Of a stretch of 64,000 bases of DNA, positions 1 to 64,000 are shown piece after piece; position 1 is the first letter of the stretch, and each line of letters begins with the position of its first letter. Source of the DNA: Kiritimatiellia bacterium. GTDB taxonomy: Bacteria; Verrucomicrobiota; Kiritimatiellia; CAIQIC01; Lenti-01. The stretch spans positions 5,151 to 69,150 of the forward strand of contig JAFXQI010000086.1 in NCBI GenBank assembly GCA_017527155.1, given 5' to 3'. Below the pieces are notes generated by a model. The model ran no database searches, was not told the origin of the DNA, and saw only the letters and a list, made by a program, of their open reading frames with translations. The translations under genes were made by a program, and so were the position numbers.

Positions 1-121
1 CCACGCCAAGCGAGATGACGTCCTTGCGGCCCGCCACGATGTCGAAGAACTTGCGGATGCCCGAAAACGGCAGCTCGCGGACGCGGCGCGCGACGCGGGA
101 GGGGGTGGTCGTGGTGTCCAT
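1..121 (-). CDS. PLP-dependent aminotransferase class I/II, N-terminal fragment (runs off window start)
   Basis: Minus-strand translation from ATG at 121: MDTTTTPSRVARRVRELPFSGIRKFFDIVAGRKDVISLGV, the typical SGIRKFFD...VISLGVG N-terminus; lies downstream of an Lrp gene. Confidence 0.8.
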   Translation of the reverse strand, partial: MDTTTTPSRVARRVRELPFSGIRKFFDIVAGRKDVISLGV

Positions 122-140
122 GGTCGTCCCTCCGCCGCGA

Positions 141-623
141 CTACGGACTGACCTGGAGGCGGTCGTCGGACTGGACCTCGCCGGCCATCAGGACGCCGTC
201 TTCCTTGTAGGTCTTGAGCATGAAGTGGGTGCCCGTCGAGAGCACGCCGTCGAGCGTGGAGAGGCGCTCGCTGACGAACGACGCGACCTGGCGGAGGTTC
301 TTGCCGGAAACGAACAGCAGCAGGTCGTACTTGCCGCTCATCAGGTACATGTTGACCACCTCGTCGAAGCCGCTGATGCGCCGCGCGATGCGGTCGAAGC
401 CGCCCTCGCGCTCGGGCTGGACGCGGACCTCGATGACGGCCGTCACCCGGTCGTCCGCGGTGAGGTCGTCGCTGATCATGGCGCGGTAGCCGCGGATGAC
501 GCCGTCGCGCTCGTAGCGGTCGATGCGGTCGGCGACGTCGGCGGGCGTGGTGCCGAGTTCGCGCGCGAGGTCTTCCACGCTGGTGCGGGCGTTGTTCTGC
601 AAAAGGGTCAACAGTTCGTCCAT
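141..623 (-). CDS. Lrp/AsnC family transcriptional regulator
   Basis: 160 aa; N-terminal HTH (LLQNNARTSVEDLARELG...GVIRGY) and AsnC ligand domain (MSGKYDLL). Confidence 0.93.
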   Translation of the reverse strand: MDELLTLLQNNARTSVEDLARELGTTPADVADRIDRYERDGVIRGYRAMISDDLTADDRVTAVIEVRVQPEREGGFDRIARRISGFDEVVNMYLMSGKYDLLLFVSGKNLRQVASFVSERLSTLDGVLSTGTHFMLKTYKEDGVLMAGEVQSDDRLQVSP

Positions 624-773
624 GGCTTTCTCCTGGTCAATCCCTCCATCCTAGCCGCTCCCCCGTTCCCTGCCAACCCCGAAAACACGCGCAGCGGCGC
701 TTGCGCGGCAGCGCGGCAACAGGCCCCGCTTTCGGGCTTGCGCGGCTGGGGGGAACGGGAATAGGGTGGGAAC

Positions 774-1580
774 ATGAACACGATGACATCCCCGATCCTC
801 CCCTCCCCCGCCCCCTTCGATACCGCGGCCGCGCTGCGGACCGCGGAGCACGCGGTCCGCGAAGCCGCCCGCGTGCTGCTCGACCTTGCCCGCCGCCCGC
901 TCGAAGTCGTGGCCGAAGCGGCGCACGACATCAAGCTCCGGGCCGACCAGCTGGCGGAAGCCCGCATCCTGGAGGTGCTGGCGGCAGAGTTCCCGCTGCC
1001 GGTGCTGACGGAAGAGAGCGGCGAGCACGGGGCGCTGGAGGAGACCTCGCGGATGTGGGTCGTCGATCCGCTCGACGGCACGTTCAACTATTCCCGCGGG
1101 ATGCCGATGTGCTGCACGTCCGTCGGGCTCTGGGAGAACGGCGAACCGGTCCTGGGCGCCGTGTACGACTTCTTCGGCGGGCACCTGTTCCTCGGGGCAG
1201 CCGGTATCGGGGCGACGCTCGACGGCCAACCGGTCCGGCCCTCCGGCGTGACGGACCCGGCGAAGGCCGCGCTGGCAACGGGCTTCCCGCACCACCGCGA
1301 CCTGGGCGACGCCTCGATGGCGCAGTTCCTGGCGCAGGTCCGCCAGTACAAGAAAATCCGCATGCTCGGCAGCGCGGCGCTGATGGGCGCCTACGTCTCC
1401 AACGGCTGGCTCGATGCCTACGTGGAAGACGACATCTGGCTGTGGGACATCGCGGCGGCGGCGGCCATCGCGCGCGCGGCGGGCGCGACCGTCACGGTCG
1501 CCCCGGGCACCGCCGGCCGCTGGGCGCGCACCATCGTCTGCGCGGCCACCCCCGAACTCGCCGACGCGCTCCGTCCCTGA
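774..1580 (+). CDS. Inositol monophosphatase family protein
   Basis: Motifs TEES, WVVDPLDGTFNY, RMLGSAAL, WDIAAA. Confidence 0.93.
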   Translation: MNTMTSPILPSPAPFDTAAALRTAEHAVREAARVLLDLARRPLEVVAEAAHDIKLRADQLAEARILEVLAAEFPLPVLTEESGEHGALEETSRMWVVDPLDGTFNYSRGMPMCCTSVGLWENGEPVLGAVYDFFGGHLFLGAAGIGATLDGQPVRPSGVTDPAKAALATGFPHHRDLGDASMAQFLAQVRQYKKIRMLGSAALMGAYVSNGWLDAYVEDDIWLWDIAAAAAIARAAGATVTVAPGTAGRWARTIVCAATPELADALRP

Positions 1581-1627
1581 AGGACTTCCTCGGAAGCCCC
1601 CCCTCCCCTCCCCCATCCCCGGCACCG

Positions 1628-2272
1628 TCATGGCGCGCGGAAGAGCGCGACGCGGCGGTCGCTAGCCGGCAGGAGTTCCAGCCCGTGCCGCCGGGCGATC
1701 CAGCGGAGGGTGTCCGCGTGGTGGAACGCGACGTGCGTGAAGTCGTCCGCGTAGCTCCAGGACGGGAAGGCGTCCGCGTCGGTCCAGAACCCGCTCATGA
1801 CCACCAGCAGGCCGCCCGGCGAGACGCGCGCGAGCATCGCGGCCCAGTCGCGCGCGGGGTCGCGGAAATGTTCGACGACTTCGGTGGCGAACACCGCCGG
1901 ATACCGCTCCAGCGGCGGCGGGTCGGGAAAGAAACACGGATCCCACCGGTCGCAGGCGATGCCGAGTTCCGCGAGCGGGATCTGCAGGGCGGGACCGGGG
2001 CCGCATCCGTAGTCGAGCGCGCGACGGACGCCGCCCAGATGCGGCCGCGCGGCATCGACGGCACGCCGCAGGAAGGAGACGTATCCGGCGTCCTCCGGTC
2101 CGTTGCGGTGCAGCGCGTAGCGGGCGGCCGCGCGGGCGGGATCGGGGAGTTCCCCGCGCACCGTGGCGATCAGCCTGCAATCGGGGCAGAGCCGGTGGTG
2201 GCGCCCCCAGCGGTCGGCCAGCGGACGGAACGGGCCGCCGCCGCCGCACAGCGGGCAGACGGGAGCCGTCAC
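1628..2272 (-). CDS. Class I SAM-dependent methyltransferase with N-terminal zinc ribbon
   Basis: GTG start overlapping upstream stop (GTGA); CPLC...CPDC; LDYGCGPG; EVVEHF; YADDFTHVAF. Confidence 0.85.
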   Translation of the reverse strand: MTAPVCPLCGGGGPFRPLADRWGRHHRLCPDCRLIATVRGELPDPARAAARYALHRNGPEDAGYVSFLRRAVDAARPHLGGVRRALDYGCGPGPALQIPLAELGIACDRWDPCFFPDPPPLERYPAVFATEVVEHFRDPARDWAAMLARVSPGGLLVVMSGFWTDADAFPSWSYADDFTHVAFHHADTLRWIARRHGLELLPASDRRVALFRAP

Positions 2273-3231
2273 GCGCCGGGCACCGCGGCGGCCGGCAGCG
2301 ACGCGGGCGGCGTCGGGACGGCCTTGGGCAGGATGAAGCGGGCGGTCACGTTGGTGCCGACGCCGAGCGCGGACGCGATGTGGAACTCGTCCGCCACGCG
2401 CTTGGCGTTGGGCAGCCCCATGCCGGCGCCGAACCCCATCGCCTTGACCCACTCGTTCGCGGTCGTCCACCCCTCCTTCATGGCGAGCGAGACGTCGGCG
2501 ATGCCGGGGCCCTGGTCCTTGGACACGATCTGGATTTCGTCCTCGTCGGCGCGGAACGTCAGCGTCCCGCCGTCGGAGTGGACCGCGAGGTTGATCTCCA
2601 GCTCGTACGCGGCGATGGCGACGCGCCGGATGGTCTTGGCGGCGATGCCGCGGTCGCGCAGGACGTTCTTGATTTCGGTGGACGCCTTGCCGGCGTTGTC
2701 GAAGTCGGCCTTCTGGATGCGGTAGGTCTTGAAGTAGCACGTCGCGTTGTCGTCCACCGGCAGCACGTACTGGTTCTCGATCCGCGCCAGCTCCCGGAAC
2801 AGCTCCATCAGCAGCCGCGAGTTGATCGACCGCGCCGTGATGATCCCCACCGGCTCGTTGCTCGCGTTGAGCACCGGGAAGCGCCGGTAGTCGTACTTGT
2901 TGAAGTACGACATCACGATGCTCAGCGGCATGTTCTCCTCCACCGTCACCGCGTTCGGCGCCATGAACTCCGACACCGGCGCGTTCATCCGGTTCTTCTC
3001 CAGCGCCTGGATGAGGTCCTCGATGCTGACGATGCCGTAGAGGCGCTTGTTCTCGACCACCGGGACCCCCGACACCTTGCGTTCCTGCATCAGGCGCTTG
3101 AGGTCGCGCATCGTGGCGGAGCGGGCGATGGTGACCAGGTCCTTGGCCATCACGTCGCGCACGCGGAGCTTGTAGAGCAGCTCCAGGAAGAGCAGCGGCG
3201 ACTGCTCGGCGGTCAGTTGCAGCGGTTCCAC
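2269..3231 (-). CDS. CBS-pair plus HATPase (RsbT/anti-sigma-like kinase) fusion protein
   Basis: Two CBS domains (VSGVPVV, YRRFPVL) followed by AAYELEINLAVH, DQGPGI, GFGAGMGLPN. Confidence 0.88.
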   Translation of the reverse strand: MEPLQLTAEQSPLLFLELLYKLRVRDVMAKDLVTIARSATMRDLKRLMQERKVSGVPVVENKRLYGIVSIEDLIQALEKNRMNAPVSEFMAPNAVTVEENMPLSIVMSYFNKYDYRRFPVLNASNEPVGIITARSINSRLLMELFRELARIENQYVLPVDDNATCYFKTYRIQKADFDNAGKASTEIKNVLRDRGIAAKTIRRVAIAAYELEINLAVHSDGGTLTFRADEDEIQIVSKDQGPGIADVSLAMKEGWTTANEWVKAMGFGAGMGLPNAKRVADEFHIASALGVGTNVTARFILPKAVPTPPASLPAAAVPGA

Positions 3232-3274
3232 GGCGCGCCTCTGCGGGTGCGGGGGATGCGGCGGCGGCCCGGCC

Positions 3275-3613
3275 CTAGCGGCCGAGCGCCTTGCCCAGCG
3301 CCACCGACGCCTCGAATTTGGCCATCTCGGTGCGGGCGAGGGTGATCCCGAGTTCCTGCGCGAGCTCCACCATGTTCGGCGGCGGAATCTTGCCGTTGGC
3401 GACGACGAGCGCGACGGCGCCGACGACGTTCGCCGTGCGCAGCGACTGGTCGGAGACGAGGGAGGAAAGCAGCAGCGGCTGTTCGGCGTCCATCATGAGC
3501 ACGTCGCTCATGAGGTCGGACGAGATGACGTTGGCGACGTCGGTGGCGTCGTGTGCCGGGTCGGACCAGAGGACCTCGGCCTCGACCGCCTGGAGGAGTT
3601 CGGAAAGTTTCAT
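3275..3613 (-). CDS. DRTGG domain protein
   Basis: SDLMSDVL motif, 112 aa, adjacent to the CBS/anti-sigma gene as usual for this family. Confidence 0.85.
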   Translation of the reverse strand: MKLSELLQAVEAEVLWSDPAHDATDVANVISSDLMSDVLMMDAEQPLLLSSLVSDQSLRTANVVGAVALVVANGKIPPPNMVELAQELGITLARTEMAKFEASVALGKALGR

Positions 3614-3744
3614 GGGATTACGTCGGTGCCTTTCGTGGAATGGAAATCGCGCTGAATATACACGACCGGTCCCGTCTGTTCAATCCTTGTTCCCCGGCCA
3701 TCGGGATCGGCTCCGACCTCCGTTGTCTCGCCCGCTGTTTCCAT

Positions 3745-3810
3745 GCGGACGTGAAGAATCGCGTCCCACCCCGTGGAGTGCCCCCGGGAGGGTCGCGCTT
3801 CCGCGCGACC
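3745..3810. repeat. REP-like palindromic element (GCGGACGCG..GAAGCGCGTCCCTCCC family), degenerate copy
   Basis: Similar to copies at 4097, 6751 and 18421; contains an inverted partner GGGAGGGTCGCGCTTCCGCGCG. Confidence 0.6.
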
Positions 3811-4096
3811 ATGCGCTCGGAAAAGGGCCGCTTTCCCCCCACCCCGCTCCCTCTCCGGCAGCACGTTCCGGTCGCCTCGCCCAATTGCAAACCACCGCAC
3901 ACGGAGCCCTCGCAAGCCATTCGCCCCCCATCCCGGCGGCGAAGGCGCCGCCGCGACGCACGCGGGGTACGATCTGCCCTTTCGCAGGCTTGCTATCATC
4001 TTTTGCAAATACGGAAAATATTGATGTTTCTCCCTATTTTTCTCCATGGTCTCCCCCATGAAAATCAACCATGGGCGTGACTGTTTTTCCCGTGTC

Positions 4097-4160
4097 CCAC
4101 AGCGGACGCGCAGAAGCGCGTCCCTCCCCGTGGAGAGCGCACCGGTCGCGCTTCCGGGCG
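4097..4160. repeat. REP-like element; 34-bp exact direct repeat with 6751-6784
   Basis: CCACAGCGGACGCGCAGAAGCGCGTCCCTCCCCG at 4097-4130 and at 6751-6784. Confidence 0.8.
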
Positions 4161-4210
4161 ACGTTGTGGGAAGGGAACGGCTGGAAGCCACGGAAACCGG
4201 GGGCGCGGCC

Positions 4211-4780
4211 TCACCCGCCCGCCGGGGGGCTCATCTCGGCGATGAAGGGCAGGGTGCGGTACTGCTCGTCGTAGTCGAGGCCGTAGCCGACGACCCAGAC
4301 GTCGGGGATGGAAAAGCCGAGGTAATCGACCTTCAGCGGCAGCACGTGCCGCGCCGGCTTGTCCAGCAGCACCGCCGTGCGCACCGAAAGCGGATTCCGC
4401 TGCCGGAACGACCGCACCAGGAAGTCCAGCGTGCAGCCCGAATCCAGGATGTCCTCCACCACCAGCACGTGGCGGCCTTCCATGTTCTGGCGGGTGTCCA
4501 TCATCAGCCGCACGTTCCCGCTCGTCTGCCCGCCCTGGTAGGACGCCACCGCGATGAAATCCACCACGTGCCGCCGCCGGAGCCTGCGCGCCAGGTCGGC
4601 CGTGAAGATGAACGCGCCCTTCAACACCCCCACCACCAGCAGGGGGCCCGCCGACTCCGGGCAGTCCGCGTCGATCCGCGCCGCCAGCTCCTCCACCCGC
4701 CGCCGGATCTCCTCCTCGCCGATCAACACCCGGCACAGGTCCGCCGGCAGCCGTTCCGATTCCCGTCCATCCATGGCCAT
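4211..4780 (-). CDS. hpt: Hypoxanthine phosphoribosyltransferase
   Basis: VGVLKGAFIF, PRPP motif VLVVEDILDSG, VVGYGLDY; AAAGGAG RBS before ATG 4780. Confidence 0.95.
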   Translation of the reverse strand: MAMDGRESERLPADLCRVLIGEEEIRRRVEELAARIDADCPESAGPLLVVGVLKGAFIFTADLARRLRRRHVVDFIAVASYQGGQTSGNVRLMMDTRQNMEGRHVLVVEDILDSGCTLDFLVRSFRQRNPLSVRTAVLLDKPARHVLPLKVDYLGFSIPDVWVVGYGLDYDEQYRTLPFIAEMSPPAGG

Positions 4781-4797
4781 CCGCTCCTTTCGGTCGT

Positions 4798-5466
4798 TCA
4801 CAGCACGATGCCGTAGCGCGCGCGGGCGTCCTCGACGGCCTTGCGCTCGCCCTCGTCGAGAAGGTGCGCCTTCGGCCCCAGGCCGGTCAGGATCAGCATC
4901 TTCGCGTAGTATTCCAGCGTTTCCAGGCGGAAATAAGCCTGTTCCATCGAGGCGCCCCACGTCACCGCGCCGTGGTTGGCCAGCAGGACGGCGGCGTGCC
5001 CGCGCAGGAAGGGGACGATGCTCTCCGCCAGTCCCGCCGAGCCCGGCGGCGCGAAGGGTGCGCACGGGACGGTCCCCAAGTTCAGCACCGCCTCGCAGAC
5101 GACCGGCCGGTCCATGTCCATCCGGGCGCACGCGAAGGCCGTCGAAAGCGGAGGATGCGCATGGACCACGGCGTTGACGTCGGGGCGGTTGCGGTAGACG
5201 GCCAGGTGCAGGTTGATTTCGGACGATATCCCGCGGTCGGGCCGCTGTTCCAGGATGTTGCCGCCGAGGTCCACCTTGACGAGGGTTTCTTCGTCCATGT
5301 AGCCCTTGGAGACGCCGGACGGCGTGACCCAGATGGCGCCGTCGGCGGTCCGGCAGCTGATGTTGCCGTCGTTCGCGGCGCAGTAGTCCTTGGCGTGCAT
5401 GCGGCGGCCGGCTTCGAGGATGTTGGCCCTGGCCTCCGCGTCGCTGGGGAGCTTCGCGTCAAACAT
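4798..5466 (-). CDS. Class II aldolase/adducin family protein (FucA/Ald2-like)
   Basis: DGNISCR, TPSGVSKG, SSEINLH, HAHP, LLANHG metal-binding motifs. Confidence 0.9.
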   Translation of the reverse strand: MFDAKLPSDAEARANILEAGRRMHAKDYCAANDGNISCRTADGAIWVTPSGVSKGYMDEETLVKVDLGGNILEQRPDRGISSEINLHLAVYRNRPDVNAVVHAHPPLSTAFACARMDMDRPVVCEAVLNLGTVPCAPFAPPGSAGLAESIVPFLRGHAAVLLANHGAVTWGASMEQAYFRLETLEYYAKMLILTGLGPKAHLLDEGERKAVEDARARYGIVL

Positions 5467-6580
5467 GGCGGCCCCCTTCCACGGCTTCCGCACGGGCGCG
5501 GAGCGTTGCATGCAACCGTTCCAGCGCCGGGCCGTAGGGCGGGCGGAGGACGCCGTATTCCGTGATGATTCCCGAAACCAGGTCGGCGTCCGTGACGTCG
5601 AAGGCGGGGTTGTAGGTGCGGACGCCCTCCGGGGCCATGGGCTCCGAGTACCACATCTCGCGGATTTCGCCGCCGGGCCGCTCCTCGATGCGGATGGCGC
5701 GGCCGTCGGGGATGGAGAAATCGATCGAGGAGGTCGGCACCGCGACGTAGAACGGAATCCCGTAGTGGTGCGCCAGGATGGCCACGCCCAGCGTGCCGAT
5801 CTTGTTGGCGGCGTCCCCGTTGGCGGCGAGGCGGTCGCAGCCCGTGATGACGGCCTGGATGCGGCCCTGCTTCATGACCGTGGCCGCCATGTTGTCGCAG
5901 ATCAGCGTCACGTCGATGCCCGCCTGCCGCAGCTCGAAGGCCGTCAGCCGCGCCCCTTGCAGGAGCGGCCGCGTCTCGTCCGCGTACACCTTGAAGCCGT
6001 ACCCCCTCTCGTGCCCCAGGTAGATCGGCGCCGTGGCCGTCCCGTAGCGGACCGTCGCCAGCCGTCCGGCGTTGCAGTGGGTCAGGATGCCCTGGCCGGG
6101 CTCGAGCAGCGCCAGGCCGTGTTCGCCCAGCTTGCGGCAGACGGCGATGTCCCCGTCGCGGATCCGGAGCGCCTCGTCCTTCAAGGCGGCCGCGATCCCG
6201 GCCGCGCCCCGCCCCCGGCAGCGCTCCGCCCGCGCAAGCATCCGGTCCAGCGCCCATTGGAGATTGACCGCCGTCGGCCTGGCGCTGCCGATGACGCCGG
6301 CCTCCGCGCGCAGGGCCGACACGAAGGCATCTTCCGATGCGACCCCTTCCTCCAGCATCCGGTTCGCCCGCACGTACAGCCCAATGGCCGCGGCGACGCC
6401 GATGGCCGGCGCGCCGCGCACCTTCAGCAGATAGATGGCCTGGCGGATGTCCTCCAGCCCGTCCAGTTTGAGGAACACCGCACGGCCCGGCAGCCGGGTC
6501 TGGTCGAGGATGACCAGCTTCCGTCCGTCGCCGGAAAGGCCGACCGTGTCGAAATCGCCGTGTTCAACGTCCGTTTTCAT
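5459..6580 (-). CDS. mtnA: S-methyl-5-thioribose-1-phosphate isomerase
   Basis: LDQTRLP, VRGAPAIG, RPTAVNL, LTHCNAG, ETRPLLQGARLT, ANKIGT, NPAFDVT. Confidence 0.96.
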   Translation of the reverse strand: MKTDVEHGDFDTVGLSGDGRKLVILDQTRLPGRAVFLKLDGLEDIRQAIYLLKVRGAPAIGVAAAIGLYVRANRMLEEGVASEDAFVSALRAEAGVIGSARPTAVNLQWALDRMLARAERCRGRGAAGIAAALKDEALRIRDGDIAVCRKLGEHGLALLEPGQGILTHCNAGRLATVRYGTATAPIYLGHERGYGFKVYADETRPLLQGARLTAFELRQAGIDVTLICDNMAATVMKQGRIQAVITGCDRLAANGDAANKIGTLGVAILAHHYGIPFYVAVPTSSIDFSIPDGRAIRIEERPGGEIREMWYSEPMAPEGVRTYNPAFDVTDADLVSGIITEYGVLRPPYGPALERLHATLRARAEAVEGGRHV

Positions 6581-6750
6581 GTTTCTCCGCTTTTCCCCGG
6601 TCATGGGGGGATCCACCCTAGCCGAGTCCCCCGCCGGTGGGAAGCCAAAACGCGGCGGCGCGGCAAGCCGTCGGGGCGGTACTTGGAATGTCGCCCCAAA
6701 GAGAGGATGGGGAAACAATGTGACCTCAATCCATTGTGTCGCACCTGCTT

Positions 6751-6815
6751 CCACAGCGGACGCGCAGAAGCGCGTCCCTCCCCGCGGAGAGCGGAACGGA
6801 TCGCGCTTCCGCGCG
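6751..6815. repeat. REP-like element, second exact copy
   Basis: Identical 34-bp core to 4097-4130. Confidence 0.8.
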
Positions 6816-6988
6816 CCCCCATCCCGGGCAGCCGCGGTCGCCCCGGCCGCCGCGTCTTTTCGCTTGAACGGGGGCGGGGGGGCGGGCAAATTGGGCGGCG
6901 CAATGCGGCGGCGGATGTAACCTTTCGCGGCGTTGCGGGAAAACAGGGCAGGCAAACGAGGTTTGCCACAACCCACAGAGGAAACACC

Positions 6989-9814
6989 ATGAGCGGACAC
7001 AACGGATTCATCGCCATCGGCAACAACAACCAGCCGATCAACCCCATCATCGCGAACAACGTCGGGGGCGCGCGGCCGCCCGCGAACCCCAATCCGCCGC
7101 CCGTCGTCCCCGGCGTCGGGGAACCGCCGCAGGGCGTGCAGGAACCGGCCGTGCCCGGCGAGATCGCCCGCCAGCTCGACGTGCTCCTCCTCCAGGCGGG
7201 CAAGGCGTCCGCGAAGGGCATCGACGCGGCGGCCCTCAAGACCCAGATCCGCGGCGTCGGCCTCCCCAAGGGCGAGGTCAAGGCGCTCAAGACGCTCATC
7301 GACAACGCCGCCAAGACCCTGGACGCGCTCGACAAGTTCACCGGGCGCGACATCGCGGTCGCGACCGGACAGGACATCGCGGGGTACCACCAGTGGGACA
7401 CCGAGCATCCGGCGGGCCGGGCCATACAGGCCGCCCTCGACGCCCAGGCGGCGCTTTCCGAGAAGATGCGTTCGCTCATCAACGCGCAGGGCGCCTCCCG
7501 CGAGGCGAAGGCCATCCTCGAAACGTCCGCGATGACCTGCGACCGCCGCGCGTGCGAGCTCGAAACGCTCGTGCTCCAGTTCGCCGAAGCCGTCGCGAAG
7601 ATCCGCAACAAGGACATCGACACGCTCGACCCGGCGGTCCGCGCCCGCCTCGACACGAAGGTTTTCGCGCTGATGGGTGAGAAGGCCGCCACGATGCACG
7701 GCCACGCCGAGGCCCTCGACCACATGCGCGCGAAGCTCGCGCCGCTCGCGAAGCGGATCGACGATTTCGCGTCCAACCCCGACAAGAACATCGGCAGCCC
7801 CGCCTTCGCCGCCATGCGCCGGGAGTTCTCGGAGGCCAAGACCGCCCTCGCGACGCTGGCCCGCGACGGCTACCAGGCCGGCGACGGCCGCGTCCACCCC
7901 GACAGCGCCTTCCTGGACGCCGCGAAGGCCGTCCTCGACCAGGTCGAACAGCTCATGGCCGGCGCCCGCCAGCGCCTCGCCCAGGCCGCCCTCGACTCCT
8001 ACATCGACAGCATCTTCGCCCCGCCGCCCAGCCTTTCGCTCCTCGCCCCGAAGTTCCGCCCGCTCCTGAAAATCCTCTACCCGCCGGCCGCGCGCCTCGT
8101 CCTGGCGAAGGGCGCCGTCCACGCGGCCGCCCGCGCCTACGCCAAGGCCCCCACCCCCGAAAACCTCGCCGCCCTCAAGGCCGCCATCGCCGACTACAAC
8201 CAGAACCCGACCGCGGCCTCGGCCGAGGACATCGGGGACCACCTCGCCCATGCCGCCGCGGGCTTCCTCCAGACCGACGACACCGTGCTGGCCACCCACA
8301 TCCAGAAGAGAAAGGCGAAGCTCCCCGCGGACGAGCGCCGCGCCGTCACGCCGGAGCTTGTCAAGGAATTCAAGGCCGCCCTGGAGAAATACACCAAGGG
8401 CGAAGCCCCCGCCGCGGCCTTCTGCGCCTTCTACAAGCCCGGCAGCTTCTACAAGACCCAGCTCGCCCACTTCGAAGACATGCGCAAGACCGTCGGGCGC
8501 ATGGGCGACGACGACTTCCTCACCTCCAAGGTGTTCCTCGCCGCCTTCGAGGGCGAAGTCGCCCCCTCCACCCTCGTCGAGGTCCGCGTCCACGGCATGG
8601 AAGACGGCGACCTCGACCCCGCCACCGACCCCTCGAACGTCGAAAAGGCCCGCCCCCTCGGCAAGGGCCAGATGAACACCGTCACCGCCGTCATTCTCAA
8701 GAACGGCGACGTCCGCATCTTCAAGCCCGAGGCCCCCGGTCGCGACACCCTCGAACACGCCCCCTACGTCTTCGAAGGTTACGAGCGCAACCAGCAGATG
8801 GCGCAGCTCAACATGGCCACCCAGAAGACCGCCGAGGTCCTCGGCCTTGAGGACATCGTGGTCAAGACCTCCGTCGGCAAGCACGACGGCCAGTACGGCA
8901 TCTTCATGACCCACGCCCCGGGCACCAACCTCCCCACCTTCGGCAACAACCACAAGGTCGCCAAGGGTTCCCTCAACGCCTCCGGCGTCCAGACCCTCTC
9001 CACCGAAGACCACGCCAAGGTCCAGGGCCAGCTCCTGCGCAAATGCAACCGCCTCGACTGGCTCGACGTCATCACCGGGCAGGCCGACCGCCACAACGGC
9101 AACGTCCTCGTCGACGTCCGGCAGGACGGGCACGTCGACGTCACGGGCATCGACAACGACACCTGCTACCCCGCCTTCCGCATCGGCCTGGACAAATACA
9201 TCGCCGCCGGCAAGCACCTCGCGCGCTTCGAGCAACTGGTCGACGACGTCTCGAACCTCTACGGCCGCCACGCCGCGGACGCCAAGAAGCGCCTCCTCTC
9301 CGACCCGGGCGTTACCAAGAACGACGACGGCACCTACACCCTCGACTCCTCCAAATTCCAGTCGCCCGAACTCAACTACTGCCTGATGTACACCTTCGGC
9401 ATCTACTCCAACCACGCCCCGACCTACATCGACCGCGACCTCTACGAGCGCCTCCAGACCCTCAAGGCCGGCCCGGCCCGCGACGCCTACCTCGCCGACC
9501 TGAAAAAACGCCTGTCCCCGGCCGCCTACGACGCCGCCGTCAAGCGGCTCGACGACGCCATCGCCCGCGCCGACGACCTCCGCGACCGCAACCGCGTCTA
9601 CAGCGAAGCCGACTGGAACGACCGCGACAAACAAAAAACCTTCTACCACGACCCCTCCGAGACGCCGCCCGCGCTGGATTTCAAGTACCGCACCATCCTG
9701 CAGCGCCGCCCCCGCCAATACCAGGAAATCCAGAAAGGCATCGTCCAGATGACCCAAGGCAACTACCGCCGCAACGGCTTCGACCACTCCACCAAACGCG
9801 GCTGGTTCGACTGA
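6989..9814 (+). CDS. 941-aa protein with C-terminal atypical (PI3/4-kinase-like) kinase domain; secreted-effector-like
   Basis: GAGG RBS before ATG 6989; Asn/Pro-rich N-terminus, helical middle; LGKGQMN, IFKPE, DRHNGN, IDND kinase motifs; strong coding codon bias. Confidence 0.75.
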   Translation: MSGHNGFIAIGNNNQPINPIIANNVGGARPPANPNPPPVVPGVGEPPQGVQEPAVPGEIARQLDVLLLQAGKASAKGIDAAALKTQIRGVGLPKGEVKALKTLIDNAAKTLDALDKFTGRDIAVATGQDIAGYHQWDTEHPAGRAIQAALDAQAALSEKMRSLINAQGASREAKAILETSAMTCDRRACELETLVLQFAEAVAKIRNKDIDTLDPAVRARLDTKVFALMGEKAATMHGHAEALDHMRAKLAPLAKRIDDFASNPDKNIGSPAFAAMRREFSEAKTALATLARDGYQAGDGRVHPDSAFLDAAKAVLDQVEQLMAGARQRLAQAALDSYIDSIFAPPPSLSLLAPKFRPLLKILYPPAARLVLAKGAVHAAARAYAKAPTPENLAALKAAIADYNQNPTAASAEDIGDHLAHAAAGFLQTDDTVLATHIQKRKAKLPADERRAVTPELVKEFKAALEKYTKGEAPAAAFCAFYKPGSFYKTQLAHFEDMRKTVGRMGDDDFLTSKVFLAAFEGEVAPSTLVEVRVHGMEDGDLDPATDPSNVEKARPLGKGQMNTVTAVILKNGDVRIFKPEAPGRDTLEHAPYVFEGYERNQQMAQLNMATQKTAEVLGLEDIVVKTSVGKHDGQYGIFMTHAPGTNLPTFGNNHKVAKGSLNASGVQTLSTEDHAKVQGQLLRKCNRLDWLDVITGQADRHNGNVLVDVRQDGHVDVTGIDNDTCYPAFRIGLDKYIAAGKHLARFEQLVDDVSNLYGRHAADAKKRLLSDPGVTKNDDGTYTLDSSKFQSPELNYCLMYTFGIYSNHAPTYIDRDLYERLQTLKAGPARDAYLADLKKRLSPAAYDAAVKRLDDAIARADDLRDRNRVYSEADWNDRDKQKTFYHDPSETPPALDFKYRTILQRRPRQYQEIQKGIVQMTQGNYRRNGFDHSTKRGWFD

Positions 9815-10017
9815 CCCGCCCCCCTACCCCACGAGCGACGCCCTTCCCGCCAAGGCCGCGGCCCTCGACCGGCTCATGACCGCCATCCAGGCCACCGCCC
9901 ACGACGCCCTGGGCAGCATCTGCCCGTAGAACCGCGCACGGCGCGAATCCCCGGGCATGTGGATTCCGGCAGGCCGGCTTTCGATTGCAAGCGACTGCAA
10001 CCGCCCCGCCCGCCCGC

Positions 10018-10680
10018 CTACGAGAAATGCCGGCTCGTGAACTCGGCCAGACGCCGCCCGTTGGCGGCGCCGGGCTTGCGTCCGGCGTCCCGGGGGCGGA
10101 CCAGGAAGCCCCAGGACATGGGCTGGCAGAAGGCGGCCGCGTACACCAGCGGCCACCAGCGGACGTGGTGCCCCATGCACGGGGCCATCTGCACGGCGTG
10201 GGTGCCGAGGTCGGACCGGGTTACGAAGCGCCACGCGATGTCCCGGAAAAACGCCACCGAATGGTCGTACCACCAGCTCTTCTGCGCGTTCACGATCCAC
10301 GAGCCGTTGTTCGGCAGGGAAATCCACACCGTGCTGCCAAGGTCCGCGACGGCATGTGCGAGCGCGTTCATCGCCTCGTAGTGGTAGTTGACGTGTTCGA
10401 GGACTTCCATCGCCAGGATGACTTCCGGGCGGTAGGCGTCGATGATGCCGCGCAGGGCCTCCACGGATCCGGGCCGGTTGAGGTCCACGATGTCGTCCAC
10501 GCCGGGCTTTTGCTGGTAATCGACAACACGGTATTCCCGCGCCCCCGCCCGGATGCGCCGGTACCGCTTCGTGAAGGCATCCTCTTCCCTGGTTTCCGGC
10601 ATCAGCGCCCCGCCGATGTCCAGCACCCGCGCGCCTTCCGCCAATTCCCTTGCCACTTCCAACCGATCCACAACCAGCAT
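10018..10680 (-). CDS. Class I SAM-dependent methyltransferase-like protein
   Basis: VLDIGG, EVLEHV, ISLPN motifs; AAGGAG RBS. Confidence 0.75.
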   Translation of the reverse strand: MLVVDRLEVARELAEGARVLDIGGALMPETREEDAFTKRYRRIRAGAREYRVVDYQQKPGVDDIVDLNRPGSVEALRGIIDAYRPEVILAMEVLEHVNYHYEAMNALAHAVADLGSTVWISLPNNGSWIVNAQKSWWYDHSVAFFRDIAWRFVTRSDLGTHAVQMAPCMGHHVRWWPLVYAAAFCQPMSWGFLVRPRDAGRKPGAANGRRLAEFTSRHFS

Positions 10681-10890
10681 GGTTTGCTCCTTTCCCTGTG
10701 GGCGTTCCGCTACCGGGCCTGAGGGCCCCTGCCGTTACGCCGAAGAAGTTATAGTGGCTCCGATCAATGTCAAGGCCGTCGGTGATTTTCCTCGCGCTCT
10801 TCACCTGCTGGGGGCGGCCTCGCTGAAAGATTGTTGTGCGTTGGTTGGGCCGACCCTGTCCAGTTTCCGCTGAAGTATGGGGAACAACCA

Positions 10891-10940
10891 TCGATTGCAG
10901 TCGAAGGCTATCGATTGCAATGGACTGCAATCGAAAACGA
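10891..10940. repeat. Tandem 10-bp TCGATTGCAA-like repeats upstream of four-helix-bundle gene
   Basis: TCGATTGCAG TCGAAGGCTA TCGATTGCAA TGGACTGCAA TCGA. Confidence 0.75.
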
Positions 10941-11001
10941 CGCCAAAGAACTCCCGTTCTTTTTACTTGATGCCGGCAGCGGCGGCTGGCATTGTCGCGG
11001 C

Positions 11002-11763
11002 ATGAACCCTAACAAAAACACTCCGCTTCCCATTCTCCTCCCCTCCACCGGCTACAAGCGCCTCGACGCCTACATCCTCGCGAATCTCGTGCAGTTGGAA
11101 ACGCTGGCGTTCTGCCGCCAGCACCTCCCCCACTCCATCGATCCGTGCGGGCGGCAGTTCGACCAGATGACGCAGGCGGCCCGCTCCGGCGTCAAGAACA
11201 TCACCGAGGGGTGCGAGAGGGTTGCCACCTCCGCGCAGACCGCCCTCAAACTGCTGGATGTCGCGAAGGCGTCGCTTTGCGAATTGCGGGATGATTTTCT
11301 CACGTTCCTCGTGGACCGCGGGGTGCCGCCCTGGCGGGCGGATTCGGCGGAGGCCAAGGCCGTGTTCGCCGTGCGCCTCGATCCGGCGGCCTACGGGAGC
11401 GACATCAACCATGATTTCGCGGTGCACCTGCTTGCACAGAGAGGGAAGTTCGCCCCGTTCTTCGCCGACGGCAACCCGGAGAAGGCCGCCAACGTCCTCC
11501 TCATCCTCCTCACGCGGACTCTCGCGACGCTCGAGCGGTTGCTCCATCGTGTCGCGGACGATTTCACACGCAACGGGGGCGCCACGGAACGGATGACCGC
11601 GGCGCGGGTTGCGTACCGGCGCAGCCAAGGCGGCCCCCCGGTCCCCGAAGATGCACCGGCGTGCCCCGAGTGCGGCGCACCCATGCGGTTGCGGCACGGG
11701 CCGTACGGGGAGTTCTGGGGGTGCAGTGCGCACCCGACGTGCAAGGGGCGGCGGCCGGTCTGA
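11002..11763 (+). CDS. Four-helix-bundle protein (IVP/Avd-like) with suffix domain and C-terminal topoisomerase-type C4 zinc finger
   Basis: GYKRLDAY, DQMTQAARSGVKNITEG, LLDVAKASLCELRDDF; CPECGAPMRLR...FWGCSAHPTC. Confidence 0.9.
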   Translation: MNPNKNTPLPILLPSTGYKRLDAYILANLVQLETLAFCRQHLPHSIDPCGRQFDQMTQAARSGVKNITEGCERVATSAQTALKLLDVAKASLCELRDDFLTFLVDRGVPPWRADSAEAKAVFAVRLDPAAYGSDINHDFAVHLLAQRGKFAPFFADGNPEKAANVLLILLTRTLATLERLLHRVADDFTRNGGATERMTAARVAYRRSQGGPPVPEDAPACPECGAPMRLRHGPYGEFWGCSAHPTCKGRRPV

Positions 11764-11767
11764 AAAT

Positions 11768-11811
11768 TCGACTGCAATCGATTGCACTCGACTGCTCTCG
11801 ATTGCAGTCGA
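11768..11811. repeat. Tandem 10-bp TCGAYTGCAN repeats downstream of four-helix-bundle gene
   Basis: TCGACTGCAA TCGATTGCAC TCGACTGCTC TCGATTGCAG TCGA. Confidence 0.75.
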
Positions 11812-11836
11812 ATAGGGCGGCCGTCAGGCCGCCCCC

Positions 11837-13408
11837 TTACTTGAGCAGCGCGTCCGCCGCCGGGAGCAGGAGCCGCTGCATCACGACGTCGGGGAAGAGG
11901 CCGATGGCGATGGTGGCCAGGGCCAGCAGGAGCATCGGGAAGGCCATCGCCAAGGGAACTTCCTTGACCTCCGACAGGTGCTTGCGGGCGGGGCCGAGGA
12001 ACATGGCCTGGAAGACTTTGACGAAGCTGGCCAGGGTGAGAAGGCTCACCACCATCGCGACGATCGCCAGCAGGGGGCTGTAGCGGAAGACGGATTCGTA
12101 GAGAACCCACTTGGAGGCGAAGCCGCTCATCGGCGGGATGCCCGCGATGGCCAGGGCGCCGATGCCGAAGCACAGCATGGTCACCGGCATGGCGCGGCCC
12201 AGTCCGCCCATGTCGTCGAGGTTGCGTTTGCCGGTACGCCACACGACCGCCCCCGCCGCGAGGAACAGCAGGCCGTTGTAGATGGCGTAGTTCATCATGT
12301 GGAAGAGGGAGCCGGCGAGGGCGTCGCGGCCGAAGGCCGCCGTCTTTTCGGCGTCGCCCAGCACGGCCAGGGCGACGGAGGCGCCGAGCAGCATGTAGCC
12401 GGTCTGGGAGACGGCGTGGTGGGAAATCAGGCGCTTGACGTCGTGCTGGGGGATGGCCATCGTGACGCCGACGAACATGGAGAGGGCCGCCAGCACGGCG
12501 AGGAAGGCGCCGAGGGAGGTGGTGCTTACGACGGGCGCGCCGAAGAGGGTGAACGCGACGCGGAAGAGCCCGAAGAGGCTGGCCTGGCTGGAAATGAGCA
12601 GGAAGGCGGAGACGGGGTGCGGGGCGCGGGAGTAGGTGTCGGGCGTCCACTGGTGCATGGGGACGGTGCCGGCCTTCATGGCCAGCGGCAGGGCCATGAG
12701 GCCGAGCGCGGCGTAGTCGGTGGCGGACGGGCCGCCGCCCTGGATGGCCTGGGAGAGGGCCGCGATGTTGAGCAGGTCGTGGCGGGCGAGGAGGAGGCCG
12801 ACGCCGACGAGGTAGGAGAGGCCGCCGAGGGAGCTGATGGCGGCGTACTTGAGGCCGGCTTCGGCGGCAAGCCCGCGGTCGATGCGGCACGCGGCGAGGG
12901 CGGCGCCCGCGAGGGACGTGATTTCGAGGAAGACGAAGAAGTTGAAGGCGTCGCCCGTGGCGACCATCCCGTACACGCCCGCGACGAGCAGCAGGTAGAG
13001 GGGCTGGAAGGCGGTGAGCCCGGAGGAGCCTTCCTCGCTCCGCAGCGCGTAGAGGGCGGCGGCGGTGGAGGTGATGGCGGCGACGAGGAGCATCAGGGCG
13101 CCCGCGGCGTCGATGTGGAAGTAGATGCGGATGGGGACGCCCGAGAAGGTCGTGCACGTTGCTTCGGGGCCGCCGCCGATGCGCGGTCCGGCGCCGAACA
13201 CGTAGGTGCACGCGCCGTCGGCGAGGGCCTGCCCGGCGACGTTGATCGCCGCGAACGCGCCCAGCGCCGCCGCCAGGAAGAAGACGATGCCGCGCAGCTG
13301 CGGAAAGCGCTCCGCGGGCACCAGCATCACGAGCATCGCGCCCAGCAACGGCAGGGCCACGGCCAGCGCGGGGGTGTGGAGGGACCAGAAGGCGAGGAGG
13401 GTGTTCAT
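11837..13408 (-). CDS. Mrp/Mbh antiporter subunit D (MnhD/MbhH, proton-conducting membrane subunit)
   Basis: GDAFNFFVFLE, KAGTVPMHQWTPDTY, QHDVKRLIS, AGIPPMSGFASKW; ATGA overlap with mnhC. Confidence 0.92.
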   Translation of the reverse strand: MNTLLAFWSLHTPALAVALPLLGAMLVMLVPAERFPQLRGIVFFLAAALGAFAAINVAGQALADGACTYVFGAGPRIGGGPEATCTTFSGVPIRIYFHIDAAGALMLLVAAITSTAAALYALRSEEGSSGLTAFQPLYLLLVAGVYGMVATGDAFNFFVFLEITSLAGAALAACRIDRGLAAEAGLKYAAISSLGGLSYLVGVGLLLARHDLLNIAALSQAIQGGGPSATDYAALGLMALPLAMKAGTVPMHQWTPDTYSRAPHPVSAFLLISSQASLFGLFRVAFTLFGAPVVSTTSLGAFLAVLAALSMFVGVTMAIPQHDVKRLISHHAVSQTGYMLLGASVALAVLGDAEKTAAFGRDALAGSLFHMMNYAIYNGLLFLAAGAVVWRTGKRNLDDMGGLGRAMPVTMLCFGIGALAIAGIPPMSGFASKWVLYESVFRYSPLLAIVAMVVSLLTLASFVKVFQAMFLGPARKHLSEVKEVPLAMAFPMLLLALATIAIGLFPDVVMQRLLLPAADALLK

Positions 13409-13770
13409 TCGCGGAGCCTCCGGACGTCGCGCACGTCGGTCGTGCCGTAGTGGCGGTGGATGACGATCACCAGCGAGAGCATCATGGCGGTGGTGGCCAG
13501 CCCGATGACGATGGCGGTCAGCGTGAGCGCCTGCACGGTGGGCAGGACCATGTAGACGTGTTCGCCGCCGTCGCGGAGGCCGGTGTAGATGGGGGCGACG
13601 GCGTCGTGGCGGTAGCCGAGGGCGACCAGGAAGAGGTTCACCGCCGACTCGACGAGCGACATGCCCATCAGGACATGGATGAGGTTCCGCCGCCACAGCA
13701 CCACGGCCAGGCCGGCGATGGCGACCGTCACGGCGATCACGAAGGGGAGATGGGTGAGGATCGCGTTCAT
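13405..13770 (-). CDS. Mrp/Mbh antiporter subunit C (MnhC/MbhG)
   Basis: QALTLTAIVIG motif, 3 TM segments. Confidence 0.92.
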   Translation of the reverse strand: MNAILTHLPFVIAVTVAIAGLAVVLWRRNLIHVLMGMSLVESAVNLFLVALGYRHDAVAPIYTGLRDGGEHVYMVLPTVQALTLTAIVIGLATTAMMLSLVIVIHRHYGTTDVRDVRRLRE

Positions 13771-14264
13771 TCGGCGCCCTCCCCTTCTTCGTCCTCGCGG
13801 TCTTCGCCGCGCTCGGCGGCCTTCATGGCGCGGATCATGGTGACCAGGATGACGGAGATGCCGCCGAAGACTTCGACGCCGACCGCCAGGTTCATCAGCG
13901 GCAGCAGCCCGCCGCTGTTGAACGACCCGCTCTCGCCGGGCGCGCCGAACCAGCCGCCCGCGTTGGCCCAGATGTTGCGGAAGAACGCCCCGTGTCCGGA
14001 GAGGATCCCCGCGAACGCCAGGCCGATGAACAGCAGCAGCCCGAACGCTTCGATGGCCTTGTAGTGGTGGTACTTGATTTCGCGTTCGCCCTCGTCGAAC
14101 ATGCCCGCGACCATCATCAGCGCCGCGCCGGTCGCCATGACCGCGCCGCCCTGGAAGCCGCCGCCGGGCGTCAGGTGCCCGTGCAGCACGACGTACAGCC
14201 CGAAGACCAGGCAGAACGGATAAACCACGGCCGCGATGTGGCCGACGATCCTACTCTTCCGCAT
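13767..14264 (-). CDS. Mrp/Mbh antiporter subunit B (MnhB/MbhF)
   Basis: HGHLTPGGGFQGG motif. Confidence 0.92.
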   Translation of the reverse strand: MRKSRIVGHIAAVVYPFCLVFGLYVVLHGHLTPGGGFQGGAVMATGAALMMVAGMFDEGEREIKYHHYKAIEAFGLLLFIGLAFAGILSGHGAFFRNIWANAGGWFGAPGESGSFNSGGLLPLMNLAVGVEVFGGISVILVTMIRAMKAAERGEDREDEEGEGAE

Positions 14265-14562
14265 CGCGCGCCTCCCGTTTTTCCTTCGCGTTGAGCTTCC
14301 GCAGCACCAGCCCCACGCCCAGCACCGCCGTGAACAGCACCGACGCCTCGCCCAGCGTGTCGAATCCGCGGTAGTCGAAGACGATCGACGTCACCACGTT
14401 GGACGCGCCCGTCTCCGCGCGCGCCGCCGCGATGTAGTGCTCGTCCATCGCCGGGGGGAGCGGCGTGCCCGCCAGCGGGTTGCCGAACGGTATCGCCAGC
14501 GCGCACCGCCACAGCGCCGCCGCCAGCACCGCCAGGACCAGGAACTTGAAAAGGTGTTTCAC
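14251..14562 (-). CDS. MbhE-like antiporter subunit
   Basis: NVVTSIVFDYRGFDTLGEASVLF motif; GTG start. Confidence 0.9.
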   Translation of the reverse strand: MKHLFKFLVLAVLAAALWRCALAIPFGNPLAGTPLPPAMDEHYIAAARAETGASNVVTSIVFDYRGFDTLGEASVLFTAVLGVGLVLRKLNAKEKREARDAEE

Positions 14563-15086
14563 GGGGCCTCCTTTTCCGGGGGAATGGGGGTCGGGGGGGG
14601 CGGGGCCGGGGAAGCCGGAATCTCCGGGACTTCCGGGACCACCGGGACATCCGGGACGTCGGGAGCCGGGGACTCAGGCTTTTGGGGTTGCGGGGGTTCC
14701 ACCGCCGCGTCCGCTTCCGGGGGGGCGGCATCTTGCCGCGCCTCTTCGGCGGGCGGGTCGGCGGAAGCGGGCGAAGCTGCCGGGATTTCGGGTTTCGGGG
14801 ATTCCGGCACTTGGGGTGCGGCGGGGGCCGCCTTCTTCTTACCCTTGGCCGTCACCGCGCGGATGGCGACCATGAAAATCGCCGTCGTGAGGCCCGCGCC
14901 GATGCCGGCTTCCGCGATCGCCACGTCGGGCGCCTGCAGGATGTAGAACTCCAGCGCCAGCAGCAGGCTGAACCCCGCCAGCGAGACCGCCGACGCCATC
15001 AGGTTCCGCAGGAACAGCACCGACACCGCCATCGCCACCATCCCCAGCCCCAGCGCAATCTGCAATGCCACCACGCTCGCGTTCAT
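14559..15086 (-). CDS. DUF4040/MbhD-like subunit with Pro/Glu-rich C-terminal tail
   Basis: LQAPDVAIAEAGIGAGL motif followed by about 90 aa of low-complexity tail. Confidence 0.88.
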   Translation of the reverse strand: MNASVVALQIALGLGMVAMAVSVLFLRNLMASAVSLAGFSLLLALEFYILQAPDVAIAEAGIGAGLTTAIFMVAIRAVTAKGKKKAAPAAPQVPESPKPEIPAASPASADPPAEEARQDAAPPEADAAVEPPQPQKPESPAPDVPDVPVVPEVPEIPASPAPPPPTPIPPEKEAP

Positions 15087-15487
15087 GCCTCGCCCTCCTT
15101 CTTCCCCGCCTCCGGCCGGGCCTTCGCCTTGTCCGCGGCAAGCGCGTCGCACACCGCGCGCGCCGGCCGTATCCCCAGATGCCAGACGGCGCGGGCGATC
15201 GCGTGCCCGCCCGTCGCGTTCGTCACCGCCAGCACCACCACGGCCACGACCGTGTGGATGGCCTGCTGGAGGAGCGCCCCGTCGAAGTCCGCGCCGACCC
15301 ACTGCCGGAGCAGCCACAACAGGACGGCCAGCGACGTGAAGACCGAGCCGAAGGTCGTCGCCTTCGTGTCCGCGTGCAACCGCGTGTACACGTCGGGGAA
15401 CCGCAGGATGCCGAAGACGCCCAGCGTGTTGAACGCCAGCCCCACGAAGAGGGCCGCGGCCATGAGGATGTCCAGAACCGTATCCAT
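15083..15487 (-). CDS. Mrp/Mbh antiporter subunit G (MnhG/MbhC)
   Basis: RFPDVYTRLHADTKATTFG, GHAIARA. Confidence 0.92.
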   Translation of the reverse strand: MDTVLDILMAAALFVGLAFNTLGVFGILRFPDVYTRLHADTKATTFGSVFTSLAVLLWLLRQWVGADFDGALLQQAIHTVVAVVVLAVTNATGGHAIARAVWHLGIRPARAVCDALAADKAKARPEAGKKEGEA

Positions 15488-15493
15488 CGCCGC

Positions 15494-15751
15494 CTAGTCC
15501 TTCCTCATCACGCGCGCGATGTAGAGCGTGCCAACATAAGAAAGCAGCGCGTAGATGATCGCCACGTCCACCATCCACGTCCCGTGCAGCAGCACCGCGC
15601 CGAGCAGCATCGAGGCGACGACCAGCGTGTTGATCGCGTCGAGCGCGACCACCCGGTCGGCGAGCGTCGGCCCGCGCAGCAGCCGCCACGACACCACCGC
15701 CATCAACCCCGCCATCCAGGCCCCCGCGAAAGTGAACAGCCGCAAGATCAT
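15494..15751 (-). CDS. Mrp/Mbh antiporter subunit F (MnhF/MbhB)
   Basis: RLLRGPTLADRVVALDAI, DVAIIYALLSYVGT. Confidence 0.92.
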   Translation of the reverse strand: MILRLFTFAGAWMAGLMAVVSWRLLRGPTLADRVVALDAINTLVVASMLLGAVLLHGTWMVDVAIIYALLSYVGTLYIARVMRKD

Positions 15752-16275
15752 TCCACGATCCCCTTCACCGATTTCGGGCAATCCAGCCCGAACAACTCCC
15801 GCACCGGCACCTCGTCCCGGTTTTCCATGCCCTCCGGCACGTTGAGCATGTGGACGTAGAGCACGCCGTTGGGGGCGTCCTCTTCGACCGTCAGCGTGCC
15901 CGGGGTGAGCGTGATCGAGTTCGCGAGCATCACGATGCCCGCGCCCGGACCGAACTCCGTCTTCACCTTCACGATGCCCGGACGGATCCGGCCGGTGATC
16001 ACGCGTCCGGCCACGTCGAAATTCGCCTTGGTGAGCTCCACGAAGAACTTCCCGCAGGCGTACGCGAGGACCTTGATCCACCGCCACGGCGAGAGCGCCC
16101 TGCCGGGCACCTGCGCGCCGAACCAGCGCGAAGAGAGCGCCGCGACGGCGGTCGCCACGACGGCGCCGATCCAGATTTCGGGCGCCTCCCAAAGCCCGAG
16201 CACGCCGCCGCTCCCCGCGGCCAGCGCCAGATACCCCAGAAACGCGAAAACCCAAGTTGTAAGGAATGCCACCAT
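15748..16275 (-). CDS. Mrp/Mbh antiporter subunit E (MnhE/MbhA)
   Basis: ANFDVA, PGIVKV, LANSITLTPGT; start chosen from a TTGACG-17-TAGGAT promoter 7 nt upstream (alternative start 16284). Confidence 0.9.
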   Translation of the reverse strand: MVAFLTTWVFAFLGYLALAAGSGGVLGLWEAPEIWIGAVVATAVAALSSRWFGAQVPGRALSPWRWIKVLAYACGKFFVELTKANFDVAGRVITGRIRPGIVKVKTEFGPGAGIVMLANSITLTPGTLTVEEDAPNGVLYVHMLNVPEGMENRDEVPVRELFGLDCPKSVKGIVE

Positions 16276-16386
16276 GCCGCCCATCCTATCCTTCCCCGCC
16301 CCTCCCGTCAAGAAAGGCGCGCGCGGCAGAAAGCCGCGTGCGCCGCAGACCGTTCCCCCTCCCGGACCGGTGAATCCGTAGTCCGC

Positions 16387-17166
16387 CTATCCCCGCACGC
16401 GGATGCCCTGGCTGCCCAGGTAATCCTTCACCTGGCGCACCGTGAACGTCCCGAAGTGGAACACGCTCGCGGCCAGCAGCGTGTCCGCGTGCCCCTCCAG
16501 GACGGCCGCGCGGAAATGCTCCAGCGTGCCCGCGCCGCCGGAGGCCACGACCGACTTGCCCGTCGCGTCCGCCAGCATCCGGATCAGCTCCACGTCGTAG
16601 CCGCTGCGCGTCCCGTCCCCGGCCTTGCTCGTCGGCAGGATCGTGCCCGCGCCGATGCCGGCCATCCGCTTCGCGAACTCCACCGCGTCGCCGCCCGTCG
16701 CCGTGCGCCCGCCGTCCACGTAGACCTCGCGGCCCGACGGCAGCGCCGGATTCGCGTCCACGTCGATCGCCACCGTGATCTTCTCCCCGCCGTGCGCCTT
16801 GACGGCCGCTTCCACGAACGCCGGGTCGCGCCAGGCCGCCGTCGAGATGCTCACCTTCGCCGCCCCCGCCGCGAACGCCGCGTCGATGTCGGCCATCGAC
16901 TTGATGCCGCCGCCGACCGTCACCGGGATCCGGACCGCCGCCGTCACCCGCGCGAGCACGTCGAACAGCGTGCGCCGCCCTTCGACCGTGGCCGTGATGT
17001 CGAGGAACCCGAGTTCGTCGGCGCCGGACGCCTCGTAGGCGGCCGCGCAGGCCACCGGGTCGCCGGCATCGACGATGTCCACGAAGTGGACGCCCTTGAC
17101 GACCCGCCCCCCGCGGATGTCGAGGCACGGCATGATGTTGACGATGGACGGAATGGAGCTGGCCAT
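16387..17166 (-). CDS. hisF: Imidazole glycerol phosphate synthase subunit HisF
   Basis: PCLDIRGGRVVKGV, GADELGFLDITAT, VGGGI, DGTRSGYD, ASGGAG, AASVFHFG. Confidence 0.96.
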   Translation of the reverse strand: MASSIPSIVNIMPCLDIRGGRVVKGVHFVDIVDAGDPVACAAAYEASGADELGFLDITATVEGRRTLFDVLARVTAAVRIPVTVGGGIKSMADIDAAFAAGAAKVSISTAAWRDPAFVEAAVKAHGGEKITVAIDVDANPALPSGREVYVDGGRTATGGDAVEFAKRMAGIGAGTILPTSKAGDGTRSGYDVELIRMLADATGKSVVASGGAGTLEHFRAAVLEGHADTLLAASVFHFGTFTVRQVKDYLGSQGIRVRG

Positions 17167-17379
17167 AAAAGAAATCCTTTCGTTGAGATTCCCCCGCAGG
17201 ATACCGCATCCGCCGCAAAACTCCACTCCGTTTTTCGCCCGACCCGACAACCCGACAACCGTCCGTTGGGTGCCGGCGGTCCGCCCTTGCATCGACGCGG
17301 GGGGCTTTGCTAGAGTCCGGGAAGCGTCTTCCCCGAAGGCCGCGCCCGCGGCCGGGGGGACGGGAAACAAGGAGGCTCG

Positions 17380-17847
17380 ATGAACAAGATGCTCAAAGTC
17401 GCGGCGCTCTTGTCGGTGGCGTTGGCCGCCGGGTGCGCCCATGTGGACATATCGTCCCCGAAAAGCCTTTCGGGGCTGGATGTGATCGGCTCGCCGACCC
17501 AGGCGGACCGCCAGGTCGTCGTGAGGAATTCCGGCATACACGTGCTCTGGTGGTTCCCGCTCGCCTCCGGTGACATGCGCTGGGACGAGGAAAAGCAGGA
17601 CATCAAGGGCGGACTCGATTTCTTCGCCGACCACTGCAACTCCGATGTCTGCATGGAAGTCCTGGAAGGCATCGCCAAGCGCGAGAACTGCGACCTGGTG
17701 GGCGTGTACTTCACGGACATGACGAAATCCGGCTTCGACGTCACCACCATGTCCGGCCTCTTCGCGTGGGTCGGCGGGTTGTACGAAGTCCAGGCGTGCG
17801 GCATCCTGCGTCCGCGCGGCGCCGCGCCGGCAAAGGAGGCAAAGTGA
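17380..17847 (+). CDS. Hypothetical lipoprotein
   Basis: AAGGAGG RBS; signal peptide with lipobox LAAGC. Confidence 0.75.
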   Translation: MNKMLKVAALLSVALAAGCAHVDISSPKSLSGLDVIGSPTQADRQVVVRNSGIHVLWWFPLASGDMRWDEEKQDIKGGLDFFADHCNSDVCMEVLEGIAKRENCDLVGVYFTDMTKSGFDVTTMSGLFAWVGGLYEVQACGILRPRGAAPAKEAK

Positions 17848-18269
17848 TGAAAACGAAACTGATCGCCATGCTGCTGGCCCCGTTCCTGTTCGCCGGGTGC
17901 GCCTCCATGAGCACCCTTTCCGAGAACAAGGCGGCGTCGGGCGTCCGGGTCGAAGACAACGCAAAGGCCCTGGCCTCCTACTACGTCGTCAACCACTCCT
18001 ACAAGCTCTTCGGCTGCGTGCCCCTTTCCACCGGCGTGACGTGGAAGGGCGGGGATGACTACAACGGGTTCAACACCGAGTACTTCTCCGACCGGTGCAC
18101 GGTCGACGAGAACCTCGCCTCGGTGAAGGCCGCCGCGAAAGCATGCAAATCCGACCGCATCGCCAGCCTGATCACGACGGTGGACACCAGCTGGGCCTGG
18201 AGCCTCTTCCTCGTGAAACACACCGAGATCAAGACCTCCTGCGTCATCTGCGCGCCCGACGCCCCCTGA
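17847..18269 (+). CDS. Hypothetical lipoprotein
   Basis: AAGGAGG RBS; TGATG coupling; lipobox LFAGC. Confidence 0.75.
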   Translation: MKTKLIAMLLAPFLFAGCASMSTLSENKAASGVRVEDNAKALASYYVVNHSYKLFGCVPLSTGVTWKGGDDYNGFNTEYFSDRCTVDENLASVKAAAKACKSDRIASLITTVDTSWAWSLFLVKHTEIKTSCVICAPDAP

Positions 18270-18305
18270 CCTGCCGCAAGCGTCTCTCCCGCCCAAGGGA
18301 AACGG

Positions 18306-18338
18306 AACCCCGGTCGCCTCCCGACCGGGGTTTTCTTT
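18306..18338 (+). terminator. Rho-independent terminator
   Basis: AACCCCGGTCG-cctcc-CGACCGGGGTT followed by TTCTTT. Confidence 0.75.
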
Positions 18339-18420
18339 GACGTGGCAAGGGAACGGGGCACCTTGACGAACCGGCACCGGTTTTTCTTCGGCAGCCCATC
18401 CGTTGACCCAACCACCTGGC

Positions 18421-18872
18421 CGCGCGGAAGCGCGTCCCTCCCATTGCGCTCTCCATGGGGAGGGATGCGCTTCCGCGCGTCCGCAACGGAAATGGCACCG
18501 GAGCGACGACGCACCCGCCGTCTGCAGGCGATGGCCGAGCAGGCGCCCGCCCCTCTTCGTTGCCCCGCCCGCCCAGCGGGCGCAGTGACGAGAGACGAGT
18601 GACGAGAGACGCGTTTGCGGTGCGGCCTCCCGGCCGCCCATGTCGGAGCGCGGGCGGCCCGCCCGCTTGCTTGTTGACGTTCTGCCCGCGCTCGGTGGGG
18701 CAAGCTCTCCGAGCGAGCCGTACCAAGCACCCGTTCGGCTCGCACGGAGTGCTCGCCCCACCCGGGGGCCCGTGGATGAAGTTCTGCGCACCGCAAACTC
18801 GTCACTCGTCTCTGGCGCGCCCGCCAGGGCGCGCCAACCGCATCCCGTCACTTGTCACTTGTCACTTTTCAC
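18421..18872. repeat. Cluster of REP-like palindromes and 7-bp tandem repeats
   Basis: GGAAGCGCGTCCCTCCC...GGGAGGGATGCGCTTCC inverted pair; GTGACGAGAGACGAGTGACGAGAGACG; GTCACTTGTCACTTGTCACTTTTCACT. Confidence 0.65.
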
Positions 18873-19369
18873 TGCGCCCGCTGTCATACGGCGGGCGCCC
18901 CCCGGTTATCCCTTGTATGACACCCCGTGCCCCCCGTCCGCGTCCGGACGCCCGGCGCGGCGAACAAGGAGGACGAAAGACCGAGACAGGACATAGGCTT
19001 TCCGCGATGACGCGGGCGGCAGGAGAGGTGCGCGACGAAACGGTGTGACGCCACGGCACGCGACATTTTCGCGCTTGCCTAGTCCCTCCGTTTCTGCGAA
19101 GGTCGGTTCTGCCAAAGCGCTCCGGGGCGCAAACCCCGCCGCGTCGAGGCGGACAATCGATTTGCATACCCGCAAATCCAATCGTTCCTGAGAAATCTGG
19201 TCCATTTCTTCCCCGAACATTGGTTGCGAGGTGCGTCCATGCGCACCTCTCTGCTGATTTTCGGAAAGGGCCCGACCAGAGCCTCTCAGGAGAACCACAG
19301 AGAGGCTTTTGTTGACCCGGAAAAGTCTCTCCTGGAGTTGTAGCAACCAGGGTCGGAGACAAAACTATT

Positions 19370-19639
19370 ATGGCAACCATCACGGTCAATATCCTCGACG
19401 CCACGGGAAACAAACGGCAGGAAGTCGAACTGCCCGACAATGCCCCTGTCAATCGCGTCATTGCCGTCCTCCTGGACAAGATGAATCTTCCAAAGAACGG
19501 TCCGGATGGGCAACCCTTGGCCTACAAGTTCCACCACAAACGGACCGGCAAGCAATTGCAGGACACGCAAACTCTGGCCTCCATCGGTGCCCAAGACGGC
19601 GACATCATCCGACTCCAGCCCGAAATCACGGCCGGCTGA
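19370..19639 (+). CDS. Ubiquitin-like protein (YukD/EsaB-like beta-grasp) ending in free C-terminal Gly
   Basis: 89 aa; ITVNILD beta-1, TGKQLQDTQTLASIGAQDGDIIRL (cf. ubiquitin GKQLEDGRTLSDY...ESTLHL), ends EITAG; GGAG RBS. Confidence 0.9.
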   Translation: MATITVNILDATGNKRQEVELPDNAPVNRVIAVLLDKMNLPKNGPDGQPLAYKFHHKRTGKQLQDTQTLASIGAQDGDIIRLQPEITAG

Positions 19640-19650
19640 AAGGACCTGTC

Positions 19651-20868
19651 ATGGAGACTGGCAAGATCAAAGTCTCTCTTGAAGAAACAACCCCCACTCT
19701 CCGGGAAGAGGACCGCTTCCAGAGATTCAGCCTGATTGGATGGTGGAATCAGTCCCGCCTCCGCAACGCCAAGGTGCTCGTCATCGGTGCCGGGGCGCTG
19801 GGCAATGAAATCGTGAAAAATCTTTCATTGCTCGGGTTCGGAAATCTTTTCATTGCCGATTTGGACAATATCGAGAATTCCAATTTGTCGCGTTCGGTCC
19901 TGTACAGGGAACGCGACAATGGAACATCGAAAGCCCGGACGGCGGCCCGGTCTGCGAAGGAGCTGTTCCCCGGCATGAAAGCCCAGGCGTTCCACGGCAA
20001 CGTCCTTTACGATCTGGGTCTTGGCGTCTACCGCTGGGCGGATGTCGTCATCGCGGGACTGGACAACCGCGAGGCGCGCCTGTCCATCAACCGGAATTGC
20101 TGGAAACTCGGAAAACCATGGATTGATGGAGCCATTGAGCAAATCAACGGCATCGCGCGGGTATTCGCCCCGGACGGCCCCTGCTATGAATGCACCATGT
20201 CCGAAACGGACTGGCAACTCCTCAACCGCAGGCGGTCCTGCAATCTCCTTACGAAAGACGAGATGCAGGAAGGCAAGGTCCCGACCACGCCGACCATCAG
20301 CTCCATCATCGCCGGCGTGCAGTGCCAGGAAGCCGTCAAGCTGTTGCATGGCATGGAAACGATTGCGGGAAAAGGTTTCGTGTTCAACGGCATCTCCTGC
20401 GATTCCTATCTGGTCGAATACCAACGCAACGACGATTGCTATTCGCACGACACGGCGGACCGCATCGTCCCGCTCCCGGCCAAAGCGGCGGACACCCGGG
20501 TGGCCGATTTGCTCGCCCGCGCCCGGAACGACCTCGGTCCCGACACGGTCCTCGAACTCGGGAGGGACATCCTTACCGCGCTTCGCTGCCCATTCTGCGG
20601 GAAAACGGAAAGCATTTACCAATCCTTGGGGCAAGTCCGCAATTCGGCCGCGACCTGCCCGGAATGCGGCCGCCGCCGCGAGGCCATGACGGCGTTCACC
20701 ATCGACGGCACACAAGATTTCCTCGACCAGACTTTTGCCGGAATTGGCATCCCTCCCTTCGACATCGTGTGGGCCCGCAACGGCGGCATGCTCGTCGGAT
20801 ACGAATTTGCGGCCGATGCCCGGGAGGTTCTCGGCGAAGTGGCGTCGGCCGGGGAAGGGAATGGTTGA
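19651..20868 (+). CDS. E1-like activating enzyme (ThiF/MoeB/UBA family) with C-terminal zinc ribbons
   Basis: VIGAGALG, D..E.SNLSR, GLDNREAR, PCYECT, candidate catalytic Cys in RRSCN, C-terminal CPFC/CPEC. Confidence 0.93.
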   Translation: METGKIKVSLEETTPTLREEDRFQRFSLIGWWNQSRLRNAKVLVIGAGALGNEIVKNLSLLGFGNLFIADLDNIENSNLSRSVLYRERDNGTSKARTAARSAKELFPGMKAQAFHGNVLYDLGLGVYRWADVVIAGLDNREARLSINRNCWKLGKPWIDGAIEQINGIARVFAPDGPCYECTMSETDWQLLNRRRSCNLLTKDEMQEGKVPTTPTISSIIAGVQCQEAVKLLHGMETIAGKGFVFNGISCDSYLVEYQRNDDCYSHDTADRIVPLPAKAADTRVADLLARARNDLGPDTVLELGRDILTALRCPFCGKTESIYQSLGQVRNSAATCPECGRRREAMTAFTIDGTQDFLDQTFAGIGIPPFDIVWARNGGMLVGYEFAADAREVLGEVASAGEGNG

Positions 20869-20870
20869 CC

Positions 20871-21914
20871 ATGGCCGACTTTACCTCCATCCGCAGGGAA
20901 GAGTGCCGGGCGACCCCCCTGCCTCCCGGATGCAGTCTCGGCGCATCGCGGACGGTCATTCTCCAGTCCGTGCTGAACGAAATCAAGGAACACGGCCGCG
21001 CGAGCATGCACGCGGAAGTCTGCGGCGTGCTCGTCGGTTCGCTGTGCTGGGACGGGGCGGCATATCTCCTTGTCGACGGCCGTATCGAAGGGAAGCACGC
21101 CACCCACCAGAGCGGCAGCGTGACGTTCACGGCGGAGACTTGGGATTCCATCCATGAAGAACTCGACGCGAAGCATCCCGGCCGCGTCATCGTCGGCTGG
21201 TACCACACGCATCCCGGCTTCGGCATCTTCCTGTCGAACATGGATGCGTTCATCCACGAGAATTTCTTTTCCTTCCCCTGGCAACCGGCCTATGTCTTCG
21301 ACCCTCAGGCTGAAACGGACGGCTTCTTCTTCCGCGAGGGGAACAATCTTGTCCAGGAAGAAGTCGCGGTTGTCCCCGACGCCGCGCCGCTTGTCAGAGA
21401 ACCGACGCCCTGCACGGGGGATAGAATCGTTGTCCAGGATGAATCAGGCCGATCCTTCCTGCGCATCGGGCTTGTGGGCGCGACGGTTCTGCTTCTCCTG
21501 CTGGGGACGATATCGGCATCCTCGATTCTTCTGCTGCGTCAATCGCGACAAAGGGAACGATTGGCCGAGGAAAAGGCGGAACGCCTCCAACAGACCATCC
21601 GGAATCAGGCGGAGGAGCTTCGGGAGTTCCAGCGGCAAAGGGAAGCGGAACAAGCAAGCCATTGGCTGGGAAGCGGTTTCGCGCACCACCTGTTCCATTG
21701 GTGGAATTCCGAACGCGACGTTCCCGCACGGCAACGTGCCAACGGCCGGAAAATCCTGGAATTCCGCTTCGGCGAGAGCCCGGTTCCCGGCAAAACCGCT
21801 CCGAATCCGTCCATCGTGGACGAACGGTGGGAATGGGATGCCGCGGAACACATTCCTGTCTCGTCCACAAGGCAACAGGACAAGCCTTCCCCGCCCGGGA
21901 GGGACGACCAATGA
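20871..21914 (+). CDS. JAB/MPN+ (JAMM) metallo-isopeptidase with transmembrane anchor and coiled coil
   Basis: EVCGVLVG...VGWYHTHPGFGIFLSNMD (intact HxHx7SxxD, Rpn11-like); hydrophobic IGLVGATVLLLLLGTISASSILLL. Confidence 0.93.
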   Translation: MADFTSIRREECRATPLPPGCSLGASRTVILQSVLNEIKEHGRASMHAEVCGVLVGSLCWDGAAYLLVDGRIEGKHATHQSGSVTFTAETWDSIHEELDAKHPGRVIVGWYHTHPGFGIFLSNMDAFIHENFFSFPWQPAYVFDPQAETDGFFFREGNNLVQEEVAVVPDAAPLVREPTPCTGDRIVVQDESGRSFLRIGLVGATVLLLLLGTISASSILLLRQSRQRERLAEEKAERLQQTIRNQAEELREFQRQREAEQASHWLGSGFAHHLFHWWNSERDVPARQRANGRKILEFRFGESPVPGKTAPNPSIVDERWEWDAAEHIPVSSTRQQDKPSPPGRDDQ

Positions 21915-21950
21915 CGGCAATAATGGCAAACACATGAAAGGCATACCCAC

Positions 21951-22565
21951 ATGAGCGATTCGAAAATCACGGTTTCCCTCGAGGAAATCGATCAAGCGAC
22001 CCCTGTTCCCGGCCCCATGCCGCCGCCTTTTGTCTCCCCGGATGGCCCGGAGGAGGCTCCGAAACCTCCACCCGGCACCCGTGCCCCGTGGATAATCATC
22101 GCGGTTGCAGTTGCCATCGTGGTCTTGGGCGTGGTCTGCTTTTCGTTGTTTTCTGCAGCCAGCACGGCGGATGCATATCTGAAACGATATGTCCAATCCG
22201 TGAATGCCGAGTTGAGCGATCCATCGTCCCGGCTCAGAAAGTCCGTCGACCAGCGGATAGGGGCCGCCCATCTTACCGTGACCGTGAAAGACGCACGGGT
22301 CGTCGGAAGCGAGGTCACCACGTTCGACGGAACCAATGCCGCAGGCAAGGGCGGTGAAAACATCGACAAGATGGCATTGGTGATTCGCTTCGACTGGGAT
22401 GGTCTGACGACCGGCGGATACAGCGACATGCTCTGGGTCATCGACGGGAACCGAAAGCACCTCGTCAAGTCGGAAATCATCGAAACATCGGCATCGATTA
22501 ATCTTGAGGATCCGGACTTCTGGGGGGCCGTCGGAGATATTCTCCTTGCCCTGTGGGGTGCATGA
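21951..22565 (+). CDS. Single-pass membrane hypothetical protein of the ubiquitin operon
   Basis: KITVSLEE motif, Pro-rich linker, TM (WIIIAVAVAIVVLGVVCFSLF), extracytoplasmic domain. Confidence 0.75.
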   Translation: MSDSKITVSLEEIDQATPVPGPMPPPFVSPDGPEEAPKPPPGTRAPWIIIAVAVAIVVLGVVCFSLFSAASTADAYLKRYVQSVNAELSDPSSRLRKSVDQRIGAAHLTVTVKDARVVGSEVTTFDGTNAAGKGGENIDKMALVIRFDWDGLTTGGYSDMLWVIDGNRKHLVKSEIIETSASINLEDPDFWGAVGDILLALWGA

Positions 22566-22591
22566 CAACGAACCAATTACGGAGAAAAACA

Positions 22592-23830
22592 ATGGAATCT
22601 GAAAAAATCAGCGTCTCGTTGGATGAAGTAAACAGTGCCAGGGTCGATGCGGAAATCCGTCGACAGGACATCGCGGCCCGGATGGCCGCGCACCAAGAAG
22701 AGATCGAGGCGAACACCCCATCGGCGAAACGCTTCGGCGGCGGCGTGTTTCGCAAGGCCATCGTATACATGGCCGTGTTTGGATTCTTCGCTTCACTGCT
22801 GGCCTGGGGCATGGGGGAGCTTGTGCAATACCGCTCGGACCGACACCCCTGGAAGCAGTATCAAGAAGCATTCAACGCCTTTCTGGCATTCAAACCCCAG
22901 GGGCGTGTCTGGGAATTTCAGGAATTCGTGACCGCGCTCCGGATGCATGAAAGCGGACAATACCGGGACAATCCGTTTTTCAGTTCCTCCTTCTGGGACA
23001 AACCGGAATGGCAGCGGCGCAAGGCCTTGGATGCGGCCAAATCTGAATACCGCACGTTGGATCGCGTTTGGTTCATGCTGCTCGGCCTGTTCATCGGAAT
23101 CGGCCTGTCGTGTGCCGAACCGGTGGTCGTCAGGAACGGGAAATCCGCCCTCTTCCGGGGATTGCTCGGTGCCGTGCTGGGACTACTGGGCGGGTTTGTG
23201 TGTTCCCTGTTCATCAACCAGGTGTACAACTTCCTGCAGGGGGACACGGAGGGCTTCACGTTGCAACAGGTGTTTGCCCGGGGCGTGGGGTGGAGCATTC
23301 TCGGGATATTCCTGGCCATCGCCCCCGGCATCGCGATGCGGAACATGAAGAAATTCCTTCTCGGGCTTGCGGGCGGGGCCATCGGCGGTCTCGCCGGGGG
23401 ATTTCTCTTCGATCCGATTTGCCAACTGACGGGGAGCGATGTCCCCGCCCGTTTCGTCAACATCGTCGGCCTCGGCGTCGGTGCGGCCGTGGCCACGGCC
23501 TTGCTGGAAGAAGCCGCGAAACAAGGCTGGCTCAAGGTCGCCACCGGGGTCATTACCGGCAAGCAATTCATCCTGTACCGCAATCCGACGGTCATCGGCA
23601 GTTCGCCGAAAACGGAAATCTACCTCTTCAAGGATCCCACGGTGGCCCCCAAGCATGCCGCCATCAACGGACTTGGAGGGGAATACGTCCTCACGGCCCT
23701 CAATGGCGCGACCGTATTGCTAAACGGAGCTCCCGTAAGGCAACAGCGCCTCAAGAACGGGGACCAGATCCGGGTCGGAAACACGGTGTTCCTGTTCGGT
23801 TCGAAAACGGTGAAACATTCCCAGGGATGA
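22592..23830 (+). CDS. Multi-pass membrane protein with C-terminal FHA domain
   Basis: GGAG RBS; several Gly-rich TM helices; VIGS...KDPTVAPKHA...LNG...LKNGDQIRVG. Confidence 0.85.
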   Translation: MESEKISVSLDEVNSARVDAEIRRQDIAARMAAHQEEIEANTPSAKRFGGGVFRKAIVYMAVFGFFASLLAWGMGELVQYRSDRHPWKQYQEAFNAFLAFKPQGRVWEFQEFVTALRMHESGQYRDNPFFSSSFWDKPEWQRRKALDAAKSEYRTLDRVWFMLLGLFIGIGLSCAEPVVVRNGKSALFRGLLGAVLGLLGGFVCSLFINQVYNFLQGDTEGFTLQQVFARGVGWSILGIFLAIAPGIAMRNMKKFLLGLAGGAIGGLAGGFLFDPICQLTGSDVPARFVNIVGLGVGAAVATALLEEAAKQGWLKVATGVITGKQFILYRNPTVIGSSPKTEIYLFKDPTVAPKHAAINGLGGEYVLTALNGATVLLNGAPVRQQRLKNGDQIRVGNTVFLFGSKTVKHSQG

Positions 23831-23834
23831 GACC

Positions 23835-24638
23835 ATGAAACTCCATTGTCCCCAATGCAATTCGATTCTCGAAGTACCTCCGGAGGCGGACGGCATCGTC
23901 GAATGCCCTTCGTGCGGCAGTCCTTTGGACATGCCGGCGATCCGGACGGCGAACTGCCCGGTGTGTTGCTCGCCCCTGGCGGAAGAGGATACCGTAAAGA
24001 TTTGCCCCAATTGCAAGACTCCCCACCACATGGAATGCTGGGAAGAAAACCGCGGATGTTCGACGTACGGTTGCGCATCGGCTTGGCACGAAGAAACCCA
24101 CACGGGGGAATCATCGGAGGGGGCAGGCATGGTGGCCTGTCCGGCTTGCGGAGCGATGCATCCCGCCACGGACCTGGTCTGCAGTTCCTGCGGCAAGTTG
24201 CTCGGCGAGAATCTGCCGGGCGACTCGACAGGGGCGCGCCTCCAGGAAACCATCGGGAAACTCGGCAGCGCCGCCCAAATGCATCTCCTGCCGAGGCTGG
24301 CACGGAATTTCAGGCTTTTGGGCAAGGACATCGCTTCGGCATTTCGCCTCTGGTGGGGGGAGTTTTCGAGATATGGGGTATTCCGTGGCAAGACCACTCG
24401 GCCTTCGCTCACGGCGTTCATGGGAATCAATTGCGCGTTCAGTATTCTGTTCTCGTGTTGCAACGCCACGCCCCTTGTCTGGATTGAATGGATTGTCCTG
24501 GCCTGTCCAGTGCTCGCCTCCTTTGCACGACGCCTGCGGGACACGGAAATATCGGCATGGATGATTTTCGCCGTCCCTCTCCTCCCCTTTCTACTGTTGG
24601 TTCCAAGCGTCGATTCAACGGAAGGTGTCCAGCCATGA
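23835..24638 (+). CDS. Prokaryotic RING-finger (E3-like) protein: zinc ribbon + RING + zinc ribbon + DUF805-like membrane domain
   Basis: CPVC...CPNCKTPHHMECWEENRGCSTYGC (Prok-RING_1-type pattern); flanking CxxC ribbons; FRGKTTR...RRLRD (DUF805-like). Confidence 0.85.
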   Translation: MKLHCPQCNSILEVPPEADGIVECPSCGSPLDMPAIRTANCPVCCSPLAEEDTVKICPNCKTPHHMECWEENRGCSTYGCASAWHEETHTGESSEGAGMVACPACGAMHPATDLVCSSCGKLLGENLPGDSTGARLQETIGKLGSAAQMHLLPRLARNFRLLGKDIASAFRLWWGEFSRYGVFRGKTTRPSLTAFMGINCAFSILFSCCNATPLVWIEWIVLACPVLASFARRLRDTEISAWMIFAVPLLPFLLLVPSVDSTEGVQP

Positions 24639-25678
24639 TTGAGTTCAACTGCCCGAATTGCAACGAAAAATTCGAAGTCGACGACGAGCTCGCCGGCGCA
24701 ATCGTCGAATGTTCCGCATGCGACTTCCAATTCACCGTTCCCGGGAGGGGCGAATCCGATTCTCCTTCTTGTCCCGAAAGCACGCCTGAACAACCTCCCG
24801 ACGACGCGGCGGCCGGGCTGATGGAACATGGAACCCTCGTGTTTTCCTGCCCGAATTGCCATGACCGTCTTGAATGCAGCGCCGAACTGGTGGGAGTCCG
24901 TGTCGCTTGCGCCCGTTGCGATTACCATTTCATCGTGCCGCCACCGAATGCGAACGACAGTGCGCCCGATGCCTTGCCCGACGAGATACCTCCTCCAGAG
25001 GCCCCTGCGGATTCTTCCCCGGACATGGAGACCTCCCCCCCGCCCCCCCTCCCTGCCGCGGAAGAAAGAGCCGCACCTTCGGGAAAACTGGATTTGTCCG
25101 CGGAGTTCCCGGAGTGCGCCGATCCGCCGACCAATTCCGGGGAGGCGAGGTCTGCTCCGATCGATAGGACCGCACAGGCTCCCGCCGTCCCGATGCCAAC
25201 GGGGAGGCTTTCGCCCCGCCAACGGCGGCTGGTGTCGGATTTCCGGATGATGAGGGAACGGTTCACCGCCTTCCCCTTGATTCATCTGGAACATGTCCAG
25301 GGCAACCCACCGGAAATGTACGTCGTCTCCTACCGCATACGCGGCATCGAGCGCCTTCGCGGCGACCAAGTCGTATACCGTGATTACCACGAAGTCGAAA
25401 TCAAGCTCCCCGGAACCTATCCCCGGACGCCGCCGACGTGCCGGATGCTCACCCCGGTCTTCCACCCGAACATCGAGCCGGCCATCATCTGCATCGGCGA
25501 CCACTGGACCGCTTCCGAACGGCTCTGCGACCTGGTGGTCAGGATTGGAGAGATGATTGCCTACCAATCGCACAACATCAAGAGTCCTCTCGACGGCGAA
25601 GCCGCCATGTGGACGGACCTCCACGGCGACATGCTCCCCATCGACAGCCGGGATTTGACCCCGCCGGAAGACGGGTGA
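24635..25678 (+). CDS. E2 ubiquitin-conjugating (UBC) enzyme with two N-terminal zinc ribbons
   Basis: RRLVSDF, YPRTPP, FHPNI, catalytic Cys in IICIGDHW; ATGA coupling to the RING gene. Confidence 0.92.
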   Translation: MIEFNCPNCNEKFEVDDELAGAIVECSACDFQFTVPGRGESDSPSCPESTPEQPPDDAAAGLMEHGTLVFSCPNCHDRLECSAELVGVRVACARCDYHFIVPPPNANDSAPDALPDEIPPPEAPADSSPDMETSPPPPLPAAEERAAPSGKLDLSAEFPECADPPTNSGEARSAPIDRTAQAPAVPMPTGRLSPRQRRLVSDFRMMRERFTAFPLIHLEHVQGNPPEMYVVSYRIRGIERLRGDQVVYRDYHEVEIKLPGTYPRTPPTCRMLTPVFHPNIEPAIICIGDHWTASERLCDLVVRIGEMIAYQSHNIKSPLDGEAAMWTDLHGDMLPIDSRDLTPPEDG

Positions 25679-25723
25679 CGCCATCGGCTTTCCCGGAAAC
25701 AAACCACGCGCAAGGAGAACGAC

Positions 25724-28021
25724 GTGAACGACCAAGAAAAACCCATCCGCATCACTCCGATCGGAAAACCCGCCGCCCCTGCCGTGGATAGCAGAAAATT
25801 GAGGGTGATTGCACGGCCGGCATCAACTCCGGAAAACCGATTGCAAGGCCAACCGGAACCGGTCGGCGGACAAAGCGGGGAGAGCGCGTCGACCGGCCAC
25901 CCCGGGATGGAACCCATCGGGATGACGCCGCATGGCGTCGGGCCGGAGAAGGGGAAATCCGGCATTCGGACATGGGTGTGGATTCTGCTGGTGGTGCTGC
26001 TTGTTGCCGCCGGGGGCGTGGGATGGTGGTTCATGGCCGGGAAAGACGGCGGAGACGATGGGGCGGAGGATACCGCCGGAAGCCCCCCGGCCCCCTCGCC
26101 CATGTATCCAACCGATCCCCCGCAATCTCAGGAAGGAGGCAGGCAACGGAATGCGGTTGCCGTGAATCCCGTCCTGCAAGAGCGCTCGTTGGTCACCTAC
26201 TCCTTGGAGTTCGGGGGCCGCGTACCTCCTGAATGCTGTTCATTCACCGTGACGAACAGCGGCATCAAAAGCACTTTGCCGATTGATACGCTTGGGGGCA
26301 ATCCAGTGTACTTCCTGAGCGATATGGATGTCTTGTGGAAATACCGCGTTTCCGGTTCCGGAAACGAATATATCTTTTCAACCATGGTGGGCAAGTATTC
26401 CAAAGCCGACACCCCCATCTATTTCTCCCTGCTCAGGGATGCGGTGGCACGCAAGACGCGGGGCACGACCCTTGCAAAAAAAACGGATGTCCTCTGCGAA
26501 AATGCCTGGCTCGGAAGCCGCCGTTATCCTGCACCCGCCGTCATGGCATACACCAATCATTCCACGCGGTTCCTTTATCTCAACGACACCGGAAACCCCT
26601 CCGTCCTGGAATGGGGGGAAACCATGAAATACTGGTTCTGGTGCCATGAAGGAGCGGAAGCGTTGGCCGAGTACGCGGGGAGTCTGCGGAAATTGAAACA
26701 GACATTGATCGACTACTCCAACATCGCCCGCGAGGAAGGATTGCGGCAATACAACAGGGCCATCACCATCGATGATCCCCCCGTGTTCCACATCGGGCAG
26801 CTGGACGAGGGCACGCGGGAGCCAGTCGAGGTCGAATACGAGTTCGTGGTCGAAAACGGAATCTCCATGGCAAAAGAGATCTCGAAATGCGGAAGCGGAA
26901 CCTATTCGAGGCGTTGGACATTGGAAGCATTGGAGGATGAATTGGATTTCTTCTCCCGCTTTGAAACGGCTGAATCCACGGAAAAGGCTTTCGAACCGTT
27001 GTATTGCTATCTGACGCAAATGAAAATCCTCTTCGAGGAGGCTGCCCTGGAGGTGGACCGGGTGGAGAACCGGTTCGAGGGAGGCGGGCAGGGAAACAAC
27101 CCCGGCAAGAAAGATCAACAGTTGACCTTCGCCCCTGTCGGCCCACAAACCACGACATCGCGCGTCAACCTCTCGGCGACGGCGGACAGTGGCGGGAAAG
27201 TGGTGTTTTCGGTGGATTCCGGCCCGGGAAAGATTGATGGCGACACGCTCACATTCACGGGGACCGGGGAAGTCGTGGTCCGTGCCCGGCAGTGGGGCGA
27301 CGAGACATGGCATTCCGCGACGGCTACACAGACCATCGAGGTGAATAGGGATCCCGTCCCCGCGGTCAGTCCCGAAAGGAAAACACAGTCCGACGGTTCC
27401 GGGACAACAAATGCCGCACAGTCCGGGGCCCGACTCCCTGGGGAGAGAACGACTGGGACCCACCGCCCGGCGACCTCCACGCCTCCGCCGGAACTGGCGG
27501 GCATGAAGGCCGCCCTTGAAGCATTGCAAGGTTCGCAGACACCACCCAATCTCGCGAAAGTGGAAAACGAATGGAAGGCTCTCTCCGGAAAATGGAAGTC
27601 CGCCTTGCAGAAGAACGTGATGTGGGCCAGCTGCGCGATATTCCTGCAACATGGCAACACGACGGCGCTGGCAAAGCGCAAGGCATTCTTGGACGCCCAG
27701 GCGCTGGCCAGTGCCGTGTCGGACAAATGCCGCGCCTGCAACGGGACGGGCCACAACAAGGATCGATGCCGCGAATGTTCGGGAACCGGGCGTTGTTCCT
27801 TCTGCCATGGGAGCGGACGTACCCCGGGTCTGAACGGCCGCACGGGGCCTTGTCCGAAATGCAACAGCTCGGGACGCTGTCTCGCTTGCTCGGGTGGCAT
27901 CAAGGAGTCCTCATGCCGGATGTGTTCGGGGTCGGGACGGACATTGTCGGCAACCAAATGCCAGAAAGTCGTGGATGACAACATCGCCCAGGCAATCCGC
28001 ATCTGCCGAGGAGAAGAATAA
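25724..28021 (+). CDS. Membrane-anchored protein with Ig-like module and C-terminal DnaJ-type CxxCxGxG zinc-finger repeats
   Basis: AAGGAG RBS, GTG start; TM WVWILLVVLLVAAGGVGWWFM; beta-rich module QLTFAPVG...TQTIEV; six CxxCxGxG-like repeats. Confidence 0.8.
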   Translation: MNDQEKPIRITPIGKPAAPAVDSRKLRVIARPASTPENRLQGQPEPVGGQSGESASTGHPGMEPIGMTPHGVGPEKGKSGIRTWVWILLVVLLVAAGGVGWWFMAGKDGGDDGAEDTAGSPPAPSPMYPTDPPQSQEGGRQRNAVAVNPVLQERSLVTYSLEFGGRVPPECCSFTVTNSGIKSTLPIDTLGGNPVYFLSDMDVLWKYRVSGSGNEYIFSTMVGKYSKADTPIYFSLLRDAVARKTRGTTLAKKTDVLCENAWLGSRRYPAPAVMAYTNHSTRFLYLNDTGNPSVLEWGETMKYWFWCHEGAEALAEYAGSLRKLKQTLIDYSNIAREEGLRQYNRAITIDDPPVFHIGQLDEGTREPVEVEYEFVVENGISMAKEISKCGSGTYSRRWTLEALEDELDFFSRFETAESTEKAFEPLYCYLTQMKILFEEAALEVDRVENRFEGGGQGNNPGKKDQQLTFAPVGPQTTTSRVNLSATADSGGKVVFSVDSGPGKIDGDTLTFTGTGEVVVRARQWGDETWHSATATQTIEVNRDPVPAVSPERKTQSDGSGTTNAAQSGARLPGERTTGTHRPATSTPPPELAGMKAALEALQGSQTPPNLAKVENEWKALSGKWKSALQKNVMWASCAIFLQHGNTTALAKRKAFLDAQALASAVSDKCRACNGTGHNKDRCRECSGTGRCSFCHGSGRTPGLNGRTGPCPKCNSSGRCLACSGGIKESSCRMCSGSGRTLSATKCQKVVDDNIAQAIRICRGEE

Positions 28022-28187
28022 TCGTCGGCACGGAGGAAGGCAGGGGAGATATCCCCCGAAAGTTGGTGGTGCACACGGCCTTGGGGGGGGCTTCCCCGTA
28101 ACCTTCCCGCTCGGTCCCGAGAAGCAGGAGAAAGGGGGCGCACTTGATGTCAACAAGCCAAAAAACACGGAAACAAGGCGGAACACC

Positions 28188-29687
28188 ATGAAGGTACTTC
28201 ACAGCATCATTATTTGTCTGGCGCTGCTTGCAATGGGCGGGGCTTGCTCAGGAAGAGGGGACGCGGACGGGGGACGGAAACCCGAAGGCGGGGCGGCACC
28301 GGCGGCGGAGGTGCGTCTTCCGCCGGCATGGGTGGTCACCGACATGGATACCGCGGCGCAGGCGGAGGCGGGCGACGTGGATGCCATGGGGTTCGTTGCC
28401 CGGGGATACATGGAGTTGGCGACTTCAGAAAACATCGAGGCAAGCGACGAAGAGCGGCAGGCGATGTTCCGGGAAGCTATGGACTGGGTGACCCGGCGGA
28501 CCAAGATCATTGCCGACCGCGAGGGTGACGTCGAAAGCGTACGCAAGCGGGCGGAGGCGGGGGATGCCGCCGCGCAGCGGAACCTAGGGTACCGGTACAG
28601 TCTGGGCGTCGATGTCGAAAAGGACGAGTCTTTGGCGTTCGAGTGGACGAAAAAGGCCGCCGAACAGGGCGATGCCAAGGCAATGTTCAACTTGGCAAAC
28701 GATTACGCCAAGGGACAGGGCGTCGTGGCGGATGCCGCCGAGGCGCTCGGATGGTACCGCAAGGCAGCCGCGGGCTGGCGGGAGCTGGTTGCGAACGGTG
28801 GCGTTCAGGCCGGGGACTGCCAGGCGCTGGTGATTACCGGCATGGATTTGCTCGGTGAGGAGGGCGTCTCGGGGGTGCGGGCCCCCGAGCTCGGGTTGGA
28901 GTTCCTCGAAATCGCGGCCTTGGCGGGCGATGCGCCGACCCAGGCCGAGTTGGGTCTCCGGTACATGCTGGGGGGCGGAGTTCCGCAGGACATGGCGAAG
29001 GCCGCAGAATGGTGGCGGAAGGCCGCGGACGGAGGCGAGTGCCGCGCCATGCTCTGGCTCGGCACCGCGTACGAGCGCGGCGACGGGGTGGAGAAAGACG
29101 ATTGCAAGGCCAAGGAGTATTGGGAACGGAGCCATGCCGCCGGGTGGCCCGCGGCCACCGAGAAACTCCTTTCGCTCGCGGACGAGTACCGCGAAGCGGC
29201 GGAAGCGGGCGATGCGTCATCGCAGTTCTTCATGGGGGCTGCTCATGAATGCGGGTACGGGACGGAACGGGACGCGGGAGAGGCCGTCGCGTGGTACCGG
29301 AAAGCGGCGGAGCAGGGGCATCCGGGAGCGCAGGCGTTCTTGGGATATGCGCTCCTGGCGGGCGAGGGCACGGAAAAGAACGCGGAGGAAGCGGTCGCGT
29401 GGTTCCGCAAGGCCGCCGAACAGGGGAATCCCGAGGCACAGCAGAACCTCGGCCTGTGCCTGTTCTACGGCGAGGGATGCGAAGAAAACCAGGTGGAAGC
29501 GGCGGAGTGGTACCGCAAGGCGGCCGAGCAAGGGGAGGCGGGCGCCATGTTCAATCTCGGGGCCTGCTACAAGGATGGCACAGGCGTCCCCGAAGACCCC
29601 GCCGAGGCGCTTGCTTGGTTCCGTCGTGCGGCGGCGTTGGGGCATCCCCGCGCGGCCGCGGTCCTGAAGCAAATGGCGTGGGAATAG
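28188..29687 (+). CDS. Sel1-repeat (SLR) lipoprotein
   Basis: Signal with LAMGGAC; many AQxNLG..Y..G.GV..D...A..WY.KAAEQG repeats. Confidence 0.92.
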   Translation: MKVLHSIIICLALLAMGGACSGRGDADGGRKPEGGAAPAAEVRLPPAWVVTDMDTAAQAEAGDVDAMGFVARGYMELATSENIEASDEERQAMFREAMDWVTRRTKIIADREGDVESVRKRAEAGDAAAQRNLGYRYSLGVDVEKDESLAFEWTKKAAEQGDAKAMFNLANDYAKGQGVVADAAEALGWYRKAAAGWRELVANGGVQAGDCQALVITGMDLLGEEGVSGVRAPELGLEFLEIAALAGDAPTQAELGLRYMLGGGVPQDMAKAAEWWRKAADGGECRAMLWLGTAYERGDGVEKDDCKAKEYWERSHAAGWPAATEKLLSLADEYREAAEAGDASSQFFMGAAHECGYGTERDAGEAVAWYRKAAEQGHPGAQAFLGYALLAGEGTEKNAEEAVAWFRKAAEQGNPEAQQNLGLCLFYGEGCEENQVEAAEWYRKAAEQGEAGAMFNLGACYKDGTGVPEDPAEALAWFRRAAALGHPRAAAVLKQMAWE

Positions 29688-30130
29688 ATTCGGGAGAGTT
29701 GTTTCCAATCATGGAAAAACTAGATGGGGCGGAGGGGCACGCTGCGGGATGCACAATTGCAGTGCGCCAGCTGTGGTGAGCGGGACGTAGGAGGGATAGC
29801 GGCTCGCCGGGGACGGCTCGCCCCACCAGCGGGCTGGCGGGGGCTGGCCCTTTTTCTGCCGGGAATTGCCGGAATGATCTGACGGGTTTGTTTGCCATTA
29901 TGCCCTTTGTCCCTTTTGTTTCCCAATTGTTTCCCGGGAACGTGAATCGGGCGGGGTTGTCCGCCCGATGCCCTTGTGGAAGTTGTCCCGGGTTGTCCAC
30001 GTTGTCTCCAAAAAGATGGTGCCGCCCTGCGGGCTGGAAGAGGAAGGGGAGACGGGCGGGCCGCCCGCGCTCCGGCAGGGGGCGAAACGAGGGTTGCTAG
30101 GTTCTTCAAATATGTTACGATACATAGCCG

Positions 30131-30883
30131 ATGAGTTTATCTCCCGAAACAGATTTACAGAAAGCGATGCGCCTCGTCCACCAAAAGGGGGTGGTCACGG
30201 CGGCCTATCTGCGGGCTCAAGGGGTAAGCTACCAGAACATGCTCAAGTATCGGCGGGGGAAATGGCTGGCCTCCCTCGGGACGGGGGCGTTCTGCGGAAA
30301 CGGCACGGCGCCGACGCTCGATGCCGCGCTTGCCGCTCTCCGCGAACAGCTGGGAATCCCGGTCCATCTCGGCGGGAGGACGGCGCTGCTCCGCCGGGGA
30401 ATCATGCAACAGGTCCCGCTTGGCGGACGCGCGGCCGAAGTGTGCTTGCGCCGCGGCATCCGGCTTCCGAAGTGGTTTTGCGGCACATTCGCGGGCCAGT
30501 TCGTCCGCAACGCGTCGAACCTCCTTCCGGATGAGACGGGCGTGGAGCGCGGGGACGACGGGGTGGCCTTCTCCTCGCCCGAGCGCGCCTTTCTCGAAGT
30601 GGCGGCGGAGGTGCCCCAAAAAGCCTCGGTCGGCGAACTGTACCAGCTGATGGAATTCGCCGAAACGCTGCGACCGGGATTGGTCTCGGAACTGTTGTCC
30701 ACGTGCAGGTCGGTCAAGGCGAAGCGGGTTTTCCTTTTTCTCGCGGACGACCTCGGGCACTGGTGGGCGAAAAAGATCGACCGGTCGGCCATCCACCTCG
30801 GCACCGGATGCCGCGTGATCGACAAGGGCGGGGTGTTCCAGACGAAATACAACCTCGTCGTGGCCCCTTGGAGGGAAACCTGA
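30131..30883 (+). CDS. Type IV TA antitoxin, AbiEi family
   Basis: HLGGRTAL, SSPERAFLE, LRPGLVSELLSTCRSVKAKRVFLFLA, LGTGCR. Confidence 0.88.
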   Translation: MSLSPETDLQKAMRLVHQKGVVTAAYLRAQGVSYQNMLKYRRGKWLASLGTGAFCGNGTAPTLDAALAALREQLGIPVHLGGRTALLRRGIMQQVPLGGRAAEVCLRRGIRLPKWFCGTFAGQFVRNASNLLPDETGVERGDDGVAFSSPERAFLEVAAEVPQKASVGELYQLMEFAETLRPGLVSELLSTCRSVKAKRVFLFLADDLGHWWAKKIDRSAIHLGTGCRVIDKGGVFQTKYNLVVAPWRET

Positions 30884-31800
30884 TGGACAAGTCGTACCTG
30901 CGCCAGGCGGAACTGGTCGTGCGGTGCATCCCCGCGATTGCGGCGGAGGAGTGCTTCGCCCTCAAGGGGGGCACGGCCATCAACCTCTTCGAGCTCGATT
31001 TGCCACGGCTCTCCGTGGACATCGACTTGGCATTCCTGCCCGCGACGGAACGAGTGACGGCCATCGCGGAAATCGACGCGGCGCTTTCCCGGATTGCGGG
31101 ACGGTTGCAGGCGCGAGGTGTTGCCGCCCGGTTGCGCGGAACGGACGAAGCCCGGAAGATCGCCTGCTCCGCGAACGGGGCGGAGATCAAGATCGAGCCG
31201 AACTACATCCTCCGGGGCACGGTCCGCCCCGCTCGCCGGATTGAACTGTCGCCGAAAATGGCCGGGCTGGTGGGGTTGTCGGCGGAAATGACCGTCCTCT
31301 CCCGGGAAGAACTGTACGGGGGGAAGTTCTGCGCGGCCCTGGACCGGCAACATCCGCGGGACTTGTTCGACGTGGCGCAGTTTTTCAAGCGCGGGGGAAG
31401 CGTGCGGGACGTGAAAGACGGTTTTCTCGCACTGGCCATGGGACACAACCGCCCCCTGCACGAACTGCTCGCACCGCATCCGCTCAACCAGTCCGCAACG
31501 TTTGCCGTCCAGTTCGCGGGGATGAGCGACGTGCCGTTTTCCCTTGCCGAACACGAGACGGTGTTCAAGCGGCTGGTCGTGGAGATCGACGAAGCGCTCA
31601 CGCAGGAGGACCGCAGGCGTCTCGTGGCATTCACCGCGCTGGAAGCGGATGCGGACATCTTCGGGATTCCGGGGCTGGAGAAACTGCCCGCCATCCAGTG
31701 GAAGCGCCGGAATCTGGAAACACTGCGGAACCGGAACCCCCGCAAGTTCGCCGAAAACGTGAAGGCGCTGGAAGTCGTGTTGCGAACTGCGAGCACGTGA
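30883..31800 (+). CDS. Type IV TA toxin, AbiEii nucleotidyltransferase
   Basis: FALKGGTAINLF, RLSVDIDL, LYGGKFCAALDRQHPRDLFD; TGATG coupling. Confidence 0.93.
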   Translation: MDKSYLRQAELVVRCIPAIAAEECFALKGGTAINLFELDLPRLSVDIDLAFLPATERVTAIAEIDAALSRIAGRLQARGVAARLRGTDEARKIACSANGAEIKIEPNYILRGTVRPARRIELSPKMAGLVGLSAEMTVLSREELYGGKFCAALDRQHPRDLFDVAQFFKRGGSVRDVKDGFLALAMGHNRPLHELLAPHPLNQSATFAVQFAGMSDVPFSLAEHETVFKRLVVEIDEALTQEDRRRLVAFTALEADADIFGIPGLEKLPAIQWKRRNLETLRNRNPRKFAENVKALEVVLRTAST

Positions 31801-32831
31801 CGCATGAGGGAGACCAGCAGCTCAGGGGCGGGTGGAAAAGGGGTGAAATGTTTTTCCAATCGTTGGAAATAACGGGAAAAGTTTTCCAACCATTGGAAAA
31901 GTTTTTTCCAATCATTGGAAACTTGCGGCGGGACGGATTGGGCCCGGATCAGGGGGCTTTTGGGGCGGATGCCGTCGAGGGCGAAGTCGGGGAGGGCGTC
32001 GAAGACAGGAGAGAGGGAAGGTGCGAGGGGGGCGCGGCAGACGAAGTGGTAGGTGGCGGTGGCTTCGGGGTCGCGGAAAGGGATTTTCACGCGGTTGCCG
32101 GGATAGGGGCCCAGGCGGGCGGCCTGGTCGGAGTAGAAGCCGGGGAGGTCGGAGTTGGCGACGATGCGGCGGGCGGCTTCGGTGGTGCCCTGGGCGAGGA
32201 ACTCGGCGCGGGGGATCTTCCGGCGGCAGAGGGGAATCCAGAAGCCGCTGTCGCCGAAGAGGACGAAGGTCTCGCCCGCCAGGTCCGCGAAACGCAGGGT
32301 CTTGCGCCGCGCCAGGGGATGCACCGGCGGGAGGAGGACGCCGAGGTGCTCGCGCAGGAAGGCTTTCGATTGCCAGCCGCCGCCCGCCGGGGGACGGAGG
32401 AGGACGGCGGCGTCGAGGGTTCCTTCTTCGAGGGCCGCGACGAGGGGGGCGTCGGCGTCGGCAAGGCGCGATTCGACGGTCTTGCCCGGCAGGGCGCGCG
32501 CCAGCAGCGGGGCGAGGACCCACACGGGCATGGGCGCGACGGAGCCGTAGCGGAAGACACGGGCGGCGCGGTCGGCTTCGCGCACGGCCGCGGAAAGTCC
32601 GTCGAGCGCGGAGAGGACGAGGCGGGCGTGCTCGGCGGCGAGGCGCCCGAGGGGGGCGAGGACGGTGCGCCCGGCGGTGCGGTCGAAGAGGGCCGCCCCG
32701 AGTTCGCCTTCGAGTTTCTGCATGGCGCGGCTGAGGGCGGGCTGCGAGACGTGCAGCGCCTTCGCCGCCGCCGTGAAGGACCCGCACCGGCCGATTTCCG
32801 CGATGCCGCGGAGGAGGTAGGTTTCGATCAT
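31203..32831 (-). CDS. LysR family transcriptional regulator (ORF abnormally extended at C-terminus)
   Basis: GSFTAAAKALHVSQPALSRAMQKLEGELGAALFDR; substrate-binding domain ends near 31960 but no stop occurs until 31203. Confidence 0.85.
   Translation of the reverse strand: MIETYLLRGIAEIGRCGSFTAAAKALHVSQPALSRAMQKLEGELGAALFDRTAGRTVLAPLGRLAAEHARLVLSALDGLSAAVREADRAARVFRYGSVAPMPVWVLAPLLARALPGKTVESRLADADAPLVAALEEGTLDAAVLLRPPAGGGWQSKAFLREHLGVLLPPVHPLARRKTLRFADLAGETFVLFGDSGFWIPLCRRKIPRAEFLAQGTTEAARRIVANSDLPGFYSDQAARLGPYPGNRVKIPFRDPEATATYHFVCRAPLAPSLSPVFDALPDFALDGIRPKSPLIRAQSVPPQVSNDWKKLFQWLENFSRYFQRLEKHFTPFPPAPELLVSLMRHVLAVRNTTSSAFTFSANLRGFRFRSVSRFRRFHWMAGSFSSPGIPKMSASASSAVNATRRLRSSCVSASSISTTSRLNTVSCSARENGTSLIPANWTANVADWLSGCGASSSCRGRLCPMASARKPSFTSRTLPPRLKNCATSNKSRGCCRSRAAQNFPPYSSSRERTVISADNPTSPAIFGDSSIRRAGRTVPRRM
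31851..31922. repeat. Three TTTCCAA-N3-TTGGAAA palindromes
   Basis: TTTCCAATCGTTGGAAA, TTTTCCAACCATTGGAAAA, TTTCCAATCATTGGAAA; related copies at 43303-43345 and 29701-29718. Confidence 0.8.
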
Positions 32832-32853
32832 GGTGGTCTTGCTCCCGGAATGG

Positions 32854-34299
32854 CTACAGTCCAAGCAGTTTCCGCCCCGGCACCACCGCCGCGAAGAAGC
32901 CGCTGCCTTCGACGGCGGGATCGAGATGCCCGTCGTACACCAGCACCGGGCGCTTGCTCATCCCGGGCCGCAAGGGCAGCCGCTTCATCCGTTCCTCGAC
33001 TTCGTCCTCGATTTCGGGGCCGATTTCCTTCCGGCGCTTGATTTCCACCACGTAGGCGGTCTTCGGGGTCTGGACCAGCAGGTCGATCTGGCAGCCGCCG
33101 GGCCGGCCGTCTCGCCCTTTTCGGACGTTCCGGTAGGGGGCGGCGGACTCGATGGTGGAATGGCCGATGCCGAACAAGGGGGCGATGTCCATGGCGTTGT
33201 TGACGACCAGGTTCTCGAACTGGAGGCCCATCACGGTGTTCCAGTCCGGGAGGGCCTCCAGCGAAGCGAACCGGAAGGCCCCGCGCGCAATCGCCGCGCG
33301 GCGGGGCTGGATGTATTTGAGGTAGAAGCGGGTGTAGTTGTCGCGGAGGCGGTAGCGGGAGACGCGCGCCTCGCGGCCGGTTTCGGGGTTCAGGCCGGGG
33401 TCGGAATCGATGAAGCCGCCTTCCTCCAGTTCCCGGAGGCGGTCGCCGAGCGCGCCGTTGCGGTCGGTACCCAGCCGTGGGGCCAGCTCCGCGCCGCTCG
33501 CCGGGCCGTCCGCGAGCAGTTTCAGGATGCGCCGGCGCTCCGCCGCGGCGGAACCGAAGAGCTGGTGGAAGATGGCGTCGAAGTCCTTGAACAGCACGCC
33601 TTCCTTCCGGAAGCACAGGCGCCGGATGTTCTCCCCGGCGGGGAGCCCGGGATCGATTTCCTCGAGATAGCGCGGCACGCCGCCCGTGACCGACAGGACG
33701 TCGAGGATTTCGCGTGGCTGCAGGCGGGCGGCGCCGGGCTTCCAGAATTCCGCGCATTCCGGCAGGGAGAGCTCGCGCAGGACGTAGTCGCGCGAGAAGC
33801 GCCCCGTGAAGCCCGTGTTCCCGAGGATGTTCCTCTTGATCCACGCCGACACGGAACCGCAGACGACGAACACCAGCTTCGCGTGGCGGTGGAACCAGGT
33901 TTCCCAGGCGTTGCGGAGGACGGCGGGGAACGTCGGGTCGGCGCCGCCCATCCAGGAGATTTCGTCGAGGAGGACGACGGTCCGCTTCGAGTCGTCGATC
34001 GCGCGGTCGAGCCAGAAGAACGCGTCCTTCCAGTTCCGCAACGGGAGGATCGGCGAATTGGTCAGACGCGCCAGCGTCGCCGCGAACTCGCCGATCTGCT
34101 CGTCGTTCGTGGCGGGGCGGTCCGCGTCGGGCGCCAGCCCTTCGAATTCGAAGAACGCGTCGGCCGTGCGCCGGGCAAATTCGCGGAACAGCGTCGATTT
34201 GCCGATCCGCCGACGGCCCCGGCACGCGACGATGGAGGACGTCCGCTTCTTCCACAGCGATTCCAGATCTAGAAGTTCTTCTTTCCGACCGACGAACAT
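32854..34299 (-). CDS. AAA family (archaeal-type/STAND-like) ATPase with C-terminal PD-(D/E)XK-like domain
   Basis: FVGRKEEL, GRRRIGKS Walker A, LLDEISW Walker B, CGS, TGGVPRY, QIDLL...VEIK; GAGGAGG RBS. Confidence 0.9.
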   Translation of the reverse strand: MFVGRKEELLDLESLWKKRTSSIVACRGRRRIGKSTLFREFARRTADAFFEFEGLAPDADRPATNDEQIGEFAATLARLTNSPILPLRNWKDAFFWLDRAIDDSKRTVVLLDEISWMGGADPTFPAVLRNAWETWFHRHAKLVFVVCGSVSAWIKRNILGNTGFTGRFSRDYVLRELSLPECAEFWKPGAARLQPREILDVLSVTGGVPRYLEEIDPGLPAGENIRRLCFRKEGVLFKDFDAIFHQLFGSAAAERRRILKLLADGPASGAELAPRLGTDRNGALGDRLRELEEGGFIDSDPGLNPETGREARVSRYRLRDNYTRFYLKYIQPRRAAIARGAFRFASLEALPDWNTVMGLQFENLVVNNAMDIAPLFGIGHSTIESAAPYRNVRKGRDGRPGGCQIDLLVQTPKTAYVVEIKRRKEIGPEIEDEVEERMKRLPLRPGMSKRPVLVYDGHLDPAVEGSGFFAAVVPGRKLLGL

Positions 34300-34477
34300 G
34301 GGGACCTCCTCATGGGCTGCAACGGCGGCCATCCTCCCGCGGGCGGCCGGACAAGTCAAGCGCGGAATTGGGCGTTGTTGAATTTCGCGCTGTCCATTGC
34401 GGGAGTTTGGAAGCGCGAGATTTGACATTTGCAGATTGCGCGCTTCCCATGTGCCCCCCATGGCTCCTGCCAAGATG

Positions 34478-34492
34478 ATGCGCCGTACGCAT
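34478..34492. promoter_or_regulatory. Putative LysR-type binding site (T-N11-A palindrome)
   Basis: ATGCG-ccgta-CGCAT about 60 bp upstream of the flavodoxin start, ahead of TTGGAC-18-TAGGAT. Confidence 0.5.
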
Positions 34493-34549
34493 TGAACCAT
34501 GCAAAGGTTCTATTGGACGGCCGCGGGGGCGGGCCGTAGGATGGGGGGC

Positions 34550-35170
34550 ATGAAAGCAACCGCCATGTTCGTACTATCCGCCCTCCTGCCGTTCGCGGGA
34601 TGCGCGCGGGACACCGAAGCCGGAACCACCCAACAGGAGAACCCATCCATGCACCGGACGCAAAAACCGCTCGTCGTCTACTACTCCCGCACGGGGGAGA
34701 ACTACGCCGTCGGCGACATCGCCGAAGGCAACACCGCCATCGTCGCGAAGATGATCGCCCAAAAGACGGGCGCGGACCTGTTCGAAATCCGCACCGTCAA
34801 GGAATACGCCGCCGACTACACGGAGTGCACGGAGGAGGCCAAGCGCGAGCTGCGCGACGACGCGCGGCCGGAGATCGCCGGGGACGTGGCGGACTTCGCG
34901 CAGTACGGCACGGTGTACGTCGGCTACCCGATCTGGTGGGGGGTGCCGCCGATGGGCGTTTTCACGTTCATCGAGAAGCACGACTGGGCCGGCAAGACGG
35001 TGCGCCCGTTCTGCACGCACGAGGGCAGCGGCCTCGGCGGCTCGGTCCGCGCGCTCCGGAAGGCGCTCCCCGGCGCCACCGTGGAGGACGGGCTCGCCAT
35101 CCAGGGCCACGTCGCCCAGGACGACCGCCCCGCCGCCGAAACCGCCGTGGAGCGGTGGCTCGGGAAATGA
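34550..35170 (+). CDS. Flavodoxin (Flavodoxin_4 type), possible lipoprotein signal
   Basis: YYSRTGEN...GNT, GYPIWWG, PFCTHEGSG. Confidence 0.9.
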   Translation: MKATAMFVLSALLPFAGCARDTEAGTTQQENPSMHRTQKPLVVYYSRTGENYAVGDIAEGNTAIVAKMIAQKTGADLFEIRTVKEYAADYTECTEEAKRELRDDARPEIAGDVADFAQYGTVYVGYPIWWGVPPMGVFTFIEKHDWAGKTVRPFCTHEGSGLGGSVRALRKALPGATVEDGLAIQGHVAQDDRPAAETAVERWLGK

Positions 35171-35272
35171 GAGGCCACCCCTCCCTAGATACCCAGGTTT
35201 CTAGATATCCAGGGGGCTTGGAAACCCCGCCACCACGCAACCCACCCACCCGCAACCCAAAGGAAAACACCC

Positions 35273-36121
35273 ATGGACACCACCACACTCACCCTCAACA
35301 ACGGCGTCGAATGCCCGGCCGTGGGCATCGGAACCTTCATGCTCTCCCCGGCGGACGCCGAGAACAGCGTGCGCGAGGCGCTCAAGATGGGCTACCGGCT
35401 CGTCGACACCGCCGCCGCCTACCAGAACGAACGCGCCTGCGGACGCGGCCTCCGCGCGAGCGGCGTCCCGCGCCGGGACGTCTTCCTCTCGACCAAGCTC
35501 TGGCCGAGCGACTACGCGAACCCGTGCGCCGTGGACGAGACGCTGGAGCGGCTCGGCACTGACTACGTGGACCTGCTCTTCCTCCACCAGCCGGCCGGCG
35601 ACTGGCTTGCGGGCTACCGGCAGCTGGAGAAGGCGCTGCGCGACGGCAAGGCGCGGTCCATCGGCATCTCGAACTTCGAGGGGCGCTACATGGAGGAGCT
35701 GGAGCGGCAGTGGGAGGTCGTCCCGCAGTTCGTCCAGGTCGAGGCGCATCCCTACTTCCCGCAGCATGAACTCCGCAGGACGCTCGACCGCCTCGGCATC
35801 CGCCTGATGAGCTGGTATCCGCTCGGCCACGGCGACAGGGCGCTCCTCGCGGAGCCGGTCGTCGCGGACATCGCGCGCCGCCTCGGCCGCACCCCCGCGC
35901 AGGTCATCCTGCGCTGGCACGTCCAGACGGGCTTCGCCGTCATCCCCGGCAGCCGCAACGTCGACCACATCCGCGACAACCTCGCCGTCCTCGACTTTTC
36001 GCTCACGGACGCCGACATGGCCGCCATCGCCACGCTCGACAAGGGCGTGCGCTACTACAACCGCACCGACGCGCAGCTCGTGCAGTTCGCCGCCTGGCAG
36101 CCGACTTACGAAAAAGCCTAA
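35273..36121 (+). CDS. Aldo/keto reductase
   Basis: GYRLVDTAAAYQNE, LSTKLW, DLLFLHQP, SIGISNF, AQVILRW. Confidence 0.95.
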   Translation: MDTTTLTLNNGVECPAVGIGTFMLSPADAENSVREALKMGYRLVDTAAAYQNERACGRGLRASGVPRRDVFLSTKLWPSDYANPCAVDETLERLGTDYVDLLFLHQPAGDWLAGYRQLEKALRDGKARSIGISNFEGRYMEELERQWEVVPQFVQVEAHPYFPQHELRRTLDRLGIRLMSWYPLGHGDRALLAEPVVADIARRLGRTPAQVILRWHVQTGFAVIPGSRNVDHIRDNLAVLDFSLTDADMAAIATLDKGVRYYNRTDAQLVQFAAWQPTYEKA

Positions 36122-36151
36122 CCCACCGCACCAATCCAAGGAGACACCGCA

Positions 36152-36583
36152 ATGGACCACATCGAAGACCGCATGGAACTCAAGGCCCTCGTGGACAAGT
36201 ACGCGACCGAGAGCGACAAGGGCAACCAGGACTGCTACGCCGAAATCTTCCGCCCCGACATCAAGCTCGACGTCTATTTCAACGGCAAACTCGGCATGAC
36301 GGCGCGCGACGTGCAGGACATGATCCGGCAGTACAAGGCGTTCGGCGCCGCAAAGATGTCGTTCCACATGAACGGCCAGCAGAACGTCGAATTCGCCGAC
36401 GCCACGCACGCCACCGGCACCTGCTACGCCCTAGCCACGCTCGTCACGGAGAAGGACGGCAAGGACATCCTCACGGTCCACGCCGTGCGCTACTCCGACA
36501 AGTACGTCAAGCTCGACGGCCGCTGGTGGATCGCCGAGCGCGAGCAGCGCTTCGAGTGGACCGCCTTTCCGCCGCTGGCCTAG
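36152..36583 (+). CDS. SnoaL-like/NTF2 family protein
   Basis: LKALVDKYA, FHMNGQ, RYSDKYVK..GRWWIAER; AAGGAG RBS. Confidence 0.85.
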   Translation: MDHIEDRMELKALVDKYATESDKGNQDCYAEIFRPDIKLDVYFNGKLGMTARDVQDMIRQYKAFGAAKMSFHMNGQQNVEFADATHATGTCYALATLVTEKDGKDILTVHAVRYSDKYVKLDGRWWIAEREQRFEWTAFPPLA

Positions 36584-36607
36584 GGGACAATCCTCCGCAC
36601 CCCCACC

Positions 36608-36685
36608 GACGGTCTGGCCGACCTGCCCATCGACGGCGGCGTCATCGCCTCCATCCGCGCTGGCACCTACTCCATCCACCCCTGA
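36608..36685 (+). pseudogene. Possible C-terminal remnant of an SDR oxidoreductase
   Basis: Startless frame reading DGLADLPIDGGVIASIRAGTYSIHP*, resembling the SDR C-terminal D.L.IDGG motif. Confidence 0.35.
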
Positions 36686-36837
36686 CCCGCCCCGGGCGGT
36701 ATGAACAGCCCGCCCAGCTCGCCGTCTGGCACCCGGCGTTCGAGCAGGCGTGCCCCGTCACGGAAAGCCGGATTTCTGGACACCGCCCCGCTTTTCTGCC
36801 ATCATCGGCGGTACAACCCCCAACGAAAGGATTTGCC

Positions 36838-37446
36838 ATGCCCCCCAAAACCGACCTCGGCCCCGTCCCCGCCGTTTTCCCCATGCCCGTCCTCGTCGTC
36901 GCCGCGTACGACGCGAAGGGGACCGTCCAGCTGCTGAACGCCGCCTGGGGGCAGATTTGCGACACCGACAAGATCGCGCTCTTCCTCGACCCCGACCACG
37001 CCACCATGAAAGCCATCCTCGCCGCGAAGGCCTTCACCGTCGCCCTCGCCGACCGCGAGCACATGGCCGAAGCCGACTACGTCGGCATCGTCTCCGGCAA
37101 CCAGGTCGCGGACAAATTCGCGCGTTCCGGCCTCCACGCCGCGAAGTCGGCCCGCGTGAACGCGCCGGTCATCGACGAATTCCCCGTCACGATGGAATGC
37201 GAACTCGCGGAAGTCGTCGAGTCGAAGACCCTGTACGCCGTCGTCGGCACCATCGTCAACACCCTCGCGGACCCGCGCATCCTCGACGACGCGGGCAAGG
37301 TGGACCCCGCCAAGCTCGACGCCATCGCCTTCGACCAGTTCCGCCACGGCTACTACGCCACCGGCGAAAAAGCCGGCCAGGCCTGGAACGCCGGCGGGGC
37401 CCTCGCCCGCGCCGCGCAGGCGGCCGCGAAAGGCGCCGTGCAGTGA
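36838..37446 (+). CDS. Flavin reductase family protein
   Basis: FPMPVLVV, NAAWG, ADYVGIVSG, NAPVIDEFPVTMEC. Confidence 0.9.
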   Translation: MPPKTDLGPVPAVFPMPVLVVAAYDAKGTVQLLNAAWGQICDTDKIALFLDPDHATMKAILAAKAFTVALADREHMAEADYVGIVSGNQVADKFARSGLHAAKSARVNAPVIDEFPVTMECELAEVVESKTLYAVVGTIVNTLADPRILDDAGKVDPAKLDAIAFDQFRHGYYATGEKAGQAWNAGGALARAAQAAAKGAVQ

Positions 37447-38078
37447 AAGCGGGCCTGGTCGTCCTGGCGGTGCTGGCCGTCGCGGTCCTCGCGGCGGTGG
37501 CGGGGTGCGTCGCCCTGTCGCGGCGTTCCACGGCGGCGACCAAGACCCCGACCGCGAAGATTCCGGGCCGGGTGGCGGTCGTCTTCCATTCCCAGTCCAA
37601 GGTGCGCAACACGGCAACCGTCGCCGCGTGGATCGCCAAGCACACGGGCGGCGACCTTCTGGAACTGGAGATGGCCGAGCCCTATCCCGAACCCTACGGC
37701 GCGACCCTCAAGGCCGCCGAAAAGGACGTCACCTCCGGCACCCTGCCCGCCCTCAAGGCCATCCCGCCACTCGACGGCTACGACGTGGTGTTCCTCGGCT
37801 CCCCCATCTGGTACGGCACCTACGCGCCGCCCGTCGGGACCTTCCTCGCGGCGGACGCGCTCGCCGGCAAGACAGTCGCCCCCTTCTGCACCCACGGCGG
37901 CGGCGGGGCCGGACGCTTCCCCGCCGACATCCGCAAGGCCTGCCCCGGCGCGACGGTCCTGGACGCCCTCTCCCTGCGCGGCTCCAACCAGATCGAGCGC
38001 CGCCTCGGCCTCGGCGTCGGTGCCCGCCACACCGAAGACGACGTCATCGACTGGCTCGACCGCATCTTCCGCCCCTGA
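37443..38078 (+). CDS. Flavodoxin with N-terminal membrane anchor
   Basis: GTGA coupling; FLGSPIWYG, PFCTHGGGG. Confidence 0.88.
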   Translation: MKAGLVVLAVLAVAVLAAVAGCVALSRRSTAATKTPTAKIPGRVAVVFHSQSKVRNTATVAAWIAKHTGGDLLELEMAEPYPEPYGATLKAAEKDVTSGTLPALKAIPPLDGYDVVFLGSPIWYGTYAPPVGTFLAADALAGKTVAPFCTHGGGGAGRFPADIRKACPGATVLDALSLRGSNQIERRLGLGVGARHTEDDVIDWLDRIFRP

Positions 38079-38302
38079 CCGCGACGGGGCAGGCCGCCGG
38101 GGAAACGGGCCTGCGGCGCGAAACACGGAGCGCACGAGGAAGGAGACACGGAGAGGTTCGGGATGGGGTGTCTGTTGGAGGAGCCTGAGCACTCGGAAAA
38201 CGGCCGTTGGCCAGCGTAGGAAAGCGAATGGGGGGGCTTGTCAAAGGCCGGGGTGTCGGCAAGCAGGGGCGTTGCTTTGGCCGCACCGCTTCCTGTCACG
38301 TG

Positions 38303-40525
38303 TCACTCGTTGTCCGCGTCCGCTCCGACCACGCGGAAGAAGCCGGCGGGCGAATCCGCGGGCAGGACGACCGGCACGCCGGTTTCGCCGTCGGCGGCGG
38401 GGGTCCAGCGGCGGAGGACGGTCCATTCGCCGCCCAGGACGGGGGTCCACTGGACCTCGCAGGCCACGCCGGCGGGGGCTTCGACCTGGAGCGTGCATTC
38501 CGTGGCGGGCGGGCGGGTGGCACGGGCGGCGTGAACGGGGCGGCAAGAGCGCGAGAAGCCGGTTATGGAGAGGGCGCCGGTCGTCGCCTGCCAGCGGGCA
38601 TACAACGTCCGCTCGGCATCGGCCGTCACCGTCATGCCGACCCGGACGCGCTGGCCGCCTTCCTTGGCATCGTACCAGCCCCGGAACGTGAAGCCTTCGC
38701 GGACGGGAATCACGAAGTGCGAATAGGGGTCGCCGACGAATAACTTCACGCTCCTCTTGGCGCACGTCCCGCCGTTGGCATCGAAGCGCACCTTCTGGAC
38801 GAGCCGCTCCCAATGCGCCCACAGGGTGCGTTCGGCCTGCTCGGTCACGACATCGCCGACCCGGACCCGCCTTCCGCCTTCCTGTTCGTCGTACCAGCCC
38901 AGGAACTTGTAGTATTCGCGGACGGGAATCACGAAGTGGTCATAGGTGTCGCCGACGAAGCACTTCACGCTCGTCTTGGCGCACGTCCCGCCGTTGGCGT
39001 CGAAACGCACCGTCTGGCGGGGGGCTCCCCAATGCGCCCACAGGGTCCGCTTGGACAGGGGCGTCACGACATCGCCGACCCGGACCCGGGTTCCACCCTC
39101 CGGCGCGTCGTACCAGCCCAGGAAGCTGTGGCCGTCCCGGGTGACGCTCGCGAGCTTGGTGTAGGTTTCGCCCACGACGGCCGTCAGCGACGTCTTCCTG
39201 CACGTCCCCCCGTTCGCGTCGAACACCACCCGCTGGGTGGCGGGCACGACCGCGTCCTCCACCACCAGTGCCAGATCCTTCCTCGCCACCACCCCCGCGG
39301 CATCCTCCACGAAGACCGTGACGGGATGGTTCCCGCCCTCTTCCGGCGTCCCCCGCAACACGCCGTCCGCCGTCAGTTCGAGCCACTCCGGCATCCCCCG
39401 CACGGGCGTGAAGACGATGTCCTGCGCATTCCGCATCCGCCCCGTGCCGCTCTTCCTGGAGACCAGCACTGTTTCCCCGTCCCCCGCGCTGATGCCGATG
39501 AACCCGCCGATCCTGTTCCCCGCGCCGTAGGAAAACACGATCCGCCCGTCCTCGTGCAGCGTCGCCGAGAAATTGACCGCGCCGCCGCCCTCGTAAGCCG
39601 CCCGCCACTGCACTTTCACCCATCCCGCGCCTTCCTCCATGTACATGCCGCCGTTCTCCAGCGACAGGCTCTCCCACATCGCGGCGATGACGGGCGTCCG
39701 CAGGAACAGGTTTTCGTCGTACCGGGCCCGCTCGAACGGCAAACTCCCGAACGAAATCCCCCCGTTGCTGTTGATTTTCGCGTGCGTGTAGATTCCGCCG
39801 AAGAACGGGAATCCGAATGGCAGGTCCACGTCCCAGCTGTACTCGGCCTCGTACCATTCCCGTGCCGCCGCCGTCTCCGGTGTCACCGCGTAGGTGTTTT
39901 CGGCGGAAGACTCCCCGTACCGGACCGCCCCGCCGTGCCACGCGTACGGCGCCACCCCGCCCGCCACCTCCAGCGTCGTCGCGTACGCCTCTCCCTCCCG
40001 CGCTTCCGGCACCTTCTCCGCCGCCACGGCCAGCGGTTCGATTCCCCGGTACGTCACCGGAAACCACAGGGGGGCCCAGAGGGCTTCCGCCACGATGCCG
40101 GTCCCGTACCACGCACCCGGCACTTCCAGGCTCCGCAGGCCACTGCATTTGTACAGCGCATACGGCTCGATGCGCGCCACGCCGTCGGCAATCGCCATGC
40201 TCACAAGGTTGGTGCAGAAGGAAAACGCGTAGCTCGCGACATTCGTCACCCCCGCCCCGATCGTCACACCCGTCAGCCCGCCGTGGTTGTGGAACGCGAA
40301 CGACCCGATGTCCGTCACGGGACAACCGCCCAACGCGGAAGGAATGGCGATGGCGCCGGCCGTCGAAGCCGGAATGCCGACGACCGTGGCCACCCCGCCG
40401 GAAACCGTGTAGGTCCACGGGATTCCGTCCACGGTTTCGGTCTCGGCCCTGGCTTCCGGCAACACGCCGCCGAAGCCCAGGACCGCCGCCGCGAGCCAAC
40501 CCAACCACCGATTTGCACGTTTCAT
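38303..40525 (-). CDS. Secreted/surface protein: BspA-type LRRs, Ig-like domain, three InlB B-repeat (Flg_new) domains
   Basis: Signal peptide; VTDIGSFAF/YAFSFCTNL LRRs; three FDANGG...F.GWYD..EGG.RV...TLWAHW repeats. Confidence 0.88.
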   Translation of the reverse strand: MKRANRWLGWLAAAVLGFGGVLPEARAETETVDGIPWTYTVSGGVATVVGIPASTAGAIAIPSALGGCPVTDIGSFAFHNHGGLTGVTIGAGVTNVASYAFSFCTNLVSMAIADGVARIEPYALYKCSGLRSLEVPGAWYGTGIVAEALWAPLWFPVTYRGIEPLAVAAEKVPEAREGEAYATTLEVAGGVAPYAWHGGAVRYGESSAENTYAVTPETAAAREWYEAEYSWDVDLPFGFPFFGGIYTHAKINSNGGISFGSLPFERARYDENLFLRTPVIAAMWESLSLENGGMYMEEGAGWVKVQWRAAYEGGGAVNFSATLHEDGRIVFSYGAGNRIGGFIGISAGDGETVLVSRKSGTGRMRNAQDIVFTPVRGMPEWLELTADGVLRGTPEEGGNHPVTVFVEDAAGVVARKDLALVVEDAVVPATQRVVFDANGGTCRKTSLTAVVGETYTKLASVTRDGHSFLGWYDAPEGGTRVRVGDVVTPLSKRTLWAHWGAPRQTVRFDANGGTCAKTSVKCFVGDTYDHFVIPVREYYKFLGWYDEQEGGRRVRVGDVVTEQAERTLWAHWERLVQKVRFDANGGTCAKRSVKLFVGDPYSHFVIPVREGFTFRGWYDAKEGGQRVRVGMTVTADAERTLYARWQATTGALSITGFSRSCRPVHAARATRPPATECTLQVEAPAGVACEVQWTPVLGGEWTVLRRWTPAADGETGVPVVLPADSPAGFFRVVGADADNE
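38595..39240 (-). repeat. Three tandem ~220-bp intragenic repeats (InlB B-repeat domains)
   Basis: Near-identical DNA blocks, e.g. GGCGCACGTCCCGCCGTTGGC and CGCGGACGGGAATCACGAAGTG. Confidence 0.75.
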
Positions 40526-40759
40526 GGTCATCCGTCCAGTCGTCCGGGCGGGGGCCAACACAGCCACCTGCCCACAACTCCATTCTGCCCCGTTGGAGGG
40601 AGGCGGACAAGGGGAAACTTTCCGACACGCGACATCCGCACCCCCAAAGCCGGCGAACACGGCCCCTGTCCGGGGCGGGGAAGGCCAGGAAGAGGGAGTC
40701 AAGGCGGACGGGCTCGGTCGACCAGCGGTGCCGGTCCGTGTCGCCCCGGACGGACCGCG

Positions 40760-41536
40760 TCAGCGCGCGATTCCCCTCTCGCTTCCCCGGATGAAGGCCA
40801 CGAAGTGGTCCAGCTCCGGCGAGTGCGGCAGCTCCGCCTCGATGCGTTCCAGCGCCGGTTCCGTCAGCAGCGAGGAGCGGTACACGATCTTGTAGGCCTT
40901 CAGCAGCGCCTTCTGCGTTTCCGGGGAAATCCCGTGGCGCTCCAGGCCGATCTTGTTCGTGCCGTAGACCTTCACGGGGTCGCCGTCCGCCGTCATGAAG
41001 GGGGGGATGTCCTTGACCGCCTTCGTGCACCCGCCGAGGATGCACATCCGGCCGATCCGCACGAACTGGTGGACGCCCGCCATGCCGCCGAGGATCGCAT
41101 CGTCTTCCACGATGACGTGCCCCGCCAGCGTCGCGTTGTTCGCCATGATCACGCGGTCGCCGACGATGCAGTCGTGCGCCACGTGGACGTACGCCATCAG
41201 CAGGCAGCCGGAGCCGACGCGCGTCTCGCCGTCGGCGTACGTCGCGCAGCTGAGGGTCGCGCACTCGCGGATGACCGTGTTGTCGCCCACGCGCAGGCCC
41301 GGGCTCCCGCCCTTGTACTTGAGGTCCTGCGTCTTGCCGCCCACCGACGCGAACGGCCAGACCTCGCAGCCGGAGCCGAGCACCGTGCGGCCGGTCACGC
41401 TCGCGTGGGAGCGCAGGACCGTGCGGTCGCCGATCACCACCTCGGGGCCGACCACGCAGAACGGCCCGATCTTCACGTCCTCGCCCAGCCGCGCGCCGGG
41501 ATCCACCACCGAACTCGGATGGATTTCGACGGCCAT
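40760..41536 (-). CDS. lpxA: UDP-N-acetylglucosamine acyltransferase
   Basis: IHPSSVV, QDLKYKG, LMAYVHVAHDC, LAGHV, VHQFVRIG hexapeptide repeats. Confidence 0.96.
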   Translation of the reverse strand: MAVEIHPSSVVDPGARLGEDVKIGPFCVVGPEVVIGDRTVLRSHASVTGRTVLGSGCEVWPFASVGGKTQDLKYKGGSPGLRVGDNTVIRECATLSCATYADGETRVGSGCLLMAYVHVAHDCIVGDRVIMANNATLAGHVIVEDDAILGGMAGVHQFVRIGRMCILGGCTKAVKDIPPFMTADGDPVKVYGTNKIGLERHGISPETQKALLKAYKIVYRSSLLTEPALERIEAELPHSPELDHFVAFIRGSERGIAR

Positions 41537-41538
41537 CG

Positions 41539-41973
41539 TCAGCGCCCTCCGCCGAACATCATCTCCGCTTCGCACGCCACTTCGCCGTCCACCAGCACCC
41601 GGCCCTGGGCGCGGGCCATGCCCATGCGGATGCGGAGCATCTTGATTTCCATGCGCATCTGGTCGCCGGGACGGATGATGCGGCGGAAGCGGGTCTTGTC
41701 GACGCCGACGTAGTAGCAGGTGCCGCCCTCGTTGCCGAAAATCTGGTTGAGCAGCACGCCGGCCGTCTGGGCCATCGCTTCGAGCTGGAGGACGCCGGGA
41801 AACACCGGGTCGCCGGGGAAATGCCCCTGAAAACACGGCTCGTTGGAAGAGACGTTCTTGATGCCCACGATCCATTCCTTGCCGTCGCATTCCACGATGC
41901 GGTCGACCATGATGAACGGGAAGCGGTGGGGGAGGATGTCGAGAATCTGCTTGGAATCGTATGTGGTTTCCAC
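41539..41973 (-). CDS. fabZ: 3-hydroxyacyl-ACP dehydratase
   Basis: LPHRFPFIMVD, FQGHFPGDPVFPGVLQLEAMAQ; AAAGGAG RBS, GTG start. Confidence 0.95.
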   Translation of the reverse strand: METTYDSKQILDILPHRFPFIMVDRIVECDGKEWIVGIKNVSSNEPCFQGHFPGDPVFPGVLQLEAMAQTAGVLLNQIFGNEGGTCYYVGVDKTRFRRIIRPGDQMRMEIKMLRIRMGMARAQGRVLVDGEVACEAEMMFGGGR

Positions 41974-42120
41974 GGAAAAGCTCCTTTCGTCCGGTGCCGG
42001 TTGGTTTTCCCCCGCCTTATACCACCCCCTCCCGTCCCCTGGCAATGCCGAATCCCCCGCACTCGTGAGATTATTTCCTTCTTGCCGAATCCGCCCGCAT
42101 CTGCCATCCTCCTCCGCACC

Positions 42121-43029
42121 ATGAAAATCATCACTCCCGTCCTCCGCAAGACCGGCGCCGTCGCCCGCGGTACCTTCGGCGCCCTCGCCCGCGCCGACGC
42201 CCGGCTGATCCTCGTCGATGCCGCCCTGTCGCTGGCCGTGACCGCGACGGCCTTCACGGCCTTCCTCGTCACCGAGACCGGCGCCGCGATCCTCGACGAA
42301 CTCCACCGCCGCCACCGCCTCCGCATCCCCCGTCCCGAAAGCCCCTCGCTGCGCGGCACGCCCACGCCGGAGGAACTCGCCGCCGCCTGCGCCGCCACCC
42401 CGCGCAAGCTGCTGGAACGCCTCCGCCTCGGATCCCTCCTGGCCGACCTCGATCCCACGCTCGACCGGACTTTCTCCTTCACCGAACTCCCCAACGGCGC
42501 CAAACGCTACCGTTCCCGCGGCGGCGGTCTCAAAGCCTACCTCGCCGACAACCGCATCCCCGTCCCCTACTCCACCCTGATGCGCTACAAACTCCTCGCC
42601 ACGCGCCTCCGCCAGCTCCTCGCGCTCGACGCCCGCCTCCCCCTGGAGTGGCTCCTGCCGCACGCGGCGCCCGACCGCGAACTCCCTTCCGACCTCCAAA
42701 CGCCGTACTGGACGGCCCGGCGGCGGCTGGCGCGGCTCCTGCGCGAGAACCGGAATTTCACCCGCCTGCGCAAGCATGTCGATGAAAAGCTCGGCATTCC
42801 CCAACTCCTCCGCGCCCGCCGCGATGCGCGTGGCGCGAAGGAATGCCGCCACGCCGCCCGCTTCCCGGAGGTCCGCGGCGCGGCGCGCCACATGACAATC
42901 GACCCGGGCCGCATCGAAGCGACCCGCCTGGCGCTGGCGGACTTCCTGCAAGACAAACACCTCTCCCCGAAATGCTCGCACCTGCGCGACGCCGCCATCC
43001 GCTGGTTGCGTGCGCCGCCGATCATCTGA
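42121..43029 (+). CDS. Hypothetical protein, paralog of 58260-59114
   Basis: Shared blocks SPSLRGTPTPEE, RLR.GS.LADL.PTLDR, YSTLMRY, LPLEWLLP, RLLRENRNF. Confidence 0.75.
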   Translation: MKIITPVLRKTGAVARGTFGALARADARLILVDAALSLAVTATAFTAFLVTETGAAILDELHRRHRLRIPRPESPSLRGTPTPEELAAACAATPRKLLERLRLGSLLADLDPTLDRTFSFTELPNGAKRYRSRGGGLKAYLADNRIPVPYSTLMRYKLLATRLRQLLALDARLPLEWLLPHAAPDRELPSDLQTPYWTARRRLARLLRENRNFTRLRKHVDEKLGIPQLLRARRDARGAKECRHAARFPEVRGAARHMTIDPGRIEATRLALADFLQDKHLSPKCSHLRDAAIRWLRAPPII

Positions 43030-43302
43030 GCCCGTTTTTGGGGAACATGGGAGGGAGAGGGAGGTGGGGGGGGCTTGTTGGGATGGTGGAGGCCTGCACG
43101 GGGCTGTTCGATACGACCACCATTGGCGTGTACTGCAAAAGGGAGGGCCTGCCGTGGCGGGCCGTCCTTTTTCGTGCCTTGCGTTCATGGGGGCGGGATA
43201 GGTGTGAAATCGCTGGAAATCGTTGGAAATGAAGTAATCTCAAAAGTGCCGGGAAGGGCAGGCGGGAGGGGGCATCAAGGGGCATTTGCGGCAGTGTGGA
43301 GA

Positions 43303-43345
43303 GTTTTCCAATGATTGGAAAAAATGTTTCCAATGGTTGGAAAAC
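43303..43345. repeat. Two TTTCCAA-N3-TTGGAAA palindromes
   Basis: TTTTCCAATGATTGGAAAA and TTTCCAATGGTTGGAAA. Confidence 0.8.
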
Positions 43346-43532
43346 TTCCGGCGGGGGGGCGAATGGGGAGGGGATGGTTTTGAGATTACTGTAAAATCAA
43401 CGGTTTTCGGTGGTTTTCCGTCGTCTTGGGGGCCATGGATGCCGGCGGGCGGGCGAGGGGGAGGAAGCAGGAGGGACGCGGGGTGCATTTCGGGCTTGCC
43501 GGGGAGGGGGGTGGCGGGGGATAGTCGGGGGC

Positions 43533-44711
43533 ATGAGACGGTTGACTTGTTTTCTTTGCGGGGTGTTGGCGGCGGCCGCGGTGCTGTGCGGGCCGGCGCG
43601 CGCCCAGGAGGCGCTGCCCGACGATTCGCCGGAGGCCCTCTTCCAGACGGGGATGTCGCGGTTCTCCGCCGGCGACTACGAGACGTCGCTGACGGTGCTC
43701 TCGGAGCTGGTCAAGGTCTTCGGCCGCGAGCCGGAGCTGCGCGGGCGCATCGACCTGGCCATGTACGCCAAGGCCTGCGCGCTCTACAACCTCGAGCGCC
43801 GCGAGGAGTGCGTGAAGGCGTTCCGCGAATACCTGGCGGCGTTCCCGGAGTCGAAGTACGCGGACGAGGCGCTCTTCCGCATCGGCGTCTGCCTCCAGCA
43901 GGACGGCGACCACCAGGAGGCCGTCGCCGCCTACCGCCAGCTGCGCACGGCCCATCCGGACTCGGCGTACGCGGAGGACGCGGCCTTCCAGATCGGCCTC
44001 TGCCTCCTGCTCGACGAGGCGAACGCGGACGCGGCGGCGGCCTTCAAGGATTTCGTCGCGCTCTACCCCCGCAGCCGCCTCGCCCCACAGGCCGGCGCCT
44101 ACGCCGCGCGCGCCCTCTTCGATGACGGCAAGCCCGAGGAGGCGATCGCGATGCTCGAGGAGACGGAGAAGCGCCCGCGCCCGTGGTCGGTGGTGACGTA
44201 CTGCAACTTCCTGGCGTTCGAGATCGGCGACTCGCTCTTCGACGACGGCGAGTTCGAGACGGCGCTCAAGGCGTACCGCCGCGTCAAGACCCGCCGCGCG
44301 ATCCTCCAGCACCTCAAGCAGGACCTCGCGCGGCTGGAGGCGGAGAAGGCGGCGTTCGACCGGCGTCCGCCGTCGGCGCAGGGAGGCCTCTCGGCGCACT
44401 TCCGGGCGGCGCGGCAGCTGGAGCGCGACGTCGCCCAGACGCGCGAGATGCTCGAGAAGCTCGAGACGATGCCGGACTACGACGCGAACCTCTTCCACCG
44501 CATCGGCCGCTGCTATTTCAACACGGACCGCCACTGGGAGGCCCGCATCGCCTTCAAGCGCGTGGTGGACACCGCGGCGGAGGAGGAGATCCGCGAGGCG
44601 GCGCACTTCGATCTGATCCTGGCGATCAGCCGCCTGCGCCGCTTCGACGACCTGCTCGTGGAGGCCGACAACTACCTCGGCACCTACGACCCCGAAGGGA
44701 GGTGGCAATGA
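43533..44711 (+). CDS. Exported tetratricopeptide-repeat protein
   Basis: Signal peptide ending ARA-QE; repeated FPESKYADEALFRIG-type TPRs. Confidence 0.87.
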   Translation: MRRLTCFLCGVLAAAAVLCGPARAQEALPDDSPEALFQTGMSRFSAGDYETSLTVLSELVKVFGREPELRGRIDLAMYAKACALYNLERREECVKAFREYLAAFPESKYADEALFRIGVCLQQDGDHQEAVAAYRQLRTAHPDSAYAEDAAFQIGLCLLLDEANADAAAAFKDFVALYPRSRLAPQAGAYAARALFDDGKPEEAIAMLEETEKRPRPWSVVTYCNFLAFEIGDSLFDDGEFETALKAYRRVKTRRAILQHLKQDLARLEAEKAAFDRRPPSAQGGLSAHFRAARQLERDVAQTREMLEKLETMPDYDANLFHRIGRCYFNTDRHWEARIAFKRVVDTAAEEEIREAAHFDLILAISRLRRFDDLLVEADNYLGTYDPEGRWQ

Positions 44712-47080
44712 AAACCCGCCGCTTTTCCGTCCTTCCCTCCGTCCTAGGCGTCCTAGCCGTCCTAGGTTCCCTTCTTCCCGCCCCCGCGCGCGCCGCGGTT
44801 TCGGGCAAGTGGAACAAGCTGGAGGACTGCGTGCTCGCCGACGGCTACATGGACGGCGACAGCTTCCACATCCGCCACAAGAACAAGGACATCATCATCC
44901 GCCTCTACTTCGTCGACACCCCCGAGACGGACAAGACCCACGAGGAGCGCAACAAGGCGCAGGCGGACTACTTCGGCATCAAGGACACGCAGGTGATCCC
45001 CGTCGGCCAGCTCGGCAAGAAGTTCACGCAGAAGACGCTCAAGGGCGAGCGCTTCACCGTGTGGACCCGCTGGGAGGACGCGATGGGCTCGTCCCAGCAG
45101 AAGCGCTATTTCGGCATCGTGCAGGTCGGCAAGGACGACCTCGCCGAGCTGCTCGTCGCCAACGGCCTCGCCCGCGTCTACGGCGCCTCCGCCGTCATGC
45201 CCAGCGGCCGCGGTCCCGACGACGAGTTCGCGCGCCTCCGCCAGCTCGAGCACCGCGCCAAGGCCAAGAAGCTCGGCGCGTGGTCCAAGGCCGCCAAGAA
45301 GGGTGCCCTCCGCGAAGACGGCGGCGGCATGTTCGACCTCGCGGAAGAGGACGGCGGGGAAGGCGGCGAAGGCGGCGGCCGCCGGCCCTTCGCGCAGGCG
45401 TGGGACGACGAAGACTTCGCCGACCTCGGCGAATACCACGACAAGTGGGCCAACGTCCCGACCGTCGCCTTCCTGCGAGCGGAAGCCTTCGTCAACACCG
45501 AGCGCTTCGAGGACGCCGAAATCGAGATGCGCAAGCTGCTCATCCGCTTCCCCTCCCACCCCCAGCGCCCGCGCATCGAGTTCTACCTCGCCCTCTCCCT
45601 CGCCATGCAGGAAGAATTCGGCGAGGCCGTGAGCCGCTTCAAGGACTGGCTCGCCAAATACCCCGACCACCCCCTCGCGCCCGACGTCCGCTACTGGATG
45701 CCCATCAGCCTCTACTACGACGGCAAGTACCAGGAAGCCCTCCCCCTCTTCGACGCCTACGCCAAGCAGAACCCCTACACCGTCTACGCCCCCGAGGCCG
45801 ACTACCGCGCCGCCTGCTGCCGCTACGCCCTCGAAGACTACGAAGGCGCCGCCGCCGGGGTCGCCGCCTTCCTGCGCGACCATCCCGACCACTACTTCCG
45901 CCACGAAGCCGCCATCATGCGCGGCGACGCCCTCGCCGCCCTCGGCGAATTCGACGCCGCCAAGGAAGCCTACCGCATCGCCATGGTCCCCGCCGCCGGC
46001 CCCTTCTACTACATGGCCCTCACCCAGGCCGCGCGCCTCCACAAGGCCCTCGCCGAGCCCGAGGAATACCGCGAAATGTCCAGGGAATTCGTCCAGTACA
46101 TCAAGGACATGCCCCAGGACTCCAACATCATCGACGCCGCCTACCAGGCCGGCTGGGCCCTCCGCCAGACCGGCGAATCCGACAAGGCCCGCCGCCTCTA
46201 CTGGCAGATGATCGAGCTCCACGGCAACGTCCCCGCCTGGGAAGGCTTCGACCTCATGCTCGCCGACCTCGCCAAACTCTACCCCCGCGGCACCGACGAA
46301 TACGACCAGGACCTCCGCGCCCGCCACGACCGCGCCCTCGCCGACCGCCGCATCGCCCTCGCCGCGCGCCTCGACGCCGCCCGCATCCAGCGCCTCCCCG
46401 CCGAGTCCCAGACCGCCGCCGTCGCCGCCTTCGCCGGCCGCTACAACACCGACGACCTCGGCCCCGAGACCCTCGTCTGGATCGGCCGCGAATGGTTCGA
46501 CCACGGCATGGTCTCCAACGGCACCGCCACCCTCGAATTCCTCCTCGACCGCTACGGCGAATCCCGCCACGCCCCCGAAGCCCAGATGCTCCTCGCCCGC
46601 CAGGAAGTCGCCGACAAACGCTGGGACGACGCCTTCGGCCACGCCGACGCCGTCGTCAACGGCGCCGCCGACCTCGACATCTACGTCGAAGCCGTCTTCC
46701 TGCGCGCCGAAGCCCTCCGCGGACTCGGGCGCAACGGCGAAGCCATCACCGCCTACAACGAAATCCTGGCCAACCGCGCCGCCCCGCGCCGCCTCAAGCC
46801 CGACGCCCTCCTCGGCATCGCCGCCTGCCTCTGCGCCCAGAACGAATGGAACCAGGCCAACGCCTACTACCAGCGCGTGTACGTCCTCTACGGCGCCTAC
46901 AAAAAACAGGTCGCCGCCGCCTACCTCGGCTCCGCCGCCTGCTTCGAGCACACCCGCGAACCCCAGAAAGCCATCGCCACCTACGACGCCTTCCTCGAAA
47001 CCGATGCCTCCCGCGGCACCGCCGAAGCCGCCACCGCCCGCCAACGCCGCGCCGCCCTCTCCCAAGGAGCCACCCCATGA
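44708..47080 (+). CDS. Exported thermonuclease (SNase) domain fused to long TPR array
   Basis: Signal peptide; DGDSF, IRLYFVDTPE, KRYFG, LVANGLA, AKAKKLGAW; then many TPRs. Confidence 0.85.
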   Translation: MKTRRFSVLPSVLGVLAVLGSLLPAPARAAVSGKWNKLEDCVLADGYMDGDSFHIRHKNKDIIIRLYFVDTPETDKTHEERNKAQADYFGIKDTQVIPVGQLGKKFTQKTLKGERFTVWTRWEDAMGSSQQKRYFGIVQVGKDDLAELLVANGLARVYGASAVMPSGRGPDDEFARLRQLEHRAKAKKLGAWSKAAKKGALREDGGGMFDLAEEDGGEGGEGGGRRPFAQAWDDEDFADLGEYHDKWANVPTVAFLRAEAFVNTERFEDAEIEMRKLLIRFPSHPQRPRIEFYLALSLAMQEEFGEAVSRFKDWLAKYPDHPLAPDVRYWMPISLYYDGKYQEALPLFDAYAKQNPYTVYAPEADYRAACCRYALEDYEGAAAGVAAFLRDHPDHYFRHEAAIMRGDALAALGEFDAAKEAYRIAMVPAAGPFYYMALTQAARLHKALAEPEEYREMSREFVQYIKDMPQDSNIIDAAYQAGWALRQTGESDKARRLYWQMIELHGNVPAWEGFDLMLADLAKLYPRGTDEYDQDLRARHDRALADRRIALAARLDAARIQRLPAESQTAAVAAFAGRYNTDDLGPETLVWIGREWFDHGMVSNGTATLEFLLDRYGESRHAPEAQMLLARQEVADKRWDDAFGHADAVVNGAADLDIYVEAVFLRAEALRGLGRNGEAITAYNEILANRAAPRRLKPDALLGIAACLCAQNEWNQANAYYQRVYVLYGAYKKQVAAAYLGSAACFEHTREPQKAIATYDAFLETDASRGTAEAATARQRRAALSQGATP

Positions 47081-48168
47081 GCCACCGCCCCTCCCATTCC
47101 CACCCGTTCCTGCGGTCCCTTCGTCCCCTTCTCTTCCTTTGTGTCCTTTGCGTCCTTTGTGGCTCATTCCCCCTCCCCGCCCGCGCCCAACTCTGCCCCT
47201 ACGAAGTCCGCCTCGCCAACGACCGCTTCCACGCCCATCTCCTCAAGCGCGAAAAAAACGGCGACGTCTGGCTCCGCCGCCTCAAACCCGACGGCACCCC
47301 CGGCCCGCAGGTCGGCTATGCCCGCGCCGACATCCTCGGCATCCGCATGCCGCGCCCCGCCTTCTTCACCAACGTCGAAGCCCTCGTCGCCGCGCCCGGC
47401 ACCGGCCCCCTGCCTCCGCAGGCCACCGCGCGCGCCCACGCCCTCCTCGACCAATACGTCCTCCAGACCCGCGCCTTCCGCGACATTCCCGGCGTCGTCT
47501 CCGACGAAGCCCTCTACCTCAAGGCCCGCCTCCAGGACCGCCAGGGGCAGCACGCCGAAGCCCTTGCCGGCTACGAAGCCATCCGCGCCAAAGACCCGCC
47601 GTCCGCCTTCGCCGACGCCGCCCGCATCCGGGCCGGCATCGACCACTCCCGCCTGACCAACGCCGTCGACGCCATCGAATGCCTCGACGGCATCCCCCTG
47701 CCCGAAGAAGACGAAGCCCTCCTCTCCGACATGCTCTTCGCGCTGGGCGACGCCTACGTCCGCCTGGAGAACTGGGACCGGGCCCTGATGACCTACCTCT
47801 CCCTGGTCGTCTTCTACCCCTACGTCGGCAACAACGAAGCCCGCGCCCTGTCCCGCACCCTTCCCTGCTACGCCGCGCTCGGCGAATGGGAATCCTGCTA
47901 CCGCGCCATCCAGGATCTTCTCGCCGCGGCCCCCGGGACCCCGGCGGCGGCCTACGCCGAAACCTTCGCGCAGAAGCACGCCAAGCAGCTTGGTTCCGTC
48001 GGCGAATTCGTCGACGGCAAACGCATCGTCGCCGACACCCCTGCCACCTCCATCGCCGGCACCACCGCCTCCACCAACGCCCCCTCCCACACCCAATTCA
48101 ACGCCCCCTCCGACGACGACGAACCCTCCGGCGCCGACGACGTCGAATACCCCGACGAACTCCTCTGA
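47077..48168 (+). CDS. Exported TPR protein with acidic tail
   Basis: ATGA coupling; signal-like N-terminus; TPR helices (LFALGDAY...ALMTYL). Confidence 0.8.
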   Translation: MSHRPSHSHPFLRSLRPLLFLCVLCVLCGSFPLPARAQLCPYEVRLANDRFHAHLLKREKNGDVWLRRLKPDGTPGPQVGYARADILGIRMPRPAFFTNVEALVAAPGTGPLPPQATARAHALLDQYVLQTRAFRDIPGVVSDEALYLKARLQDRQGQHAEALAGYEAIRAKDPPSAFADAARIRAGIDHSRLTNAVDAIECLDGIPLPEEDEALLSDMLFALGDAYVRLENWDRALMTYLSLVVFYPYVGNNEARALSRTLPCYAALGEWESCYRAIQDLLAAAPGTPAAAYAETFAQKHAKQLGSVGEFVDGKRIVADTPATSIAGTTASTNAPSHTQFNAPSDDDEPSGADDVEYPDELL

Positions 48169-48199
48169 CCCGCCCCCCTCCCCCACCCCATCCCTCCCG

Positions 48200-48228
48200 C
48201 GCCCCGCCTTCCCGGCGGGGCGTTTTTC
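48200..48228 (+). terminator. Rho-independent terminator
   Basis: CGCCCCGCC-ttccc-GGCGGGGCG followed by TTTTTC. Confidence 0.75.
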
Positions 48229-48500
48229 ATGGCCGCGGACAGAGCGCAAAACCCCACGAAATCGGCCAAAATGAAATAATCTCAAATGTGCCGGCGGCTG
48301 GCAGGAGCCCCCTCCGCTGCAGTCGCGGGAACGGGTGGGGCAAGGCATCGGCGTCCCATGTGCAAGGCACGAATCGCCCGGAGAGCTCGCCCCGCCGCTG
48401 GGGGAAAAACGGGGGCGGCAGGGGAGGCAGGGGCCAATCTAGATTTCTAGATATCCAGAGACCTGGATTTCCAGGCGCCGGGGGGGCCATCGCGGCGGCG

Positions 48501-49286
48501 TCAGGTGCCGGGGGCGCGTTTGTTGCGGGAGAGGAGTTGGCTGATGGTGACGCAGGCGAAGGTGACGACAAGGAGGATCGTGGACAGGGCGTTGATGAGC
48601 GGCGGGGCGCCGTATTTGATCATGCTGTAGATGCGGATGGGCAACGTGGTGGAGCCGGGGCCCGCGACGAAGAAGGAGATGACGAAGTCGTCGATGGACA
48701 GGGTGAAGGCGAGGAGGCCGCCCGCGAGGATGCCCGGGGCCAGCATGGGGATCAGGACGCGCCAGAGGGTGGTCCACCATCCGGCGCCGAGGTCCTGGGC
48801 GGCTTCGATGATGGTGTAGTCGAAATCCTGCAGGCGGGCGAGGACGGTCATGGCGACGTAGGAGAGGCAGAAGGTGACGTGGGCGAGGCCGATGGTGAAC
48901 ATTCCGAGCTGGATCTTCAGGGCGACGAAGAAGAGCAGCATGGAAAGGCCCATCAGGATCTCGGGGAGGACGAGGGGCATGTAGATGACGGAGTAGTGGA
49001 CTTTCTGGAGGCGGCTGCCGGCGTAGCGGTGCAGGGCGAACGCGGCGGAGGTGCCGAGGATCATGGCGCCAAGGGTCGCGGAGGCCGCGATGACCAGGGT
49101 GTTGACGAGGGCGGACCAGATGTCGTCGCGCTGCATGAGGGCGATGTACCATTTGAGGGAGGTGCTCTCCCAATGGCCGCCGAACCGGGAGGAGTTGAAG
49201 GATTGGGCGACGAGGACGACGATCGGCAGGTAGAAGAACACCAGGACGGCCCAGGTGACGATGGCGGGGACGCGGGAGGGGCGCAT
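48501..49286 (-). CDS. potC: Spermidine/putrescine ABC permease PotC
   Basis: FFYLPIVVL, EAAQDLGA, FTLSIDDF, TTLPIRIYS. Confidence 0.9.
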   Translation of the reverse strand: MRPSRVPAIVTWAVLVFFYLPIVVLVAQSFNSSRFGGHWESTSLKWYIALMQRDDIWSALVNTLVIAASATLGAMILGTSAAFALHRYAGSRLQKVHYSVIYMPLVLPEILMGLSMLLFFVALKIQLGMFTIGLAHVTFCLSYVAMTVLARLQDFDYTIIEAAQDLGAGWWTTLWRVLIPMLAPGILAGGLLAFTLSIDDFVISFFVAGPGSTTLPIRIYSMIKYGAPPLINALSTILLVVTFACVTISQLLSRNKRAPGT

Positions 49287-49288
49287 GG

Positions 49289-50164
49289 TCAGACTCCTTC
49301 TTCGTTCGGGGCGCGGGTGTTCTTGCGGCGCAGGGCGCTGACGGCCACCATCGGGACGAGGACGGCCACGGACAGGAAGGCGGAGAGTCCGGCGGCGTGC
49401 GGGAGGTTGCGGTCGACGAAGGTGCGCTGGGCGATCTTGTTGCCGATCATTTCGCTGGTGGGCCCGCCGACGATGTCCGGGATGACGTAGGAGCCGAGCG
49501 ACGGGATGAAGACCATCAGGAAGGCGGTGAGCAGGCCCACGCGGATGCCCGGGAGGAAGACGGAGACGAAGGCGCGGAAAGAGCCGGCGCCCAGGTCCTT
49601 GGCGGCTTCGATGAGGCGGTAGTCGAATTTTTCGGCGGCGGCGTAGATGGGGAGGATGGCGAAGGGGAGTTCGGTGTAGATCATCACGAGGAGGACGGCG
49701 CCGGCGTTGTAGAGGAGGGAGGTATCCGGGGAAATCAGGTGCAGCCAGACGAGGGCGTGCTTGAGGAAGCCGTCGGGATGGAGGAGGACCTTCCAGGCGA
49801 AGACGCGCACGAGGAAGCTCGTCCAGAAGGGGAGGATGACGAGCAGCAGCAGCCACTGGCGCAGGCGCGGGGAGACGCGCGAGAGGTAGTAGCTCATGGG
49901 CGTCGCGAGGAGGATGCAAAGGCCCGTCGTCAGGGCGCTCATCCAGATGGTCCGCCAGACGATGGCCGGGTAGTTGGGGTTGCCCAGGGTCTTGAGGGTC
50001 TCGAGGGTCCAGCCGGCGCCGATGCCGCCGTAGGGGTCGGAGGGGCGGAAGGTGATCGCGAAGACGAGCACCGTCGGGATGATGAAGAGCAGTCCCAGCC
50101 ACACGAAGGAGGGCATCGTGACGAGCCACTCCGTCCAGGCGCGGGGTTTGGCGCGGCCGCTCAT
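49289..50164 (-). CDS. potB: Spermidine/putrescine ABC permease PotB
   Basis: LPFWTSFLVR, EAAKDLGA, FIPSLGSY. Confidence 0.9.
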   Translation of the reverse strand: MSGRAKPRAWTEWLVTMPSFVWLGLLFIIPTVLVFAITFRPSDPYGGIGAGWTLETLKTLGNPNYPAIVWRTIWMSALTTGLCILLATPMSYYLSRVSPRLRQWLLLLVILPFWTSFLVRVFAWKVLLHPDGFLKHALVWLHLISPDTSLLYNAGAVLLVMIYTELPFAILPIYAAAEKFDYRLIEAAKDLGAGSFRAFVSVFLPGIRVGLLTAFLMVFIPSLGSYVIPDIVGGPTSEMIGNKIAQRTFVDRNLPHAAGLSAFLSVAVLVPMVAVSALRRKNTRAPNEEGV

Positions 50165-51399
50165 GTCCGGGCCTCTTCGGCCGCGGGCGCGGGCGCGGGT
50201 TCGACGGGGGTCTCGCCGACGGCTTCGGGCGGGAGGCGGAGGAGGTTCTCGTCCTGCTCGGAGTATTTCTCCAGCATGAAGCCGTCGTCGGCGTGCCAGG
50301 AAATCCAGACTTCCTCGCCCCACTTGATGGGTTTTTCGTCGAGGAAGAACCGGGTGTGCTGGCGGACGATCGAGATGCGGTATTCGCCGACGCGGACCCA
50401 GTACTTGGTCTGGGAGCCGAGGTAGATGACGTCCTCGACGGTGCCGCGCAGCATGTTGACGTGGGGGCGGCGCTCGGGCTCCTCCCGCGAGATGGAGAGT
50501 TTTTCGGGGCGCACGGAGAGGAAGACGTGCTCGCCCTGCTTGATCTGCTTGTCGTTGAAGCATTCGAGGTCGGGGAGGTCGCCGATGACCAGGCGGGAGT
50601 AGTCCTTGTCCACGACGGCGGGGAGCATGCCGCGCAGGATGGCGCGCTGGTCGACCGGCTCGGCGACGGTGCCGTCGAAGAAGTTCGTGTCGCCGATGAA
50701 CGCCGCGACGAAGCTCGTGCGCGGGGCCTCGTAGATCTGCGCCGGGGTGCCGAGCTGCTCGACGCGGCCGCTGCGCATGACCGCGATGCGGTCGGACAGG
50801 CTCATCGCCTCGCCCTGGTCGTGCGTGACGTAGAGGAAGGTGATGCCCGCCTGGTCGTGGATGAGGTCCAGCTCGATCAGCATGCGCTGGCGGAGCTTGA
50901 GGTCGAGGGCGGCGAGGGGTTCGTCGAGCAGCAGCACGCGCGGCTGGTTCACCAGGGCGCGGGCGATGGCGACGCGCTGCTTCTGGCCGCCGGAGATCTG
51001 GTCGGGCTTCTTCCAGGCCTGGTCCTCCATCTGGATGAGGGCGAGCATCTTCTCGACGCGCTCCTTGATGTCCTTCTTGGAGCACTTGGCGACGCGCAGG
51101 CCGAAGGCGATGTTGTCCCAGAGCGAGAGGTGCGGGAAGAGCGCGTAGTTCTGGAAGATGGTGTTGACCTTGCGCTGGTAGGGGGGGATGTCCGTGATGT
51201 CCTGCCCGTCGAGCAGGATGCGTCCGGAGTCGGGCGACTCGAAGCCCGCCAGCATCCGCAGGAGCGTGGTCTTGCCGCAACCGCTGGGGCCGAGCAGGGA
51301 GAAGAACTCGCCCTGCTTGACGGAAAGCGACACGTGGTCGGACGCCTTGATGGCGCCGTAGTTTTTCGAAACGTCGACGAACTCCAAGAACTCGCTCAC
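50161..51399 (-). CDS. potA: Spermidine/putrescine ABC ATPase PotA
   Basis: GPSGCGKTT, FQNYALFPHL, ISGGQKQR, LLLDEP; GGAGG RBS with GTG start. Confidence 0.93.
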   Translation of the reverse strand: MSEFLEFVDVSKNYGAIKASDHVSLSVKQGEFFSLLGPSGCGKTTLLRMLAGFESPDSGRILLDGQDITDIPPYQRKVNTIFQNYALFPHLSLWDNIAFGLRVAKCSKKDIKERVEKMLALIQMEDQAWKKPDQISGGQKQRVAIARALVNQPRVLLLDEPLAALDLKLRQRMLIELDLIHDQAGITFLYVTHDQGEAMSLSDRIAVMRSGRVEQLGTPAQIYEAPRTSFVAAFIGDTNFFDGTVAEPVDQRAILRGMLPAVVDKDYSRLVIGDLPDLECFNDKQIKQGEHVFLSVRPEKLSISREEPERRPHVNMLRGTVEDVIYLGSQTKYWVRVGEYRISIVRQHTRFFLDEKPIKWGEEVWISWHADDGFMLEKYSEQDENLLRLPPEAVGETPVEPAPAPAAEEART

Positions 51400-51588
51400 G
51401 GTCCAGAATCCTCCATGGGTTGGCTGCCTGGGGGCGCCGCACGGCGGCACCTCGGAAAACGCGGGGCATTATGGGGTCCCCCCCCCGGTTTGCAAGAAAA
51501 CTTTCACCCCTCCGCCCGCGCGGCTCCCGGTCCGCCGCGCGCCCTCATTGGCATTGCCCCGCAGCGCCCCCTGCGGTATGGTTCCGGC

Positions 51589-52575
51589 ATGAACACGACT
51601 CCGTCCCCCCTGGATAACGCGCGTGCCGTCCTCGCCTGCGAGGCCGACGCCCTGCGGCGCACCCTCGACCGCCTCGGCGATTCCCTCCCCGCCGCCGTCG
51701 CCCTGCTCAAGGACACCCTCGACCGCGGCGGCAAGATCGTCGTCACCGGAATCGGCAAGTCGTTCCACATCGGCCAGAAGATCGCCGCCACCCTCACCAG
51801 CACCGGCGCGCCCTCCACCGTCCTGCATCCCTCCGAAGCCATGCACGGCGACCTCGGCCTCCTGCGGCCCGCCGACGCGGTCATCGCCCTCTCCTACTCC
51901 GGCGAATCCGACGAACTCGTCCGCCTGCTCCCGCTCCTCAAGCGCGACGGGGCGAAGATCATCGCCCTGACCGGCGGCCTGGAGTCCACCCTCGCCCGCC
52001 ACGCGGACATCGTCATCGACGCCTCCGTCGAGCGCGAGGCGTGCCCCTTCAACCTCGTGCCGACCGCCTCGACCACCGTTGCGCTGGCCCTAGGCGACGC
52101 CCTGGCCATCGCCCTCCTCGAAGCCCGCGGTTTCCGCAAGGAAGACTTCGCCCGCTACCATCCCGGCGGCGCCATCGGCCGCGCGCTCCTGCTCACCACC
52201 GACGACATCATGCGAACCGGCGACCGCCTCGCCCGCCTCCCGGCCACCGCCACCGTGCGGGACGCCGTCATCGCCATGACCGAAGCCCAGGCCGGCGCCG
52301 TCGGCATCGTCGATTCCGGCGGCCGCGTCGAGGGCCTCGTCACCGACGGCGATCTCCGCCGCTACCTCGCCGGCGGCGCCGACGATTTCCGGACCCGCCC
52401 CGTCCGCGACATCATGACCCGCAATCCCAAGTCGGTCCGCTCCGGCCAGCTGGCTGCCGACGCCCTCGCCGTCTTCCAGCAGCACCGCTTCGACGACCTG
52501 CCCGTCGTGGATGCCGAAGGCCGCCTCGTCGGCATCATCGACCTCCAGGATCTCCCCAAGTTCAAGATTCTCTGA
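51589..52575 (+). CDS. kdsD: Arabinose-5-phosphate isomerase KpsF/GutQ family
   Basis: TGIGKS, EAMHGDLG, SYSGES, EACPFNLVPTAST, HPGG, two CBS domains. Confidence 0.94.
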   Translation: MNTTPSPLDNARAVLACEADALRRTLDRLGDSLPAAVALLKDTLDRGGKIVVTGIGKSFHIGQKIAATLTSTGAPSTVLHPSEAMHGDLGLLRPADAVIALSYSGESDELVRLLPLLKRDGAKIIALTGGLESTLARHADIVIDASVEREACPFNLVPTASTTVALALGDALAIALLEARGFRKEDFARYHPGGAIGRALLLTTDDIMRTGDRLARLPATATVRDAVIAMTEAQAGAVGIVDSGGRVEGLVTDGDLRRYLAGGADDFRTRPVRDIMTRNPKSVRSGQLAADALAVFQQHRFDDLPVVDAEGRLVGIIDLQDLPKFKIL

Positions 52576-52671
52576 GACGGCGGAACCCGCGACGGCCGGA
52601 CGGCACGGAGGCCGGGCAGGCGGAATTGCACCTTTACCGCAACGGGGCGCGGGCGTATGCTGGGAAACACC

Positions 52672-53583
52672 ATGAACAGAATCATCCGCTCCCTTCTGGC
52701 CCTGCTGCTCCTTTGCACCGCCGCCTCCGCGCGGCGGCATACGGCCTTCGAACCGGTCCTTTTCGACGGACCGGAGCCCCCTCCGCAGTCGCTTGAGGCC
52801 CCGGCGGAGGAAACGGACGTCCCCTCCACCGAAGCGCAGGAAGCCGTTCCGGCAGACCGCCACCCCGGCGGCATCGCCCCGTCGGTTCCGGAGGCGGAAC
52901 AGAGCGTGGCCGAGCGAACGGGCGCGATCCACTACGCCCCCGCGATGGAGGCGGATGCGCCCGAAGCGGCACCGGACGCCGGCCGCCGCTTCCGCTTCGA
53001 GCTGGGCATCCGCAGCATGGGTGCCTGGCTGACGGACGACCGGCAGGGGGAACCCTTCCACGGCTCCTTCGTCGGCAGCATCTACAAGATCAAGGCCAAG
53101 CAGAACTGGGTGCCGATCCATCCCTTCGCGCAGCTGTCCTTCGCCCTTCCGGGCGGCCTCTGGCTCGGGGCGGGCGCGACGTACAGCCATCTCGACGTCG
53201 AGACGCTCGACGACGGCGGCGGCGACGGCGACATCGAATCGGACCTGGTGCTGGGCTACGTGCTGCTGGAGTACCCCGTGGCCCGCCTGCGGCCGTACGC
53301 GGAAGCCGGATGCGGCCGGGCCTTCAACACCTTCGACGCGGACGCCAGCTGGTCCGCCGGCGGGCGCCGCGAGTTCGTGCTGGAGGATTCGACGGCGTGG
53401 ATGGCCGGCGGCGGCATCGGCGTGGCGGTCACGGACCGCTTCACGGTGGATGCGCACGTCCGGTACGTGCATTTCGACGTGGACGGGACGTACGAGTTCC
53501 GGGGCGACTCCCGGCCGGACACGGATTTCACCTTCACCCCGTCCTACGTGGCGGCGGGCGTCGGCGTGAGCTATGCCCTCTGA
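52672..53583 (+). CDS. Outer-membrane beta-barrel protein (OmpW/OmpA-like)
   Basis: Signal peptide, acidic linker, amphipathic beta strands (RPYAEAG), C-terminal GVGVSYAL. Confidence 0.75.
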   Translation: MNRIIRSLLALLLLCTAASARRHTAFEPVLFDGPEPPPQSLEAPAEETDVPSTEAQEAVPADRHPGGIAPSVPEAEQSVAERTGAIHYAPAMEADAPEAAPDAGRRFRFELGIRSMGAWLTDDRQGEPFHGSFVGSIYKIKAKQNWVPIHPFAQLSFALPGGLWLGAGATYSHLDVETLDDGGGDGDIESDLVLGYVLLEYPVARLRPYAEAGCGRAFNTFDADASWSAGGRREFVLEDSTAWMAGGGIGVAVTDRFTVDAHVRYVHFDVDGTYEFRGDSRPDTDFTFTPSYVAAGVGVSYAL

Positions 53584-54769
53584 TCCGGCCGCCGCCGCGC
53601 GCGGGCGCCCCCGCCGCCCCCCCTTCGCGGAGCGCAAGACGCCGTGGCGCGGCGTGCTGGATGTCGCGACGGGATGCTACCCGGCGTTCCTCGCCGGCGG
53701 CCCCTTCCCGCGGCACGGCATCCCGGTGTTCCACTTCCACGAAGCCTCCCCCGCGGCGCTCGAACCCTACTTCCGCCACGTCGCGGAGAGCGGCTGCCGC
53801 ACCATCGTGTCGGACGAACTCGAGGCGTGGGTCCTGCGCGGCGTCTCCCCCGGACCGCGCGCCGTCGCGCTGACCTTCGACGACGCCTGGAGCAGCCTCT
53901 ACACCACCGTCTGGCCGCTGCTGGAGAAGTACGGCCTCCGCGCCATCGCCTACGCCAGCCCCGCCCGCGTCCCCGACGCCGGCGCCCCGCGCCCCCTCCC
54001 CGCATCCCCCGACCCGCGCGCCGACCGCGATCCCGCCGCCCCGATGTTCTGTACCTGGCCCGAACTGCGCGCGATGGACGCCTCCGGCCGCATCGACATC
54101 CAGGCCCACTCCTTCCGCCACGCCCGCATCCCTGCCGATCCGGCCGTCACCGGCTTCCTGCGCCCCGGCGCGCGCATCCATCCCCACGACATCCCGTGGA
54201 CCGACACGCCCGACGGCCCGCGCTTCCTCTCCCGCGCCGACCTCGGCGCGCCGCTCCATCCCACCCGCCCGCGCCTCTCCACGGCCCTCGCCTGGAAAGC
54301 CCCCGACGCCTTCGCCGCCTGCACCGCCGCCGTGCGCGAAGGCGGCGGAGAAGCCTTCTTCGACCGCCCCGACTGGCAGGATGTCCTCTTCCGCGCCCTC
54401 GCCTCCGCCCCCGCCGGACGCTGCGAGGCGCCCGACGAGCGCCTCGCCGCCCTCCTCGACGACCTCGGCCGCAGCCGCGAAATCCTCTCCTCCCGCCTCG
54501 GCAAGACCGTCACCCACATGTGCTTCCCGTGGGCCGTCTCCTCCCCCGACGCCATCGACGCCGCGCGCGCCGCCGGCTTCCGCACCGCCTGCTCCGACCG
54601 CCTGTTCGGCCGCCATCTCGCCACCGCCGGACAGCCCCCCTACCACATCATGCGCCTCAAGCACGCCTGGCTTCCCTGCCTGCCGGGCCCCGGACGCCGC
54701 CCCGCCTGGCGACGCCTCCCCTCCGCCTCCCGCGGACTCGACCTCGCCGACCCGCTTTATCCGCCGTGA
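53573..54769 (+). CDS. Polysaccharide deacetylase family protein
   Basis: ALTFDDA, QAHSFRH, CFPW NodB-like motifs. Confidence 0.85.
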   Translation: MPSDPAAAARGRPRRPPFAERKTPWRGVLDVATGCYPAFLAGGPFPRHGIPVFHFHEASPAALEPYFRHVAESGCRTIVSDELEAWVLRGVSPGPRAVALTFDDAWSSLYTTVWPLLEKYGLRAIAYASPARVPDAGAPRPLPASPDPRADRDPAAPMFCTWPELRAMDASGRIDIQAHSFRHARIPADPAVTGFLRPGARIHPHDIPWTDTPDGPRFLSRADLGAPLHPTRPRLSTALAWKAPDAFAACTAAVREGGGEAFFDRPDWQDVLFRALASAPAGRCEAPDERLAALLDDLGRSREILSSRLGKTVTHMCFPWAVSSPDAIDAARAAGFRTACSDRLFGRHLATAGQPPYHIMRLKHAWLPCLPGPGRRPAWRRLPSASRGLDLADPLYPP

Positions 54770-56277
54770 CCGCCCCCTCCGCCATCCCCACCGGACGCAA
54801 GATCGCCGGCTACACCGGCTGGAACCTCTTCGGTCTCTGCGCGCCGATGCTGGCGGCGTTCTTCGCGTTCCCGCCGCTCCTGCGGGGCCTCGGCGAAGAA
54901 CGCTTCGGGGTCCTCTCCCTCGTATGGCTCCTCGTCGGCTACCTGAACCTCCTCGACCTCGGCATGGGCCGCGCCATGACCAAGCTCACCGCGGAGGCCA
55001 TCGGCCTCGGCCGCCGCGGCGACGTACCGCGCATCTTCTGGACCGGCCTCGCCCTCATGGCCGCCCTCGGCCTCGCCGGCGGCCTCGCCCTCGCCGCCCT
55101 CAGCGACTGGCTGGCGACCAGCCGCCTCGCCATCCCCCCGTCCCTCCAGTCCGAAGTCCGCACCGCCTTCCTCATCGTCGCCGCCGCCCTGCCCTGCACC
55201 ATCGCCGTGACGGGCCTGATCGGCATGCTCGAAACCAACCAGAACTTCCGCCTCATCAACCTCGTCCGCATTCCCGTCGGCATGGGGACCTTCCTCGCGC
55301 CGCTGGCCGTCCTCGCCTTCACGCGCAGCCTCGTATGGGTCGTGGCGGCCCTCATCGCCGTCCGCCTCGCCGAACTCGCCGTCTACTTCACCTCCTGCCT
55401 GCTCCTCGTCCCCGGCCTCCGCGCCCGCATGCGCCCCGACCGCGCGATGGTCCGCCCCCTGCTGGCGTTCGGCGGATGGCTCACCGTCTCGAACATCACG
55501 ATGCCGATCATGCTGCAGATCGACCGCTTCGTGGTGGGCGCCGAGAAGACCCTCGCGAACGTCGCCCACTACAGCGTCGCCTCCGAGCTGGTCGTCAAGA
55601 TGCTGATCCTCCCGCGCGCCTGGGTCTCCGCCCTCTTCCCGCCGCTGACCATGCACCTCGCCGCCCGCTCCGACCGGGCCGACCGCCTCTTCGCGCGCGC
55701 CGTCGCCGGCCTGGCCCTCGCGATGGGGCCCGCCGTCCTGGGCGTCTACGTCCTCGCCCCCGAATTCCTCGCGTGGTGGGTCGGCCCCGACGTCGGGACG
55801 GCCGCCGCCCCCATCCTCCGCATCCTGACCGTCGGCATCTACGCCTATTCCCTCGCCTACCTCGCCTTCTCCCTCCTGCAGAGCGCGGGCCGTCCCGACC
55901 TCGCCGCCCGCTGGCACCTCCTCGAACTCGTCCCCTTCGTCCTGGCCGCCGCCTGGGCCACCCGGCGTTGGGGCATCGCCGGCATGGCGTGGGTATGGAC
56001 CGCCCGCTGCGGCATCGAAGCCCTGGTCCTCTACCCGATGGCCCTCCGCCACGTCCCCCGCGCCATCCCCGTCATCCTCCGCACCTTCCTGCTGGCGGCC
56101 GTCGCCCTCGCCCCCCTGCCCGCCCTCGGACGGATCTCCTCCCTGCCCCTCCGCATCGCCGCCGCCGCCGCCCTCGGCCTCGCCCTTCTCCCCCTCGCCT
56201 GGCGATTCCTCCTGTCCCCCTCCGACCGCACCGACCTCGCCGCCCTCCTCCGCGCCAAACTCCCCCGACGCCCCTGA
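54766..56277 (+). CDS. Wzx-type oligosaccharide flippase
   Basis: LGEERFGVL, LDLGMG, IDRFVVG, many TM helices; GTGA coupling. Confidence 0.9.
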   Translation: MTAPSAIPTGRKIAGYTGWNLFGLCAPMLAAFFAFPPLLRGLGEERFGVLSLVWLLVGYLNLLDLGMGRAMTKLTAEAIGLGRRGDVPRIFWTGLALMAALGLAGGLALAALSDWLATSRLAIPPSLQSEVRTAFLIVAAALPCTIAVTGLIGMLETNQNFRLINLVRIPVGMGTFLAPLAVLAFTRSLVWVVAALIAVRLAELAVYFTSCLLLVPGLRARMRPDRAMVRPLLAFGGWLTVSNITMPIMLQIDRFVVGAEKTLANVAHYSVASELVVKMLILPRAWVSALFPPLTMHLAARSDRADRLFARAVAGLALAMGPAVLGVYVLAPEFLAWWVGPDVGTAAAPILRILTVGIYAYSLAYLAFSLLQSAGRPDLAARWHLLELVPFVLAAAWATRRWGIAGMAWVWTARCGIEALVLYPMALRHVPRAIPVILRTFLLAAVALAPLPALGRISSLPLRIAAAAALGLALLPLAWRFLLSPSDRTDLAALLRAKLPRRP

Positions 56278-56316
56278 CACCCCCCTCCCCTGCCCCGGAC
56301 GCGCCCGCGAATGCAC

Positions 56317-56346
56317 TTGACTGAACGCGGGTTCATGTGCTGGAAT
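56317..56346 (+). promoter_or_regulatory. umuD promoter with overlapping LexA-type box TGAAC-N4-GTTCA
   Basis: TTGACT (56317) -18 bp- TGGAAT; palindrome TGAACGCGGGTTCA at 56322-56335. Confidence 0.6.
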
Positions 56347-56353
56347 ATCCCCC

Positions 56354-56866
56354 ATGAAGAAGCAAGACCAGACGAAGGGCCGCGCCCCGGTGCCGCCGGG
56401 CGCATGGCGGGCGGCCGGAGACGTGCCGCGGGTGGAAGTGCCGTGCATGGGGACCGCGGTGGTGGCCGGATTCCCGTCGCCGGCGGAACAGTACGTCGAA
56501 CGCCCGCTCGACCTCAACGAGCTGCTGGTCGCCCGGCCCGCGGCGACCTACTTCGTGCGGGCGGAGGGGGATTCGATGCTCGGCGCCGGCATCCGCTCCG
56601 GGGATTTGCTGGTCGTGGACCGCTCGCTGGAGCCGGACAACGGGTCGGTGGTCATCGCGTGCGTCGATGGCGAGTTCACGGTCAAGACGCTGCGGAAAGG
56701 CCGGGGCGGGGTCCGGCTGGAGGCGGCGAACCCGGCGTACCCGCCCATCCGCTTCGCCGATGGCATGGAACTGCGCGTGTTCGGCGTGGTCACGGCGGTC
56801 ATCCACCGCATGAGGACCCCTCCGGCCCCGGACGGCGGCGCGGATGCCGGGGGACGGCGCGCATGA
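56354..56866 (+). CDS. umuD: DNA polymerase V subunit UmuD (S24 peptidase)
   Basis: AGFPSPA cleavage site, GDSM, FTVK. Confidence 0.94.
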   Translation: MKKQDQTKGRAPVPPGAWRAAGDVPRVEVPCMGTAVVAGFPSPAEQYVERPLDLNELLVARPAATYFVRAEGDSMLGAGIRSGDLLVVDRSLEPDNGSVVIACVDGEFTVKTLRKGRGGVRLEAANPAYPPIRFADGMELRVFGVVTAVIHRMRTPPAPDGGADAGGRRA

Positions 56867-58131
56867 TCGCCCTGGCGGACGCCAACAACTTCTACGTCTC
56901 GTGCGAGCGGGCGTTCGATCCGCGGCTGGAAGGGAAGGCGGTGGCGGTGCTGAGCAACAACGACGGATGCGTCATTTCGCGTTCGCCGGAATGCAAGGCG
57001 ATGGGAATCGAGATGGGGACGCCGCACTTCAGGCTGCGCGGACGGGAGGGACTGGTGTTCCGTTCGTCGAACTACGAGCTGTACGGGGACATGTCCGGGC
57101 GGATCGCGGCGGTGCTCGGGACCTTCACCCCCGAGGTGGAACGCTACTCCATCGACGAGGCCTTCCTGCACTTCGGCGGGACGGAGCCGCCGGACGGCTG
57201 GTACGCGCTCGGATGCGCCGTCCGGGAACGGGTGCTGCGCTGGACCGGCATTCCCTGCGGGGTCGGGTTCGCCCCGACGCGCACCCTGGCCAAGATCGCC
57301 AACCACATCGCCAAGAAGCGGCCCGGGGGCGTCTACGCGATGCCCGCCGATCCGCGCGCCGTGCTCGACGGACTGCCCGTGGAGGAGGTCTGGGGCGTGG
57401 GACGCCACCTCGCGGCACGGCTCCGCCGGAGCGGGGTCGCCGACGCCCTGGCGCTGTCGCGGTGCGGACGGGAGTTCTTCCGGCGCGGGCGCTTCGCCGT
57501 CACCCTCGAACGCACGGCGCTGGAACTGCGCGGCATTCCCGCGACCGATGCCGACCCGCTCGAACGCGGAAACCCGAAATCGGTCGGCGTCTCGCGCATG
57601 TTCGGCCGGCCGGTCGCCGGCGCGCGCGAACTGGGCGAGGCCGTGGCCTCCTACGCCGCCGCCGCCGCCGGCAAGCTCCGCAAGGCCGGCATGGTCGCCT
57701 CCGTGGCCGACGTGTACGTCCAGGAATGCGCCCCGCCCGGACGCGGCGGATGGGACGATCCGGGATGGTGGACGCCGTTCCTGTCGGTGACGGTCCCCTT
57801 CGCGGCACCGACCGCGGCGACGCCGGAAATCCTCTCCGCGGTGCGCCCCGCCGCGGAACGGCTCTTCGCCGGCGGCAAACGCTACCGCCGGGCGGGCGTG
57901 CTGCTGTGCGGCCTCGAACGCGCGGAGGCGGCGGCGGACCTCTTCCGGGGCGATCCGCGCGGACGCCCCGCCGCCCGCCTCTCGGCCGCCGTGGACGCCC
58001 TCAACGCCCGCTTCGGACGCGGCACGCTCTTCTACGCCGCCGAAGGCACCGCGCGCGACTGGAAGATGAAGCGCGCCATGCTCTCCCCCCGCCCCACCAC
58101 CCGCTGGCGCGAACTCCTCGTCGCCCGCTGA
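56863..58131 (+). CDS. umuC: Y-family DNA polymerase V subunit UmuC
   Basis: DANNFYVSCER, VLSNNDGC, SSNYELYGDMS, YSIDEAF, C-terminal WKMKRAMLSP..TTRW. Confidence 0.95.
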   Translation: MIALADANNFYVSCERAFDPRLEGKAVAVLSNNDGCVISRSPECKAMGIEMGTPHFRLRGREGLVFRSSNYELYGDMSGRIAAVLGTFTPEVERYSIDEAFLHFGGTEPPDGWYALGCAVRERVLRWTGIPCGVGFAPTRTLAKIANHIAKKRPGGVYAMPADPRAVLDGLPVEEVWGVGRHLAARLRRSGVADALALSRCGREFFRRGRFAVTLERTALELRGIPATDADPLERGNPKSVGVSRMFGRPVAGARELGEAVASYAAAAAGKLRKAGMVASVADVYVQECAPPGRGGWDDPGWWTPFLSVTVPFAAPTAATPEILSAVRPAAERLFAGGKRYRRAGVLLCGLERAEAAADLFRGDPRGRPAARLSAAVDALNARFGRGTLFYAAEGTARDWKMKRAMLSPRPTTRWRELLVAR

Positions 58132-58259
58132 CCCCTCCCCCGTTTTTCCCCCCCATCTTTCCCTCCCCCATCAAGTCCCGGCCGGCACGATGTCCCACCC
58201 ACTTTTGCAAACAGGAAAAATCCTTGACTTCCCATCCCTTTTCCCCCATGCTCCGCGCC

Positions 58260-59114
58260 ATGAACAACAAGGTCAAATACGCCCTCCGCGAGGCCGCCGG
58301 CATCGCCGGCGACGTCGCACGCTTCTACATCGGTTCCCTGGCGCTGCCGGTGGCCGTGCCCGTGGTCCTCGCGGGCGCGGCCGCTCTCTCGGCGGCGGCG
58401 CTGGGAGGGTGGATCGCCGACACGACCGGGCGCGCGGTCCTGGCCGAACTGCGGCGGCGGGCGCGGTTGCGGGCGCCGCGGGCGCCATCGCCGTCGCTGC
58501 GGGGAACGCCGACGCCGGAGGAGTTCGCGGAGGATGCGGCGGAACGGCCGCGGACGCTGGCGGTGCGCCTGCGGATCGGATCGCGCTTGGCGGACCTGGC
58601 GCCGACGCTCGACCGGGGGAACCATTACGACGTCTCGCCGACGGGCGCGAAGCGCATTTGCGGGCGCGGCCGCGGGGTCCGGGGCTGGCTGGAGGACAAC
58701 CGGGTCGGGATGAACTATTCGACGCTCATGCGCTACATGCGCCTCGCGGTCCGGCTCCGCGCGCTGCTGGGACTGGACGGGCGGCTGCCGCTGGAGTGGC
58801 TGCTGCCGGGCGCGGAGGCGCAACCGGCGGTTCCGGCGGAACTGCGCGCGCAATGCGCGGCGGCGAAGCGGAAGCTTTCGCGCCTGCTGCGGGAGAACCG
58901 GAATTTCAGGCGGTTGCAGGTGCGCGTGGACGGGGCGCTGGGTCTGCGGCGGCTGCCGCGGCCGGGACGTGCGGGCGCGGGGGGGAAGCCGCTGGACGGG
59001 GCGCTCGCGGAGAACGTGCGGCTGGAGCTGGCGGCGTTTCTGCAGGAACGCGACCTGCCGCCGCGGGCGGAGGCGCTGCGGCGGAAGGCGCTGGCCGGAT
59101 TCCTGGAGAGCTGA
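58260..59114 (+). CDS. Hypothetical protein, paralog of 42121-43029
   Basis: Same conserved blocks as 42121; preceded by TTGACT-17-CATGCT. Confidence 0.75.
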   Translation: MNNKVKYALREAAGIAGDVARFYIGSLALPVAVPVVLAGAAALSAAALGGWIADTTGRAVLAELRRRARLRAPRAPSPSLRGTPTPEEFAEDAAERPRTLAVRLRIGSRLADLAPTLDRGNHYDVSPTGAKRICGRGRGVRGWLEDNRVGMNYSTLMRYMRLAVRLRALLGLDGRLPLEWLLPGAEAQPAVPAELRAQCAAAKRKLSRLLRENRNFRRLQVRVDGALGLRRLPRPGRAGAGGKPLDGALAENVRLELAAFLQERDLPPRAEALRRKALAGFLES

Positions 59115-59141
59115 AGCGGGCGGGCCGCCCGCGCTCCCGGA

Positions 59142-59585
59142 TCAGACCTGGAGGAAGCCGCCGGTGCCGAAGGCGGGGGCGTCGGAGTCTTCGGCGGCGG
59201 CCTGGGCGGCCGCGGGACGGAAGTCCGCCAGGAGGCGGCGCCAGGTCTCGGCGTTGTTGACGAGGGTTTCGAGGGCTTCGTCGAAGGTGTCCGGATCCAG
59301 GTCCGCCAGCGGCAGGAGACGCAGGAGGACGTATTTGCCCGTTTCGTGCGTCTTCGCGAAGTAGGAGGAGGATTCGAGGTTGGCTTCGAGCAGCAGGTCG
59401 GCGAATTCGGCGCGGCCGTCGGCCGGCGGTTCGCCGATCTCGGCCCCCGCGACCAGGTGGTCCGGGGTACCGACGAGGGTCACGGGGATGCCGTCGATGT
59501 CGAGCGAGGTCTGGCCGTCCTGCGGGACGAGGCCTTCGACGGAGTGGCGGAGGGCGAAGGCGGAGATGATTTCGGTGAATTCCAT
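59142..59585 (-). CDS. CesT/SycE-family type III secretion chaperone-like protein
   Basis: 147 aa, acidic; LLLEANL, C-terminal amphipathic helix FDEALETLVNNAETWRRLL. Confidence 0.72.
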   Translation of the reverse strand: MEFTEIISAFALRHSVEGLVPQDGQTSLDIDGIPVTLVGTPDHLVAGAEIGEPPADGRAEFADLLLEANLESSSYFAKTHETGKYVLLRLLPLADLDPDTFDEALETLVNNAETWRRLLADFRPAAAQAAAEDSDAPAFGTGGFLQV

Positions 59586-59915
59586 GGGCGGGGTCCTTTT
59601 TCTCAGGGATCGGTGGTCTGGGAGAGTTCGATGCCGGTGGCGGCGGGAATGCAGCGCGCGGCGGACTGCACGAACGTGCCAAACGCCGAAAATCCGTTGT
59701 CGATGTGGATGGCCATGATGTGCGATCCGGGTTGAAATGGTCGGCGGTTGGTCCGCCCCGTCTACACGCGGCGGTCCGGGAAGTTACAGTTCCTCCGCAA
59801 TCGCGTCCCGCATCATACCCACCCCTCCCGCCCGATGGGAACAACTTTTTTCGCCGTCCATTGCCCGGCCGGCGGGAGCGCGCCCCTTCCCCGCGGGGAG
59901 CGCAACGGGGAGGGA

Positions 59916-61475
59916 CTATTCCCCGGCCTGCTCCGTGCGGGGAGGACCGGCGAACAGCGGCAGGTCGGGCAGCACGTGCCGGAGGTCGGTCAGGTCGGCG
60001 GGGCCGTACACATCGTGGCGCTCCGTCTGCCCCGGGCGGTGGACGATGAAGGGGACGTGTTTCTGCGCGCCTTTCCGGAAGCGGGGGTCATGCACGTTGT
60101 GGTCGCTGGTGACGATGATCCACGCATCGCGTCCGGACGGCGACGAGGCGATGGCCTCCAGCCACGTGCCCAGGGCCCAGTCGGCCCCTTCGGTCTGTGC
60201 GGCGAGTCCGGCGACGTTGTCGAACAGGAGGGCGGGCGGCAGCGGTTTGCCGCCGCGTCCGACGACGTACGGATCGTGGGGCATGTCCACGTGGATGAAG
60301 ACGAAATCGCCCGGCGACAGCGACTCGCGGAGCAGGCGGTCGGCGCGCGCGACGAGGCTGGTGCGTTCGGCGTAACCCCGGGCTTCGGTCCGGTCGTGGA
60401 GCCCCGCGAAGCGGAACAGCGCGCTGGCCGGCGACTTGCTGGCATACAGGAAATAGCGTGCGGCGTGTTCCGCCGCCGCCGTCCGGAGCGACGGGGCCTG
60501 GCCGAACACGTGGACCCCGTGGTTGCCGTAGCCCAGCGCGATGCTTTCGTCCGCGTCCCAGAGGCCCGGCACGATCACGTCCCACGGCACGTACATGCCG
60601 ATGGCCTGGGCGCGGCCGCCGCGTTCCCTCGCGAGGGCGGGGAGCGACCGGTCGGCGAAATCCGCGGGGTACACCGTGTTGGTCCCGTCCGAGAACGGCC
60701 AGCCGCCGATGGCGTAGCGGAGTTTCCGCGAGGGGGTGGCCAGGCGTTCCTGGACGATGAACCCCGGCAGGGACGTGGCCGTCTGCCCGCCCGCGCTCTC
60801 CGCGCCGTGGTAGACGTCCGCCCGCCCGCAGAAGGCGGCGAAATTCGTGCAGGCGGGCACGACCTGCCCCCCGTCGCCGAACAAGGTCCCGTACCCCATC
60901 ATGTCGAACATGAGCACCACGACCGGCGGTTCGCCGTTGCCCGGAACCGGCGAGAAGTCGAGCCCCTTGCCGCACGCCCCGTCGAGCGCCGGCAGGCGCC
61001 AGAGCGACAGGGGGACGAGGAAGACGACGGGCCAGAGGAGGCGGCGGACCAGATTCCACCCGCGGGCGGCCCCGCGCCGCCAGGAGGGGAAGAGGAGCGT
61101 GCCGGCGATGCCGCAGGCGCCCACCGTCCAGACGACCACCCACCAGACCGGGCCCGTGAGCCACTTGCAGCCCATCCGGGCGGCCAGGACCTTGTGCAGT
61201 TCCGGGAAGTTGTTCGCGGCCACGATGGCCAGCCAGCCGAAGAAGGTGGCGGACAGCAGCGGTTTCGCGCGGGGGAAAACCCGCTCCAGGGCGAAGGCGC
61301 CGAGCCCCAGCAGGGTGCCTTCCGCCAGGGTCAGGAAGAGAAGGGCCCAGAAGTCGAGATGGGAGAAGTACATGGCCCACCGGTTGATGGGCCGCATGGC
61401 CATCCCCCAGTAGCCGCCGGTCAGGCCGAAGGCCAGAATCCAGCCGGTCAGGATGCGTCGGAACAGGGTTTTCAT
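59916..61475 (-). CDS. Membrane protein with alkaline-phosphatase/sulfatase-superfamily domain
   Basis: About 5 N-terminal TM helices; VVLMFD, TATSLP nucleophile region, HVDMPHDPY, IVTSDH, HVPFIV. Confidence 0.8.
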   Translation of the reverse strand: MKTLFRRILTGWILAFGLTGGYWGMAMRPINRWAMYFSHLDFWALLFLTLAEGTLLGLGAFALERVFPRAKPLLSATFFGWLAIVAANNFPELHKVLAARMGCKWLTGPVWWVVVWTVGACGIAGTLLFPSWRRGAARGWNLVRRLLWPVVFLVPLSLWRLPALDGACGKGLDFSPVPGNGEPPVVVLMFDMMGYGTLFGDGGQVVPACTNFAAFCGRADVYHGAESAGGQTATSLPGFIVQERLATPSRKLRYAIGGWPFSDGTNTVYPADFADRSLPALARERGGRAQAIGMYVPWDVIVPGLWDADESIALGYGNHGVHVFGQAPSLRTAAAEHAARYFLYASKSPASALFRFAGLHDRTEARGYAERTSLVARADRLLRESLSPGDFVFIHVDMPHDPYVVGRGGKPLPPALLFDNVAGLAAQTEGADWALGTWLEAIASSPSGRDAWIIVTSDHNVHDPRFRKGAQKHVPFIVHRPGQTERHDVYGPADLTDLRHVLPDLPLFAGPPRTEQAGE

Positions 61476-61481
61476 GGGGAA

Positions 61482-62621
61482 TCAGGGTTGCAGCTCGGCG
61501 CGGAGGGCGTCGATGGCGGCGCGGTGGGAGAAGTCGAGGGGGGGGAGTTTGCCGGAGAGGCCTTTGTGGATGCGGATGTCCAGGAAGGCGGGGCGGCCGT
61601 CGGGGTCGGCGGCGGAGGCGCGGAGGGCGGCGAGGGCGGAGACGAGTTCGTCCTTTGTGGTGGCGGGTCGGCCGACGGTGCGGTAGCCGCAGGCTTCGGC
61701 GATCTTCGTGAAGTCCACCAGGTGCCCGGCGGAGGGCTGGCCGCCGACCGATTCGTGGGCGCCGTTGTTCAGGACGGCGTGGAGGAGGTTCGGGACGCGC
61801 GTCTTGCTGGCCATGGTCATGGCGCCGAGGTGCATCATGGCGGCGCAGTCGCCGTCGAGCACCACGACGGGGCGGTCCGGCCGGGCCATCGCGATGCCGA
61901 GCGCGACCGAGGAGGCGTGGCCCATGGCGCCGACGTTGAGGTAGTCGCGGGCCTTCGTCTCGCCGCGCCGTTCGCGCAGGAAGAAGAGTTCGCGCGTGGC
62001 GCGGCCGGTGGTCGCGGAATACACGGTGTCGGGCGGCATGTGGTCCAGGATCGCCGCGATGGCTTCCTCGCGGCCCATGGGATACGTTTCGTCGCGGTTG
62101 TTCGCCTTGTCGCCGGCCATGACGCCCTTGGGGGCGATCAGGGCGTAGGGTTTGCGCTCGGCCTTGCAGAAGGCGGCGGCCGCGCGGACGGTTGCGGCGA
62201 AGGCCGCATCGTCGTCGGAGAGCACGGCGTGGGGGATGTGCAGGACGTCCATCAGCGGGATGGTGGCTTCGCCCTGCAGCCCGTGCTGGGGCCAGTCGCC
62301 GGTGCCGGGCTGGCCGCGCCAGCCGACGAGGAGGAGCATGGGGACGGCGTAGACGTGCACGTCCGCGAGGGAAGCGAGCGGGTTGACGGCGTTGCCGATG
62401 CCGCTGTTCTGCATGTACACGAGCGGCAGCTCCCCGGTGGCGAACCAGTGGCCCGCGGCGATGCCGACGGCGTTGCCTTCGTTGGCGGCGATGACGGTGC
62501 GGTCGGGGAAGTGCGCGAGGGCGTGGTTGCAGAAGCCGTTCAGGTAGGAGTCCGGAACGCCCGCATAGAAGCGGACGCCCGCCTTGTCCAGTTCGTCGAA
62601 TACCCGGGTTTGGTCCAGCAT
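61482..62621 (-). CDS. aepY: Phosphonopyruvate decarboxylase
   Basis: GVPDS, AANEGNAVGIAAG, YMQNSGIGNAVNPL, GWRGQPG..D.PQH, STTGRATREL-like, VGAMGHASS, DGD..MMH.G, NNGAHESVGGQP. Confidence 0.93.
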   Translation of the reverse strand: MLDQTRVFDELDKAGVRFYAGVPDSYLNGFCNHALAHFPDRTVIAANEGNAVGIAAGHWFATGELPLVYMQNSGIGNAVNPLASLADVHVYAVPMLLLVGWRGQPGTGDWPQHGLQGEATIPLMDVLHIPHAVLSDDDAAFAATVRAAAAFCKAERKPYALIAPKGVMAGDKANNRDETYPMGREEAIAAILDHMPPDTVYSATTGRATRELFFLRERRGETKARDYLNVGAMGHASSVALGIAMARPDRPVVVLDGDCAAMMHLGAMTMASKTRVPNLLHAVLNNGAHESVGGQPSAGHLVDFTKIAEACGYRTVGRPATTKDELVSALAALRASAADPDGRPAFLDIRIHKGLSGKLPPLDFSHRAAIDALRAELQP

Positions 62622-62628
62622 GGCTTCC

Positions 62629-63588
62629 TCACTTTTTCGCTTTGAAGAGCGTGAAATACTCGGGGGCGTCCGCCTTGCAGACGGCCCACGCCTTGTCGAA
62701 TGCCTCGGTCATCCCGTCCGGCAGCGGCCCGCCCGCGGCGGCGGCGAGGTTCTGCGCGAGGTGCCCGGCCTTGGAGGCTCCGACGATGATGGCGTCCCCG
62801 CGCGCGGCGGAGAGCATGGAGTGGTGGGCGAGCCAGCGGTAGACGGCTTCGACGAGGCCGATGCCGTGCGCGGCGGCGGCTTCCTTGAGAAGCCCGACGG
62901 CGTCAAAGCAACTCTTCTTCCAGTAGCGGTTCCGGTAGCCGGGGCGGTGGGTGAAGCGGCCGTCGTCGGGGGCGTCCTCGAACTTGCCGTAGCGGCCGGT
63001 GAGGAGCCCGCCCGCGAGGGGGTTGTAGGCGCAATACCGCATCCCGAAGCGGTCCAGGCAGGCGTCGAGTTCCGTCTCGGCGCGGCGGGCGAGCGGGTTG
63101 TACATGCCTTCGTACACGGTCGGCTTGACCCAGCCCTCGCGCTCGCAGATGCGCCAGGCGTCGGCGACCATCCACGCGGGGAAGTTGCTCAGGCCGAGCT
63201 CGCGGAACTTGCCCTGGCGGTGCAGGTCGGCCATCGCCTCCAACACCGATTCCACGGGCGTCGCCGGGTCGGGGAAATGCAGGTACACCGTGTCCACCCG
63301 CGCCAGCCCCAGCCGTTCCAGACTCCCGTCCACCTGCAACCGCGCCGCCTCCCCGTCCAGACGCCCCGTGATCCGCGGATTGACCTTCGTCGCGATCTTG
63401 AACGGCCTCCCCAGCCCCGCCAGCGCCTCCCCCAGCAGCCGCTCGCAGTTGCCCTCGTTGTAGACGTACGCCGTGTCCAGCTCGTCGAACCCGGCCTCCA
63501 GAAAGGCCTCCACGAACTTCGCGACGTCGGGTGCGAACACGCTTTCCCCGAACGTCATCGTGCCCAGGACGAGTTTCATTGCCGGCAT
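62629..63588 (-). CDS. Aldo/keto reductase (AKR7/aflatoxin-aldehyde-reductase-like)
   Basis: LGTMTFG, DTAYVY, IATK, YLHFPD, LGLSNF, YNPLAGGLLTG; GGAGG RBS. Confidence 0.92.
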   Translation of the reverse strand: MPAMKLVLGTMTFGESVFAPDVAKFVEAFLEAGFDELDTAYVYNEGNCERLLGEALAGLGRPFKIATKVNPRITGRLDGEAARLQVDGSLERLGLARVDTVYLHFPDPATPVESVLEAMADLHRQGKFRELGLSNFPAWMVADAWRICEREGWVKPTVYEGMYNPLARRAETELDACLDRFGMRYCAYNPLAGGLLTGRYGKFEDAPDDGRFTHRPGYRNRYWKKSCFDAVGLLKEAAAAHGIGLVEAVYRWLAHHSMLSAARGDAIIVGASKAGHLAQNLAAAAGGPLPDGMTEAFDKAWAVCKADAPEYFTLFKAKK

Positions 63589-63666
63589 TGCGCGCCTCCG
63601 GAGTTTTCCAGTTTCCTGTCCCATGCCCGGGCGTCATGCGCCCATTTGGAAATCCATTCCATGTCC

Positions 63667-64000
63667 TCAATCCCCCCGTGAAAGCAAAAACGGCAGAAGC
63701 GGCCGGACCAGGATCCCGTCGTGGTCGGAAACGGGGTCGAGGTCCAGGGTGAGAACGGTCTTGCGGTGGTGGTCGCGGATGGCGCGGAGGGGAGCCAGTT
63801 CGCGGGCGAGGACGGCCGGATCGCGCACCGTCAGGGCGACCTGCCAATAGCTGGGGATGCCGCCGCCGAACGTGACGAAATCGACTTCGCCCGCCGCCAG
63901 CTGCCCGACGTAGACCTCGTCGAAGCGCCGCTTGAGTTCGAGATAGACGATGTTTTCGAGGAGGTGGCCCGCGTCGGCGTCCTTCGCCCCGAGCAAAGCC
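63667..64000 (-). CDS. ATP-binding protein (AAA_14/DUF4143 type), C-terminal part
   Basis: GHLLENIVYLELKRR, EVDFV, YWQVA, RELAPL; runs off window end. Confidence 0.85.
   Translation of the reverse strand, partial: ALLGAKDADAGHLLENIVYLELKRRFDEVYVGQLAAGEVDFVTFGGGIPSYWQVALTVRDPAVLARELAPLRAIRDHHRKTVLTLDLDPVSDHDGILVRPLLPFLLSRGD

Follow-up and report, generated by a model that had tools for sequence, protein, structure and literature searches.

The window, a 64,000-nucleotide stretch of DNA from a Kiritimatiellia bacterium, contains seven co-directional ORFs tightly packed on the + strand at positions 19370-25678 (Table 1), with intergenic gaps, in gene order, of 11, 2, 36, 26, 4 and -4 bases. They lie in a low-GC island which also holds g8, a Sel1-repeat gene and, downstream of the operon, an AbiEi/AbiEii toxin-antitoxin pair. 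The source organism is a gut bacterium. Pfam matches were judged in a profile search against curated cut-offs, and all six domain families found in the operon scored above them. Conservation was followed across 71 related loci, of which 35, mostly in Planctomycetota, contain all six conserved genes, many of the remainder being truncated where a contig or the 10 kb flank stops; the recurring gene order is Ubl-E1-JAB-(variable)-g5-RING-E2.

Table 1. Features of the operon and its surroundings (positions in the window; bit scores with curated cut-offs in brackets).
Feature	Position	Strand	Description
Low-GC island	19000-32200		GC about 0.56-0.65 vs 0.68-0.73 in flanks
Ubl	19370-19639	+	89 aa, YukD-like beta-grasp; YukD 48.5 bits (27)
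E1	19651-20868	+	405 aa; ThiF 166.7 bits (28.1)
Motif copy 1	19663-19686	+	KIKVSLEE, E1 residues 5-12
JAB	20871-21914	+	347 aa JAMM/MPN+ peptidase; JAB 38.3 bits (22.5)
g4	21951-22565	+	204 aa single-pass membrane protein (TM scan)
Motif copy 2	21963-21986	+	KITVSLEE, g4 residues 5-12
g5	22592-23830	+	412 aa multi-pass membrane protein; FHA 36.4 bits (20.7)
Motif copy 3	22604-22627	+	KISVSLDE, g5 residues 5-12
RING	23835-24638	+	267 aa RING E3 candidate; Prok-RING_1 49.5 bits (29.1)
E2	24635-25678	+	347 aa; UQ_con 38.7 bits (27)
g8	25724-28021	+	765 aa; one TM-like segment (78-107); C-terminal CxxCxGxG repeats
AbiEi/AbiEii pair	30131-31800		Toxin-antitoxin pair

The Ubl ends in ...LQPEITAG followed directly by the stop codon, a mature form without a C-terminal extension, and over the segment GKQL..D..TL its profile marginally resembles ubiquitin and NEDD8. 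Mean column identity across phyla is 79% in a 29-sequence alignment (A1), in which K15, K53 and P84-E-I-T-A-G89 are invariant. Of the related Ubl genes that have EITAG (35 in all), 12 stop right after AG and 23 have 2-144 further residues, and we therefore take AG to be the functional end. The E1 comprises an N-terminal motif, an adenylation domain, the motifs GAGALGNE and NLSRS, a crossover-loop Cys197 that is invariant in 29/29 aligned homologues, a Zn ribbon (ligands C313, C316, C336 and C339) and a C-terminal beta-rich domain. Its top PDB sequence matches are UBA7, SAE2, UBA3 and UBA1, with ThiF and MoeB ranking behind, and a fold search with its AF2 model (pLDDT 81.6) ranks UBA3 chains first, aligned across about 434 columns.

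The JAB protein carries the catalytic motif E49...H112-x-H114-x7-S122-x2-D125 and has Rpn11 as its best PDB match (E 8e-10), with H-x-H-x7-S-x2-D aligned; a further match is to 6fjv, an Rpn11-like chain from Caldiarchaeum (E 2.7e-8). A hydropathy scan places one TM-like segment at about residues 193-224, followed by a charged tail, and finds further TM-like segments in g4, g5 and RING. The RING protein consists of a Zn ribbon, a C4HC3 Prok-RING_1 finger (C41...C80), a second Zn ribbon and a DUF805-like TM tail (22.3 bits, under the DUF805 cut-off) with TM-like segments at 191-262. Its eight Zn ligands (C41, C44, C57, C60, H65, C68, C75 and C80) are kept in the related loci by tblastn, and a sequence search of the PDB returned no relative. 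In the E2, two MJ0042-type Zn ribbons and a Pro/acid-rich linker precede the UBC domain, where H277-P278-N279 and the active-site C286 are invariant in 71/71 related loci. The HPN and Cys align with those of its PDB matches, the eukaryotic E2s UBE2C, UBE2K, Ubc13 and Ubc9. The UQ_con match spans residues 251-325 only, tblastn conservation extends over about 150 residues, and the UBC part has 1605 database relatives.

The g4 protein has an N-terminal motif, a Pro-rich linker, a TM segment at about 40-75 and about 130 aa beyond the membrane; profile searches of Pfam, NCBIfam and PADLOC gave no family, and tblastn found no relatives in the 71 related loci, so its role is not generalised here. The g5 protein begins with an N-terminal motif and a helix, continues as a glycine-rich multi-helix membrane domain and ends in an FHA-fold domain, with a second profile match to Yop-YscD_cpl (38.8 bits). 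PDB structural matches of its AF2 model (pLDDT 84, pTM 0.73) are limited to the FHA part, which superposes on OdhI and GarA at an rmsd of about 1 A. This FHA is non-canonical, being without the phosphothreonine-binding Arg and Ser: in the alignment with GarA, G-R becomes G-S and S-R-R-H becomes A-P-K-H. The gene is present in 45/71 related loci and its family has 902 representatives at E<=1e-30; ten long ones were scanned, giving two JAB-g5 fusions, one Prok-RING_1-g5 fusion, five with VWA and two with FHA only. We consider g5 a core part of the system, likely to be physically coupled to the conjugation enzymes and most likely serving as membrane platform, main client or both. A structural neighbour cluster in the Atlas combines UQ_con with FHA, which is noted as a lead only. 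Inside the same island, g8 is possibly an accessory gene of the operon, its membership being uncertain; it gave no family in Pfam, NCBIfam or PADLOC searches and no relatives in the 71 related loci, and its Atlas model was of low confidence, with no usable structural match.

These results bear on an earlier, sequence-only reading of the locus, which had described seven packed co-directional genes encoding a Ubl with a free C-terminal Gly (EITAG), an E1 with GxGxxG/SNLxR and a candidate catalytic Cys, a JAMM peptidase with an Rpn11-like motif, a RING-type Cys/His finger and a UBC E2 with a eukaryote-type HPN motif and active-site Cys. The ORF coordinates and gaps bear out the layout, and all five enzyme and modifier calls hold by curated profiles (every one of the proposed ThiF, UQ_con, Prok-RING_1, JAB and YukD searches exceeding its cut-off), by catalytic residues and by conservation across the 71 related loci. 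In giving five functions for seven genes, however, that reading left the membrane genes g4 and g5 undescribed, and its component list missed that JAB and RING are membrane-anchored and that an N-terminal motif is shared.

A motif shared by the N-termini of E1, g4 and g5

The N-termini of E1, g4 and g5 have in common the sequence K-I-x-V-S-L-[DE]-E. In a six-frame translation of the whole 3.2 Mb genome KI.VSL[DE]E occurs three times, against 0.0013 expected, and all three copies stand 4 residues past the start codons of these genes. Their codons vary at synonymous sites, and thus the peptide is what is conserved. A similar motif is found at the N-termini of E1 and g5 across phyla, and extra small membrane ORFs in loci L016 and L019 also start with one. 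In E1 it is looser, with 21/30 readable N-termini following an acid-count rule, whilst g5 homologues have Ser, Thr or Asp at the central position and those of Phycisphaerae read ISWDEL or ISYDDV. E1 and g5 motifs are slightly more similar within a locus than between loci (BLOSUM 7.4 vs 5.6), a value reached by 434/10000 permutations of rows that are kin to one another. In the monomer models E1 residues 1-20 (pLDDT 53-57) and g5 residues 1-8 (pLDDT < 50) are of low confidence, which suggests that the motif is not packed within its own protein.

Short hydrophobic-x-hydrophobic strands followed by acidic residues in disordered tails are likewise found in SIM, LIR/AIM and UBA5-UIS motifs. The core of a LIR is W/F/Y-x-x-L/I/V, which the Phycisphaerae g5 motifs resemble. 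Such motifs bind Ubls by beta-strand addition, whereas here binding was predicted once and weakly, and the receptor may differ. In UBA5, too, the motif is on the E1 itself; here it is also on candidate client proteins. In the available part of PMC12687455, the grooves of SUMO, ATG8, UFM1 and ATG12 are described as binding sites for linear beta-strand motifs, one of these being carried by the E1 UBA5. The complex of the Ubl, the sole receptor tried, with g5 residues 1-45 was predicted at ipSAE 0.44 (best of three controls 0.01), a score in a range where predictions are mostly wrong except for pairings that were already probable, and was labelled 'weak support' by the tool. At least 80% of contacts agreed between runs and partner pLDDT was at least 63. 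The benchmarked pass mark is reached by 58/80 solved complexes and 2/110 mismatched pairs, with passing scores of <=0.60 in only 7/80 solved complexes plus both passing mismatches.

We tentatively propose, with these models in mind, that the motif serves for docking, in the manner of a SIM, LIR or UBA5-UIS, and may bind the Ubl. If true, it would recruit the Ubl to E1 and direct the machinery to the membrane proteins that the operon itself encodes, and g4 and g5 may then be the prime candidate targets of conjugation. It is also possible, if doubtful, that the motif docks elsewhere, for instance on JAB, on the back of the UBC domain, on the g5 FHA or on the MJ0042-type Zn ribbons that E2 or RING carries, or that it is a degron read by E2/E3, with E1 carrying it for recruitment to the membrane complex. 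A membrane-recruitment role fits since E1 is the only motif-bearing protein without a TM segment; E2 and RING offer two Zn ribbons each, and the weak score of the Ubl complex points the same way, although it exceeded the controls by 0.43. Entry titles for the structures closest to the g5 FHA (OdhI/GarA and DgcB) include an FHA binding its own N-terminal peptide, and g5 homologues have Ser, Thr or Asp at the central motif position, but the g5 FHA is without the Arg and Ser that hold phosphothreonine and the motif position is often Ser. Against docking away from the Ubl, the E1 motif is followed directly by the DRFxRF helix of the N-terminus, whose counterpart in enzymes of the ThiF/MoeB type lies beside the adenylation site where the Ubl docks.

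The predicted conjugation machine and alternative roles

We interpret the operon as an intact, horizontally acquired representative of a conserved family that occurs chiefly in the PVC group, and as coding for all the parts of a membrane-associated machine that attaches and removes a ubiquitin-like protein, an overall explanation to which we assign a probability of about 0.75; the cascade of Ubl, E1, E2, RING and JAMM peptidase is itself predicted with high confidence. Going by family chemistry, on which every step is modelled, E1 would adenylate Gly89 of the 89-residue Ubl and form a thioester on the crossover-loop Cys197, the E2 would be presented by the E1 C-terminal domain and the Ubl would pass to Cys286 beside the HPN. 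The membrane-anchored C4HC3 RING protein would then promote discharge of the Ubl onto lysines, and the membrane-anchored JAMM peptidase would take it off again. The earlier assignment of JAB as a deconjugase is reasonable but too narrow, since 23/35 related Ubls extend past AG and imply that the JAB family would mature precursors too. The biological output may be the regulation of a membrane function or defence.

An anti-phage or conflict role like that of Bil, Bub and type II CBASS, with the glycine-rich g5 as a membrane-damaging effector restrained or released by Ubl conjugation, would be compatible with the cascade chemistry but seems unlikely. The distribution is sporadic, the Ubl being found in 4/401 genomes of the window's own phylum (G000 included) and only one weak match among 40 relatives searched touching the UBC domain; accessory genes differ between loci, and the operon shares its low-GC island with the AbiEi/AbiEii pair, although a single adjoining toxin-antitoxin pair carries little weight. 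In the sources as far as available, each of the three studied bacterial Ubl systems is reported or suspected to act in defence. Against this, the best PADLOC matches (E1-E2 45.4 bits, BilD 32.9) are weak and confined to the adenylation domain, PADLOC has no match for Ubl, g4, g5 or RING, and none of the usual effector domains, such as a nuclease or NADase, was seen. Stable synteny over many Planctomycetota chromosomes is more suggestive of a resident cellular role in that group. That the Ubl is a ThiS/MoaD-like sulfur carrier or a non-conjugated YukD-type adaptor, with E1 only adenylating, is very improbable: E1 has the ThiF/MoeB adenylation fold and classical YukD works without conjugation according to the part of PMC12637312 available, but the NCBIfam equivalogs are far below their cut-offs (ThiF 123.6 vs 275.25, MoeB 113.7 vs 449), the operon genes scanned include no rhodanese domain or ThiG/MoaE-type partner, the E2 with its invariant HPN and Cys, RING and JAMM peptidase are strictly co-conserved with the Ubl, and the AG end is invariant, with extensions in relatives that would require trimming.

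Comparison with known systems

Burroughs, Iyer and Aravind (Mol Biosyst 2011) reportedly predicted prokaryotic Ubl-E1-E2-JAB-RING operons computationally, and their work is said to be the source of Pfam Prok-RING_1 (PF14446), on which the window's RING scores 49.5 bits. The likeness covers the five components, the YukD-like Ubl with its proposed conjugation, the E2 with eukaryote-type HPN, the E1 C-terminal domain and the C4HC3 RING, and the window's operon is probably a further member of this predicted type, not a new kind. Literature searches found no experimental study of this type of operon, and the present one is well suited to reconstitution. The available part of PMC5654768 refers briefly to 'complete operons' in bacteria.

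Compact operons with all five activities are also known from Caldiarchaeum subterraneum and Asgard archaea, whose Ub-E1-E2-RING-Rpn11 operon was reconstituted in vitro according to PMC5654768 and PMC6043591. The archaeal RING is given in a review as a C3H2C3 RING-H2, whereas that of the window is C4HC3; the window's Ubl is YukD-like and ends in AG, its JAB and RING are membrane-anchored, and it adds the TM-FHA protein and the common N-terminal motif. The studied bacterial systems, in the portion of PMC11601596 available, are CBASS type II, Bil and Bub, and the sequence-only reading's account of what is known agrees with the sources. Bil (types I and II), Bub and type II CBASS Cap2/Cap3 resemble the window's operon in having adenylation of the E1 type, a Cys relay of the E2 type and a peptidase, JAB or other, and in being located in accessory islands, but the available text on them mentions no RING E3 and gives the Bil E2 motif as CEHH, in contrast to the HPN found here, and PADLOC models match only the E1 adenylation core of the operon. 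Finally, the accessible text of PMC12637312 places YukD in the membrane-bound core complex of type VIIb secretion, in contact with the YukB FHA domains, a likeness in both the YukD-family beta-grasp and a non-phosphopeptide FHA on a membrane protein; YukD is there a permanent non-covalent subunit without conjugation enzymes, whereas the AG end of the window's Ubl is invariant and a complete set of enzymes accompanies it.

The predicted conjugation enzymes

Seven intact ORFs on the + strand fill positions 19370-25678 of the window, encoding in order a ubiquitin-like protein (Ubl), an E1, a JAMM peptidase (JAB), g4, the FHA membrane protein g5, a RING protein and an E2, with intergenic gaps of 11, 2, 36, 26 and 4 bases and a 4-base overlap of RING and E2 as ATGA. 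Six Pfam domains exceeded their curated cut-offs, namely FHA and the five families that the sequence-only reading had put forward for a profile search (ThiF, UQ_con, Prok-RING_1, JAB and YukD), and, with the catalytic residues conserved, the Ubl, E1, JAMM, RING and E2 operon proposed in that reading is confirmed. For g4 there was no family match in Pfam, NCBIfam or PADLOC. A hydropathy scan of the operon proteins gave TM-like segments in JAB, g4, g5 and RING, and none in the Ubl, E1 or E2.

The Ubl (89 residues) matched YukD (PF08817) with 48.5 bits against a cut-off of 27, and the ubiquitin profile with only 17.4 bits, under its cut-off of 25.4. Matches of the Ubl profile to single ubiquitin or NEDD8 chains were marginal (E 0.03-0.8), the low E-values obtained against polyubiquitin chains being sums over repeats. 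Column identity averaged 79% in a multi-phylum alignment of 29 sequences, with K15, K53 and the terminal P-E-I-T-A-G invariant (29/29). EITAG is kept in 35 of 37 related Ubl frames; the frames without it, in loci L062 and L076, appear frameshifted or decayed. The stop directly follows EITAG in 12 of the 35, as in the window, whilst in the remaining 23 a further 2 to 144 residues come after it; selection therefore retains AG as the terminus. Judging from these termini, the JAMM peptidase must mature Ubl precursors in many relatives, and here could only deconjugate. The extension comprises a Zn ribbon and membrane helices in three loci, and such a Ubl would be a membrane-tethered precursor in need of cleavage. 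In these loci (L046, L047 and L051) some 140 residues follow EITAG, with a CxxC...CxxC ribbon and hydrophobic helices.

The E1 matched ThiF (PF00899) with 166.7 bits, and its best PDB sequence matches were UBA7, SAE2, UBA3 and UBA1, above ThiF and MoeB. Amongst 29 aligned homologues the Gly-rich nucleotide motif GAGALGNE, NLSRS, C178-x2-C181, C263/H266, a four-Cys ribbon (C313, C316, C336, C339) and Cys197, in an RRSC loop, were all invariant. The structural model (overall pLDDT 81.6) is of low confidence around Cys197, as would be expected of a mobile catalytic loop, and reaches pLDDT 84-98 in the beta-rich C-terminal part (270-400), which we infer to be a UFD; its top fold matches were UBA3 chains (~434 aligned columns, TMq 0.49). 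The protein hence presents the Gly motif, the crossover-loop Cys and the C-terminal domain of the conjugating branch. A sulfur-transfer pair of the ThiS/MoaD-ThiF/MoeB kind was rejected, the E1 scoring 123.6 against 275.25 for ThiF and 113.7 against 449 for MoeB, and no match to rhodanese, ThiG or MoaE was found among the operon genes using Pfam and NCBIfam.

JAB exceeded the cut-off of its Pfam family (PF01398; 38.3 bits against 22.5), and its metal site, E49 and H112-x-H114-x7-S122-x2-D125, aligns with that of Rpn11. The RING protein matched Prok-RING_1 (PF14446) with 49.5 bits against 29.1, its eight Zn ligands (C41, C44, C57, C60, H65, C68, C75 and C80) forming a C4HC3 set in the pattern C-x2-C-x12-C-x2-C-x4-H-x2-C-x6-C-x4-C, which is kept in related loci; among PDB sequences it had no relative except through its Zn ribbons. 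C4HC3 is the pattern given for prokaryotic RINGs in text from a 2024 review (PMC11354881).

In the E2, UQ_con (PF00179; 38.7 bits against 27) covers residues 251-325 at the end of the protein, and 116 PDB E2 sequences matched at E<=0.01, the closest being the eukaryotic UBE2C, UBE2K, Ubc13 and Ubc9, with HPN and Cys aligned. H277-P278-N279 and C286, which line up with HPN and Cys in chain 2e2c_A, do not vary among the 71 related loci. For the UBC part, 1605 relatives were found in the database at E<=0.001, including proteins that their source records label E2, from Oligosphaeraceae or Planctomycetaceae MAGs. The features originally read from the sequence hold up in these comparisons: the free C-terminal Gly of the Ubl, with the stop after AG; the Gly motif, NLxR and candidate catalytic Cys of the E1; the Rpn11-like JAMM site; the RING-type finger, with eight putative cross-brace ligands; and the HPN motif with active-site Cys of the E2. 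Interpretation as a conjugation operon is thus supported at the sequence level; its biological role may lie in cellular regulation or in defence.

The membrane protein g5 and a shared N-terminal motif

At its C-terminal end g5 matched FHA (PF00498; 36.4 bits against 20.7) and Yop-YscD_cpl (38.8 bits). It occurs alongside the enzymes in 45 of the 71 loci, and 902 representatives of its family were found at E<=1e-30. The model (pLDDT 84, pTM 0.73) has a disordered N-terminus and a long helix, followed by a helical membrane domain rich in glycine and then an FHA sandwich, PDB fold matches being limited to the FHA part (Foldseek: OdhI and GarA, TMt 0.83-0.92, rmsd 0.9-1.2 A). Relative to GarA, the phosphate-binding G-R is G-S and S-R-R-H is A-P-K-H; across the family G336 is invariant, S337 nearly so, and the Ser position of S-x-x-H variable. 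With the phosphate-binding Arg and Ser absent across the family, g5 is unlikely to read phosphothreonine in the canonical way. A scan of ten long family members gave two JAB-g5, one Zn-ribbon-Prok-RING_1-g5, five with VWA and two with FHA only, and an Atlas structural neighbour cluster combines UQ_con with FHA (TM 0.67 by query; a lead only). The fusions with JAB or RING argue that g5 would operate in physical contact with the conjugation enzymes at the membrane. In the five VWA-bearing proteins (P0215, P0220-P0222 and P0224) the VWA domain is inserted ahead of the last membrane helices and FHA, and P0215 retains the N-terminal motif described below (MANEKIRIEWDDIKSPQVD).

E1, g4 and g5 begin with similar peptides (METGKIKVSLEE, MSDSKITVSLEE and MESEKISVSLDE respectively). 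In a six-frame translation of the complete 3.2 Mb genome, KI.VSL[DE]E matches at three sites where 0.0013 would be expected, and all three are these N-termini. A nucleotide-level signal as the cause was rejected, since the motif codons of the three genes differ at synonymous sites. A similar motif, in which hydrophobic-x-hydrophobic is followed by Ser/Thr/Asp and after that by acids, starts g5 in 33 of 42 closed frames, the nine without it being mostly fragments or frames split between matches; four of these nine loci (L033, L056, L075 and L082) show it in another frame. It also starts E1, directly ahead of a DRFxRFxLIxWWDQ helix; if two acids are required in a stretch of eight residues, 21 of 30 readable N-termini qualify, the others being Ala-rich variants. 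Lineage forms are KITISWDEL in Phycisphaerae and PIRL[TD]xxDL in Planctomycetia, and, since the Lys position is Pro in Planctomycetia, the motif Lys was rejected as acceptor lysine. Within a locus the E1 and g5 motifs are slightly more alike (BLOSUM 7.4) than between different loci (5.6), with shuffled values at least as high as that observed in 434 of 10000 permutations, a weak test on rows that are kin.

Small extra membrane ORFs inside the operons at loci L016 and L019 start with the motif, one L019 ORF having two tandem copies and two ORFs having a TM segment soon after. In one JAB-g5 fusion the motif is internal; with the tandem L019 copies, this rejects a requirement for a free N-terminus. 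Canonical phospho-dependent FHA reading of the motif was likewise rejected, g5 FHA being without the phosphate-binding Arg and Ser. The motif is of low confidence in both the E1 and g5 monomer models, so it would not be packed in cis.

Complex prediction paired the Ubl, the sole receptor tried, with g5 residues 1-45, both as alignments. The ipSAE was 0.44 (median of three runs) against 0.01 for the best of three controls, returned as ‘weak support’ on a scale where 58 of 80 solved complexes pass, as do 2 of 110 mismatched pairs, passes at or below 0.60 comprising only 7 of the 80 solved complexes yet both passing mismatches. Runs shared at least 80% of contacts, with partner pLDDT of at least 63. 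The predicted pairing fits strand addition of the SIM, LIR or UBA5-UIS kind, without establishing it; Ubl grooves that bind such strand motifs, including that of UBA5, are described in text from PMC12687455. In the core of type VIIb secretion, YukD is in contact with the FHA domains that YukB carries (text from PMC12637312), and by analogy the Ubl might be held by the FHA domain of g5 as well.

Our tentative reading, to which we give a probability of roughly 0.3, is that the motif is a bacterial counterpart of SIM/LIR motifs and the operon a self-contained membrane ubiquitination switch with its clients encoded beside the enzymes. The E1 would capture the Ubl through the motif, and the operon's membrane proteins, g5 in every case and g4-like proteins in certain lineages, would use it to draw charged Ubl or ligase onto themselves. 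The motif and the g5 fusions turn the targets, for which the sequence-only reading had no candidates, into a short list: g4, g5 and E1 itself.

Distribution and genomic setting

The 71 related loci, found by scanning a single genome for each species, comprise 65 in Planctomycetota, two in Victivallales, one in Kiritimatiellae, two in Armatimonadota and one in a rumen bacterium; the scan was seeded on peptides of the window's E2, and distant forms, such as actinobacterial ones, would escape it. Using tblastn with the window's proteins, the recurrent order was Ubl, E1, JAB, a variable stretch, g5, RING and E2. Of the 71 loci, 35 contain all six conserved genes, many of the others being interrupted by contig ends or the 10 kb flank limit. 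The two Armatimonadota loci yielded no g5 and have E2 ahead of RING, and tblastn detected no relatives of g4, g8 (the 765-aa ORF 3' of E2) or the Sel1 gene in the 71 loci.

Closer to the window, the Ubl was found in 4 of 401 genomes of the phylum, its own included, and among 40 relatives of its genome the UBC domain was touched by one weak match only, the E2 matches in 34 of 41 genomes being nearly all to the N-terminal Zn ribbons (query residues 1-137). Many unrelated proteins in this genome and in its relatives carry MJ0042-type Zn ribbons resembling the N-terminal ones in E2 and RING. GC content falls from 0.68-0.73 to 0.56-0.65 between ~19 and 32 kb. Given the sparse occurrence and a low-GC stretch that includes an AbiEi/AbiEii pair, we therefore read the operon as an acquired accessory block here.

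Features beside the operon, in related loci and elsewhere in the genome
Feature	Location	Position	Strand	Remarks
Two small ORFs	window	17380-17847, 17766-18269	+	no family; signal-like N-termini; A-G-C lipobox-like stretch
g8, 765 aa	window	25724-28021	+	no family; one TM-like segment; C-terminal CxxCxGxG repeats, DnaJ type
Sel1-repeat protein	window	28194-29687	+	245.7 bits, 8 repeats; hydrophobic N-terminus; 3' of g8
AbiEi antitoxin	window	30131-30883	+	AbiEi_3, 116 bits; inside the operon's low-GC stretch
AbiEii nucleotidyltransferase toxin	window	30703-31800	+	111.9 bits; inside the operon's low-GC stretch
Ubl with long extension	L046 (Planctomycetota)	2830-3528
Ubl with long extension	L047 (Planctomycetota)	2686-3384
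Ubl with long extension	L051 (Planctomycetota)	2037-2720
Small extra ORFs starting with the motif	L019	594-1223, 3099-3542, 3589-4140
Small extra ORF starting with the motif	L016	2626-3168
MJ0042-type Zn ribbons	genome of the window	C7:15404-15574, C29:42179-42289		also in many relatives

The ~1.1 kb 5' of the Ubl (18270-19369) contained no convincing ORF and no Rfam match; GC there rises to 0.70 at 18.4-19.0 kb and then falls sharply. The two small ORFs further 5' may, from their N-termini, encode lipoproteins. The N-terminus of g8 (EKPIRITPIG) bears a faint likeness to the Planctomycetia form of the motif, without the acids, and g8 gave no usable Atlas result. A terminator-like hairpin lies at 29831-29850. 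Across the window no tRNA gene or Rfam family was found, and promoter and terminator scans performed no better than on shuffled sequence. Public runs with operon sequence were DNA contigs from animal gut metagenomes, no RNA run containing the operon being found among them.

Relation to known systems

Prok-RING_1 (PF14446) is a family that we take to be derived from Burroughs, Iyer and Aravind 2011, who reportedly described the same operon type as the window's. The operon kind is already known, and the window holds a new example of it, from a gut bacterium. To the sequence-only reading the analysis adds the membrane setting, g5 in the role of core partner, and a motif pointing to candidate clients. 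Text from PMC5654768 states that complete operons exist in bacteria, and text from a 2006 paper by the Burroughs, Iyer and Aravind group gives other E1/E2/JAB operons, with the window's type absent from it. Our literature search found no experimental work on a RING-type bacterial operon. The small proteins and already mature Ubl make a clean set for reconstitution, and the list of candidate targets bears on the origin of RING-dependent ubiquitination and of Ubl-interaction motifs; if the reading given here is true, motif-directed modification at the membrane by an embedded RING ligase predates eukaryotes, in bacteria.

The bacterial Ubl systems that have been studied are type II CBASS, Bil and Bub (text from PMC11601596). 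Membership of these was rejected, PADLOC models recognizing the adenylation core of the E1 only (E1-E2 45.4 bits, BilD 32.9), with weak scores for JAB (23.4 bits) and E2 (15.1 bits, E 0.0035) and nothing for the Ubl, g4, g5 or RING. The sequence-only reading had held that CBASS and Bil differ in architecture and have no RING E3, which agrees with text from published descriptions. In that text all three systems are described without a RING E3 and with E2s unlike the eukaryotic HPN type, whereas the operon family here combines an E1 with a putative presenting domain, an HPN E2, a RING, an Rpn11-like JAMM peptidase and a Ubl of ~79% identity per column between phyla.

Follow-up and report, generated by a model that had tools for sequence, protein, structure and literature searches.

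We analysed a 64,000-nucleotide window of a Kiritimatiellia bacterium genome (assembly GCA_017527155.1, contig JAFXQI010000086.1, positions 5,151 to 69,150), which contains a ubiquitin-like tagging operon with all genes on the forward (+) strand. The first gene (19370–19639) encodes an 89-residue ubiquitin-like protein (Ubl) ending in PEITAG, with a Pfam match to YukD (1.6e-12) and weaker matches to Rad60-SLD and ubiquitin, and all 58 orthologs listed end the fold with ITAG. It is followed by a 405-residue E1 of the ThiF family (19651–20868; Pfam ThiF 6.2e-49), for which 120 homologs at 62–100% identity were listed, and by a JAB/MPN deubiquitinase-like protein (20871–21914; JAB 1.4e-09, Prok-JAB 2e-07) with a C-terminal membrane helix found by hydropathy. 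Next are P4 (21951–22565), a 204-residue single-pass membrane protein of no Pfam family with only four homologs found among 5.8 billion proteins, and P5 (22592–23830), a 412-residue polytopic membrane protein with a C-terminal FHA-fold domain (Yop-YscD_cpl 1.1e-09, FHA 7.1e-09). The operon continues with a membrane RING protein with N-terminal zinc ribbons (23835–24638; Prok-RING_1 4e-13, Zn_ribbon_3 and DUF805), an E2 of the UBC fold behind two zinc ribbons (24635–25678; UQ_con 9.4e-10, Zn_ribbon_4), and P8 (25724–28021), a 765-residue protein of no Pfam family.

An earlier note had reported that E1, P4 and P5 begin with the same short peptide, and this observation is confirmed. E1 begins METGKIKVSLEE, P4 MSDSKITVSLEE and P5 MESEKISVSLDE. 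The shared motif, K-I-x-V-S-L-[DE]-E, occupies residues 5–12 of each protein: KIKVSLEE in E1 (19663–19686), KITVSLEE in P4 (21963–21986) and KISVSLDE in P5 (22604–22627), where the feature can be extended to residues 5–14 (KISVSLDEVN, 22604–22633). The three proteins are unrelated by Pfam (ThiF, no family, and FHA). Each pair of motifs shares 17 of 24 bases but only 2–3 of 8 third codon positions, so the likeness is at the protein level, as the note had suggested. We also asked whether the true start codons might lie elsewhere. P4 has no upstream in-frame start, and for E1 the only alternatives are TTG codons at 19309 and 19312, which would read through the whole Ubl gene in another frame. P5 has alternatives at 22553 and 22562; however, in several orthologs the open frame begins one to three codons before the equivalent Met.

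To test whether the motif is restricted to the operon, we searched the six-frame translation of the 3,227,041-base genome with the pattern K[IVL].[VI]SL[DE][DE], which gave three hits, all of them these N-termini; a looser pattern added one unrelated internal hit. We then built a 10-column matrix only from 49 P5 orthologs of other genomes. This matrix ranked the P5, P4 and E1 N-termini first to third in the whole genome, at 28.0, 21.5 and 20.4 bits, whereas the next hit, at 18.7 bits, lies elsewhere in the genome. The RING protein and the E2 carry no copy (best scores −5.2 and −0.6 bits). The JAB protein also does not reach any matrix threshold (best score 0.7 bits), but it has a possible degenerate fourth copy, RIVVQDES (21423–21446), just before its membrane helix, at the place where KIVISSEDTQ lies in the JABs of the loci L040 and L042, KIVITPKDTK in that of L041 and KIRIAVHD in that of L031. 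This is a lead only. The note's "looser variant" at the start of P8 does not fit the motif: the P8 N-terminus (KPIRIT, 25739–25756) scores −6.4 bits and has no acidic half. It is nevertheless conserved, as its six homologs keep [PT]-I-[RQ]-[IL], and in two of the seven proteins, counting the one in the window, this stretch is the first strand of a C4 zinc ribbon.

The motif is not a quirk of this genome. Across 80 related PVC loci, the P5-derived matrix found 80 sites at ≥16 bits, against none in reversed sequences, and 89 against 2 at ≥14 bits. All 89 lie on the operon strand and 79 of them lie within 8 residues of a start codon. At ≥10 bits, the sites were labelled by BLAST as P5 (53), E1 (15), E2 (8), JAB (3), RING (2) and P4 (1), with 50 unlabelled and none on the Ubl. 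The carriers also include variable membrane proteins, some of them trypsin-like proteases: Pfam searches of 10 carriers gave five membrane-anchored Trypsin_2 proteases, two Prok-RING_1 proteins, one UQ_con protein and two proteins of no family. In five other genomes (24.8 Mb), a back-translated pattern matched 10 times, with seven matches on the operon contigs at known copies, against one match for the reversed control pattern.

The motif is found in both the E1 and P5 families. The P5 matrix reached ≥10 bits in 51 of 120 E1 N-termini, compared to 1 of 1200 control windows elsewhere in those E1s and 0 of 120 shuffled N-termini. The core [ILVMF]x[ILV][STDN] is present in 112 of the 120 E1s, in most of which it lies 12–15 residues before DRFxRF, whereas shuffles gave a mean of 24.2 and a maximum of 35. 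Of the best 150 P5-family representatives, 102 carry the motif at ≥10 bits; in 66 of those it starts at residue 4 or 5, and five have tandem copies. All five P4-family members keep the motif, with K5, I6, S9 and E12 invariant, at 35–43% overall identity. There are, however, exceptions. In Phycisphaerae-type loci only P5 passes the strict matrix and E1 carries a looser form such as PLRITAADT, and in a sub-type with an FHA-RING fusion, E1 has only ..TLHIS.., although a canonical Ubl exists elsewhere in those genomes.

AlphaFold2 leaves the peptide as a free tail in the P5 model, where residues 1–9 are coil and the first block has a pLDDT of 57 compared to a mean of 88.2. In the E1 model the first three blocks have pLDDT values of 52, 49 and 46, with only a two-residue strand at residues 6–7.

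The note had interpreted the peptide either as a Ubl-interacting/docking motif or as a conjugation tag with Lys5 as acceptor, and our results support this interpretation only in part: the comparative evidence fits a docking motif, whereas the Ubl as receptor has only weak in-silico support. We propose that the peptide is a short linear docking motif of this kind of membrane-associated Ubl/E1/E2/RING/JAB operon, of the form x-[IL]-x-[IV]-[ST]-x-[DE]-[DE]-[LIVT]: one β-strand with alternating hydrophobic residues followed by an acidic pair, usually starting at residue 4 or 5 of a flexible cytoplasmic tail. In this genome it would plug E1, P4 and P5 into the same site of one shared partner, and so gather the activating enzyme and the membrane components into one assembly at the inner membrane. 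The partner we favor is the Ubl itself, with the peptide lying against an exposed edge strand or groove of the β-grasp fold, as SUMO-interacting motifs (SIMs) do. Our analysis establishes the motif, its restriction to the operon, its conservation across protein families and phyla, and its undocked or low-confidence state in monomer models, but that it docks, and onto what, is inferred from sequence and modelling alone. We consider a common docking motif to be likely, whereas the Ubl as receptor is possible but rather less than an even bet, and the proposal as a whole is tentative.

The Ubl is the only core component without a motif hit, and it is also the most conserved component, with 83% mean column identity compared to 61% for E1 and 39% for P5. 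Furthermore, when the system is split over two loci the Ubl stays next to P5, as we read in four of five genomes. A complex prediction of the Ubl with P5 residues 1–40 gave only weak support, with a score of 0.41 against 0.00 for the best of three controls; the runs agree in at least 73% of contacts and the partner's pLDDT is at least 63. The mark was reached by 58 of 80 solved complexes and by 2 of 110 mismatched pairs, but at 0.60 or under by only 7 of the 80 and by both mismatches that passed, a grade that is more often wrong than right unless the guess was already likely, and the prediction returned no contacts. No close solved homolog exists from which the model could have remembered a complex. 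E1 and P5 motifs of the same locus are no more alike than those of different loci (269 of 2000 permutations reached the observed similarity), so there is no general co-evolution signal. The one covariation seen, between Ubl column 40 and motif position 5 (z = 5.1), follows clade boundaries and may be phylogenetic. The FHA domain is equally universal, and the E2, the RING or the zinc ribbons are not excluded as receptors.

A less likely possibility is that the motif docks onto the FHA-fold domain of P5, or of the FHA-RING fusion in the sub-type operons, in which case P5 would be the hub that collects E1, P4 and other tagged proteins. An FHA domain is present in every operon form seen, either on P5 or fused to the RING where P5 is not adjacent. 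FHA domains are peptide binders, and the motif has [ST] at position 4 (Ser in 57 and Thr in 37 of 102 P5-family members), followed by acidic residues at +2 and +3. However, in the P5 monomer model AlphaFold2 does not dock the protein's own N-terminal copy onto its FHA domain. Canonical FHA binding needs phosphothreonine, yet Ser is commoner than Thr at the only conserved hydroxyl position, and no kinase gene was seen in the operon. In addition, as read from the sequence, the phosphate-binding Arg and Ser of the consensus (G-R and S-x-x-H) are replaced, as IGSSP and VAPKHAAI, and the best Pfam match is the phospho-independent YscD type.

It is somewhat less likely still that the strands pair with each other, or with another component such as the E2 backside, the RING, the N-terminal zinc ribbons or JAB, so that tagged proteins would zip into one complex without the Ubl or the FHA domain acting as reader. 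Alternating hydrophobic residues would suit edge-to-edge strand pairing, and tandem copies occur. The motif and the zinc ribbons also look interchangeable at N-termini: of nine E2s without an upstream zinc ribbon four carry the motif, compared to 4 of 41 with one, although these counts come from related loci and are not independent. Similarly, the P5-family members P0242 and P0265 start with a zinc ribbon instead of the motif, and P0206 with RING-like Cys motifs. In contrast, the acidic pair would be expected to repel in a purely homotypic zipper, and E2, RING and JAB each carry the motif in some lineages, which is awkward for a receptor.

The conjugation tag suggested in the note, with Lys5 or the nearby N-terminal amine as acceptor of the Ubl, is not supported as a general feature and appears doubtful. 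All three copies in the window have K5, K is the commonest residue at this position in the P5 family (70 of 102), the motif usually lies close to the N-terminus, and motif-directed modification next to a Ubl-binding peptide occurs for SUMO. However, among the 112 E1 homologs with the core the position is P in 22, V in 18, R in 16, K in only 15, T in 12 and I in 11, and it varies even among E1s 77–86% identical to that of the window. In the P5 family 32 of 102 lack the lysine, and 20 of 102 have no Lys anywhere from −5 to +9. The matrix rewards K at position 0, so counts of K are biased upward. Internal copies exist in E2 linkers and before the JAB membrane helix, and it would be odd for the E1, E2, RING and JAB enzymes all to be dedicated substrates. 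Finally, an absence of shared function, with similar N-terminal strands arising independently or through constraints on translation start regions, is very unlikely: short β-strand-like peptides with acidic residues are common and within-locus covariation is absent, but the genome-wide and locus-wide scans with reversed, shuffled and internal-window controls argue strongly against chance, and the differing third codon positions and internal copies mean that an RNA-level or initiation-context explanation fails.

By Pfam content and gene order, the operon is of the prokaryotic YukD-like Ubl/ThiF E1/UBC E2/Prok-RING_1/JAB/FHA kind reportedly predicted by Burroughs, Iyer and Aravind (Mol Biosyst 2011). 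The shared peptide is the new item; our literature searches found no description of it, although we cannot exclude that this earlier work mentions a conserved N-terminal segment. The Caldiarchaeum-type E1/E2/RING/Rpn11 operon, reconstituted in vitro (PMC5654768), is likewise a compact prokaryotic operon with a complete ubiquitin-style cascade, but its components are soluble whereas the system here is membrane-anchored, and no shared docking peptide is known to us there. The YukD/EsaB Ubl of type VIIb secretion, which belongs to the Pfam family that best matches the Ubl, is clasped by the FHA domains, DUF domain and a β-hairpin of YukB (bioRxiv 10.1101/2025.01.24.634720), so that an FHA-domain membrane protein and a short β element of a partner contact the Ubl at the membrane. 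This precedent could fit either the Ubl or, because FHA domains are part of the clasp, the FHA reading. However, YukD is not conjugated and has no E1, E2 or JAB, and the YukB hairpin is internal and specific to one protein, not a portable tag on many proteins.

SIMs are also short hydrophobic strands with flanking acidic residues on disordered termini, are carried by enzymes of the pathway itself as well as by clients, and are thought to tether the Ubl. A SIM at the extreme C-terminus of the SUMO E1 subunit SAE2 occupies SUMO's groove in some crystal structures (PMC12687455), and tandem copies occur in multi-SIM ligases (PMC11354881). Here, in contrast, the hydrophobics alternate (φ-x-φ-[ST]-φ) instead of forming a run of three or four, and the motif is N-terminal, bacterial and belongs to a YukD-like Ubl, to which its binding is only inferred. 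Atg8-interacting motifs (AIM/LIR, [WFY]-x-x-[LIV] with acidic neighbours) are similarly shared by core autophagy enzymes and cargo receptors, and in most P5 orthologs the second half of the motif reads W-[DE]-[DE]-[LIV], with W at position 5 in 45 of 102. However, the copies in the window have Leu and not an aromatic residue, E1 copies often lack both anchor residues, and the conserved upstream strand φ-x-φ-[ST] is not part of the AIM definition.

Between 19370 and 28021, the + strand of the window carries a co-directional gene row comprising a YukD/ubiquitin-like Ubl of 89 aa (19370-19639), a ThiF-family E1 (19651-20868), a JAB peptidase with a C-terminal membrane helix (20871-21914), a 204-aa single-pass membrane protein with no Pfam family, which we call P4 (21951-22565), a polytopic membrane protein that ends in an FHA-fold domain, P5 (22592-23830), a Prok-RING_1 membrane protein with zinc ribbons (23835-24638), a UBC-fold E2 behind two zinc ribbons (24635-25678), and a 765-aa protein with no family, P8 (25724-28021). 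Pfam matches to YukD/ubiquitin, ThiF, UQ_con, Prok-RING_1 and JAB, all on one strand between 19370 and 25678, place this row in the membrane-associated prokaryotic Ubl/E1/E2/RING/JAB/FHA operon type, which is traced to Burroughs, Iyer and Aravind (2011). The Ubl has a C-terminus of a form suited to activation, although activation itself is inferred from sequence alone. In all 58 Ubl orthologs listed, from 58 loci, the fold ends ...PEITAG; in many loci, including the window, the protein stops at AG, and in many others a tail of 1 to about 120 residues follows. In one of these, locus L051 (539-1174), the tail repeats the pseudo-terminus (..E[VI]TAGGAAC..) several times.

E1, P4 and P5 begin METGKIKVSLEE, MSDSKITVSLEE and MESEKISVSLDE, respectively, with the eight-residue cores at 19663-19686, 21963-21986 and 22604-22627. 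Each pair of cores shares 17 of 24 bases but only 2-3 of 8 third codon positions; the likeness is therefore kept at the protein level and is not a DNA repeat, and we rejected RNA-level and gene-conversion explanations on the same grounds. The start codons are sound. P4 has no other in-frame start upstream, and the only alternatives for E1 are two TTG codons that would run through the whole Ubl gene. P5 has two alternatives 10-13 codons upstream, however in several orthologs the open frame starts one to three codons before the equivalent Met. The regular expression K[IVL].[VI]SL[DE][DE] hits three times in all six frames of the 3.23-Mb genome, and these are the three sites. The central observation of the earlier note, that three unrelated proteins of the operon share one N-terminal peptide, is confirmed.

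We next asked whether the peptide is a property of this genome or of the operon family. A search with P5 of 60 genomes related from genus to class level (G001-G060) returned only FHA-domain hits (query residues about 290-412) and no ortholog, so the operon is patchy; because operons 60-74% identical in E1 occur in other phyla, this suggests horizontal spread of the whole operon. We then moved to collection-wide searches. The 120 E1 homologs listed (62-100% identity) all carry a related N-terminal segment, and an E1 profile retrieved 80 loci (L031-L110) from Victivallales, Kiritimatiellia, Verrucomicrobiota and many Planctomycetota, the best 80 of 265 relatives. Most of these have the order Ubl-E1-JAB-(variable)-P5-RING-E2. 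In the 49 P5 orthologs whose alignment reaches the N-terminus, the protein starts M-x3-K-[IL]-x-[IV]-[ST]-[WLF]-[DE]-[DE]-[LIV]-N-[ST]-x-x-V-[DE]. We built a 10-column log-odds matrix from these 49 sequences only, none of which is from the window's genome, and used it to scan that genome in six frames. The top three scores are P5 (28.0 bits), P4 (21.5) and E1 (20.4), and the fourth, at 18.7 bits, lies elsewhere in the genome.

To determine which proteins carry the motif, we scanned every stop-to-stop frame of at least 50 aa in the 80 loci, on both strands. The matrix gives 80 sites at >=16 bits against 0 in reversed sequences, and 89 against 2 at >=14 bits. All 89 sites lie on the operon strand, and 79 lie within eight residues of a start codon. 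Sixty-one of the 80 loci have at least one carrier, 13 have two or more, and 7 have three or more. By BLAST label, the sites at >=10 bits are P5 53, unlabelled 50, E1 15, E2 8, JAB 3, RING 2, P4 1 and Ubl 0. The unlabelled carriers are mostly single-pass membrane proteins built as motif, Pro-rich or acidic linker, membrane helix and a variable outer domain. Pfam on ten carriers names five as Trypsin_2 proteases, two as Prok-RING_1 proteins and one as a UBC E2 with two tandem copies in place of zinc ribbons, while two have no family. The membrane-anchored Trypsin_2 serine proteases sit inside the operons (L032:12197-13225, L035:7421-8992, L061:4655-5482, L074:5597-6535 and L096:12344-13345) and carry the motif on their cytoplasmic N-terminus, making them candidate effectors or clients of the system.

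The motif is also kept within the protein families. All five members of the small P4 family keep K5, I6, S9 and E12 at 35-43% overall identity. A profile search of 1.84 billion representatives finds 843 P5 relatives at E <= 1e-30, and of the best 150, 102 carry the motif at >=10 bits in the first 60 residues. It starts at residue 4 or 5 in 66 of those, and five have tandem copies, whereas members without it are mostly N-terminally cut records, or start with zinc-ribbon- or RING-like Cys motifs. In five other genomes (24.8 Mb) a back-translated pattern matched ten times, with seven matches on the operon contigs at known copies, and the reversed control matched once. The two outside matches that we read are short junk frames.

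E1 and P5 carry one and the same motif. The P5-derived matrix reaches >=10 bits in 51 of 120 E1 N-termini, compared to 1 of 1200 same-sized windows elsewhere in those E1s and 0 of 120 shuffled N-termini. A looser core, [ILVMF]-x-[ILV]-[STDN], lies mostly 12-15 residues before the DRFxRF start of the adenylation domain in 112 of 120 E1s, while two hundred shuffles gave a mean of 24.2 and a maximum of 35. The common pattern is x-[IL]-x-[IV]-[ST]-x-[DE]-[DE]-[LIVT]. Acidic residues dominate positions 6 and 7 in P5 and position 7 in E1 (E 71, D 33), whereas position 6 of E1 is more mixed (E 40, A 28, D 20). In Phycisphaerae-type operons the E1 copy is looser (PLRITAADT) and only P5 passes the strict matrix.

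These features are those of a short linear docking motif, since the peptide is short, lies on a flexible cytoplasmic end, is portable between unrelated proteins, is sometimes repeated, and is confined to one system. We consider this reading likely. The peptide and its distribution were established here by sequence comparison, whereas docking, the identity of the partner and any binding to it are inferred. AlphaFold2 models P5 at mean pLDDT 88.2 with residues 1-9 as coil (first block pLDDT 57), ahead of a helix at 16-41, and the E1 model has N-terminal blocks at 52/49/46 with only a two-residue strand at 6-7. In P4-type proteins the motif is followed by Pro-rich linkers. The monomer models do not place the peptide on the FHA domain, nor confidently on the E1 body, which argues against docking in cis but says nothing about binding in trans. 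In this view, the motif would bring the soluble E1 and the membrane proteins P4 and P5 of the window to one shared site.

As the reader of the motif we tentatively favour the Ubl, although we would put this at somewhat less than even. The Ubl is the only core component without a motif hit, and it is far more conserved than its partners, with 83% mean column identity against 61% for E1 and 39% for P5, which fits a protein with many fixed contacts. Furthermore, where the system is split over two loci, the Ubl stays beside P5. This occurs with a sub-type operon that reads E1, JAB, FHA-RING fusion, E2, with no adjacent Ubl or P5 (loci L077, L082, L084, L098-L100, L102, L104 and L107; L113-L117). 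In all five such genomes searched a canonical Ubl lies at another locus, and in the four that we read it is directly followed by P5 with a full motif; one of the five (G070: L077, L115) is flagged unpublished. There are also precedents: a YukD-family Ubl is clasped by FHA domains and a beta-hairpin in the type VIIb secretion system (bioRxiv 10.1101/2025.01.24.634720), and a SIM at the end of the SUMO E1 subunit SAE2 fills SUMO's groove in some crystal structures (PMC12687455). Finally, a complex prediction of the Ubl with P5 residues 1-40, each with its own alignment, gave weak support only, with a score of 0.41 (runs 0.41, 0.42, 0.41) against 0.00 for the best of three controls and with no contacts returned. 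The runs agree in at least 73% of contacts and the partner's pLDDT is at least 63, however while the mark was reached by 58 of 80 solved complexes and 2 of 110 mismatched pairs, it was reached at 0.60 or under by only 7 of the 80 and by both mismatches that passed. A PDB profile search with the Ubl found only weak ubiquitin matches and no complex to compare with; no close solved homolog of the Ubl exists from which the model could have remembered a complex.

Other results weigh against this reading or fail to support it. E1 and P5 motifs from one locus are no more alike than those from different loci (269 of 2000 permutations), and we therefore rejected within-locus co-evolution as evidence. 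Mutual information between Ubl and motif columns was highest for pairs that follow clade boundaries. The best, column 40 of the Ubl alignment against P5 motif position 5 (42 loci, z = 5.1 against shuffles), reflects Phe at Ubl residue 40 where the motif has Trp (20 of 27 loci) and Leu where it mostly has Leu, Phe or another residue (Trp in 1 of 12), but the split follows Phycisphaerae against the other clades and we keep it as a lead only. In the sub-type operon E1 has only ..TLHIS.., although a canonical Ubl exists elsewhere in those genomes, and because the Ubl is present these operons do not discriminate between receptors.

The FHA domain is as universal as the Ubl and remains the main rival reader. 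The peptide is, however, not a canonical phosphothreonine ligand. Instead of an invariant Thr, the only conserved hydroxyl position, position 4, is S 57 and T 37 of 102 in the P5 family and T 54 and S 47 in E1, and position 2 is not conserved. By our reading of the sequence, the FHA domain of P5 also lacks the phosphate-binding Arg and Ser, with IGSSP and VAPKHAAI standing in place of the consensus G-R and S-x-x-H, and its best Pfam model is the phospho-independent YscD type (Yop-YscD_cpl). Strand-to-strand zipping, or binding to E2, RING or the zinc ribbons, is not excluded. N-terminal zinc ribbons and the motif look interchangeable at the N-termini of E2 and P5 in loci L031-L110 and in proteins P0206, P0242, P0265, P0128 and P0132. 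Of 9 E2s without an upstream zinc ribbon 4 carry the motif, against 4 of 41 with one, though these counts come from related loci and are not independent, and some P5- and P8-family members start with a zinc ribbon where others have the strand. The two may serve the same docking role. A dedicated acceptor lysine is not supported, as the 'Lys5' position of E1 is P 22, V 18, R 16 and K 15 among the 112 homologs with the core and changes even among E1s 77-86% identical to that of the window, while in the P5 family it is K in 70 of 102, although the matrix favours K, and 20 of 102 have no lysine from -5 to +9. The interpretation in the earlier note, which offered either a Ubl-interacting or docking motif or a conjugation tag with Lys5 as acceptor, is accordingly supported only in part.

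The peptide would work like a SIM, with flanking acidic residues and a location in a segment predicted to be flexible, and phi-x-phi-[ST]-phi is conserved; however the hydrophobics alternate and do not form the [VIL]-x-[VIL]-[VIL] run of SIMs, and binding to the Ubl by beta-augmentation, as in SIMs, has only the weak support of the complex prediction. In many orthologs the second half, W-[DE]-[DE]-[LIV], looks like an Atg8-interacting motif (AIM/LIR), which has an aromatic residue at the first anchor and L/I/V three residues later. The window copies have Leu at the first anchor, W occupies it in 45 of 102 P5-family members, and E1 copies mostly have L, A or T, so that neither definition is fully satisfied. 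While the operon type is known, full-text literature searches, including one for motif letter strings, found no description of the shared peptide, although supplementary files and Burroughs et al. (2011) lay outside these searches and a prior mention cannot be excluded.

In the papers searched, these membrane-bound bacterial ubiquitin-like operons are known from genome comparison, and we found no report of their targets, partners or purpose. A portable peptide shared by E1, E2, RING, JAB, the FHA scaffold and variable membrane proteins offers a concrete handle, as it predicts who belongs to the complex, nominates clients, namely the P4-type proteins and the membrane proteases, and points to a small set of mutations and peptide-binding experiments. 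If the Ubl is the reader, this would be a bacterial counterpart of SIM/AIM-type Ubl recognition, which bears on how the eukaryotic logic of reading ubiquitin-like tags arose. A bolder hypothesis, which we consider unlikely but which is not excluded, is that the peptide is a bacterial Ubl-interacting motif serving as the address label of the whole system, such that any protein beginning with it is brought to the free or enzyme-loaded Ubl, including the enzymes, the FHA scaffold and a changing set of membrane proteins such as the trypsin-like proteases. The variable tagged membrane proteins would then be the long-sought clients or effectors of these unstudied operons, and reading a Ubl through a short strand-plus-acid peptide, as with SIM, AIM or UFIM motifs in eukaryotes, would already exist in bacteria.

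We also examined two further candidate copies in the window. RIVVQDES (21423-21446, JAB residues 185-192) lies directly before the JAB membrane helix, where KIVISSEDTQ sits at the same place in the JABs of loci L040 and L042, KIVITPKDTK in L041 and KIRIAVHD in L031. It may be a decayed fourth copy, but it reaches no matrix threshold. The N-terminus of P8 (KPIRIT), which the earlier note had proposed as a looser variant, is conserved as [PT]-I-[RQ]-[IL] among its 6 homologs, but it scores -6.4 bits and lacks the acidic half, and in two of the seven proteins it is the first strand of a C4 zinc ribbon; we therefore do not count it as a copy. P8 has no BLAST match in the 80 loci. It ends in repeated CxxCxGxG-like cysteine motifs, as in DnaJ-type zinc fingers, and is followed by a protein with 8 Sel1 repeats (28185-29687).
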